In this document: positions 1-50,697 of the stretch, piece by piece
Position numbering within the stretch: position 1 is the stretch's first letter
Layout of the letters: each line of letters begins with the position of its first letter
From: Carpediemonas membranifera BICM
Lineage: Eukaryota > Protista > Fornicata
Length of the DNA stretch: 50,697 nt
Reading direction: 5' to 3'
Assembly (NCBI GenBank): GCA_019828565.1
Contig: JAHDYR010000059.1
Span: forward strand, 1-50,697
Position numbers and translations under genes: made by a program
The notes under the pieces: generated by a model
Databases searched by the model: none
What the model was told of the DNA's origin: nothing
Seen by the model: only the letters and a program-made list of their open reading frames with translations

Positions 1-629
1 CACGATTGTGGGTCGACCTTCGAATCCTGTGTACTCAAGGAGAAGGCGATCCTCTCCCTCGAAGTATCCAAGGACGCCGGAGAGCTCGTACCTGCGACCG
101 GGCTCGGAGTACTCAAGAAGGGTCAGCGTGTCGATACTGACGTCGACTCCTTCGCAGAGTCCAAGGTTCCCAGGCGGGCCGAGCTGGATCGAGGCGATGG
201 CGGCCTCGAGGTGATCTGCAGCAGAAAGGCCTGAGTCAGCGGAGTTGGACCATCCCTCCTCGAGAGCTTCACGGTAGCTCCGGAGGAATGCGCGTGAGTC
301 ACACGCGCGAAGACCATGTGCCTCGGCACCCACAAGGAGCCGGAACAGGCTCGGGTGAGCGCCGTGGCAGACTGCCCGCCAGACGATATCAACGTTGGAG
401 CCGGGGACGCCGTACCCGTTGGGGCAGCGTGCTGTCGGCCACAGGTGGGGCGTGTCCAGATAGACCGCCAAGAACCGACGCACAATGGCTGAGTCGCTGT
501 CTGTCGAGACGTTCTTCATCCGTGCCCAAGCGGCTAAGTGGTTGACCACGCGAGAGATACGCAAGATTGCCTCGTGGGTGCGAACGTCGGGAACAAAGGT
601 GTAGAGATTGCCCTGGTTAAGTACCTTGA
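1..629 (-). CDS. Open reading frame of unknown function running off the left edge (partial)
   Basis: Manual translation gives a stop-free minus frame (KVLNQGNLYTFVPDVRTHEAILR...RMKNV...LEYTGFEGRPTIV) to position 1. No family recognised. Confidence 0.35.
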
Positions 630-845
630 TTCACGCTCCAGCTGACTGACACCTCAGCCACCTATGGTGTGGTGGACGTTCTAGAACATTTCGAACTCTA
701 TTCGAGTAACCATCTGCGGGAGTCATTCGTCCTACTCATCCAGTTCGCTGGCTACCCGTTGCCGTCGCTGACCTTCCTGACAAAGGATCTTTGTAACACC
801 GTACCTGTTACCCTCTATTTCAACGATCATAATTTGTGGCGTTGA
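630..845 (+). pseudogene. Orphan fragment resembling the C-terminal chromodomain of a chromovirus integrase
   Basis: Translates to LQLTDTSATYGVVDVLEH...FVLLIQFAGYPLPSLTFLTKDLCNTVPVTLYF..*, which parallels the chromodomain tails of the three LTR elements here (e.g. ASDEQTYVVQGIEKH...LLVCWEGDY). Confidence 0.4.
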
Positions 846-849
846 GTTG

Positions 850-2169
850 AGTTGTTGACAAGGCTGCCCTGACCCTCAAGGCCATCGCCGACTTCAGCGA
901 GGATGTCGGTGCGGAGGGTGTTGGCCCGGCCCTGTCGATGATCAAGTTCTGTGTCCTCCCCAAGATTGCACACTTGATGCGTAATGTCGATCCCACCCCC
1001 GAGGTGCTCACTCCCGCAGAGACCTTCTGCCAGTCCACCCTATCCGACGTCGTTGGGAAGGTGCTTGGCCGCACCCTGTCGCCAGACATCAGTCAGGCCT
1101 TGGGGCTGCCGGCAAAGCATGGTGGCCTGGCTTCGCGATGCCCACTATCGTCTGGCCGTGTGCCAGGATTGGTGCCCTGCGCCAACTTGCACGGTACGGG
1201 GAGAAGCATGGCCTTCCTGCCACCCTTTCCACGATCAGCGAAGGTTTCCAGCACCTCACAACTGGTTGGCCAGTCACCGAAGCCCAGCTGCTGGCCCTGC
1301 CTGAGAAGACACAGGCACACTTGGTTGACAAGATAACTACCAACATGACCAAGGAAGCTCGTGTCGACACAGCGCAGCCCAGTGTGCTAAGCCGCGCGCT
1401 GACTGCCGACCCCCTTCGCAGTCACGATCACACAACGAGCCTTACAGGTGTCCCGCTGCAGGCGGCCCTCAGAAAGCACCTCGGGCTTGCTGCCTTCGTG
1501 TCCGCGACTAAGTTCTGTCCAATCTGTGCCCTGAAGTCAGTAACCAATGCGGCATCAGGCCAGTTGAACGTCGGAGCTGACCCCCGCCACGTGTTGGCCA
1601 CCCCAGAGCATATGGTGACATGCAAATGCCTTCACGGAGGAGCCAAGACCACCGCCAGGCACGACACGATCGTCGAGAGTCTCTTCTCGGAGCTCTCAAA
1701 CAACGGTGTCCCTGCCAGGAAGGAGTTCTGGCCCCGCCACTCCTCCCGTTACACGAAAGACCCCGACACAACGCACAGAGACGCCCGAGTTGACGTCTTC
1801 GCGTTCAACGACCGCGGCACGAACCCTACGGCCATCGATGTTGTGGTCTCGAACGAGTACCACGACACGGCTCGGAAGAAGCGTGAGCGGTACGCCCCGT
1901 GGAATGTTGATGTGATCCCGGCCGTAGTGTCCCTCGATGGGCGCTGCGGTAGGCGCTCAGAGATGGGCGGCCACGTGGTGACGGCAAACGGTTGGATGAA
2001 GGAGTTCACCGCTTTGATGAGCGGCAAGAACGCAACACGTGTTCATGAACGTGTTTTCGCAGCGCTTTGGAGAGGAAACTGCCTCGTTACCCGTGATTGG
2101 ACTGAAGAAGCACGGCACGCGGTCGCTGTGCTTGCATCGCATGGCTACAACGCCTTTTGCGATGACTAA
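850..2169 (+). mobile_element. 5'-truncated CRE/SLACS-like non-LTR retrotransposon: RT C-terminus, zinc finger and restriction-like endonuclease; frameshift near 1138
   Basis: VGPALSMIKFCVLPKIAHLMRNVDPT is homologous to VGPALAMVKYCVLPKLSHVMRNIDPT in the 38328 RT. Also G(G)LA, CPIC...H..TC zinc knuckle, and ARHDTI, E, RVDV, IDV RLE motifs. Confidence 0.85.
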
Positions 2170-2466
2170 TTGATATTGATTTCTTTTTCAGCGCTACTTT
2201 CCGTATTCGTTGCTTTCTCAGCGAAATTCCCGCATTCGGTGTCGAAGTGCCGAAAATCTGCAACGCGCACTTTTAGGCCCAACGCCTCGTATCGCCCCCA
2301 CACCACCCCGAGCGTGCCCACGAGCGACCACGACGTCGAAGCTGACTACAGGCAGCTCGTGTCACCTCGGCGTGACGGCCGTAATACTTACACAGCTCAA
2401 AATATATGATACGATCCTGATCCGGTCCCGGCAAGTCGTGTAATCAAATCAGGATGGCCAGTTCGA

Positions 2467-2858
2467 ATGGGCGACGAGACTTCGGACGCGGGGCGCCCGA
2501 CGCAACCAGGAACAACACCAGATGATCAACAACAGGATGAGAACCCCCAACAGCAGGACGAGAACACGTTGGCCGCCACTCTCCTCAAGCGAATCGAAGA
2601 ACTATCCCAAGAGCTTGCCATGCAACGCTCTGCCATCGTGGAGATGGCCGATGCTCCCTCTAACAACACTCCAGCGCACCGCGGCCTCTTCCTCGACATG
2701 CCGACATCCAAGGGTCTCTCCAACGAGGCTAAGTTCTTGTACCAACTCATTGACGACCTACCGAGACTTGAAATCGACGACATCGAGCAGCAGCTCTTCA
2801 CCCGGATTCAGTACCTGCTTATCAAGGATAACTACGAGGACGGCACCGCTGAGCGTTT
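2467..2858 (+). pseudogene. DIRS-like element A gag-like ORF1 (coiled-coil), 3' part deleted
   Basis: DMPTSKGLSNEAKFLYQL is homologous to DMPKGHGLADEAKFLREL in ORF1 of element B. It is fused abruptly to RT sequence at ~2857. Confidence 0.75.
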
Positions 2859-4406
2859 CGCATCATTCACGACCTTCGGAACCTCAACCAGATCACAGCA
2901 GACCGCAGATCCTTCCGGCTATACGGCATCAAGCGAGCCGTCTGCCTGCTGGAACAAGACGACTTCATGATGAAGGTCGACCTCGAGGCGGGCTACCACC
3001 AGCTCGGAATCCGTCCATCCGACAGGAAGCTGCTTGGAGTGGTCCTCCCAGACGGCTCAGCCTATCAGTACCGCGTCCTGGGCTTCGGCTGGAGAGCGGC
3101 CCCCTTCATCTTCCAGTCCGTGACCAACCAGGTGGCCCGCATCCTCGCCCTCCGATACAAGATCAAGGTCCTGGTCTACCTCGACGACTTTCTCTTTGCA
3201 CACCAGAGCGCGGATTACCTTCGAGAGATCACGCCCAAGCTGCGGGCGGACCTAGAAGCGCTCGGAATCCTAATCTCCGAGAAGAAATCCTTATTCGAGC
3301 CACGGAACAGAATCGAGTACCTTGGACTCGAGCTGGACACAAGCCGGATGACCCTGCGCCTCCCACAGCAGAAGGCGGACGCCTACAAATCCTTCATTGT
3401 CGACGCGCTCCACGACAGCTCCTCAATATCAGAGACGACATGGACCAAGATCCTAGGTCGGCTACAGTACTTCGCCGCCTCAGCTCATGGAGCCCTCCTC
3501 AGACTCATGCACCTTCAGCAGAACCCACGCGACCACAACCTCCTGAGAGAGTGGCTAGAGCTCCTGTCAAGCCGACCGCGCCGCCCATTTGCAGAGCTTC
3601 GGGCCCTCTGGGGCGCCAACCCCAGGATGGATCTTGTCGTATCAACGGACGCAGCAGAGAACGGCTGGGGTGCGGTACTACACACGGCTACAGAAGGCCC
3701 CCAGACAAGCGCGGGCACCTTCGACACAGACGACCTCAAGCAGTCAATCAACGTCCGAGAATTACAGGCGGTACTACACGGCATCGACCTCGTGCCTCCC
3801 CAGGACAAGCCCCGAGAGCTATCAATATTCTGCGACAACTCATCAACCGTCAGTTGGATCAACAAGGCGGGCTCGGTGCGGGCACCACAAGCCGCCCTCA
3901 GCACACTCCAGGCACTCAAAGAGAAGGCAGAGGAGAAGAACCTCATACTCCGCGCACTGCATACTCCAGGAGTCACAAACATACAAGCAGACAGACTCTC
4001 ACGCGGCTCCACCACACTCCCTCGCTCTCTGGAGTCCGCAGTGGAAAGCGTCACAGCGCACTGGGGGCCAGTCCAGCACGTTACGGCCGACCCAGACGCT
4101 GCGCTTTCAGAGCGAATCCTCTGGGCTCCGACTTCATCACGTATGGGTGGGACAGTTCAGAAGATACTGAATGCGACAGCGGGAGTGACCCAGACTGGCA
4201 GTCCGATGAGCTGGACTTCAGCGACGTTCCTTCTACTCCCAGAGGTGATGTCCCCCGAGCTGCGACTCCTCAAGTCGATGACCAAGTTCAAACTCCCGCT
4301 CTCCGTCCATGTGTCGCAGGACTCGGAGCTGACCTCTCTACTGCACCTAGAGAGAGCAGGCGCCGTCAGGATGACGGCACTGGCCTTCAAGACACCTTCC
4401 AGCTAG
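2859..4406 (+). CDS. DIRS-like element A reverse transcriptase-RNase H (N-terminus deleted, remnant methyltransferase-like tail)
   Basis: RIIHDLR, KVDLEAGYHQ, LGFGW, YLDD; RNase H STDAA, INVRE, FCDN, HTPG..NIQADRLSR. Confidence 0.9.
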   Translation, partial: RIIHDLRNLNQITADRRSFRLYGIKRAVCLLEQDDFMMKVDLEAGYHQLGIRPSDRKLLGVVLPDGSAYQYRVLGFGWRAAPFIFQSVTNQVARILALRYKIKVLVYLDDFLFAHQSADYLREITPKLRADLEALGILISEKKSLFEPRNRIEYLGLELDTSRMTLRLPQQKADAYKSFIVDALHDSSSISETTWTKILGRLQYFAASAHGALLRLMHLQQNPRDHNLLREWLELLSSRPRRPFAELRALWGANPRMDLVVSTDAAENGWGAVLHTATEGPQTSAGTFDTDDLKQSINVRELQAVLHGIDLVPPQDKPRELSIFCDNSSTVSWINKAGSVRAPQAALSTLQALKEKAEEKNLILRALHTPGVTNIQADRLSRGSTTLPRSLESAVESVTAHWGPVQHVTADPDAALSERILWAPTSSRMGGTVQKILNATAGVTQTGSPMSWTSATFLLLPEVMSPELRLLKSMTKFKLPLSVHVSQDSELTSLLHLERAGAVRMTALAFKTPSS

Positions 4407-4407
4407 C
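4393..4407 (+). repeat. Left copy of 15-bp TSD CACCTTCCAGCTAGC (right copy 32452-32466)
   Basis: Exact 15-bp direct repeat flanking the LINE. Removing the insert restores the DIRS frame LQDTFQLA|LSSNALAH into the tyrosine recombinase. Confidence 0.92.
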
Positions 4408-4432
4408 AAGAAAGAAGAAGAAAGAATTTAAT
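4408..4432 (-). repeat. LINE 3' tail: ATTAAA followed by (TTC/TTTC)n
   Basis: Plus strand AAGAAAGAAGAAGAAAGAATTTAAT directly abuts the TSD. Confidence 0.75.
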
Positions 4433-5039
4433 GTGTCCTGCTACTCGTCCTGCTGTGTAAGCTGAATGTCACAGTTTGTGTCACCCCTTCGAGGAACGCC
4501 TAAGCGTGTTGGTACCTCTACAGAGCACACCTAACACTTCCTAAGAGGGCGTGAACAACGGCCGTCAAGGCCTAGCTGGTACGCTAGAGGGATCCTATAC
4601 ATGGCCACATTAATACCCCCAAAGTTAGGCTAACCCAGGTCTTACTCTTAGGGGCCCTTTGGGTCCCAGGTCTGCCTGGCACCTACAAAGCCTTGCCCTG
4701 CACGCTGCTGTCAGGGGACCTTCCGTACGTTTCCCCTCTCCCCCGGGTCCCCTAGGGAGGTCCTGGGGTTTCCTCGACCCGCTCGCCATGTTTCAGGCAC
4801 CCGCCAGGGCGGGGTCGGGTCTAGAGTTCGCCGTACCAGCTGGGCCGGGTTAGGAACCCACCGACGCCGCGTAGGTAGACTTCCACGGACTTGCCGGCTG
4901 CGTTCGGGCTCATCTAGCGCTGTCCGATTTCACTCCAGGTTCCCATTATCGGGGGGAGCTCCCAGGGGCGGTTGCCACGTCTTCCAGTGTTCCTGGCTAG
5001 GCGCCGGGCCACATCAGGATGGCCCTGCCTTCCCGGCAG

Positions 5040-5100
5040 TGTGCCGGGGCGAAGAGATTGGAACATTTACATAAACTGCGGACGTGGATGCCTTATGACA
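5040..5100 (-). repeat. 3' LTR of chromovirus 1 (61 bp)
   Basis: TGTGCCGGGG...CCTTATGACA, identical to 9563-9623; contains the pol stop codon (5093). Confidence 0.95.
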
Positions 5101-8100
5101 TCCTACCCCCCTTAAGCTTGAGCTTGTGGGACTTGAGGTAGTCACGTGCCGCAGTGACGTGGCGGAGCCCGTCAGCGGGTTCCCATGTGGGATCGTAGTC
5201 GCCCTCCCAGCAGACGAGGAGCTGCAGTGTGCCGTTGCGGCGACGGTGCTTCTCGATGCCTTGCACGACGTACGTCTGCTCGTCGGAGGCGGCGAGGTTC
5301 TTCAGGCGGCTGAGCCCCGACTTGGTGTTGAAAGGAAGGACCTGGTCTACGTGAGCCATGAAGGGGGCGCTCTCGAAAAGGTCGACCAGCTGAAGGGTGT
5401 TGTTGTCCTTGATGGCGAGAATCTTGAACGGGCCGGCGAAGCCATGCAGCTTTGGGGTCTTCGTCCGGTTGAGCAGGACGAGGTCGCCTTCCTTGAAGCT
5501 AGTCGGCTGGCGGTCGGCGTTGGCCTTGGCGAGGCGCTTGTCTACAGTCTCGCGCTGCTTCTCGGCCGCCCTAGAGGTCAACTTGGAGAGGTGGGCTCGA
5601 AGTAAAGTGATGTAGGCTGAGGCTGAGGCAAGGGGCGAGTCATTGTCGCTCGGTCGGAGGATTCTAGCGACTGTGGAGCTGGGGTCGAGTTGGTCTCCAT
5701 ACAGCATGGCGTGGGGTGTGACCCCAGTGGCGCTGCAGGTGGTTGTGTTCAGCAGCAGCTGAACTACCGGAAGGAGGTCGCTCCAACGGGAGAACTTGTC
5801 GGAGTGGAGGATCAAACAGCGAAGATGCTTCATGACCTCCGCGTTACGACGCTCTACCAGCCCATTCGACTGAGGGTGGTAGGGGAGGGTGAATTGCTGG
5901 GTGATGTCCGCGCTTTCGAGCAGGGCCTTGACGACGTTGCCGGTGAACTCAGGCCCGTTGTCGGACTTGATGAACAGGGGAGTCCCATGACGGGTAATCA
6001 CCTGGCGCCAGAGGGCCTCTGACGCTGCATCAGCTGTGTTCTCGTCCGTCGCGGCCAACTCAGTGTAGCGAGTAAACATATCGACCATAACTGTGATGTA
6101 TCTGGAGCCGACTGCGTCTGCCGGGATTGGACCAATAGTATCCACTGCGACAGTGTGGAACGGTTTGTACACTGCTGTTGTGCGGAGCTCTGCCTCGGCG
6201 AAGTTGCGTAGGCGAGCTTTCTGGCACTCGTCACATGAGGCGATGAACTCCTCGACATCTGCTGTGCAGCCTGTCCAGGTATAGCCGTCTGCTCTCAGGC
6301 GTTCGATGGTAGCCTTGGCGCCGTGGTGTCCTCTGTGGGCGATCTGTATCAGCTCCTTTCGGAGGGGTCTGCACACGGTTGAAGTAGGGATGACGACGAG
6401 GCCGTCCTTACGGCGAAGACCGTCGCTGTCTACGGTCAGCTTGGAGACGGTAGAGTCGTCTGTCTGGTGTTTGATGAGTGTGTCATGGTAGCGGGAGTCA
6501 GTCGTGATGGCTGCGACAGTGGGCGAGGTCGAGTGACCGCAGCGGCTCAGCGCGTCTGCGACTGCGTTCTGTAGGCCGGGAACGTGCTCGACATCGAACT
6601 TGTAGTCTGCTAATGTCAGTCTCCACCGGTTGATCTTGTCGTTCTCGGATGACTTGGCGATCATGTAAATAAGATTACGGTGGTCGGTCCGTAGGAGGAA
6701 CCTCTTCAGGCGTAGGAGGGGTGACAGGGTCGGGTGTGTAAGGCAAAAAGACAATGGCAAATAGCTCCTGCTCACACGTGGCCCAGCGCGACTGGGTTGA
6801 CGTGAATGTGTGAGAGAAGTAGGCGAGGACCTGTGTCTTGTCGTCCTTTGTCTGCCATAGTACGCCGCCTGCTCCGATGTTGCTAGCGTCTGTCTCGAGC
6901 GTCCAGTCGGCGTCGGCGTCCGGATGTGCGATAAAGAGATCGTCAGTGAACAGGGTCTTCAGGCCGTCGAAAGCGGCGTCGTGCTCCGCTGTCCATTCCC
7001 ACAGACGGTCCTTTTGCAGAAGATCGTTGAGAGGTCTCATGTACTCGTGTCGTGTATGGGGAACGAATGATGCGAGGTACTGGAACTGTCCGAGGACTAC
7101 GCGAAGCTCGTGGACGTTGGTGGGTGCAGGTAGATCGCGTAGGGCTTGGGTCCTGGCTGGGTCGACGTGTACTCCGGCCTGGTCGACCGTAAAGCCGACA
7201 ATCTTGGCGCTGGTGGTGCCGAAGACTCCCTTCTTGGCGCTGAACTGAACGCCTGCAGCGTCCGCGCGTGTGAGCAGGTCGCGGAGAATGCGTAGGAAGG
7301 AGTCATCGTCACGGGCGTAGATGAATATGTCGTCGATGTAGGGGTTGGCGCCCTTGTACAACAGTGGGGCGAGCATGCCTTCGATCTCCCGCTGGAAGTG
7401 AGAAGGCGCGTTGCAAAGGCCGAACGGCATCCTGAGGAATTCCTCGTAGACGCCCGGGGCGGTGAAGGCCGCCTTAGGCACGTCGTCTGGGTGCATGGCC
7501 ACCTGCCAGTAGCCCGACGTCAGGTCTAGCGTCGCAAAGCGTGTGCAGCCCGACGCGAGGTTGAGGAGTTCTCGCATGTTGGGGATCGGGTGCCGGTCGG
7601 GTACTGTCCAAGAGTTGAGGCGGCCGTAGTCGATACAGAGACGGTAGGCGTCGCCCTTTGCGACCAGGACGATGGGGCTTGCGTAAGGCCCCTCAGAGGG
7701 CTGTGTGATCTCGTCCTGGCGCAGGCGCTCGACGTATGGCAACAGCCACTCCAGCTTCTTCGGGTGTAGGTTGCGCGGGCGAAGACGGATCGGAGGGGCG
7801 TTGTCGTAAAGCGGGATGCGCATAGGGGCAAACGAGCACGGCTGTTTGCTTATGACGGGGTCGAATAGGTGATCGAACCGACGGAGGATCGAATGTAGCT
7901 CGTCGGTCTGGGCCTTGGTGGAGAGCTCGTGTATCTCACACGCGTCGGTGTGAAACTCGCTTGAGGAGACGGCCTCGACGGGGGCGTCGAGGTACTTGTG
8001 GAGTGGGAGGCCATCGGTGGCGTCCTCCGGGCGTGAATCTGGAAGAAGTGGGATGTGGAGGCCACTCTCGGAGAGATAACCGAGCGCGCGAAGCACGTCG

Positions 8101-9546
8101 CATCCAATGAGCACACGTTCAGTGGCGCGTGTCATGATGTAGAGGATGAGATCGACGATGACGTTTCCAGATGTGCTGGGCAACGTGATCCGCGCTTGGA
8201 CGTAGTGAGTGATGAGGATGGGCTCATTGGTAACGGACTGAACAGTAAATGGCTTTTCAAGCTCATGTGTGACGAGTTGGAGCGTCTTAACGGAGGTTGT
8301 GGAGATGATCGTGATTGCGGAGCCGCTATCGATCAATATCACCTGTTCTTGGTCATTCACAGCTCCCTTAACTGAGAATGCAGTTGAAGCGGCAACTTCT
8401 TCGATAAAGGCATCATCACAAGCATTGTGTGCGACTTCGACTTCGTGGACTCCTGGACGAGAGTTGATCAGCTTGGATCTGTCCCGGAGCACCATGTTCC
8501 CAGCGCGTCTCTCGTCGGGGCGAGGCTGTGGCTGCTGGGATGACTGTTGCTGCTGCTTCTGAGCAGCTGGTGCCGGCTGTGGCTGAGCCGGTTTGTTGGC
8601 CGCTTGGGGCTGGCGTTGCGGCTGAGGTGCCGGTCTGGCGTCGCGGGCCGCGGCGGGGTGGCCTTTGGTAGCCTGGGGCTGTCCGGGCGTGCTGCCGCGG
8701 TGCGGGCAATCAGCCTTCCAGTGCATGCCTCCACAGGAGCACGCGTATGGAGGAGGGCGCCGGCGCTCGCGGCGGGATCTGGTGTTGGCGTTCTGGCTAT
8801 GTTTCGGGCCAGTGCTGGAGCTCGTGATGGAGCTCGTGCTGGAGGATGTGATGGATATGTCTTGAATCACGCTTCCGAGGACTTCACGGGCGTCAATGGC
8901 GTGCAGTATGAGCTCGCGCGTGTGCACAAATAAGCTATCGATGTCCCGGGCGCCAGAGAGGTCCCACTTTTGCTGAATACGGTTGGCAAGTGAGACCGGG
9001 CGGAGGGCGGCGATAAAAGCTTTGGCGATGATCTTATCGAGTCCGCGGGTGGGGCTGGCTTTTTCTCGGGGTGTCCTGCTCACTCGGCGTGCTGTCTGGC
9101 TTCTGGGTGATGACCTTGCTGAGGGCGGCCTCGTCTTCATCCACCTCGGCGGGCTCGGGCTCTGGCTTGGCGCCGAGCTCGGCGTTGAGAAGGGCATGGG
9201 CGTGGGAGCGCAGCTCCTCGGTCTCAGCCATGAGACGAGATACGGCCTCGATCGTGGACTTGGTTCGGTCCTGCGTGAGGGCCCGGATTTCTTGGATGGT
9301 TTTCTCAAGGGTTCTCGGGAAAGAAAGAGCGGTGATTTCGGCGAGAAGTTCTGCGTCGTTGAGTGCTTCGACGTCGACGTTGCGGACAAATCGGACATGA
9401 CTGACTTGATCCTCGGTGAGGCACTCGTAAGCCGTTATGACGGTTGTGGTAGGAGCATGCTTCTGCGCGAACGTGAGGGCGCGTTTGAACGCGCGAACGG
9501 ACTCTCTAGAGAAGTCCGATAGTGATGGCGGAATCCAATTATTCAT
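5093..9546 (-). CDS. Gag-Pol of chromovirus 1 (two frameshifts, ~9060 and 6745-6749)
   Basis: Zinc knuckle CSCGGMHWKADC; protease IDSGS; RT YRLCIDY, MPFG, YIDD; RNase H TDAS, TDH, ADALSR; integrase H..GH..C..C, VDT, SDNG, VERRN; GPF; chromodomain YVVQGIEKH..LLVCWEG..TWEP. Confidence 0.92.
5101..5113 (-). promoter_or_regulatory. Polypurine tract of chromovirus 1
   Basis: Minus strand AAGGGGGGTAGGA immediately before the 3' LTR. Confidence 0.85.
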
Positions 9547-9562
9547 TTCGGAAAGTGATCAC

Positions 9563-9623
9563 TGTGCCGGGGCGAAGAGATTGGAACATTTACATAAACT
9601 GCGGACGTGGATGCCTTATGACA
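9563..9623 (-). repeat. 5' LTR of chromovirus 1 (61 bp)
   Basis: Identical to 5040-5100; gag ATG (9546) lies only 17 nt downstream. Confidence 0.95.
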
Positions 9624-10159
9624 GCAGGTTACCGACGGAGTGGGTAGCTTCTTGCGTCATCCAGTACCTCCGCCAGTCTGCCATGCATCATCCTCCTGGT
9701 GCGCCCCCACTGTGTGGGGAGGGGGTACCCCCTTGCGCGCCGGAGGGATGCGCCGGACTGCTTGTCCGGACGCTTGCGCCCTACTGGCCCAGCTGTTTTG
9801 CCAGGCCTTCCCTATTTCGTGCTTGTTGTATGCGGTTGTCCCTTAGTGGTCCTTTGCAGCCTTCCCTCCGCCTGGCGCTACCGGAACATGTGGTGTTGTC
9901 CTCATTGGTTCCAGGCCCGCTGCGCTTGGGGTCGGTGCTCGGGCCACCTTTCCAGGCCGCCCTGTGGGTTGGGCCTGTCCCCTCTTGGTGGTGGGGGAGT
10001 TGTTTCAAGTGTGATGCAGGCATCAGAGTGCTCCCCTTGCTGCGTGGGTTGGGTTGGGTGTGCGGCCGGGCGCTACCGGAACATGTGGGGGGAAAACACC
10101 TCCCGCCGGTTCCAGGAATGTTCCGCCCTGTGCCTTGTCTTCACCCAGGGCTTTCCTCC

Positions 10160-13100
10160 TAGGGGTCTGGGCCTGTTCTGAGGTTCATGAGGGCCTTTTT
10201 CCCGCATAATAGACCCTCCTTCACTGTTTCATCCTCCTGTTGCAGTAGCCAGTGGAGCTCCAATATGGCCCTGGAGTTATACCACTCCCCATCTGGGCCG
10301 TGCCGCAGCCTACTTGCCATGGTGTGTGTTGCCGCAGCTTCCCAGCACTGCTCCCACCCACTTGGGCGGCCGACGCCCTGGCACTCCGCTATGATGTGGC
10401 TTTTGTGTTCCTAGCGGTTGGTCTTCCAGCCACCCGGCTACTGCCACTAGCGCCTGCGCCTGGGGGGTATAGTTGGAGGTAGTTGATCAATTCGCGTTCG
10501 GCTGCGAGTGTGCATATCGGGCATATTCTTTGGATACGGTCGCAGAGCATTTCCTGCCCAGGGTACCTCCTGCTTATGATGAGCGCGGCTCCTCGAGTTG
10601 TGTGGCTGTTGCTAGCGGAGGGGAGCGTGTTGGAGGCTGTTGCAACTACCCTCTTCAGCTCCCTCCCTGAGCATCATCTCCCCTCTGATAATCTTTGGTT
10701 TCTTGGGTGCTCTCCCGCCTGCCATTGTTTGCATTGCCTCCGCAGCTAGCACTTCGGCGGCCGCCTTGGCTGTTCGGCTACCTTTGGTGGCGATGTCTCG
10801 TGCTGTCATCTTCCATCCCCCGGCTATTGCTCTGGGTCTGGGTCCGTGAAGGTCGCTAGGGGCCAGATCTAGTACGTTGTCTGCCCACTTGTTCAGCTTT
10901 CCGATAACGGACTTGGGGTTCGCTCTTCCCCAGTCGAAGTCCGCTAGGGGCGATGGGCGGTCAGGGTCCCGGGCCGATTCGCGGATTCTAACCGCTCTTA
11001 CACCCATGTCCGCTTCCCAGCACATCCATCCCATCATCAGGCGGGCGACACCCCCTCCACCGGGTCCGGTTCCCGCCATGAGTCCTCGCCAGTCGTTCCA
11101 AAGCCTTCTGCCTCCTGGGACTTGGCCCCAGATTTCGATTCCGAATTCGATCTTTGGCCATAGGAAGGTGCGGAGGATGGACTCGGAGACAGCCGCGGGC
11201 GTGGAGCCTTTAGTCCATCCCACTCTCCGGGCGAGGGCGATGTACTTGTTCGACTGTTCTCTTTTCTTTGCGATGCATGCGCTGAGCGGATGAGGGCCAC
11301 TTGCTATCCAGAGTCCCAAGTATCGGCCTGACTCCGCTGCTCGGGTGGCCTCCCCTTGAATTCGCACTTCCGCATTTGGATTGGTACTTATGACGATGTT
11401 CTTTCCTGGGCTGATACACAGCTTGTGTGCCACTATCACTTCCACCATTGCGGCGGTGAGGGACTCCGCATCATTTTTCTTTCTTTGCCGAGATGCTCGT
11501 ATCGTCTACGAACATTGCTATGATGCCATTCCCGGGTCTGTGGTGGGTGGGGGAAGCTTCGGGTCTGGTATCTCGCCGTACTGTATTCTGAGTGACGCCT
11601 GGCTAATCCAGTTGGCCGTAAATAGTATGAATAGGGTGGGGGCGACCACGCAACCTTGCTTGACTCCTAGGTTCGTTTCGGACCATAGGTCGGATCCCCT
11701 TACCGCAATGTAGGTCCTCTCCATTGTGCTTTGTACTGCTCTGACTAGGTGGGGGTGTACACCCATATTGATCAGCTTGCTGACTAGGATGTCCCTGGGA
11801 ACCGTGTCGTACGCCTTTGCAATGTCGAGCAGCACGCTGGTCCGGTCTCCTTCTTGGTGCAGTTGGGTTAGGAGGGCGATGTGGTCTATGACTGTCTTTC
11901 CCTTCATGAAGCCGATCTGCTCTCTGGGGGTGTGCCTCTCAACTGTTGGTTTGAGCCTCCATTTGAGTACCTTCCCATATGCTCGGTAGAGGAGGGGGGT
12001 GAGTGAGATGGGTCGGTAGGATCCTGGCAGTAGCTTATCTTTCCCTACTTTGTGTATCGGGGAGATGGAGGCGTACTTCCACGTGGTGGGTAGTTCCCCA
12101 GACTCGTATACTTTCTGGAAGAGGCATGTGATTGCCCTGTAGGCCGCCTGGGGGAGGTCTCTCAGACATTCGCCCGTGATACCATCCGGGCCTCCTGCCG
12201 ATGATTTCTTCAGGGACTTGATGGCGGCCGTGACCTCCTCCTCCGTGGGGGGGTTGATCAGTTGTTTGGGCCGCCGGGATCTGGTCCCAACTAGGTGCTA
12301 TGCCACTACTGACTTGGGCGTATTGCCTCTGCAGCTCCCCTAGCTATCTCGTTTTCCCTTGTTAAGATCGACCTCTTTCCTCTGAGCATCGCCGGTAGCC
12401 CCTGCGTGTTGTTTCTCGTTCCAGAACCTGTGGACCTGGTTTGCTATGACCTTCTTGGTGGTCTTATACCCTGCCCTTGCGCTGTTTTCCACCTGCTGCG
12501 TCCACTCCTCCTTGAAGCTTTTCCATGACTTCTGGAGCTCGTTGTTCAGGGTTCGCTTGATTTCCGCGGCCCCCGCTTTGTTCCATCGGGCTAGGATGAG
12601 TTGCTTCCATACGTTCTCCGGGATCCTTTTTGCGATCTCCCTGGTCTGACGTTCCTAGCGGAAGTTTGAAATCCCACCGATAAGAGTTCCCGTATTTGGT
12701 ACTCGATTGTATCTACATGGAGCTCCACATCGGGTTGCGGCCATTCCCTTGCCCTTTCCCCGTTGCGCTCTGGGAGGACATTCCAGGTGGTTGTTCCTGG
12801 GATTTCCAGCTTGGGTTTGGCCGGTTGTTTCTTCCAATGCGGTTCGTCCCAGGTTAGCTCCACTGCCCTATGGGGGGAGCCCCAATGCCCCATCTCAGCT
12901 TTGTCAATGACTCTAGCTTTGGCCCTCGTGATCCCCCCAGATACAGCTGCATAATCCAGCGTCGAGGTGGTATTCCCACTCACTCATGTATGTGTGAGAC
13001 GAGGGGAAAACTAGGTCTAGATTGTTTCGCTGTAGTGTGGCGCTGGTGGCATGGCGCAGGCTCCGCGGGTCACGGTTCCAGTCCCCCATGATGATTATCT

Positions 13101-13536
13101 CGAAGCCGTGGTACTCTCTGACGATGTTTTCCAGCTGTTGGTCGAAGCGGTCTAGCTCCGCTGCGCTGCGGTCACTTGGAGGGGCGTATATGTTGATGAC
13201 TGCGATAGCCCTTGAGGTTTCGAGGATGCTAACTTGAACTCGGGGGTTCGTGCCGTCAGATACTCCTACATCCCAGGTTGCCTGTGAATGTGGGCTGATC
13301 ACCGTGGCTACGCCTAGGTTAATCTTGCCCTTTCGAGCCTTGATGGGTTTGGCGTGCCCTGCACATGCGTATTGTAGGTCCGCCCAACAGGGGACTACGG
13401 AGTTACCGTACCTGAATGTTTCCTGCAAGAGGAGGGCGTCCGGGCTCGTGTGCTTGCGAAGCGCTACCGCTATAGATCCGCTGTAGTCTTCATTGCCCGT
13501 TAAGTGTCCTTGGCTGTTAAGGGAGACTATTCGCAT
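10160..13536 (-). pseudogene. LINE ORF2: apurinic endonuclease + reverse transcriptase + C-terminal zinc finger, multiply frameshifted (3' end approximate)
   Basis: APE: MRIVSLNSQG, LLQET, NIYAP, MGDWN, TLDY. RT: GPDGI, SYRPISL, QIGF, LDIAKAYDTV, GVKQGCVVAPTLF, MFVDD, RYLG. CPIC...HIIAEC near 10390-10520. Confidence 0.88.
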
Positions 13537-14191
13537 TCAGGTTGTTACTGCCTTAACCTGCACTCCTTATTCTGCACTACCTGCACACTTTCATCTTGTT
13601 GTTGGGGTTTAGCATCTGCATTGTTGCCTTCCCAATGGGTGAGCGCCTATGTCGTCGTTGTTTAGCACGTTGGGTGGGCCGCTTCCCGCCCTGTGGGTTG
13701 TTGGTGGGCGGCCCGGGTAGGCGTCTTCTTTGCCCTTGATATTTCTCCAGGACCCAGAAGCATGCGCCATTCACATGGGGTGCTTGGCCAGAACGGCTGC
13801 TTCCTCCAGAGTCCCCAGACGTGGCCCAGGTTCCCTCTTGGAGCTGATCTAGGGTGTACCACCCCTTTCACTGGCCGCGCCCTCGCGGTGCTTGTCGGGA
13901 CTTTCGTGCCAGTCTCTATAGCGCTTCTGGCCTCGCACATTGGCAGCATCGTTACCTAACTACGCATAGGTGGGAGCGACTCCTTTCGGCGCCCCTCCCA
14001 AGGCTGGAGTTCCAGCCTGCCGGACAGGCGGGTCCTCGATGGCGTTCCAACTGCCTCTTACCCGCCCCCCGGTCCCTGCGGGGAACAGGGGTTTTAAGAA
14101 AAGAAAAAGTCACCCGGGCATTGGCGCCAGTACAGCCCTTCTGGCGGGCTCCAACGCTGCACCTATTCCGGCGCCTTCACTTCACCTAGTC

Positions 14192-14800
14192 CTACACTAA
14201 CGTGCTATATATACACATCCCTTTAGACTCTGCACTCTTCCCTCCACTGCTTTGGTATGGCTCGTTACTCATGCATCTCTTGATCTGGTTCGTCGCTCTC
14301 GTGCTCCATTCCGATGCGTAGGAGCTCTTCTTCCTCGTCGCTTCCGTTGGCGGCGGCAAGCGCCTCCTCAAGCCTGGCCTCGAGGACTCTGTTTGTTTCA
14401 CGGAGCCTGAGGCTGGCTCTTTGAAGGCCTCCGATTTCTCGGCGATGCGCTGGAGGCGCTGGCGCTCGCTCGCTCCTCTTGCTAGGGCTTCCCTTTCCTT
14501 GGCCAGCTGGCCTTGGAGGTGGGCAACCTCGTTGTTCAGCCGGGAGACTTCCTCTTCGTAATGGCTCATGATCCGCTGCCGCTCTTCTTCAGCTCTTCGC
14601 TCCACCTCCGCTTGGAAGAGGGCTTGGATGTAGGCACCCATCTGATCGACCGTGCCCAGTCTTGGGTTTGGGGGCCTCTTCCCTTCGGGGCCGCCCGGCG
14701 GGGGCCGGTGCTCGAAAGCCTGGCTCAGAGGCATCGCCGGGGGTTGGCCTCTTTGTGAGGCGTGAGGATCGCCTGTCCCGGGGCCGGGTGGGGGGTTCAT
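14192..14800 (-). CDS. LINE ORF1-like coiled-coil protein (probably continues by frameshift toward 13577)
   Basis: Located just upstream of the APE ORF; heptad-rich segment YEEEVSRLNNEVAHLQGQLAKERE. Confidence 0.55.
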   Translation of the reverse strand: MNPPPGPGTGDPHASQRGQPPAMPLSQAFEHRPPPGGPEGKRPPNPRLGTVDQMGAYIQALFQAEVERRAEEERQRIMSHYEEEVSRLNNEVAHLQGQLAKEREALARGASERQRLQRIAEKSEAFKEPASGSVKQTESSRPGLRRRLPPPTEATRKKSSYASEWSTRATNQIKRCMSNEPYQSSGGKSAESKGMCIYSTLV

Positions 14801-14840
14801 CCCTCTGGGAGTGGGGTAAGCAGGGCTTACCTGGTGCGCA

Positions 14841-15900
14841 TTAGGGGTGATGATTGCCCTTGGGGTGGGGTGGGCGGGGGGTTACCTGGCGCGGGTTGGG
14901 GGTGGGGTTTGTTTCCCCTTGGAGCCTGCTGGGGGAGGGGGTGGCGTTCACCTTCCTTTGAGATGGGTTCGGGGTGGGGACCTGTCGGTTCTCGGTGAGC
15001 GGGCCCTCAAGCAGCCCTAGGGCCGGCCACTCCATGCCTTGGTGAATCTCGTTGGTGAGCCTCTCCCGGTGCTCTTCGAGGCAGGCTCTAAGCGCGGCCC
15101 TTGCCGCGGTCACAGCCTCTTTTTGCTCTCGCTGCGACCTGTGCCCGTCGTTGTTCTGGGTGTACGGGAAGTCCCACAGGCGGATGGGGGGTAGTCTCAT
15201 CATGGGACTGCATCCCAGGGCCAGGGTGCCGTCGTATTGGGGTTCGCCCAAGGCGCTCGGGCGGCGTCTTCCAGGCTCCCCTCCTTGTTCTACTGTGCGG
15301 ATGCCCCAGTCTAGGGGAAGAACCGAGGGGAAGAAGTTGACATAATGCCTGGGCCCTCTATCTTGGCGCCGGAGTTCCGCGCTTACGATGAGTTTCGGGA
15401 CGCCCGCTGGTGCTCTATCGCCGATGTTCACCAGGCAGTGGGTGAGCCGGTGTCTCAGCTGCTGGGCTGAGCCCCCATGCATCATGTCATGCTTATGGAG
15501 CGGGACCAGCGAGGCTGCCTGGGATAGGGTCAGGAGCTCGGGGTGGAGTTTGACCGGGAGTTGCTCCATGACCCTGGGGGTCCAGGGTGGTACGGTTGCC
15601 ATAGAAGTCTGGCCAGTAGCCCTTCTCCCTTGCTACGCGGCGCCTACCGTTCCACTCGGATAGGAGCTCCACGACCAGGGGTCTCGTGCTTGGGCAGGAG
15701 TCCGGGCTGAGAACGGCTACGCCCCTCCTTTCAAGGACCCTTAGGATTCCTTTTCCTGTGCTGAACTCTTGCGCGGTCGTGTTGGCCATGTGGATTTCCT
15801 TCGGACGCGGCTTGGTGGTAAAGATCACGTGCTGTAGTTGCCCCCAGGGGTGTGATGACCTCTCGCCCTCTATGGCGGTTGATCTCTACAGCCAGGTCTG
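14841..15900 (-). pseudogene. Additional LINE-internal coding region of unknown function (ORF pieces 15493-15828 and 14841-15602)
   Basis: Consecutive overlapping minus-strand frames following the nuclease; no motif recognised. Confidence 0.4.
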
Positions 15901-15912
15901 GGACCCCGTGTC

Positions 15913-16723
15913 CTACTCTAATGATGGGGCTTTTGTGCCCCCGTCACTTTCCCCTCCTCGTGCGATTAGTTCCGCTCCCACATCAGCCCAGGTCCACGGG
16001 TTATACAGCATGTGGATGGCCAGGGAGAGTCTTGTGTAGAAGAGCGATACATCCGCAAGCGCACAGTGACAGTAGGCTGGTGCGTTTCTGTGATAGGGGC
16101 ACAGCCCCTTGGGTTCCCTTCTCCTTTGCTGGTCGCGGGTCCAGACCTTGGCCTGCTCGGCTGCCTTCTGGTCCTCCTGTGGGAGGGTCTCTCGGACCGG
16201 GCGGTCCTCCTGGGAGGGGGGGTAGAAGAGGGTGAGGGTGCTATTGAGACGGGGGTACACCGCATCTAGGCCGGCTTCATCGATTAGGTGGGTGGCTACC
16301 CATGCCCTGGCCGTGGAATCCGGTACGTATTTGGCGCTCGTGAGGACACTTCGTTCAGCTTCCACCCCTTTGGCAGTCAGGTGGATGAACGCGTTATGGT
16401 GTCCTTCGAGACGCCGGAGGGCATCGATCATTTCCGCGCACCATGTGGTGCTGTTTGGGAATGTGCTTTCGAATCCCTGGGGGCCTGCCCAGTGGTGATG
16501 TCGACGAAGGTGGCTGGGGGCAACCGTGGAGAATTCTTGAGCTCATCAGAGCCTGGTCGAGGTCGGCCACCCGAATATCTTCGCCTAACATCCCGTGCAG
16601 ACTGGCGACGATATTCCCGTTGGCGGGGTCAAAGACTATGACCGCCCCTTCGCATATGACGGCCTCATCCCCCGCCTTGGATGCGGGTTTGGACGCTTCG
16701 AAGTCAATGCATCCGATCAGCAT
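15913..16723 (-). pseudogene. DEDDh 3'-5' exonuclease of Maelstrom / arenavirus-NP type, frameshifted near 16470-16530
   Basis: IDFEA (ExoI DxE), ICEGAV (Zn-ligand E), ILHG, TAKGVEAERSVL, CPYH, and HCALADV (H-C-x3-D). Confidence 0.72.
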
Positions 16724-16930
16724 CCTCTTGCCCTGCGGGTTGGTGAGCGGGCAGGACGGGGGGAGTCTGCTGTTGGCTGACAGTTCTCTACCCCTTGGCG
16801 GGTTGACGTCACTATCACTGCCAGGGACTCTTCTGGCCGAGTCGTCGGCGTTGGGCCGGGGGCCATCTTGGGTACCCCCGGTCTCCGAGCCCGCACTTTC
16901 GCCGCTGGGCATGGTGGCGGGGTTCCCCCG

Positions 16931-17506
16931 CTAGTTGGGTTCCAACCTGCTTCGCCCCCAATGAACGAGGGGGCGACTGGATCGCCCATGTTGGGTTGGC
17001 CAGTAGTCGGGTCGCCGCCGTTGTGCGGGGCAACGCCCAGGTTGCCCCCTGGTGGGTGGGTCCGTCCTTGGGCCGCCGTTGGGCGGGCTATCACCTGCAC
17101 TTGCTCTGCCATTATTCGGTGGGGGGGTGACCGGGTTGCCCTCGTGGGGTGGGTTGTCGGTTTGCTCGTTGCCCTTGGGCGGGCCGTCCCCTGTGGATTC
17201 GGTGGCGAGCAGCTTGGTACCCTGGTCCGCCATCCAGATGTTTGCGATCCTGCTAACGAGGGTGGAAGCGTCGCAGAGGTCCGGGTGGATGAACTCAGGG
17301 GCCGGCATTGGCCGGGTAGTAGTATCCCATGCGGCCCACAGCTCTTTGAAGCCCGGAACCGTCCAGCGAAGCACTAAGTCTTCGGCCTCACTGCGCGCTA
17401 GCTCGTCGCCGGCAATGTTGAGGGCTGAATCCGTGGGTGTCCTGCTAACCAACACAGGTCTGGTCACCCCATCGGTCCTGCTGTAGACAGCTATCGCGGA
17501 GAACAT
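16931..17506 (-). CDS. LINE-internal ORF piece of unknown function, likely linked by frameshifts to its neighbours
   Basis: 191-aa minus ORF overlapping the end of the 17491 ORF; low-complexity Pro/Gly/Asn C-terminus. Confidence 0.35.
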   Translation of the reverse strand: MFSAIAVYSRTDGVTRPVLVSRTPTDSALNIAGDELARSEAEDLVLRWTVPGFKELWAAWDTTTRPMPAPEFIHPDLCDASTLVSRIANIWMADQGTKLLATESTGDGPPKGNEQTDNPPHEGNPVTPPPNNGRASAGDSPPNGGPRTDPPTRGQPGRCPAQRRRPDYWPTQHGRSSRPLVHWGRSRLEPN

Positions 17507-18067
17507 GCCACCTTCCCAGGGCTTGACGGCCTGTCCGTCAAGGGGGGGAAGCCTCCTGCTGGGGGTCTGGGGCTAAGGGGGACGGGGGCATCCTCCCAGG
17601 CCCGACCTAGGGCCGCCCACTTGTTGTTGACGTTGTTGTGGGCTCTGTCCGCACCTGGCGCTTTCGCTGAGCCGGCTGTGGCTTGGCCGCCTGCCTTGAG
17701 GAGCCAGGCGGCGCTCTGCTGGCCGAACCTTGTCCTGATCCCAGGCCCTGTGAGGCTTTGGTGACCTGCGGCCTTGAGAGTGCTGGCAACTAGCTCGAAC
17801 AGCAAGGATCTAGCCGGTGGCGGGCTTGATACCTTGAAGTTGGCGGCGTTATCCCTCGAGAAGATCACTGTGGTGTTGTTGCACTTGGCGAGGATGGAAT
17901 CGGCTGCTCTTCGGACTTTTTGCCACTCTTCGGTCGTAGCTAAGCGTTTTCCAAGCTTGGTGAGCTCTGTTCCAGCTTCGTCTACATCATTCCCCCGGCC
18001 CATGGCTTGTTGGGGGAACTTTGTGTTTGTGGCCGAAATTGGTCTCGAAAAGTCGGAGGGGGAAAGT
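17491..18067 (-). pseudogene. 3' half of a LINE ORF interrupted by the DNA transposon (5' half 30200-30738)
   Basis: Removing 18070-30199 plus one CG gives an in-frame 371-aa ORF (...PGDSCR|LSPSDFSRP...). Confidence 0.75.
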
Positions 18068-18069
18068 CG

Positions 18070-18117
18070 CATACTGTTAGAATGGCCAGTTAATCCGGGG
18101 ATATACGGAGGATAAAC
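18070..18117 (+). repeat. Left TIR (CATACTGTTAGAATGGCC...GGATAAAC)
   Basis: Perfect inverted match to 30152-30199. Confidence 0.95.
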
Positions 18118-18181
18118 ACCCTTTTGCACAAGAAACTGCAAGAAAAAATGAGATTCACCCGTATCTTTTTCACTATTTCAC

Positions 18182-18207
18182 ACGTTTCACCAACGTTGGT
18201 GAAACGT
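18182..18207. promoter_or_regulatory. Perfect 26-bp subterminal palindrome ACGTTTCACCAACGTTGGTGAAACGT
   Basis: Self reverse-complementary; a related sequence occurs at ~29283-29319. Confidence 0.6.
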
Positions 18208-18341
18208 AGAGAAACGTGCGGAAGGTACGGGTAAGTCTCATTTTTGCTTGCATACGACGTGCTAGGGGCATTCTTGTGATTCGTAGGTAGGTGCTGATGT
18301 TGCATAACCATTCATTGCTTATTCAAAGTGATAATAACGTG

Positions 18342-18557
18342 TTAGTGGTCTTTAAGTTGCTGTATTACATCTATAAACATATCTCCTATCTCTTCCAGAA
18401 CGTGTTGTGTGTCATTCAGCCTCTCATTCACCAAAACCTCGCAATTCAGCCCAGTGATGTGATTTCGTATTTCTCGAACAGAATCTTGTATCTTGCCGAC
18501 TTCATGGAGGCAACTGGTCATATGATTAAGCCTTTCGTTCGTGGATAACCGGAACAT
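18342..18557 (-). CDS. Small helical/coiled-coil cargo protein, unknown function
   Basis: ATG-started ~71-aa ORF (MFRLSTNERL...), divergent from the PHD gene, amphipathic pattern with NERLN repeated. Confidence 0.4.
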   Translation of the reverse strand: MFRLSTNERLNHMTSCLHEVGKIQDSVREIRNHITGLNCEVLVNERLNDTQHVLEEIGDMFIDVIQQLKDH

Positions 18558-18591
18558 TGTCGTCAACACCTGCGCAGTTTAAGATGAGAAT

Positions 18592-19812
18592 ATGACGACC
18601 AGTGAAACTGCGAAGAAAGCTGAGATTTCGCAGGGCACGTCTTGCGGATCGGATAAGAGAACAGAGTACCGCCGGCTGTTCGTGACTAGCTTCCTGGAAT
18701 GCTTTTTCGACGTCGCGGACATCCCAACTATCGGTCTGACGACCTCTGACGTTCATCGCGCTCTCCTTGGCATGCAGGATGTGATATCGGGCCTCTGCAA
18801 CGGCTTTCGCAAGATTGCTATTGCAAACTCCGTCAGGCGCACGACTACTGAGCCCATTCAGGCATTTGTGGCAAGTAGAAAGGGTGGCACAGAGCTCATT
18901 GGCACAAAGATACCCTACCTGGTTGTCAGAGACAGAGCAAATGCAGCTGAACACTTGCAGGAGTTTAGAAACAGGATGTCTGTGCTGTTTCGGGGACTTG
19001 GACTCCACGATGTCTCCAGTCTGATCACTTGCACCGGCATTCAATGGCCTCCAGCCGTTGTAATCAGGATCAAGCATCGCAAGCTCCAGCCTGAGCCACG
19101 TACCCCAGCAGAAACACCCGCAGAGACACCCACAAAGACTCCAGTGACAACATTGGTACCAAAGCTCAGAAAAAGAGCTGACTTGGCTACCATCAAGCCT
19201 GATTCCCCCGTCAAGAAGCTTAATTTTGATGCGCAGATGCATGAGCCTGCTCAGAAGCGATCGAGGCTCGAAGAGGCTGACTTGAAGGAGGTTGCCGCGA
19301 TGGTGACGGCTTCACTCTCCACAACTGTCACTGATCTCCTCAAGCAGTCACCCAAGGCCGTTGAAATGAACGATAAGGTCCCCGCCCTCAAGCAAGCGAC
19401 GTTTCTGAAGCTATATCAGCGTAAGTTACTGTTCGCATGCGCTGTTTGTGCCTCACCTGAATGGTACTTCAACCCAAACATGAAAAGAAACGAGTATGAA
19501 ACGTGCTATCTCTGCCATCAGTTCATGCATCTTCAGTGTGTCAGAGAGAAGAGGATTGATGGTAAGAACAGAAAGGTTTGCGCAGCTTGCAGTCTGGCAG
19601 GAAGGTCTAACAGATGTCACGCGTGTATCAAGGACGGAGACAAGTCGACAAAGGACACTGGCGTCTGCCGGTCGTGCCTAAACTGGTTCTGCGAAGAGAA
19701 ACACTTCAGCTATGCTGAGTTCCATCTCGACGGCCAGGACTATCGTGTCAGGTTCTGCGACCAGTGTATGACTGTCTACCAGAAGGTGGCGGATATGAAG
19801 CCAATTGAGTAA
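18592..19812 (+). CDS. PHD-finger protein with a second Cys-rich finger
   Basis: CAVC-x-CYLC-x4-H-x2-C-x-CAAC fits C4HC3; followed by CHAC..CRSC-x4-C-x3-H..CDQC; central TPAETP repeats. Confidence 0.8.
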   Translation: MTTSETAKKAEISQGTSCGSDKRTEYRRLFVTSFLECFFDVADIPTIGLTTSDVHRALLGMQDVISGLCNGFRKIAIANSVRRTTTEPIQAFVASRKGGTELIGTKIPYLVVRDRANAAEHLQEFRNRMSVLFRGLGLHDVSSLITCTGIQWPPAVVIRIKHRKLQPEPRTPAETPAETPTKTPVTTLVPKLRKRADLATIKPDSPVKKLNFDAQMHEPAQKRSRLEEADLKEVAAMVTASLSTTVTDLLKQSPKAVEMNDKVPALKQATFLKLYQRKLLFACAVCASPEWYFNPNMKRNEYETCYLCHQFMHLQCVREKRIDGKNRKVCAACSLAGRSNRCHACIKDGDKSTKDTGVCRSCLNWFCEEKHFSYAEFHLDGQDYRVRFCDQCMTVYQKVADMKPIE

Positions 19813-19835
19813 GATAAATAGGGAGATTTTGAACT

Positions 19836-20861
19836 TTAAGTGTCTTCCAGTGCCGCTCTGTGCGCAACTGTCATCTCAGTAATGTAGCGCGAGGCCATAA
19901 CATCCGCCGGAGATCTCTGCAGTGGTCTATATGCAAGTACCTCAGAAACAAGGTCGACCATCTCGGGAAGAGGGATTGGCGTGCGGAACTGAGTGGCTGT
20001 GAGGATCTCAATCGCGCCCGGGGTTATGGACATTGATCCATTCGCGATAACCCGTCTCCCTGCTGTGCCAGGTGCGAGCCCATAGCCGGAGAAGTAACGC
20101 GAGACGAAGTGGAGCGGGTTGTCCATGCATGTAGTGCGGTAGAGCCAAAAGCAGTCCTGCAGGACGAGTTCGTTGGCAAGCATTTTCTCCGGAGTGAGAA
20201 TGATGCACGTATGCTCGTATGCCTGGGTCGAAATGGACTGCTTAAGCAGAGAGAACTCGCTATTGTCCGCTCCGGTACAGGTGGCGAAGTAGATGAGCCG
20301 AACCCGGCTGGTGGTGACGAGGGATGGCTCACGGAAAGCGAAGAGGATCATCTGTACGATATCGTGAAGGTACAGGAACTCGTTAGCGCTCGCATTAACG
20401 ATCATTCTCGACGTTGTGGTCTCGCTGTGGCCAGAAACAACCCAGAATGTCTCGAAATTGGCGAATTCTGCAGCCAACTGTTGCAGTATGGAGCCGAGGT
20501 GGGTCGTCGAGACGAAACTGACGGCAACCGTGGTGAGCCACTCGTCGCTGACGAGATCGAGGATGGCCTTCATGCGCTTGTGGTACCCCTCGGAGCCAGC
20601 AAGCCCGGTGACAGTGAAGACCGGGTTCGCACAAGTAGGTGCTTCGAAGCCATGGACTGGCTCGAGCAGGATAACGATGCGGCGGTTCACAAGCTTGCTC
20701 AGGGTGAAGGGGCAGTCATGCGTGTACCTGATTCCGTCATATTCCTTCAGGCCCTGGTTGCGAAGGTCAGAACGCGGCCTAGTGATTCCACAGACGCATT
20801 CATACGTGAGAGGATGGTCGCTGATGCGTCTGGTACCGAATTTGCCAAATTTCCTCTCCAT
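19836..20861 (-). CDS. Caspase/CHAT-like (clan CD) cysteine protease, putative
   Basis: Hydrophobic strand + GH (FWVVSGHS), then ~50 aa later hydrophobic strand + C (RLIYFATC), the His-Cys dyad layout of the caspase-hemoglobinase fold. First ATG at 20861. Confidence 0.62.
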   Translation of the reverse strand: MERKFGKFGTRRISDHPLTYECVCGITRPRSDLRNQGLKEYDGIRYTHDCPFTLSKLVNRRIVILLEPVHGFEAPTCANPVFTVTGLAGSEGYHKRMKAILDLVSDEWLTTVAVSFVSTTHLGSILQQLAAEFANFETFWVVSGHSETTTSRMIVNASANEFLYLHDIVQMILFAFREPSLVTTSRVRLIYFATCTGADNSEFSLLKQSISTQAYEHTCIILTPEKMLANELVLQDCFWLYRTTCMDNPLHFVSRYFSGYGLAPGTAGRRVIANGSMSITPGAIEILTATQFRTPIPLPEMVDLVSEVLAYRPLQRSPADVMASRYITEMTVAHRAALEDT

Positions 20862-21045
20862 TTGGCAACTACCACTTTTTTTCCAACACTGGTAGTTGGC
20901 CGAACCAGCTATAGGGAAGGATATGGACCACAATAAGCAAGCATTCTGGTGTTACAGATAAGATATTGTATGTGTGTCCTTTACGGTGTGAGACGGCCCC
21001 ATCAATCCCGAGAAATACCGCGTGTCCGTTTGCAAAAAAAATCAG

Positions 21046-21855
21046 ATGGCGAGAAGAAAGGCGCTCCCACCAAAGCCGCAGCCTGGGGGTATCAGAATAC
21101 CCATTACGTCCACTGCGGGCAAGACGCCGCCGTCTGCGCCTTCAAATGATTCTCAGGAGGATTCCTCAAGCGAAGATTCCATCATTGAATCCGTTGTGCA
21201 TACTCAGGCACTGCATCCGGATCTGGTCGCCGCGATCTACCCAAACACTCCCGAGGAGTCGATCAGGGAGCTTAAGGAGGCCGAGAAGGACCTTCCTCCC
21301 CTCGAACCCCCCGAGTTGGTTATCCACCCGGCTGACCCACCCCTCCATTGCCGTTGAGGTGCAGCCTTGTCTGGCTCCCGACCACACGGACGTGGGTAGA
21401 GGCCTCATTGCAACTGCCGCAATTGAGCCCGGAAAGCTCCTCGGCATTTACGCCGGTAGGATTGTGTCCGACGAGGACTACCACGCGAATAACAGCAACA
21501 TGGTGTTTGTTCATTGTTCATTATGCCTTTACACAGCATTTCATTCGACGCTAGCAACCTTCACGTCGACGCCGGCGAAGGTGAAGGCATTGGTGTACAC
21601 CTCATCAACCACAGTGAGAGTGACACCAACTGCCAGTTCACCAACCGTTTGCTCAAGGACCTTCCAGTCCTTGCGGTTGAGTCGACGAACGTCATTCAGG
21701 CCGAAGAGTTTCTTCGTATCAGTTACGGCGAGATCTTCTTTGATGCGGGTGAGGTCTTAACCATTGCTAGGTTCCCGAGTCTGCCCATTTCTCATCCGAA
21801 CTATCTCACAAGGTTCCTGGAGCAGTATCCGGCACTCAAGAAGCGGAAGAAATGA
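21046..21855 (+). CDS. SET-domain methyltransferase; +1 indel ~21337 and 32-nt intron 21505-21536
   Basis: GRGLIA, IYAG, VDA, INHS, EEFLRISYG SET motifs across three frames. Removing GTTTGT...TTACACAG restores the frame (NMVISFDA). Confidence 0.85.
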
Positions 21856-21881
21856 ATTAAAATGTCAAAACATCTCTTTTT

Positions 21882-24058
21882 TTACTCGGGAACTCCACGC
21901 TTAACGTCCTCGGCATCAACAACTCTCTTTTCGCGATCCTTATCGACTGCCTTGCGCTTGATATAAGTCGTATGAGCCTTTCTCTTACCACCCTTTGAAC
22001 GTTTGCGGACAAATAGCGTCGCATGCTCATCCTTGACGACCACAATAGCTTGCGCCGCAGCCACATCTTCATCAGATCCACGCCGGACCATGCCGGACTC
22101 ATAAACTTCCGTCAAATGCATCCGCACAATATACTTGTCATGGTACGTCAACATCTTGACCCAGATAACGACTACAGTCTTGCTCTTCAGAGCTGACCAG
22201 GCCATGACACCAAAGTTGCTGTACCAATCAGTGGCATCGTCGAACATCAGGGTGGGCACGAACACGTTAGACGTCTCAAGCCTCAGCCTCTCGCCAGCAT
22301 CGGAGAATCCCCAGGCGCGCACCTCCTCCCTCACTGCTGCCACTTCCTCTGCCGCAAACTTCTTGTCGAACTCGCCATTCTCAACCTTCTGCAGGCAGTA
22401 GCCGATGCACAATCCATCCGGGTTGACTGCAATCTTCCGCCAACTCTTACGATCTTTGAGAACTCGCTCGCCTACCTTGTCGTACTCCACGTCGATGTAC
22501 TTCTGCCTATCAACGTCGCTCCGTAAGTATATCTGCATATGGGGAACATTGGCAGGCGTCGGAGAGTGCTGTTTGATGATAGCCTTCATCTCTGGCGACA
22601 GACCGAGGTCGAGAGGTGGGACCGTTATGAACTTCTGGCCCCCGTACCTCATCATGGTGCTATTGATCCGAGTCCATAAGGCTCCAGTCACATTGTTCCT
22701 CTGGAACAGTACCATCAAGGCAGCGAGAGGAACGTAGCGGTCAAGCTCCACTGTTGCCTCCTCGGCGCGCCTGACAAGCTCAGCCCAGTTGTCCTCGAGT
22801 TCATCGGCGAGCGCTTCAAGCCCAGCCTCACTCGCGCGTGCCAACTCTGCTTGAGTAAACTGATGGATCGCCTGATCCTCGGCCTTCTGCTGACCTAACT
22901 CAGCTTCAAGTCTCTTCTGGGACTCCTCAGACTCTCTGTTAGCCTGTTCAAGCGCCTCCCTCGCCTCCCTCTCCTCAGCAAGCCGTTTTATCAAGGGCTC
23001 GTACTGCTCCAACAAGCGCACAGACTCAGGGACATCATCAAGGCCTGCAATGGTGTCGTCTAGCTGCTGAAGGAGAGAACCAACGGTGTCTGTGTCGTCC
23101 ACATCAGACTCTACGTCGATGTCTTGATCAGTCTGGGGCAAAGGAACGCCGTCACCCTGCATGGCGGCCGGTTCAGAGTGGCCATCGGACTCGGACTCGT
23201 CAGTGTCGGAAAATTCATCGTGTGTCGTGGACTCTGCGTCGACAACCGGAAGCGGCTGAGGGGCAGCAACGACGGAAGAAGGCTTGGTGGCTGCTGCTGA
23301 GCGATCCTGGGCCCGGACTAACTCCTCTTGGACCTTCATCAGAGCAGCAGTCGATGAGGCGAGCTCCTTCTCAAGACGAGCGATCTTCCTCTTCAGAGGA
23401 GCTGACGGATCGAGCGAACCGATCTTAGCCAACTCCTCGGCCAGCTTCTCTGAGCCAGCGAAGGACAGCTTCTTGCTGAGCTGGGCGTGGGCGATAAACT
23501 GGCCAAATTGGCCTGCCGGAACACGAGAATCGAGTTTCTTCGAGTCCTTGTGGCGCAACACAAGGTGGAATGCGCGGTAAATCTCAACCTGCTTCTCAAC
23601 AGGGGAGCGAGTCGACGCCGACTAGAGCCTTATGAACAGATTTGGCGGTGAAGTGGTCACAAAACTTCCGTCGGAATGCCTCAATTGTGTCGGGAGAGTC
23701 AAAGTCGACCTCGCAGAGGTAGTTGCGGTTAGTTGCGTCACATATCGCGCGTAGTTTGGCAACTCCATAGTCGTGAACGTGCTGGCTTAAAGTGCGCTTC
23801 AACGGGAACCCGAAAACAACGTTGATCGTACGAATGCTGATCAGACGGACGCAAACGAAGAACAGAGGGTCATCAGAGACGATGCCGTGATCTTGCAGCC
23901 AGGTTATACGGCTCTTTGTGGACGAAAGGGCGTCGTATGCACGGAATGAATCATCTGTGTAAATAGGACCGTGAAAATGAAAGTGACATACCAGAATCGT
24001 CAGGAGCAAGCATTGTCTCCTTCAGTTTGCCGAGAGAGATGATGTCTTCGTTAACCAT
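21882..24058 (-). CDS. Coiled-coil protein with C-terminal OTU-like cysteine protease; 37-nt intron 23955-23991 and +1 indel at 23602-23605
   Basis: VNPDGLCIGYCL (OTU DGxC), conserved W (DWYS), C-terminal DEHATL His. Removing GTATGT...TTACACAG joins MVNEDII... in frame. Basic NLS-like tail. Confidence 0.75.
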
Positions 24059-24257
24059 TGTCAATTTGGTCCTCAGAAGACTTTCTCGAAAAATGAAATA
24101 CGTTTTATCTCAATAAATATTGCCAGCTGTCATGTAAATACCTCCGATCAGCCATAAAGACCCAAGAGCTACCCCCTTGGCCGATTTTCAGCTCATTCTG
24201 CACCTGCGCTGTTTTGGCCGTTTTTCGATGGGCATCTCATCGCTCCATTTTCGATTT

Positions 24258-24322
24258 TGTCAATTTGGTCCTCAGAGGACACAGATTAAATTTTTCAGTG
24301 TCCTCTGAGGACAACATTGACA
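24258..24322. repeat. 25-bp imperfect inverted repeat; a third (direct) copy at 24059-24081
   Basis: TGTCAATTTGGTCCTCAGAGGACAC versus GTGTCCTCTGAGGACAACATTGACA. Confidence 0.7.
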
Positions 24323-24362
24323 GGATTTGTAGCTTATCCATGGCCAGAAACTGAAATCGCTG

Positions 24363-24413
24363 AAAAGCTCAGAGACGTCGTTATATCATCTATAACGGCA
24401 TCTCTGAGCTTTT
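24363..24413. repeat. Hairpin-forming inverted repeat (23-bp arms, 5-nt loop)
   Basis: AAAAGCTCAGAGACGTCGTTATA-tcatc-TATAACGGCATCTCTGAGCTTTT, two differences between arms. Confidence 0.75.
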
Positions 24414-24738
24414 GGGCGCACGGTTTCATCCTGACGTGGAGATCGATGGTGGTGAAAATGAAGAATTGACTAGGAGAGCTCTACGCTTGCATGCAGCCTT
24501 CTATTAGGTTGTTGATGTTGGTTATATGCTTCTTTTTCGTTCTCGATGCGTGTGGATGAGTATTCTGTTGCAAGATTCATTTTGATGGACTGATGTTGGT
24601 TATAGAGGATAAAGGCACCAGAATGGATCATATGCATGCTATAAACCCGTTCTGTGCCGTTGGAATACCATAGCTGCGCAGCAATGTCGAGAGTCACAGT
24701 TCATTTCACATTTTCACACGCATTTTAAGGAAACAACG

Positions 24739-25501
24739 ATGGCAAGAAGTAAACAAGGCAATATACAGGCCACTGAAGCTCAAAAGGAGAGGAGAATGGC
24801 TCTTGGCAAGAAAGCGCAGCAAAAAGAGCCAGAGCAAGTCCAACAAGTCCACGAAAACAGCCCGAAAAGCTCACAAGACGCCCATCGAGATCGTTCAGAC
24901 CTTTATCAGCAATTTCCTCCTTAATAATGACGATATTACCCGCGCAAACGGATGGGTTGTCGACTTCAGCCAGAAGTTTGCCGCCGAGGTCCCTAAAATG
25001 AAAGTAGCCTCCTTGAAGAAGGACAAGCTCTACGGCAATCTCCAGTCGGTCGAAGAGATCAGCCGCAAGTGGCAGGGAGGCGGTGATGAGGACAAGCGTC
25101 ACCGCTTCAAGGCTCTCCTCAGTCTTGACGCCCAGACAGATGAGCTGGACACGGACGACCCACTCATCGCGACTGTCCGCGAGATGGATGATGCCTTTCA
25201 CCGCATTCCCATCGCCTACCGGGCTAAGGTCCATGCCTTCGCTGCTTCATCGTGCGGTGTGACGGTCGATGACGTCAAGCTCGTCCTGAGCAAGCCTTGC
25301 CGTGACCGCGACGCGGATCTCATCTTCGCCAGACCCACCAGAGTTCTGAAGAAGGAGGCTAAGACACTCAGTCAGCTCACTTCTGTCATTGCCAAGCGGA
25401 ATGCGGAACGTGCTGAGGCTGAATCGCGTGATGTGCTGCGTCGCAAGGTATACCAAGCCATCATGAATTACTACTTAGAGTGTTCGGCACAGGAGCTATA
25501 A
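24739..25501 (+). CDS. Basic protein with histone-H3-like N-terminus (MARSKQ...KTARK); +1 indel near 24800
   Basis: ATG ORF 24739 overlaps the 24803 frame by a one-base shift; K/R/S-rich tail followed by a helical domain. Confidence 0.6.
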
Positions 25502-25525
25502 ATTCTTGTTTTATTTTCATTTCAT

Positions 25526-26451
25526 TTACACTTCTTCGTCATCCTCAACGGAAATATTCCATTCACTGTCCCAGAAGTTGGCTTTCTTCTCCTTACGCAT
25601 CTCGGTCCTCGTTTCCTTGATCTCTTTGACCAGCGTGAAAGAACGAAGGTTGTAATGGCGGATAATCATCAACTTCTGCCTGATTCGGGTGACGTTAGGC
25701 CGTTTTGCCGCACGTTCACGGCGCACGGACACACGGGTGCGTTCCACGAACGAGTCAACACTCCTCTTGTCGGAAGCAGGCATCCCATGAGCGTGCTGAT
25801 CAAGTCTATTACCATGGTTGGTCACGCGGATCAACGTAGAGCCTTGCATTATCATCCCACAGCACTCTGTCAGGCTCTTGCCGAGGTTGGTCCACTTGTT
25901 GGGACCCATCGTGCCCTCCATCGTGACAATGGCAAGTGGGTTGCCCCCCGTGTCCACCAGCTGCTCGACCTGCGACGGGTCCGATGACTCCTTGAGGCCA
26001 AAGGACGCATACATGTCCTGGAGTCGCTTGTCGCACTGCAGTCGGACGAGTTCTTCGGCAGATGCTATGCTAAGAAGCACCCTCGCGAACCCAAGACCTC
26101 TGCAGGAGACGGCTGTCCGTAAGCCGATGACAAACCGCTCCTGGTGCAGTTGTCCGCTCAGGGTCTGCCCCTCCCTGTACGACTCGCGGAAGAGAAGGCA
26201 TGCAGCCTTGATGTTGTCCATCTCAACCCCACGAATTGCGATGAGACTGTGTTAACAAGAAGTGTAGTGGGTCTGACATACATGACGAATGAGTAGTTCA
26301 GACAGTCGAGGTTCGAAGTCGCCAGATCTCTGTTGAAGAAGGCCCTGACAGACGGCAAGAGCTCAGACTTGTCTGAAAGCTTGACATATTGAATATAGGC
26401 CTTGTGTTGCGATAAATTCATCGTCAGCCATGTCGGAAGTGGCGTTTCCAT
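25526..26451 (-). CDS. GNAT-family acetyltransferase; 35-nt intron 26247-26281
   Basis: Acetyl-CoA motif A (LRTAVSCRGLGFARVLL) and motif B (QDMYASFGL). Removing GTATGT...TTAACACAG fuses METPLP... in frame with MDNIK... Confidence 0.78.
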
Positions 26452-26573
26452 TGTTTTTCACCAAACAAGTGACGTAATGTGAAAATTGTGAAACTACCAA
26501 TGTTGAAAAAAAAATTGGTAGTTGGGGAAACACACCAAATGGGATGTACTGACCAATAAAACTCCTTTACTCA

Positions 26574-29113
26574 CTACTCAGCGCGTGCATGACCGCAAAT
26601 GCAGCAAACAAGCTCCTCACCCATGTCTGCCAACTCGCAAACCATCACCCCAGACTCTTCGTCCCATGCCAAAGCCGTATAATCGTTGACGTACTGCCAC
26701 ATCTCGTCAACGAGCTCCTGGAAGAGGCGCACCACCGCCGCCGTGGCATGGAATTGGTGCCTTGCCTCCATGTGGCTGCGAATGGCGAACCATGAGCGAG
26801 CTTGTCTGCAGCATTGGTGGACTCGGACACGACGAAGCCTGTTCAGCGGGGGGGACTGAGTAGTCCTGGCGACCGAACGAGCGAATACCCGTTAAGAACG
26901 TGCAGATGAGGGTGGTCTGCTCGGTCAAACACAGCTTCTCGATCATGGCCGACCTGTGCAACTCGGCTCGGACCTCCTGGTTCTTGATGAACTCTCTCTC
27001 AAAGAACTCCTCGAGGAGGTAAAAAAAGAGGAATGCGGAGATGATCGTGAAGAAGAGGCTGGGCAGTGAGCCTGCTGTTGACATAGAGTGTCTGGGCACA
27101 TGGCTTCTCCGCCTTGTATGCTTGCCCAGGAGGGAGCAACGCCAGCTTTGTCTGGTGTGCCTGCAGACTGAGCATGACGTGGAACAGGTGGCACATGGAC
27201 GCGGCCAAGAAGTGGAATGCGACTTTGCTGTCGGTGACAGGCTCGGTTGAGTAGTAAAGAGCCTGGAGATAGCCAATGAGTCGCACAATATCTTGGACGG
27301 ACTCAGGAAGAGCCTCGTAATCCTCGTTCGTGGTGTTCGCCATGCGAACTCTGGCAGCAGACTGCTCGTTGCACCCGACAGTGCGGTCAATACTGCGGTT
27401 GGATGACATGCGCTGGAGCTTGCGCTTGTCTACGGCAGTTGCGTTCCGATCAGCGGGGAAGCTGGCGCATAGCCGTGCCACTTGCTCGAGCAGGCGGTGC
27501 GAGTTGTGCATGATCGGAGGACAAAAGACAACTCGCTCCGTGTGGATGACTCGGGGCTCTGGCCGGTTCTCGAAGATGGCCCTCTTGTCGGAGAAGTTGC
27601 CATACTCCTCTTTCGGGTCCTGCACACGGTCGGGGTCGGCCTGCACGGCGTGGAACGCTGCCTTCTGCTCGAGCAAATCATGCAAGGTGACCCGAGAGTG
27701 CGCCGGAATGGGGTGCAGCGCCTTGTGGTCTCGACGGATGCTGTTGAAGGGCTGGGGATAGTGCCCTCCATTACCCTCGATGCCGGATGACAGCTTCCTG
27801 ATGGCCGCGTGATCGCCCATGACGATGACTTGGTCGAAGGTGGTGACCTGGTCAGTTCCTCTGATCGGTATGAGGGCTTGATAGATCCGCTCGACTTCTT
27901 CCTCAACGAGTTGAAGGTTTCCCTCCTCCGTCAGCTCCTTCTCACCGGCAAGACACTCAACGAGTCGGAAGGGGGGAGTGATGCGGTTAGGGAACGTGAA
28001 GCCTGACGGGTCGTAGATGCGGATCTTGAACGTTGCGGTATGTCCCTTCCATGCGTCGAGCCACAGGAGTAGTTTTAGTGGTTGGAACTCGACATGGCCT
28101 GGGTCCTGAAGGGCACGAGAGCAACGCTCGAAGTTCGTCTGGTCAGACTCGAGCCACTCCGGGTGAAGCACTGCCTGCTGCAGATAGTACACGCCATCGA
28201 ACCACACCGTTTCCACCTTGTCCCAGGTCGAGCTGTTCAGTCGCTTGCCCAGATGGGCGATGCCTACACTGCCTTTGAGGGACTGGTAGTGCTGGACAGC
28301 GTCGGATTCGCTGTCATAGTGGAGGGTGAGCGTCGGTCGCTCCCAAGTGTGGTCGGCGACGAGGTCGTGGTCGAAAAACGGAGTCGGCTCGGCTCCGTCG
28401 GCTACAGTCAAACGGTTCGTGAGCTCAAGTCGCGACTGCGTGCCGGACATGGTACGCCGCCATGTTGTATTGCCTGAGACCGACCTGCACGGCACGAGAT
28501 GCTTGACGAAGGCGCGCTCCTCCTCAGTGAGGGCCTCTGAGACACCAGATATTCTGGTCATGTCAATGCCAAGGTCCTTAATGAGCACCTCCGCGGTCTT
28601 GTTCTTCGAGATCGGCTTTCCAAGCCGGCGGGAGATGTTGTTGATGAGCTTAAAGAGCTCTTGGGTCGAGTTGAAGCCATTGCGGACGTACATCAGGATC
28701 GATGTGAGCTCCATGATCTCAGAAAAGTTGGCGGAGCGCTCCTCTGAGTCGTTGTAGTCCTGCACAGCACGCTCCTGGATGGCGTGGGTGCGGTAATCGT
28801 CCCGTACGAAGACAGGGTGAGGAGGGTGTTGATTTCCGTGTGCGGTTGCGGCACGTTGGAAGGGACGGGAGTCTGCTGGAGGGCGGAAGAACCTTGCGTC
28901 GTGAATGCGCTGGGAGATCAGGTCCGCCTCCTCCATCTCGCGGACGAGCTGGCAGAATTGCTCGCGCTGAGGTCTTGTTCTGGCGGAGTTGAGGCCAATT
29001 CCGACCATGGCGAAGTAGGTACAGCCAAGAAGGTAATTCATGCGCTCAACTGAGCGTGGCTGGTCATCATATATTGTACCGATGTGGCTCTCGAACACAA
29101 TATGAGCAACCAT
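26574..29113 (-). CDS. DDE transposase related to Transib/RAG1/Chapaev (CMC); two +1 homopolymer indels (27021-27027, 26848-26854)
   Basis: D1 LLWLDAW; D2 MGDHAAIRKLSSG..GHYP; PPIMH. After indel correction, TLYVNSRLTAQP...LLEEFFE parallels RAG1 TNYFHKTLAHVP...SEGNE. Largest gene inside the TIRs. Confidence 0.7.
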
Positions 29114-30151
29114 GATTTCTGTAGAGTTTAAAAAAACAAGATTTTTGTACAAAAACTAGGCAGGTACATGCGCAACGGTCTGTGAGATAAATCAGACAAT
29201 TTGGCTGTTGCTATAGCTCTATAAGAGCAGCTACAACTGCGCTGCCGGGGTTCCTTCTTCTTCTCTGGCCGTTTCAACACTATTTCACAATTTCACCAGT
29301 TTCACACAATTGGTGAAACAATGTTCAGAACTCCTTCAGTTTATGGACGTTGGCTCCGAAACTAAAAGCAGTGTGTGTATGAGAGTGCCTGATTAAGATT
29401 CATCTGATTTTCATCTGCATTACTTGCGAATTTGCTGTTGTGCTCCTTGTGCACAAAAAAAGCAAATCTGGATTTGATCTCGAATATTGCCATGATGAAG
29501 GCGACACAAAATGCTCATTTGCCAACCAGTGCAGCTAGAAGAAAATGGTAAAAAGTTATGGATACTGCATGGGATGAGGCCCCCGTTGATGTGTTAAACG
29601 GCCATGATCGACCGCTCAACGTCAGCGCCTCTTTGGGCACCTTCTGCGGCGGTGGATCATGCCAATTGCCGATCTCAGCTCTATGGAGCTAAGTGCACTT
29701 GAGCTCTGAGCCAAGTCTTCTGATTCCATCTTATCGCCGATAAAAAAATTGCAAATTTTGAGATACAGAAGATTGAATCTGTCCCCCAGAAAACCGAACA
29801 TACTCCGATGATGTATACTGACTATATACCACCGTAGTATGGCCTGCTTTCTGGGGGACAGCTTCATTCTTTTGATTGGTTGATTCAGTCATTAGTTCCC
29901 GGCGACTGAGAAGGAGTTGACGCATAAAAACAACAGAGGATACTCTTTAGAACACACAGACTTTGCTGACAAGGCCACTTGGTCGTACGACCACTTTTGC
30001 CTTCGACCTTAAAATGCGAGAGGCAATTTGCTCGACCACCAATCTCGCACATGTTACATCAAGCATGGATATGTCATTAATGCACTCGCATCTATCATTT
30101 CAGCTGCTTCTTAGGACTTCGAACGCCCTGAAGCACGAATAAGGAATTTGC

Positions 30152-30199
30152 GTTTATCCTCCGTATATCCCCGGATTAACTGGCCATTCTAACAGTATG
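30152..30199 (-). repeat. Right TIR
   Basis: Perfect inverted match to 18070-18117. Confidence 0.95.
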
Positions 30200-30738
30200 C
30201 GGCATGAATCCCCCGGAGGGGGAGCCCTCCCTGCCCGCCTCGCCTGTAGGCGCCGTTGCCGGCGCTCGTAGGCTGGGAAACCCGGGGTCAGGGAGTAATC
30301 GGCCTTGGAGGTGAACATCACGAAGGCCGGCCCGCATCGGGGCAGTGGCCGGCGCTGTTGGTCCTCGCGGTGGATTTTCCAGGCCGCCTGGCTTACCCAC
30401 CATGGCCTTCCGGTTATCAGGGCGTAGTGGTATAGCAGGATGTCATTTTCTAGCATTTGGGTAGCCGTTATTTCCCTTTCTCGGCTGGGATTCTGCCACC
30501 ACTGTAGCTGGTGATCCACTCCTGGGGGGAAGGGATCCTTTATCTTGCTATACCCTTTTAGGTCGCCGTACATCCGGATCAAGTCGGCGATTTTCTCGGT
30601 TCTCGTGCGCTCCTTGCGTAGAGGAGGCCCTATGGGATGCTCGGGGAGGAGATCTTCTGCTCGGGCAACGTACCCGCCCTGTGGGTTCCTGGGAAACGCG
30701 TCCATTGCCGGCCGGTGGCTCGGATGAGGAGGGTGCAT
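30200..30738 (-). pseudogene. 5' half of the LINE ORF interrupted by the DNA transposon
   Basis: MHPPHPSH... reads into the TIR at 30199 and rejoins 18067 in frame. Confidence 0.72.
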
Positions 30739-30866
30739 TTTAGTGCTCCATCACCTGATCACACCATAGCCTTGTGGCGTTGCACGTTGGCCTTTCCGAG
30801 CAGGGGCGGGGAGGTGTGGCCTATTGCCTGAGATGCGGGGTCGGTTGCGAACCTTGTAGCCATAAT

Positions 30867-31646
30867 ATGAGTTCACCACATTTGGTTCCTGTTACACCCA
30901 TTAGCCCGCCTGGCGACTACCACCAAGGCCCAGGCATTGCCGCAGCTAAGGTTCAGCCTTCTAAGGTACCTGATTCCCCTCTTGGCCCTCATGCCGATCA
31001 CCTCCAAGGCCCAGGCATTGCCGCGGCGGAGCCCCAGACCCCTAGAGAGGGCTGGGGGTCGGATTCTTCCACCACATCGTCCTCTGTGGAGGAGCTGCCC
31101 CCCGGGTCATTGGCATTGCCTTCCTCCCGCAGCGCCCGCGCCTCTGCTCCCAACCTGGTGGGATGGGGCCTCAGGAGTCCTCAACGCCGACTCTTCCGCT
31201 CCTTCCAGGGGAAAGCCGTCCCCCGCCGCCTCCAGCTGGCCCGGTCCCCTGCTTCCCCCGGTCCTCACAACGGCGAGGGCGCTGCCCCGTTTGTCACGCC
31301 ATTGGCTTCCTCCCCAGCTGGGGCTCGCACCGTTCGTCAGCCTGTGGCTCCACTTGCGTCAGCCCTCGACGCTCTCAGCACTTTGGATCGCATCGCCATG
31401 GACTGGCACTCGTGTGCCTATGCCTTCGTGGACATGCTCCATGAGGGGACCGACGAGGATCAGCCTGTCGAGAACCTACAGGCCATTTTGGCATTCCAGC
31501 GCACTTCTCAGTCCCAGATGGTTATGTATCGCAGCAGCAGGGGCGCTCTTGAGCGGGCCCTTAGGCAGTATGTCCCTTCGGTTTCCCATTTCCTTGCCGA
31601 CGGAAGCCCCTCAGTGGAGTTCCTGGGCGCCGGGACTCCTCAGTAA
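30867..31646 (+). CDS. Antisense ORF inside the LINE 5' region, unknown function
   Basis: ATG-started 259-aa ORF (MSSPHLV...), Pro/Ser-rich N-terminus with QGPGIAAA twice (21-bp repeats at 30923 and 31004), helical C-terminus. Confidence 0.45.
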   Translation: MSSPHLVPVTPISPPGDYHQGPGIAAAKVQPSKVPDSPLGPHADHLQGPGIAAAEPQTPREGWGSDSSTTSSSVEELPPGSLALPSSRSARASAPNLVGWGLRSPQRRLFRSFQGKAVPRRLQLARSPASPGPHNGEGAAPFVTPLASSPAGARTVRQPVAPLASALDALSTLDRIAMDWHSCAYAFVDMLHEGTDEDQPVENLQAILAFQRTSQSQMVMYRSSRGALERALRQYVPSVSHFLADGSPSVEFLGAGTPQ

Positions 31647-32451
31647 ACACCCAGGGTTGAATGGGGGGTTGAGACCATGTTGCTGCTGTTCCTTGCGGTA
31701 TCTGCCTACCACTCGGGTTGCTGGGCCCCGGCATTCTCCCCCTTCTCCCAGCGGGGAGCGCGGCCACAGGGCGCCATTTGGGTTTCCCTCCAGTTGCGCG
31801 TCATTCCTACTAAATTCATGAGTTCATACCTTGGTTTCGGCTTGGTTGCAGTGGTGAGGGCCCTTGGCATGTTGCTGGGGGCTCCTCTGGACGTTCTTTG
31901 CCCTGTGGGTTGAGGAACGTCCGGGCGGTAAGCTTCCCTTGGTCTTTTGGATGGTAATATCCCATCAGACCGCTCACCGGGGGCTCCATGCCCATACGGG
32001 TTTCGTTGCCCCAGAGGGTGCACTTTAGGGAGCACAGAGAACCAACCCAAGCACAGCGCCCGTCCGCTAGCGGGTTATACAAGGCAGGCAGGGTGGTTTC
32101 AGGGGCGACGGCTCGTGCCTCCGGCGCTCGCATCTTCCAGTTTTCTGCCACCGGCCCGTTTCGCTTCCGTTTGACTTGGTCTCAGGCGATCTCATCGAGG
32201 AGGCTAGAGAGAGGCCTCGTGCGCCCTATGGGTAGAAGTGGTAAAGAGTTATGCTGTTCCTGCTGGTATTCCCCGAGCAGGAGAACTCCCGATGCTGAAT
32301 TGACCAAAATGTGGCATTCCGCGCTATAGGTCACCGCCGCTCTGTTTTGAGCTCTATAAACCACGAAAGAATCGCCAATGGCTATCATTCCTCGGCGCTT
32401 GGCTTTGTTCCGGTTGGTGATTCCAACTTTCCATACCGGACATTTTAACTG

Positions 32452-32466
32452 CACCTTCCAGCTAGC
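32452..32466 (+). repeat. Right copy of the 15-bp LINE TSD
   Basis: CACCTTCCAGCTAGC, identical to 4393-4407. Confidence 0.92.
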
Positions 32467-33400
32467 GCTTAGCTCCAACGCCCTTGCTCATCTCGACCCC
32501 GGCTCGGCACGCACCGTTGCAGGCTGGGTAGCAAAGTTCGACAGAACACGAGATCGCCACCTTGACTGCGCAACACAGCTGGAGAGCTTCCTGACAGAGG
32601 AGGGCCGAACGTGTGGCCCCCAGAACGTGGCCCGGAAGGGCTATTGGATCAGACGGCTGGAGGGGATACTCAGCGACTGGACGCCGCCACTATTCGCGGC
32701 CAATATCGTCAGGAAAGCGAAGAAACGCGCCACTACCGCAGGCATCACTGGCGGGGCCCGCCCGATTTGGAAGAAGGAGTTCCGCGACGCCCTCGACCGC
32801 CGGGAGGAAAGCTTCGAGAAGTACCAGGCTCTCCTATTCAGTGCGCTACAGCTCATCACCATCTCCCGGCCCGGAGAGATCCTTAAGCTGACCAAGGCCG
32901 ACATCAGATTTGACCGGGAGTCACATGACGCCATCCTACGCATCGATAAGACCAAGACAATCCTCGGCGGGGTAGAGAAGAGAGTCCCCTTCATGTACGT
33001 AGGCACCTTCAACCCAGCCCTCGCCCTACGCTGTTGGATCAATGGACAGCCCAAACTCCATTCGAACACACCTATCTGGCGCAGGATAGTCCGGGGCAGA
33101 CTTAGCAGAGACACCCCCCTCTCGGCGGCGACACTTAGGAGACAGATCAGAGCCATCTTAGGCGAGAGGGCTTCGCTCCACAGCTTCAGAAAAGGTGCGG
33201 CATCGGAGCTGCTCCTCGCGGGGGTTGGTATCGAACGCATTGTACACCTCGGGACCTGGAAGGACCCTAACTCACTCCGCCCATACGTCGCCCACGCCAT
33301 CCGCACGAACCCCACCCTATCGAGGCAGGTGGCCGGCACGCTGCTGGCGAGGAGGATTATTAGACGGAAGGACAACAGAAACAAGCATACCAAGCATTAA
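32467..33400 (+). CDS. Tyrosine recombinase of DIRS-like element A (separated from its RT by the LINE)
   Basis: SRPGE (R), KTK (K), HSFR (HxxR), GTW (W), RPY (Y). Confidence 0.92.
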
Positions 33401-34122
33401 GACAACACACTGAGTGGTAAAATTTCGTTCACCAGTGTTGTAGAAGTCGAATTCGGCATTTAGAAGCCAAAGATACAAACAATAGTAAGTCACAGTGAGC
33501 ATAAGAGAAGAGAACTGAGCATAGTTGTACCTTACGGACAGATCAAGGATATTGCGCACAAGTTTTGCCAATGAGCAGTTTTAGACAAAGCCAACTCCAC
33601 CAGGAGGCCTAAGGTACAAACAGACAGACGCAGACGCCATTAGCTCCCGTGCTCAAAAATGTCATTTTCAGGCCCCAACAAGGCCTAGTTCGTGAGTTCT
33701 GAGAAATCAACCTGAAATGAAACATAGGAACCCTGGTTGCGGGTAGACCTTGGAATAGAGTAGGGGTATAGGTAGGAGGAGCACTGTTAGTGTGCCAGAT
33801 TGTCCTGGCCCTCCGTGTGCTTCTCCGTAGCGTCCTGTCACAGGACCATCACTGGCACCTGCGCGCGCCGATCAATGTGCACTTTAGGTCACACTTCGAA
33901 ACGCATCGGCAGGTGTGAGCTCGGGGAAGCCACCCGAAGTAAATACTCGCCCCCCCCCATTTTGGTTGGATTTAAGAGGAGGGCTGCTTCGTGCTCGAAG
34001 TTAAGTGGCGCTAGGGAGCGCAGCTGGCAGGTTCCGGCGTGGGTCGGAAGCAACCGACCAGATTTTATTTAGGCTATATATCCGTCAAAATTCGACACAA
34101 TGGTGTCGAGACGTCAGTGCTC

Positions 34123-34662
34123 ATGAACGAGGCCGTGGCCGAACAACTCGAGGCATTTAAGGCTGATCTGAGCAAGGAGCTCAGTGCTATGCGCCTCTCA
34201 CTCAAGCAGGCGGAAGAGAAGAACGCCGAGCTCCAGGAGGAGCTAGATGTGATGCGCGACGCTACGTTCGACGGCTATTGGGACATGCCCAAGGGTCATG
34301 GTCTCGCTGATGAAGCTAAGTTCCTTCGTGAGCTGTACCAGAAGATGGCGCTCGGTGCTCTTACAGACGTGGACGAGATCATGATTGCTGTGGCTACACG
34401 CTTCGAAGTCCTACGCTGCAAGGATGTATACGAGCACTCCACTGCAACTTACATGGAGGCGGCTCTCAAGAGAAGTATGGCGAACTTCTCAAACCTCGAA
34501 GACATCCGGGCCAAGTCGTTGCAGGTCGAGGTGGACATGAGGGGGCAGGCTAAGAAGAAACTCAAGAGAGTGCACCACAGCATTCAGAGCCAGAACAGTC
34601 AAGGCAGCCAGTCGGGCCGGGGGTTTCGCCGCCCCAGCGGCAACAACAATTCCCAACAATAG
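34123..34662 (+). CDS. Element B gag-like ORF1
   Basis: Coiled-coil N-terminus, homology to element A ORF1, basic/Q-rich tail. Confidence 0.75.
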   Translation: MNEAVAEQLEAFKADLSKELSAMRLSLKQAEEKNAELQEELDVMRDATFDGYWDMPKGHGLADEAKFLRELYQKMALGALTDVDEIMIAVATRFEVLRCKDVYEHSTATYMEAALKRSMANFSNLEDIRAKSLQVEVDMRGQAKKKLKRVHHSIQSQNSQGSQSGRGFRRPSGNNNSQQ

Positions 34663-34706
34663 GAGACGCCCAGCTATGGGAGCAGCTGGGTGTCTCATCA
34701 GAAGTC

Positions 34707-36530
34707 GTGGAGTGGGTGAGACACGGAGTTCCGATAGACGTACGTGCGTCAGACCGCCAGTCTCTGCCGATCATGAAGACCCGGGTCGGTCCACATGTGT
34801 TGGAGCAGATCCACAAGCTTCAGCGGTCCGGGGTACTCCAACGTGTGTCGAGGGAGACTCTACAGCATGTCGTGCCGAAGGGGCTGGAGGATGTTCGCCC
34901 CATCCACGATCTCAGGCGCCTCAATACAGTCTCACAGGAGAACAGGACATTCCGCCTCTACGGAGTGCGGAGGGCCGTATCATCACTTGCCCCCGACAGC
35001 TGGATGATCAAGCTAGATCTCAAGTCCGGTTACCATCAGTTGCCGATACGGGAGGCAGACCAGAAACTGCTGGGCATCGTTGTCCCAGGCGCCGCTTACA
35101 TGTTTCGCGCCCTGCCCTTTGGGTGGCGCCCCGCCCCTTTCGTCTTCCAGACAACGATGGTGCAGGTGGCGAAGGTGATTGCCTCGCAGTTCAATGTGAT
35201 GGTGGTCGTATATCTCGACGACCTTCTCATTCACTGCCAGAGTCGGTATCACCTCCAGAGCCAGGTCAGGCCCATGCTGCTCCTCCTCCGGAGAATGGGC
35301 ATAATCGTCAACATGGAGAAGTCTGTCCTCAGCCCAACAACTCGCATATCGTACCTCGGTCTCATCATAGACGCTCTGCGACAGCTCATCTCACTGGACG
35401 TTACGAAGGCGGAGAAGTACGAGGCAAAGATAGTACAGGCCCTGCAAAGAGGCTCAGTCGATGCCGACGAAGCACTAAGGATCCTAGGCCAGCTCCAGTA
35501 CTTCTCCGACACCTGCGAGGGAGGAAGGTTGGCCCTCAGACGACTACAGCAGCAGTTGAGCCCTCAGAATCCCATGATTCCGCTGATCCCCGAGCTCACC
35601 GAGCTTCTCGACCAATGGTTGAAACTGCTGAGACTCCGACCTCTGCCGACGCGGTCCTTCGCCTCCCTCAAAGCCGGTTGGGATCTCGGCGAGACTATAC
35701 AAGTGAGCTTAGCAGCAGACGCCTCGGGGGTGGCTGGGGGCGCGATCAGGGGCCACCAGAGCCTACAAGGAACCTTTCCCGACTGGATCAGCACGGAGAC
35801 CATAATGGTCAAAGAGCTCTACGCCGCTTACAGGGCTCTAGAACTGGTCGGGGACGTGTACGACTCCACCGTAACTCTCTTCACGGACAACACGGCTGCA
35901 AGAGCGTGGATAGTGAGACAAGGTTCGACGAGTTGCTCTCCATCTACCCTCAAGATCCTCGAATACATGCAGCGCTGGAAGCAGGAACACCGGTGTCAGC
36001 TGAACGCTCTCCACACAGCGGGTCACCTGAACGTTTCACCCGACAGACTGTCGAGGTTCGGGGCTCTCGAATGGCAGACGCCGCGCGGGGTTCTGGAGGT
36101 CCTGACCAGAGAGTGGGGACCCATGCAAGTGGACGCCTTCGCCAGCCCCTCAAAGAGTCTAGCACTCCCCGGATATGTCTCCGAGTACTGGACAAGGGCG
36201 GACCAGGGGGCCACACGGGAATGGAGGGGGACGAGGATATTTGCAGCGCCTCCATGGAGTATGATTCATCAGACTCTGATGAGGGTTCAAGCGATTCGGA
36301 CTTCCTCCCAAACACCCCCCTCCCAGTGGAGATCGGGGGTCGTCCTCGTTTTGCCAGACATGAAGTCTCCGGAGATCATGATGCTGAGAAGGTCAGCAGT
36401 CAAGAAGTTCTTCTCCATCCCCAAGGGCCAGCTCCAAGACTCGGAGTTGCAGAAGCTGGCGAACGATCGCGGGATGATCCGACTTGTAGCCCTGGCCATC
36501 CCCACCCAAGGGACGACTTCGAGGCAATAA
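34707..36530 (+). CDS. Element B RT-RNase H-adenine-methyltransferase-like ORF
   Basis: RPIHDLR, KLDLKSGYHQ, LPFGW, YLDD; ADAS, FTDN, PDRLSR; MT-like VDAFAS...W...IFAAPP. Confidence 0.92.
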   Translation: MEWVRHGVPIDVRASDRQSLPIMKTRVGPHVLEQIHKLQRSGVLQRVSRETLQHVVPKGLEDVRPIHDLRRLNTVSQENRTFRLYGVRRAVSSLAPDSWMIKLDLKSGYHQLPIREADQKLLGIVVPGAAYMFRALPFGWRPAPFVFQTTMVQVAKVIASQFNVMVVVYLDDLLIHCQSRYHLQSQVRPMLLLLRRMGIIVNMEKSVLSPTTRISYLGLIIDALRQLISLDVTKAEKYEAKIVQALQRGSVDADEALRILGQLQYFSDTCEGGRLALRRLQQQLSPQNPMIPLIPELTELLDQWLKLLRLRPLPTRSFASLKAGWDLGETIQVSLAADASGVAGGAIRGHQSLQGTFPDWISTETIMVKELYAAYRALELVGDVYDSTVTLFTDNTAARAWIVRQGSTSCSPSTLKILEYMQRWKQEHRCQLNALHTAGHLNVSPDRLSRFGALEWQTPRGVLEVLTREWGPMQVDAFASPSKSLALPGYVSEYWTRADQGATREWRGTRIFAAPPWSMIHQTLMRVQAIRTSSQTPPSQWRSGVVLVLPDMKSPEIMMLRRSAVKKFFSIPKGQLQDSELQKLANDRGMIRLVALAIPTQGTTSRQ

Positions 36531-37419
36531 GGGCCTCAGATGCTCTATGTGACGTGCAAGAGCCCGGCCGATCGCGGCGGGCGGCCATGGTGTCCCGTTT
36601 TCTGTGCTACCGCGTGGACCATCCTGGCCCTGATGCCAGGCAACTTAAGGGGTTCTTGCTTCAGGAGGCAGCCAGGGTTTGGAAGGAGTCGGTTGGTCTG
36701 ACAGGCTATTGGGTGTGTAAGCTCGCAATTCTCCGACTGGAGGCCTTCAGAGTTCAGCGAGCGTATCATCCGTATGGCAAAGAAGGTCTCTAGCAACACG
36801 CGGGCTACCGGTGGGGCAAGACCAATCTCTTCTGAGGAGATGCGGGCGGCAATTGCATCTGTTTATGATGCAAGATCAGTAGAGAACTGGCAGGCGGTTG
36901 TCTTTGGTTCCACTTGCTTCTTATGTGTTGCCAGAGGCATCAAAGTACTCTCTCTGACAAAGGAGGACATCTCTGCAAATGACTCTGGAGTGACTGTGCG
37001 CGCTAAGACAACTAAGGTCGGCCAGATCAACTTCGACAGGTTCATAGCCTTTTCGGAGCTGGCATCAGACCACTTTGACGTCGCAACGGCTTTGAAGTGG
37101 CTCGCAGCGCGCCTGAAGAGCCCCAGCGATCGGCTGTGGCGCCGAGTCACACCTAAGGGTCTAAGCCTCAAGCACGAGTGTTCCGAGAGAGAGATGAGAC
37201 GATACATCACGTCGGCCTTTGGGCCAGGTGTCACTTTCCACTCATTCCGTAAGGGCGGAGCCTCTTCTGAGGCTCTACACGGCACGCATTGCCTTCCTCG
37301 GAGGATGGGCCTCAGCGGCTAGCCTTAGACCCTACATTGCCCAGGCTGTGCGCAAGGACCGCCAGTGGGCCGCAGACAGACTGAAACGACTAACTATGGG
37401 TACAGAACCCAGCAGGTAA
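36531..37419 (+). pseudogene. Element B tyrosine recombinase, frameshifted (~36770, ~37270)
   Basis: TGGARPI, CVARG, KTTK, HSFRKGGA, GGW, LRPY spread over three frames; homologous to the element A YR. Confidence 0.85.
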
Positions 37420-38327
37420 AGCTCCCATGAAAATAGGCATTAGAAGCCACGACGGGTACGGGAGCCCCGTCATCCCCTCAAGGAAGGGCTAGTTGTCCGA
37501 GGCTGATGCCAGTCTCGGTACTAGAGATGATCAGCAGATAGTCGCTTTATAGAGCAAGAGGATCCACTAGGATGGTTCTGTCACTGGTTGGTGGCAAGAT
37601 TAAGGTTTCGCCAAGCGAAACGTTCTCCATCCTTCCAGAAGAGGCGGAAGTTGTACAGAACTAGTAGAATTGCCATCGCAAACGATTATTGTTGCGACAT
37701 TCACATCGGTTTGTCCCTTTGCTGCGAAGAACCGCAGTTTCCCCATTCACGCATCGTCATTGAGCATATCCTGCGAAACTGCGATAACACACAAAGCGGT
37801 GCCTAGATCAGCCACAACCGCTACATCGGCTATGTTAGGACGCCCATGCTCATTCTTTTGTCTCTTTCATTTTCTTTCAATCTCGGGTGGAGATAGCCTC
37901 GAGTCGCTCGTGACGGGCGGGACCTCCCCATTGGTTTGCACAGCGGATGAGCTAGTGCGGATGTGTCAGACATCCTCTGTTATAGAGCCACACTTTGTGG
38001 ACTGACCGATTCGTCAATAAACATATGTGCGAAAGCGGATCATCAAAAGTTCCCATGGAGGACGATTCGGATGGCAATGAACCTATGAATCCGTCTCTGA
38101 ACCCATAAGGGACGTTGAGCAACGGTTTTCCGCCTTCAACGATACCCTTCGTGCAGTTCAACGTGATTACCGAGAGAAAATCCCAGTAGCATTCCTTCAA
38201 ACTTGGGACTCACCAGAAGGTGTTCTTAACACCTTTAGGAACGAGGACATCTTGAAGGACATTCTCAAGACGACTAGAAAGCGGATCAAGTGCAGCGACT
38301 TTTTCGATATGCTTGTAATCCTGGTGG

Positions 38328-40341
38328 ATGCGGCCCTTCCGCGCACCCGCGTGGTTCCCCGATGCCAGGTCCATGAAAACAGTAGAACGCGTGCAGCGCT
38401 ATTGTTCCAAGTTCATCAGAGACATCGAGCACGAGTTCGTTTTCGTTCGTCCGCCCCCCTCACGAGCCGCTCCACTTGGCTCGTCTGATCCCCCAATTCC
38501 CCCCAGACAACAGCTTCCTGCTGACGTACTCACTGCCGCCCCCCGTCAGACACTGCCTCAAGCCCCGGCTAGCCCTGATTTGTCATCAGCGACGCGCAGC
38601 CCTAGGGCGCAGACGCAGCCAAGTCCAGGCTCTGTGATACGCGATGTTGACGACGACGTTCCGTCCATCAACCAGGCTGCTGACCACCCATCTGGTGGTG
38701 GTGCAGTTGTCTTGGCGACCAGTCAGACCTCCAGTCAGCCCCCTCCCGCATCGCAAGGCTTCCCAAGGGCTCATGGCACGGCCCGCATTCCGTCAGCCCT
38801 TCCTCACCCGAAGGTCGCGTTGTTTGTTGGCAAGCTTACCCCCTCTAAGCGGGCGGCTTACGGTTGGGCTCGAGAAGCTCTCACGCGGCTCTCTGATTTG
38901 GCTGAGGCCACTCCGGCGGCCAAGTTGGGAGCTATCGAGCGTCTGGCCCGGTACCCAATGACACTTAACTGTTCACCTCCACCTCGCCGCGGGAGCACCA
39001 TCGCAGTGCCAGCTAAGGCCCGCCGGCACAAGCGTGTCTTGCGGATGGCGCAAGACGGTTACCTATCAAGGGCTGTGAATTCGCTGACATCTGTCGAGCA
39101 GACAATGTCAGACGACGAAATTGACAGGGAGCTCGCCAGGCTCCAGGCGAGCCCAACGGCAGATCGCCTGGAAGCGTTTGACTGGAATGATGTCCCTGAT
39201 ACGGCCCTGAGCACCGTCACCATCAGCAAGAAGGCGCTCAAGCGTACCCTGAAGTCGCTGCCGAGCGACAAGGCACCCGGCCCATCGGGCTGGAGCTTCC
39301 TTTACCTTCGTACACTGTACCGGGAGCTCCGCGGTGCCTTCGTCACTGCTCTCCTTCCCATCTGCCAGGCTATGGCAGACGGTGACCCGGATTTCGCGAT
39401 CTTCTCACACTCCATCCTCGTCCCAGTGCCCAAGAAGAACAACAAGCTGCGTCCAGTGGCCATGAGTGAGACTTTTAGGCTTATAACCGCCAAGACTCTG
39501 GCCACCATGATCCTGCCAAACCTTCAGACGTCAGTCTTCGTCGACCAGTTCGGGGTCGGCGAGAGGTGCGGCATCGAGCAGCTTACCTCCATTGTTCGGA
39601 AGCACTATGACGACGGCGGGGCAGTCCTGTCGTTGGACCTCACGAACGCCTATAATACCGTCTCTAGAGACTACTTAGCCAGGTGTGTGAGGGCCTACTG
39701 CCCTGCCATCTCCAACTACCTTCGTGGCCAATACAGCCGCGCCCTCCTCTTCTCGACGTCCGGAGTGGTTCTCCGGTCTGAGGAAGGCGTCCAGCAGGGA
39801 GACCCGCTTTCACCTATGCTCTTCTCTCTTGCCATGAAGCCAGTTCTAGACCGCATCAGGTCCGTCCATGATGTCCGCGTGGTCGCGTACCAGGATGATT
39901 CGTACATTCTGACTACAGTGTCGGCTGCCAACGAACTAGCGGCCGCGGTCAAAGAACTATTCGCCCAGGTCGGGCTGACACTTAACCCGGACAAGTGCCG
40001 TGTCGTGGTTAAGGGTTTCGGTAAGGACACCAACACAGGCCGCCCCGGCCACATCAAGCGGAAGGGGCAGCATGTCGTGACCGGCGTCCCCATCGGCCCG
40101 GACGGCTACGTCATCAAGAAGACGTCTGAGATGTTGACGAAGGCTGAGGAAACTCTTGAAGCCCTCAGCGATTTCATTGCCACAGTCGGAGTAGCGGGCG
40201 TGGGCCCTGCACTCGCGATGGTGAAATATTGCGTCTTACCGAAGCTGTCACACGTCATGCGTAACATCGACCCGACCCAGGGATGCATTGCGGCCGCCCA
40301 GGCCTTCTGCGAGGGGCCCCTCCTGCGCTGCCTCTCGAAGA
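38328..40341 (+). mobile_element. CRE/SLACS-like non-LTR retrotransposon RT region, truncated at 40341 by an LTR; degenerate upstream coding likely back to ~37850
   Basis: APGPSGW, LRPVAM, QFGVG..GIE, LDLTNAYN, GVQQGDPLSPMLF, AYQDD, GLTLNPDKC, GVPIG. Confidence 0.88.
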
Positions 40342-40398
40342 TGTGCCATTGTTGGCTTGCGCAGGTAGATCTGTTTACATAAACTGCACTGGCTCTCA
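40342..40398 (-). repeat. Inferred 57-bp 3' LTR of chromovirus 3
   Basis: TG..CA; shares TGTGCC end and TTTACATAAACTGC with the 61-bp LTR; preceded on minus by PPT GAGGAGGGAAG (40399-40409); CRE homology stops here. No second copy is visible. Confidence 0.75.
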
Positions 40399-42040
40399 CT
40401 TCCCTCCTCAAGGCGAAGCTAGCCAGCTAACGGCGGCCATTGCCCCGGAACTTCCGCTTATAACGTGCGAAGAGGGGCATGAGACCTGGGTTGAGGCGTA
40501 GGTAATCATCCAGGGCGGCGAGGCGGTCGTAATATGCGTTATACGGAATGTACGAGTCCTCGGAGTCTTCTAGGCCTTCCCAGTGGACGAGGAGCTCGAG
40601 GCGTCGGTTGCGCTCGCGGTGGCCGACGATGGCGGAGAGATTGTTCGTCTTGTTCGTATGCGGCGATGCGCTCGAGTGTCTTGAGGTCTGCTGTGCCTGG
40701 GTCGAAGCGAATGAGGCGGTCCTGGTGGACGAGCAGCTCGGACTTGGTGACGAGGTCACGGAGGACGAATGTGTTGGGGCTCTTCCCTTCCCTGAGGAGT
40801 TGTAGCGGGCCGCGGACTGGCAGAATCTTGGATGGGGCCTTGTGAGGATATCTCAGGAGCACTAGGCGTTCGAGTTTCCAGTCGAAGTTGTCCGCCGGTT
40901 GGGTTTGTGCGGCCTTGTGACGCTCGTATGCGGCGATCTTCGCACGGGCTGCGTCGTGCATGGCCTGTATGTCGGTGTGGAATGCGTTAATGGCCTGGAT
41001 GGTAGGTGTGTCTTGCGTCGCCTTGGCGGCGCTGATGATGCGTGACTCCGGGAGGGCCGTGAGCGCGGACGTGTGTCCGAAAAGCAGCTCGAACGGCGTG
41101 AAGCCGGTAGTCGAGTGTGTCGAAGTGTGGGATAAGTGCGGGCCAGTCGGTCGTTTCTGAGTCTAGTAGCAGGGCGCGCAGTCTGCGCATGATGGTCCCA
41201 TTGACTCTCTCGACAACGCCGTTACTCTGTGGGTGGTACGCCGTGGAGAACCTGTGGTTCAGGCTGATCTTCTTGTTGAGAGCGGCGATGGTTGAGTTCT
41301 TGAACTGACTTCCCTGGTCTGTCTGGATCAGGCTGGGTGCGCCGAAGAGCGACCACACCTGGAGCATCGCGTCGGCGGCTTCTTCTGCCGAGGTTGACGC
41401 AACCGGCTTGAGCACAGTGAACTTGCTGAAGACGTCAATGAACACGATCACGTGAGCGAGGCCATTCGTCTTTGGAAGCGGGCCGAGCGTGTCTATCTGC
41501 ACCGCCTCGAATGGGCGGGTCTTCTGGGTCGTATGCCACTGGGCCTTGGCGATGGGGTGGGATTTGAGCTTCTGGCAGACTGGGCAAGTCGCGACGTGCT
41601 CCGCGACGTCTGAGTTCATGGAAGACCAGGTCTTGCCGGCTTCCTTGAGATGGGCGATCGTTTGTTTCATCGAAGCATGGCCGTTGGCTCCAGCGTGGGC
41701 CTGCTGAATGTCGAAGCGGTGGGTGCTGCTGGCGATTTCGCTGATCGCCGCGCCGCTGGGGCGGGAGAGGGCGTCCGCGACGACGTTAGTTGTCCCTGCG
41801 ATATGCATGATGTCGAAGGGGTACTCGGATAGGATGAGTCTCCATCGCGTGAGCTTGCGCGTCCCTTCCTCAGCCTTGCGAATCATCCACACGATGTTCT
41901 TGTGATCTGTGAGTACGGTGAATGGCTTCAGCTTGAGAATCTGGCTAAACTCTGGCCGGGTGATGCAGTATATGACTGCGTAGAGCTCTTGCTCGACCGT
42001 CGCCCAGCGGCGTTGGGTCTCTGTGAACGTCTTTGAGAAG
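40342..42040 (-). mobile_element. Chromovirus 3 (RNase H-integrase-chromodomain + 3' LTR), degenerate; continues at 47347-47384, 5' part lost
   Basis: SKTFTETQRRWATVEQELYAV, TDH, ADALSR, HHCC, IDT, TDQG, VERVN, GPL, LLVHWEG. RNase H reads WQHEGDTKKPLAYF|SKTF across the chromovirus 2 insertion. Confidence 0.88.
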
Positions 42041-42164
42041 TGTCAGGGTCCTACCCATTGTTTACATAGTTGATATATTTATTATTGCCATATTTACCAC
42101 AGCAGGGTCAAACCCTCTCTTCTTTGCTTTTACTAAAAGTTCTTCTAAGTCTTGACAGACCACA
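42041..42164 (+). repeat. 5' LTR of chromovirus 2
   Basis: TGTCAGGG...GACCACA, AT-rich core. Confidence 0.95.
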
Positions 42165-42186
42165 ATACTAGTATTCCCCTTTCATC

Positions 42187-45100
42187 ATGACATTTAAGAA
42201 CAAAGAAAAAGCGGTTCCCCCGCTATTCCGCGACCCTTCAATGAAGGCGTTGCTTGATTTTTACCTTCACCTCCAAACGTACCGTTCCCTCGGCGGTAAG
42301 GCCGATATCTCCGAACTCGTCGATCCATCTATCGCTGACTATGTCTCGCAATGCATCGACGAGGCCGGTAACTCCGAAGACGATGATTACGTACCGTTAC
42401 TGATGGCAACTACCGAGCGCCGCCGTCAAAAGCGCAACTTCAGCGATCTACGAATCCTCAAGCGCCTAGGCAGCGTACTGCGTCCCAGCAGATCCACCGC
42501 TCAGCTCGATCTTTTCCGTCTACGCGCCAAGACCTTCGACCCCGTCGAGGTCAATAACGTCAATCGGAAGTTCAAGGCGCTCCAGCTGTTAGTCAATCCA
42601 GATGTACCTGAGGATGTGCTCAAAGAGACGTACTGCAGATGCTTCCGCGTGCAAGGATCCAACACGATCATGTACAAGGTCAAGGAGCTCGCAGAAGGCC
42701 TCGACATCCCCTCGATCATGCCGAAAGTCATGGCAATGTCACGCGACCTACAGGAGTCGCAAGAGATGGTGAACTCCTTCTCCCCCGCTGCTGCCCGTCC
42801 CAGAGCTCCACATGTTCACGAGCGCGAGCCACGCAGTGACCACCAAGATCCCTCGGAGCGCCACGACCGCCAAGGTTCGAAGCCCATAGTGAAGCCCAAC
42901 CGTCAGAACAAGCCCAAGAAGCAGTACGTGTGCTACAACTGCGGTAAGCCCGGGCATCCGTCTTTCAAGTGCGCTGAGCCGAAGGCATTCTGCCCTAAGT
43001 GCCACAAGTCAGGACACCTGGCCGATTACTGCCCTACCAAGAAGGGAGTAAATCAGCGTCGGTGTGTTCATTCTGTTTCGGATTCAAAATTCGTCGCGGC
43101 CCTGAATGCCCCGAAGGAGATTTCCCCAGGTGACCTCCCTGTAGTGAACGCTCGTCTCGGCAAGCGCAAAGCCAATTCTTTACTCGACTCTGGTGCCAAC
43201 TGTTCCACCATAAGCCCCAGACTAGTCGACGAGAAACGCTGCAAATGGATCTCGAGAGAACCCACGCAAATCCACACCGTCGGAGATACCCGTCAAGCAG
43301 AAGGCGAGGTAGAAGTAACCCTCAAGCTGGATCCATCTCCGTTCACTCCTCATGGTTGTACACTCACTCTCCGCGCCTACGTGATAGACACTGCGTTCGA
43401 CATCATCATCGGATTTCCTCAGATGGTAAGTCTCGGACTCTTGCCAAGCGCCATTCCCAGCTCCTCCGACCCGACTGAGGACTCTAGTGAGACCCCACCG
43501 GCCACGAAATACATCGCACAAGCCATGTCCGAGCTGTCCCAAGAGGCACGCGACCGACAGTCGTCTATACTTCGACGATACGCCTCCAACTTCAAAGAGC
43601 GTGATGCGCCTAGCCTACTAGACCCCTACGACCTGGTGATCAAGGGAAACAAGGTCGTGAACGTCCGTCCATACTTCGTGCCTCCTCCTAAGGTCCCCAT
43701 CGTTAAGGAGCACGTTGACACCTTGCTTGCAAAAGGCTTCATAGAGGCCTGTCAGTCTGAGTATTCTAGCCCGACGATCGTTGTCCCCAAGAAGGGTGAG
43801 AAGACGCGGTTCGTGGTCGATTTCCGGGAAATTAACTCCTTGACCGAGCCGTTTGACTATCCGATTCCTCGCATTGACGAGATCTTGGCACAATTGAGTC
43901 GCAAGAGGATCTTCGCCACTCTTGACCTTGCCGCAGGTTACCACCAAATCGCGCTAACCGAGCGTTGTCGCCACCTAACGGCCTTCCGAACTGTCTTCGG
44001 ACAGTATCAGTACACTCGCGTGCCGTTTGGCCTGCGGAACGCTGGGGCTTATTTCCAGCGCGCGATGGAGACTGCGTTCGAGGGTCTGGTCGGATCTTCC
44101 TGCATTATCTATATTGATGACATTATTGTAATGGGAGACTCTGAGGCAGAGTATCTGGATAACCTAGAGCGAGTGATGGCCCGAGTCGAAAAGATGAGAC
44201 TCCACCTGGGTCGGGATAAGTGCCAGTTCGGCTGTGCCGAAGTTGAATTCTTGGGGTGGATCATCCACAATGGTACGGTTCGCATTTCGCCTCAGCGTGT
44301 TGAAGATATAGCACAGTTGAAAGTCCCGAAGTCCACAAGAGGGTTCCAGGCCCTTCACGGGTTCCTGAACTACTTCCGCGATCATATCCCTTTCTTCGCC
44401 GAGCGAGTCAAGCCTATAACGGATGCAATGTCCGGTAAGACGAGTTCTACAAGCGCTGACGTCTCCAAAGCACTAGAAGACGCGAAAGCCGCCCTCTGCT
44501 CCGCGGATGCACTCGCGATCTTCGACGCCACGCGTCCACACGTTGTTATGACTGACGCTTCTGCCGTGGGATACGGAGCGGTTCTCCTCCAAGACGGCAA
44601 GCCCGTCTGCTATCTATCGAAGGCATTTAATGATGTACAGTCGCGGTGGAGTGTTGGTGAAAAAGAGGCGTACGCCATTGTGTCCGCGCTCCAGGCCTGG
44701 CGCAAGTTCTTGTGCTGGGAGCGCTTCGAGATCAAGACCGACCACCGTAACTTGCTCTATATGTATAAGTCGGTCAACGCTAAGGTCAGGCGCTGGGCCG
44801 ATTCTATCGCCGATCTCGATTTCACTATCTCCCACGTTCCCGGTCTCGATAACGGTGCCGCTGACGGTTTGTCTAGGGTGTTTGCCATGGCCAAGAAGAC
44901 AGCAACGACCGAACAGATTCACCAAGCTCACTTGTTCGCCGACGTCCACCTGTCGAGACGTCTTACGATCGAGCGCCTCCGTGGCCAAGGACTGTCAGTC
45001 TCACGCGATGCAGTTGATAGGGTCGTATCCGACTGTCCGATCTGCCAAGTCCTCGATCGGCCGCCGGTCGACCAACCCGACGGTCTCCACACAGCTGTTG

Positions 45101-46185
45101 ACACCCCACTACAACGCGTGGCAATCGACACGATGGGTCCTTTGCCGTCCTGTGACGGGTACTCGTATATTACCGTCATGGTAGATATGTGCTCTCGCTG
45201 GACTGAATTAGTCCCTGCCAAGAGCAACTCCGGAAAAGAAGCAGCCGAGGCCTTTATCAATACCTGGGTCCTAAGATATGGAGCGCCGCAAGTACTCCAG
45301 TCAGACGGCGGATCTGAGTTTCACAATGGCCTATTCCGACGACTATCGCAAGAGGTGGGGTTCCAGCAGCATATCACCACCGCGTACCATCCTCAGGCCA
45401 ATGGGATGGTGGAAAGAGCGAACCAACAAGTCGAGAGGATCCTTAAGGCCCGTAAGTTCCAGTTAAGAAACCCCAACTGGCTCACACACCTGCCAGTCGC
45501 AAGATTCATTGCCAATTCGACGCCGAGAATCCCTACGAGGCTGTCCCCGGCCGAGATCATGCTGGGAGCCAACATCACTATCCCATCGACGCTTTATACC
45601 ACGGACGCTTCCTCCGCAGGCATCACCCAGTCCCACCGTAAGGCCGCCGAGGCTGCGGTACAGCTGGCTAAGTCCAGGATCTCAACTATGCGTGAAGAGG
45701 CGCTCGCCAGAGCGTCCTCTACCCGCTCAGAGATCCTCAGTCGCTACGTGCTCGTCAAGTACGCCAAAAGACCCCCAGATAAGCTGTCGCCGGGGTGGCG
45801 TGGCCCAATGCGAAGAGTCGAGTCAGTCAAGCGCGACGGTGTCACCGTGGGCTACATTGTACAGGACCTGTCGCAGCCGAGAGACGGCCCGTCGATCAAG
45901 GTCGACGCTGCCAGAGTCCGACGGTTCAACCCTGGCACCTTGTCCGACACTCAGATCAAGGAGCTTGCCGCAGCCGCTACCGAGGAGTGGTACGTCGATC
46001 GGATCAGCCGCTCAGAGGGTCCCGACGGTAGCAAGAGATGTCCGATGTCCAGACGCCGCTATCTGGTGCACTGGACAGGCTTCGAGGACTCTGAAGCCAC
46101 CCTGCAGGATTACAGCTTCGTCAAAGACTTGGCCGCGCTCACTGAGTACCTAGAGTCAGAGCAAGCCAAGATCGACGGTCTGTAA
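42187..46185 (+). CDS. Gag-Pol polyprotein of chromovirus 2 (1332 aa)
   Basis: Two CCHC knuckles, LDSGA protease, YIDD RT, TDAS RNase H, HHCC/DDE integrase, GPM, chromodomain WYVDRI..YLVHWTGF. Confidence 0.96.
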   Translation: MTFKNKEKAVPPLFRDPSMKALLDFYLHLQTYRSLGGKADISELVDPSIADYVSQCIDEAGNSEDDDYVPLLMATTERRRQKRNFSDLRILKRLGSVLRPSRSTAQLDLFRLRAKTFDPVEVNNVNRKFKALQLLVNPDVPEDVLKETYCRCFRVQGSNTIMYKVKELAEGLDIPSIMPKVMAMSRDLQESQEMVNSFSPAAARPRAPHVHEREPRSDHQDPSERHDRQGSKPIVKPNRQNKPKKQYVCYNCGKPGHPSFKCAEPKAFCPKCHKSGHLADYCPTKKGVNQRRCVHSVSDSKFVAALNAPKEISPGDLPVVNARLGKRKANSLLDSGANCSTISPRLVDEKRCKWISREPTQIHTVGDTRQAEGEVEVTLKLDPSPFTPHGCTLTLRAYVIDTAFDIIIGFPQMVSLGLLPSAIPSSSDPTEDSSETPPATKYIAQAMSELSQEARDRQSSILRRYASNFKERDAPSLLDPYDLVIKGNKVVNVRPYFVPPPKVPIVKEHVDTLLAKGFIEACQSEYSSPTIVVPKKGEKTRFVVDFREINSLTEPFDYPIPRIDEILAQLSRKRIFATLDLAAGYHQIALTERCRHLTAFRTVFGQYQYTRVPFGLRNAGAYFQRAMETAFEGLVGSSCIIYIDDIIVMGDSEAEYLDNLERVMARVEKMRLHLGRDKCQFGCAEVEFLGWIIHNGTVRISPQRVEDIAQLKVPKSTRGFQALHGFLNYFRDHIPFFAERVKPITDAMSGKTSSTSADVSKALEDAKAALCSADALAIFDATRPHVVMTDASAVGYGAVLLQDGKPVCYLSKAFNDVQSRWSVGEKEAYAIVSALQAWRKFLCWERFEIKTDHRNLLYMYKSVNAKVRRWADSIADLDFTISHVPGLDNGAADGLSRVFAMAKKTATTEQIHQAHLFADVHLSRRLTIERLRGQGLSVSRDAVDRVVSDCPICQVLDRPPVDQPDGLHTAVDTPLQRVAIDTMGPLPSCDGYSYITVMVDMCSRWTELVPAKSNSGKEAAEAFINTWVLRYGAPQVLQSDGGSEFHNGLFRRLSQEVGFQQHITTAYHPQANGMVERANQQVERILKARKFQLRNPNWLTHLPVARFIANSTPRIPTRLSPAEIMLGANITIPSTLYTTDASSAGITQSHRKAAEAAVQLAKSRISTMREEALARASSTRSEILSRYVLVKYAKRPPDKLSPGWRGPMRRVESVKRDGVTVGYIVQDLSQPRDGPSIKVDAARVRRFNPGTLSDTQIKELAAAATEEWYVDRISRSEGPDGSKRCPMSRRRYLVHWTGFEDSEATLQDYSFVKDLAALTEYLESEQAKIDGL

Positions 46186-47208
46186 ATCATGCTCTGCTTG
46201 ATTTGCGCATTTTCGTTAGCCACAACCTCTAGAAAACAGCATATGATGTTGTTAATTGATGCTTTGCATACTGAATGGCGAGAGGAGCGCATACTGGAGA
46301 CCAACGTCATCGCTTCCAGCGAGATAGTACACTGTCTTCCGTCGTAAGACAACAAGCAGTCTTCTTAATGTTAACGCACAAGGTTCTACAGCCTTTTACA
46401 CCGTGAAGAGAACTATACGCATCGTTTGTCGACGTCAAATGGATTGACGGCGACCCAAAAATGCGTCGACGGTGTGGCGGAGTAAGCAACCACGATGACC
46501 AGAATTGAACCTCCATCGCGAGGTCACTGGCCGAGATGACACCCTTTGGCGCACGTAGCTGGCGTCTATTAGGACCGAAAAGACGACCGGTGCGTGCACA
46601 CCCATGTTTCGGGCAAGTCAGTACTACTGAAGGAATCGTTACCGTGTAACGCCTCAATCCATCACATTTGATGTCCAAATGGCGCGATTGATGTTGTTAT
46701 TTGCATTAAGAGCTTACTCGTGGCGATCGTGTAGTTCTAGGGAGCTCCGAAAGAAGAAAGCACGAGAACTCGCCAACAAAGCCCTACTGAGGCTATTGGA
46801 GGTCTTTTTTGGACTCTATGTAAGAATAGGCGCAATCAGCGCGAGGACTTGTCCATTCCTGAGATCCGAACTCGTTATGTGCCCAAAAGTGCACATTGAA
46901 ATGTTTGCGTTCTTTACGGCCGAGGTATGGCCGTGGAGGCAGGGAGACCTGCAGTCCCCATTCCCATAACATAGCATGCTCACACAGCGGTACCGCGACA
47001 ATTTCGAATATTTTCGAATCTTCAGATTCGTTTTGATATCCTTACCGATTATGGCCTTCTGGGTCCTGCCAAGTCCTAGGAGTGGTCCAGCCGTTGGGGT
47101 GGCACCCAACAGGGCTGTATCCAATCGACCAACATCGGGAAATCCTCACCACTCGCCTGTGGCCGTGAAGGTGACACCTTGAGGTCATGTCAGCCTATAG
47201 GCTGGCAT

Positions 47209-47218
47209 GGAGGGGCAG
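47209..47218 (+). promoter_or_regulatory. Polypurine tract of chromovirus 2
   Basis: GGAGGGGCAG directly before the 3' LTR. Confidence 0.75.
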
Positions 47219-47342
47219 TGTCAGGGTCCTACCCATTGTTTACATAGTTGATATATTTATTATTGCCATATTTACCACAGCAGGGTCAAACCCTCTCTTC
47301 TTTGCTTTTACTAAAAGTTCTTCTAAGTCTTGACAGACCACA
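47219..47342 (+). repeat. 3' LTR of chromovirus 2
   Basis: Identical to 42041-42164. Confidence 0.95.
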
Positions 47343-47898
47343 GAAGTACGCGAGGGGTTTCTTCGTGTCGCCCTCGTGTTGCCACCATGCTGCGTTTTCC
47401 GGTACTCTAACCGGGACTTAAAGTCCCAGAATCAAGTCCCGGAATCCTTGATTGATTTTGATCGGTGTCGTCGGATCATCCCCAAAGTGGGTGACAGTCT
47501 TCTACTAGCCTAGTTCTACCTCTGGACACATTATTAGCGCATGTCGATGTCACAAAAAATATTTATGATCGTTTTCCGTATCGTCAGTGCAGGATAAGGT
47601 CGCATGACTTGGCCAAAGTCGCTCTTCAGAACTCGATCGTCTGACACATACAAACGCTAAAAGTGGTTGGCAAAGATGCATTAGACCTTGTATATGACGT
47701 GTATAGACAAAATTTCGGGTGTTGCACTGTCACCTCTGAGGGGTATCCTCTCAAAAAGTGTTGAAACTCCTACTGTAACATCCCCTTGCTGTCCTAGCAA
47801 CGGAATAGTACTTTATTTACTTCAACTTTATCCCATTCGATAAAGAAAAGTCAAATTGTGTGAGCAATCTTCAACCTTAAAGTGCACATACAGGCATC

Positions 47899-48123
47899 AT
47901 GGAAAAGACCCAAAAACGAGAAATCCTGATTGCAATTGCAAAAGAAGTATTCTACTTTCAACGCGATTGTGCTCAAGCCATGCCTGTTGCGGTTTCAGAG
48001 GTGTGCTGGGCTATTCTGCCAGATGATATCCGAGCTCTCTACAAGAAGAAGCAAGCGATGGCTTGTTCTCTTCGTCATGCCCTTATCCACGCTCTGGATG
48101 GACTTACATGGAACCGAAGTTGA
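47899..48123 (+). CDS. Small hypothetical protein (74 aa)
   Basis: ATG ORF with helical, protein-like composition in AT-rich context, followed by AATAAA at ~48174; no family recognised. Confidence 0.3.
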   Translation: MEKTQKREILIAIAKEVFYFQRDCAQAMPVAVSEVCWAILPDDIRALYKKKQAMACSLRHALIHALDGLTWNRS

Positions 48124-48235
48124 AAGCGCCGGAAGAACCCGGTTCAGCCCCTCAGGCTGTTAAGATGAACCGAAATAAACATCTTACCCCCCCTTTGGAT
48201 TAGGAACACTGTTAGTTAAATATGGCGTAAAAGTT

Positions 48236-48317
48236 TGTGCGAAGTGGGATTCGAACCCACGCCCCCGAAGAGACTGGTGCCTTAAACCAGCGCCTTAGAC
48301 CACTCGGCCATCCGCAC
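48236..48317 (-). tRNA. tRNA-Leu(AAG), eukaryotic type, no encoded CCA
   Basis: Acceptor GTGCGGA/TTCGCAC, D arm TGGCCGAGTGGTCTAAGGC, anticodon arm CTGGT-TTAAGGC-ACCAG, long variable arm, GGTTCGAATCC; TTTT Pol III terminator at 48229-48232. Confidence 0.96.
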
Positions 48318-48520
48318 TGCGTACCGTCGTAGACGTAGACATAGTGCGCCTTGGGGCGCGGTCCACAAGGGTCCGAGTGGGGTGCCGATCACCCGGACCC
48401 AAACCCAAAAGATTCGGGAGAATCTTCTAGATTCGTGGAAAATATTCGGCTGGTGACCTGGGACGTTTAAGCCAATTTAACCAAGGGGGAAAACCTCCCC
48501 TGTTCGGCACATCCCTGGAA

Positions 48521-49060
48521 ATGGCTGACGACGAGCAAGACGCAGCCAGTAAGCTCCTCCAACTCGAGGAGCTCGTCAAGACTCAGGCTGAGACAATTGC
48601 AAGCCTTGTTGAGTCTGTTGAGGACGTTCGGACCAATGCCGAGGACACTCGAAAGCCTTCTAAGATCCCGGCCGTCACAAAGGAATTCTCGCACCTGCGT
48701 GCTATTCACGCCGAGATCAAGACCGTTCTTGCTGACCCCGCAACCACGTCTATTGAGACCATAGCAACCAAAGTGAACATCATTATCGAGCGCCGCCTTG
48801 AGTTCCTCCGTGTCCTCGACGACGCCGGGGAGGACGCCGCACGCTACTTCCAAGTTACAGCTGCAACCGAGAACAACCCGCGAGAATTCATCAAGCTAGC
48901 CGCGAAAGCGAAGAAAGCCGCTCCGCCCCAGAGCTTCCGCCATCGCCAGCAGATCCGTAAGCCTTTCTCGCGCAACAGGTACTTCCAGCGCTCCCCACAG
49001 CGCCACTTCACAGCTTCGAACGCCTCGGGCAACCGCAATGCGGCCCCGGGGCAGCAATAA
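48521..49060 (+). CDS. DIRS-like element C gag-like ORF1
   Basis: Position before a DIRS-type RT; coiled-coil N-terminus; IERRLEFL..D...AARY resembles ORF1 of elements A and B. Confidence 0.7.
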   Translation: MADDEQDAASKLLQLEELVKTQAETIASLVESVEDVRTNAEDTRKPSKIPAVTKEFSHLRAIHAEIKTVLADPATTSIETIATKVNIIIERRLEFLRVLDDAGEDAARYFQVTAATENNPREFIKLAAKAKKAAPPQSFRHRQQIRKPFSRNRYFQRSPQRHFTASNASGNRNAAPGQQ

Positions 49061-49126
49061 GCGGCCAAGAAGAGGTTATGCCCACCTCGAAGACAATAAA
49101 AGGCACTATCTACGTTTACGAGCACT

Positions 49127-50697
49127 ATGAGACGAGAAGAAGCAAGAAAGCAAGTACAAGAGCAAGAGACATCAACAGACAAGCAACCGATCAAAGCTGC
49201 GCAGTCACGCAAGTCGTACGACGCTCCGCCCGACTCTTGCCCGGTGTCCCGGGCACAGGTGGTGGGCTCGATGAGCCGCGCCTGGAGGGAGTGGGAGGCC
49301 TTGGGGGCCAGCAAGGAGGTCGTGAGCACACTGAGAGACGGGGTGAAGGTAGCCCCGGCAACGCCCAGCGCCCCGAGAGCGAACGGGAGGGAAGGCCCAA
49401 TAAGCGAGATGCTGAAGGAGCTAGTGAACATTCAAGCTTTAGAGGTAGCAACGGCGAGCAACATATCCCCGGTCTTCCTGATTCCGAAGAAACCATCGGA
49501 TTGGAGACTCATACACGACCTCCGGCCGGTCAACTTTTTCCAACAGGTCCGCAAGTTTCGGTTGAAGGGGTTGATGGAGGTGGCGGCCAATCTGGCACAG
49601 GGGGCATGGTTGACGAGCGTCGACCTGAAGTCCGGCTACTACCAGGTGCTCATGGCGGAGGAGGCCAAGGAGTACCTGGGGATTACCCACGAAGGAACAA
49701 CATATCGGTGGAGAGCCCTGCCCTTCGGCCTCAACACAGCACCAGAGGCATTCCAGAGGGTCACCGCCCAGGCGGCAAAGATTATTCGAAGAGAGTTTGG
49801 CGTGCAGGTGTTCGTATACCTAGACGACCTGCTGTTCGCAGACCACTCACGCGCATCACTCGCGGAGAAGATGCCAGGCATACTCGCGCTGATGAGAAGA
49901 CTCGGCATGGTAATCTCGCAGGAGAAGTCTGTTGCTGTGCCAACGCAGGAGCTCGAGTACCTCGGGGTGGTGATCAACTCAGCAGAGGGATGCATGTACC
50001 TGACAGAGAGAAAGGCCACAGACATGATCAGCTTGATCGACAGACTGCAGAAGGAGAGACGGTTCCTAGTCAAGGACCTCCAAGCCCTCATCGGGAAGCT
50101 GCTGTTCGCACGGTTCGCCGTGGGAGCTCGGGCCCTGCCCAGGCTACGCGAGCTTCAATGTGCGGCGGCCTCACTCGCAGGAAAGTTACGGGGCACGAAG
50201 AAGGACATCCCATAGGAAGCGAGGACAGACCTGCGGTGGTGGGCGAGAACACTGAGGAGAGACCCGCACTGGTGCTTTCTCACGAACGGGAGAGAGATTC
50301 GGATCGAGACGGACGCGAGCGACCATGCTTACGGTGGCGCCATCTGGACAGAGTTCGGGACCGACTCGTTTCAGGACACGTTCGACCAGACATTCGTAGG
50401 CAAGTCAATCAACTGCAAGGAGGCGAAGGCCATGGACATAGCGCTGCGCCGCTGGGAGCGGAGGATAGCCGGCAGGGACGTCTTATTAGTCGGCGACAAC
50501 ACGTCAGCACTGGCCTGGATCGGGAAGAGCAGTACAAAGGCACCGGCCCACATGCGACGAGAGGTGAAGGAGCTCCACGACCTCTTACACGCGATCGGGG
50601 CGAGGGTGCGAACAAAGCACGTCCCGGGTCTGCTCAACACCACAGCGGACGACCTCTCGAGATTCAAGAAGCTCGACTGGGCGATGCCGGCATCACT
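49127..50697 (+). pseudogene. DIRS-like element C RT-RNase H, one in-frame TAG at 50213-50215, runs off the window
   Basis: SPVFLIPKK, WRLIHDLR, DLKSGYYQ, LPFG, YLDD; the same frame continues DLRWW, TDAS, INCKE, GDN, HVPG..ADDLSR. Confidence 0.9.

Follow-up and report, generated by a model that had tools for sequence, protein, structure and literature searches.

Cut-and-paste transposons of the CMCT clade (EnSpm/CACTA, Mirage, Chapaev, Transib/RAG1, Plavaka, ESTA and Lanisha) have CA..TG ends, generate target site duplications (TSDs) of 2–5 bp and encode transposases with spaced D..D..E motifs and a conserved His in between (PMC12730594). The element described here shares these features, the D..D..E assignment being made by motif spacing, but lacks both zinc motifs and any Pfam or PDB profile match, and it carries six cargo genes. 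Among the members of the clade, PlavakaB of fungi is similar in having a 2–3 bp TSD, ends (CATCA..TGATG) near the CATAC..GTATG of our element and, in some cases, an epigenetic enzyme (TET/JBP); however, its cargo is different, and the Plavaka Pfam family was matched by none of 14 homologues of our transposase. RAG/ProtoRAG and TransibSU encode a transposase of broadly the same type together with a PHD-finger protein (PMC4411706), whereas no Kelch, Chapa or RING domain was detected in our element, whose TSD is 2 bp.

Intact transposon-borne SET or OTU genes, as found here, are also known from HarbingerS and MuDR elements of Phytophthora (SET) and from Helentrons and proto-Helentrons (OTU or SET) (PMC12730594, PMC4067079). 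Those elements have unrelated transposases and one or two such genes, in contrast to the predicted PHD, SET, GNAT, OTU and clan-CD protease genes of this one. VANDAL/VANC and the TET/JBP transposons of fungi follow the logic proposed below, in that the element supplies its own anti-silencing factor, and together with the SET genes of HarbingerS and MuDR they are described as transposon-borne epigenetic counter-measures (PMC12730594). In VANDAL/VANC and the TET/JBP transposons one factor acts against DNA methylation, while the present kit would point to protein modification. Single cargo domains have precedents in the literature, but we found none for this combination. The host, Carpediemonas membranifera, is a free-living protist, and its genome paper does not mention transposons in the main text (PMC8516963).

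A young cut-and-paste transposon

Positions 18070–30199 of the window, by which we mean the whole 50,697-nt stretch of DNA analysed, are a real, young cut-and-paste transposon of C. membranifera, forming one discrete mobile element. Its boundaries and non-coding features are as follows.

17491–18069, minus strand: insertion host, a multicopy LINE-like retroelement; 3' part of its interrupted ORF
18068–18069, unstranded: left 2-bp TSD (CG), a single CG at empty sites
18070–18117, plus strand: left terminal inverted repeat (TIR), 48 bp, starting CATACTG
18137–18252, unstranded: subterminal imperfect palindrome, 58-nt arms, 78%
24258–24418, unstranded: two hairpin-type palindromes in the interval between genes D and F, z −7.2
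29766–29874, unstranded: subterminal imperfect palindrome, 52-nt arms, 79%
30152–30199, minus strand: right TIR, 48 bp
30200–30201, unstranded: right 2-bp TSD (CG)
30200–30738, minus strand: 5' part of the interrupted LINE ORF

The two TIRs are 100% complementary, with CG at both outer edges. Excising the element and one CG in silico yields a LINE ORF of 371 codons with no internal stop, downstream of which lies an APE endonuclease (12913–13536). Another 17 LINE copies are empty sites, with left and right flanks that share an overlap of exactly 2 bp. The insertion was initially recognised from its perfect TIRs, the CG duplication and the restored frame, and the empty sites bear this out. Genome-wide, the 27-nt TIR pattern had 46 matches, against 0 for the reversed control, and nine pairs of TIRs enclose 11.8–12.1 kb. 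About 25 copies exist, with a mutual identity of ~99.5%. TSDs were seen on both sides in two copies, that of the window (CG/CG) and one on C38 (GT/GT), and the flanking dinucleotides differ across ~19 insertions. The further copies and the empty LINE sites, both proposed as checks in the initial annotation, are thus present, and they show that the element inserts at varied targets with 2-bp TSDs and has recently amplified. An assembly artefact was considered as its origin and rejected. The frameshifts in the window are mostly homopolymer errors. Within the hairpin interval, a 17-bp word (24357–24373) recurs exactly in the metagenome element L053 and there also forms an inverted pair ahead of the OTU gene.

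The transposase and its classification

The seven genes of the element, with their predicted products, are listed here.

18592–19812, plus strand: gene A, 406 aa, an N-terminal part of no known domain, followed by a C4HC3 PHD finger and another Cys cluster of PHD-like type
19836–20861, minus strand: gene B, 341 aa, clan-CD (caspase/CHAT)-like cysteine protease, CxC..HxC motif in its N-terminal part
21046–21855, plus strand: gene C, short SET-domain methyltransferase lacking a post-SET, starts MARRK
21882–24058, minus strand: gene D, ~710 aa, N-terminal domain, acidic/coiled-coil middle and C-terminal OTU-like protease
24739–25501, plus strand: gene F, 253 aa, starts MARSKQ (H3K4-mimic pattern), no known domain
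25526–26451, minus strand: gene G, 296 aa, divergent GNAT acetyltransferase (NCBI spliced model P0006)
26574–29113, minus strand: DDE transposase, ~846 aa, intact in the C7 and C42 copies, motifs invariant in 14 homologues (by residue below)

The motif residues of the transposase are D353 (28055–28057), D434 (27812–27814), H536 and EExFE at 701–705. With the triad assigned by motif spacing, D353 and D434 are nearly invariant among the 14 homologues, and E701, E702 and E705 are invariant. In the window the ORF is broken at two runs (26848–26854 and 27021–27027), and most copies apparently have a frameshift ahead of the catalytic Glu. We rejected programmed −1 frameshifting at the T7A site, because restoring the frame requires +1.

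Termini, TSD and DDE motifs agree with a placement of the transposase in the CMCT clade (EnSpm/Chapaev/Transib/RAG1), although its zinc motifs have been lost. The CA..TG termini read CATACTG in the window and in the relative L048, CAC in the L049 family and CAT in L053, and the TSDs CG, GT and GC lie within the CMCT range. [quoted passage not shown] Since the zinc motifs are missing, we describe the element as working like CMCT and do not file it as a canonical member. Transib has a TSD of 5 bp, and the 2-bp TSD of any sequence found here differs both from that of Transib/RAG1 and from the TA-only TSD of ESTA. The original label of a Transib/CMC-like transposase is thus upheld at the level of motifs. 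The 14-sequence alignment matched no Pfam or PDB profile. Two low-pLDDT AlphaFold models, one of the transposase (from 2 sequences, pLDDT 32) and one of gene G (from a single sequence, pLDDT 39), gave fold-search matches to helical bundles and ferredoxin-like folds, which were discarded as artefacts.

Cargo genes and their relatives

Spliced gene models were searched exon by exon, except that gene G was searched as the NCBI protein. Profiles built from the proteins of outside relatives alone were scored against 725 ORFs, and they picked out the GNAT, OTU and SET ORFs of the window. Gene C ranks first with both exons (E 5.5e-6 and 0.0018); its Pfam SET scores (E 0.003–0.03 per exon) are below the cut-off because the exons were scored apart. 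It has the GxG, NH(S) and terminal Tyr motifs, and the SET call is well supported, with the His of the NHS motif replaced in SET relatives. Its 32-nt intron (21505–21536) is spliced in all RNA-like runs, all of which also lack the extra C in the run at 21307–21312, an assembly error. RNA contigs in two runs start at 21044, 2 nt ahead of the gene C ATG (start codons are predicted), and coverage by RNA contigs over the 6 kb examined was limited to genes C and F and to the 3' end of D.

Likewise well supported are the PHD, OTU and GNAT calls. Gene A matches Pfam PHD_4 below the cut-off (E 0.004), but it has the C4HC3 pattern, and 15 Cys and 1 His are invariant in 5 homologues; homologues occur in the sibling families, L048, L049 and L053. 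Gene D has its OTU-like part at about 21966–22523 (Cys codon 22407–22409), a D-G-x-C loop and distal His invariant in 4 homologues, an Atlas OTU look-alike at 0.92 and a hit from the outside-only profile (E 2.4e-4), while Pfam OTU does not match gene D-type proteins themselves. It has a predicted intron (23955–23991) and an extra G in the run at 23602–23605; the frame is open over 712 codons in 5 other copies. Gene G (intron 26247–26281) has no Pfam match by itself but aligns with GNATs of related elements that pass Pfam cut-offs, contains GNAT motif A (V-x4-R-x2-G-x-G/A) and ranks first with the outside-only profile (E 1.9e-4). The caspase/CHAT call for gene B, the best-conserved cargo gene, is moderately supported: G144-H145 and C195 are invariant in 6 homologues at 23–58%, the His-Cys dyad follows hydrophobic strands, and Atlas look-alikes are DUF6642/CHAT (0.85–0.91), while Pfam, PDB profile, PHROGs and PADLOC searches found nothing. 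For the GNAT, OTU and caspase/CHAT proteins, which lack Pfam matches in the window, support thus comes from relatives, invariant catalytic motifs and Atlas look-alikes.

Gene F had been called an H3-tail-like protein. This is true only of its first 4–6 residues; the remainder has no known domain. In 20 of 26 copies, as well as in RNA-like contigs, the gene reads in frame, the extra A in the run at 24821–24825 being an error, and residues ~20–250 are 34–36% conserved in the sibling families. No homology of gene F with genes in outside elements was established (best shuffle p 0.04). Among 172 long-ORF N-termini of the examined loci (predicted starts), only genes C and F have the M-small-R-x-K start, a pattern that 48 of ~21,000 human proteins share (PMC8166343); one L049 gene likewise begins MARSKQ. 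The "six protein/chromatin modifiers" first described are an overstatement: the six cargo ORFs comprise four putative enzymes, one putative reader and one protein of no known domain whose N-terminus is H3K4-like.

Synteny of all seven genes extends to two sibling families (for example C35:112–122 kb and C19:2.7–13 kb, known mostly from coordinates and identities), at a transposase identity of 48–57%. Further out, L048, L049, L050, L053 and L054 (from GCA_002919055.1 and a metagenome) have PHD, SET, OTU, GNAT and CHAT-like genes beside transposases at 23–27% identity, in shuffled order. Because the subsets differ, the transposase is the only gene common to all. For example, L048, a complete TIR element with a GC TSD, has no GNAT, and L049 has additional kinase and RCC1-like genes. 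Of two metagenome scans, one was empty and the other gave only PPCM01 contigs. These comparisons show that the lineage has kept putative PHD, SET, OTU, GNAT and clan-CD protease genes, with their catalytic motifs, over ~75% transposase divergence, and they support a gene set that is conserved and not accidental. Single-copy host genes as the source of the cargo were rejected: all six cargo genes find their own-genome matches in multicopy element-like clusters, with no single-copy parent among them. None of the three outcomes named in the initial annotation as refuting it was observed.

Possible roles of the cargo

On balance, we favour a joint reading in which the transposon is an autonomous-type representative of a new, divergent CMCT-like (EnSpm/Chapaev/Transib/RAG1-type) lineage and its cargo a long-kept accessory kit that probably maintains the element's chromatin in an open state, allowing transcription and transposition, a self-licensing, anti-silencing role. 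The transposase would cut at the CA..TG ends, the gene A protein would read histone H3 tails, and the SET and GNAT proteins would write methyl and acetyl marks. The OTU protease could strip ubiquitin from histones or element proteins, the clan-CD protease could cleave a host or element protein, and the two proteins starting A-R-x-K may be H3K4 decoys or docking tails. Against self-licensing, non-histone proteins are frequent substrates of SET, GNAT and OTU enzymes, the NHS His is replaced in SET relatives, gene subsets vary, RNA coverage over the 6 kb examined is incomplete and the transposase of most copies appears to be frameshifted. A bolder form, which we offer tentatively, would have a new superfamily-level RAG1/Transib-type lineage that lost its zinc site and runs a complete, modular read-write-erase H3 circuit licensing its own chromatin, with a PHD reader, SET and GNAT writers, an OTU eraser, the clan-CD protease and H3K4 decoys, directed by the conserved internal DNA word; it would amount to a mobile epigenetic operon.

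Other explanations assign the kit different targets. It is possible, if rather doubtful, that it serves transposition itself: the PHD protein would steer the transposase to marked chromatin, as the RAG2 PHD does for RAG1, while the SET, GNAT, OTU and protease proteins modify, stabilise or process element proteins instead of host histones, with the A-R-x-K tails as internal substrates. RAG1-type enzymes do have a PHD partner (PMC4411706), the Helentron OTU has been proposed to help transposition (PMC4067079), insertions of this element and of L048 lie within other transposons, and two element proteins bear H3-like tails of their own. However, gene A has no Kelch propeller match, and five distinct modifier types are much for a self-contained circuit.

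An unlikely alternative is a virus-like host-control or addiction module, in which the short SET protein represses host genes, as does chlorovirus vSET, and the OTU and protease disable defence or kill cells that lose the element. The genes are compact with short intergenic spaces, the nearest Atlas clusters of the OTU part are mostly Nucleocytoviricota, and its top PDB matches are nairovirus-type OTU chains (E 0.03). Yet the genes have spliceosomal introns, the taxa of look-alikes are, according to the Atlas, no evidence of transfer, scans of IMG/VR viral contigs found no relatives of the transposase or gene B, and the Polinton/endogenous virus features sought in the element (DNA polymerase, capsid, packaging ATPase, 6-bp TSD) were not found. 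Most improbable, and already largely refuted, is that captured host genes ride along, Pack-MULE-like, with no function for the element. Segments have been swapped between families (gene D residues 212–494 are 80–96% alike in families otherwise 22–51% alike), and the extra genes of L049 would also agree with passive cargo. But the multicopy clusters, the conservation of gene kinds in L048–L054, the intact ORFs, the invariance of the catalytic residues and a pN lower than pS across deep divergence (for gene A between families, 0.39 vs 0.80; pooled within-family N/S rate ratio ~0.4) argue against it.

Known counter-defence factors of transposons are single genes, mostly directed against DNA methylation. 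That a lineage has retained five kinds of putative protein-modifying or -reading genes across deep divergence suggests that, in metamonad-type protists, it is engaged in a multi-enzyme arms race with the chromatin of its hosts. The related families account for a visible part of this 24-Mb genome. The element also supplies small, divergent putative SET, GNAT, OTU and clan-CD enzymes that can be assayed directly, and its new, zinc-site-less branch may help trace the evolution of RAG1-type transposases and how PHD partners joined them.

Insertion, ends and copies

The element (18070-30199) is a recent and precise insertion. The perfect 48-bp terminal inverted repeats (TIRs) and CG duplication proposed in the initial annotation are exact, with the repeats at 18070-18117 and 30152-30199 and CG outside each, and the claimed in-frame restoration of the interrupted LINE ORF was recovered as a stop-free frame of 371 codons once the element and one CG are removed. 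Empty sites were sought among other copies of the LINE and found in 17, where the left and right flanks share an overlap of exactly 2 bp. The element does not stem from faulty assembly. The TIR word has 46 matches (0 for the control) in the 24.2-Mb, 69-contig assembly of the genome (PMC8516963); nine TIR pairs span 11.8-12.1 kb, many other pairs contain nested insertions, and matches to gene A and SET exon 2 identify some 23-25 loci. Copies are ~99.5% identical. Flanking dinucleotides vary among insertions, as predicted, with GT/GT at the single other copy read at both ends, vs CG/CG here. The element is thus mobile, with varied targets.

The remainder of the window (1-17500 and 30200-50697) is a nest of young retroelements throughout, including further RT ORFs and:

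5037-9623, chromoviral-type LTR element
32378-33400, tyrosine-recombinase ORF
42039-47342, LTR element
host LINE of the insertion, at least 18 near-identical copies

Cargo genes and sibling families

The element encodes the following:

Gene A (PHD), + strand, 406 aa
Gene B (clan-CD-like), - strand, 341 aa
Gene C (SET), + strand, one 32-nt GT-AG intron
Gene D (OTU-like), - strand, ~710 aa
Gene F, + strand, 253 aa
Gene G (GNAT), - strand, 296 aa, NCBI spliced model
Transposase, - strand, 846 aa, intact in two copies

Against the other copies, the breaks at 21307, 23602, 24821 and 26848 prove to be homopolymer errors, missing from most of them; two of the four are absent from RNA-like contigs too. 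These contigs, which indicate presence only and derive from four runs (two apparently one data set), were compared over the region from B to G, where C is represented, along with the greater part of F and D at its 3' end, and B and G are left uncovered. The gene C intron is spliced out in every run compared, showing that the SET transcript is spliced. One annotated protein, P0007 (J8273_8449; L001:874-2041), fuses an inserted retroelement ORF with the 3' part of gene G and is an annotation artefact of the nested insertion.

By themselves, the window proteins give weak domain scores, and most of the predicted domains are settled by relatives from outside the genome. Profiles built from outside proteins alone were ranked against the 725 window ORFs, SET being scored exon by exon. 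Gene G came first with the GNAT profile (E 1.9e-4), gene D with OTU (E 2.4e-4) and the two exons of gene C with SET (E 5.5e-6 and 0.0018); the outside GNAT proteins exceed Pfam cut-offs. The OTU part of gene D has an invariant D-G-x-C and His, OTU look-alikes in the Atlas resource (0.92) and, as best PDB matches, weak hits to viral OTU chains. In gene A, a C4HC3 finger is accompanied by another Cys cluster, and both are invariant across five homologues. Gene B, with an invariant Gly-His and Cys downstream of hydrophobic strands and DUF6642/CHAT look-alikes in Atlas (0.85-0.91), is with moderate confidence a caspase/CHAT-like protease. No known domain was found in gene F. The element is real and the domains first proposed for it are largely upheld, that of gene B moderately, while the enzyme functions are putative.

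The predicted starts of genes C (MARRK) and F (MARSK) fit the H3 N-terminal mimic pattern, which 48 human proteins out of roughly 21,000 carry (PMC8166343). Among 172 long ORFs of the loci examined, only these two have it, as scored after the sequences had been seen; the pattern may be commoner in basic nuclear proteins generally.

Two sibling families in the same genome, Fam2 and Fam3, retain the complete or almost complete gene set in unchanged order and orientation. Identities to the element in Fam2 are 55-57% for the transposase, 35% for A, 57% for B, 50% for SET, 36% for F and 35-46% for G, with no match to gene D; in Fam3 they are 48%, 29%, 48-51%, 40%, 34% and 32%, with gene D matched in part. 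A fourth group (A 32%, B 22-24%) has a different gene order. The suggested dN/dS comparison, made on gene A, shows purifying selection on the cargo at the sequence level: between the element's family (Fam1) and Fam2, the PHD half has a pN of 0.39 against a pS of 0.80, and pooled Fam1 copies have 54 non-synonymous changes per 5690 sites against 41 synonymous per 1699, a ratio of ~0.4 that includes assembly noise.

Several rearranged loci were also seen. Five tandem ~11.1-kb units at C67:745094-793906 (L023, L030, L031, L036, L039), in each of which positions 2080-12130 of the element are joined to ~1 kb of Tc1/mariner-like DNA, reflect either segmental amplification or mis-assembly. At C1:1457773-1462626 and C19:20546-25099, apparent chimeras join Fam3-type A, B and SET to gene D segments that are 96-99% Fam1-like. 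Residues 212-494 of gene D are 80-96% common to otherwise distant families, and the OTU end differs. A Fam2 element with left end CATACTGTAAGAATGGC sits within gene D of a Fam1 copy (L004:5444 onward; C38:95955).

Transposase class and outside relatives

The proposed Transib/CMC-like affiliation holds in part. The aligned transposase has the motifs W-x-D353, D434, PPxMH536 and EExFE705, predicted to include a DDE triad, and the element shares the CA..TG ends and 2-5 bp TSDs typical of the EnSpm/Chapaev/Transib/RAG1 (CMCT) clade, but in the homologue alignment it lacks the C(2)C and H(3-4)H zinc motifs common to members (PMC12730594), which are partial in most relatives and complete only in P0026, the most distant homologue. 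The enzyme would thus work like a CMCT/RAG1-type transposase minus one defining feature. Transib proper is excluded because the TSD is 2 bp. Five codons ahead of EExFE, a 7-A run (27021-27027) shifts the frame in 12 of the 16 scored copies, unlike other homopolymer runs, whose commonest length keeps the frame; this points either to a majority of non-autonomous copies or to a systematic error in the reads.

When 1.84 billion proteins were searched with a transposase profile, 21 relatives were recovered, several of them from outside this genome, on contigs carrying the same kinds of genes in different orders. Locus L048 (GCA_002919055.1) holds a complete element of 11.6 kb within an LTR retroelement; its ends are CATACTG, its duplication is GC, and its cargo is OTU, B, a gene of unknown type, SET and PHD. 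Locus L049 has PHD, RCC1-like, kinase, MARSKQ-starting, OTU, SET and B genes; L050 combines two SETs with GNAT and B; the metagenome contigs L053 and L054 have OTU, GNAT and PHD, and GNAT, respectively. The L049 RCC1-like and kinase genes (782-3863), which separate the PHD gene from the remaining kit, are probably extra cargo, and the L053 element is apparently inside the transposase gene of the related L054 element (L053:7066-7120, L054:2849-2903). These five transposases are 23-27% identical to that of the element and interleave with the Carpediemonas ones in a quick tree, making this an old and diverse transposon lineage.

Possible role of the cargo

Several parts of this gene set are known from other transposons: SET in HarbingerS and MuDR, TET/JBP in fungal elements, and VANC (PMC12730594); OTU and SET in Helentrons (PMC4067079); and the PHD-bearing RAG2 partner of RAG1 (PMC4411706). 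Our literature search found no transposon combining PHD, SET, GNAT, OTU and a clan-CD protease, and no description of this family.

A 17-bp word at 24357-24373, which forms an inverted pair ahead of the OTU gene, is matched exactly in L053 (1504-1520, 1319-1334), where the pair is likewise inverted and equally placed with respect to the OTU gene (BLAST E 2.4e-4, among 28 comparisons; the two transposases are 27% alike). It is a candidate binding site. That the cargo serves mainly to target and regulate proteins encoded by the element itself is a possibility we hold to be rather unlikely. A virus-like module for control of the host is more doubtful still, and passive cargo can hardly be expected. 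Somewhat favored by us is the reading that the cargo would keep the chromatin of the element permissive.
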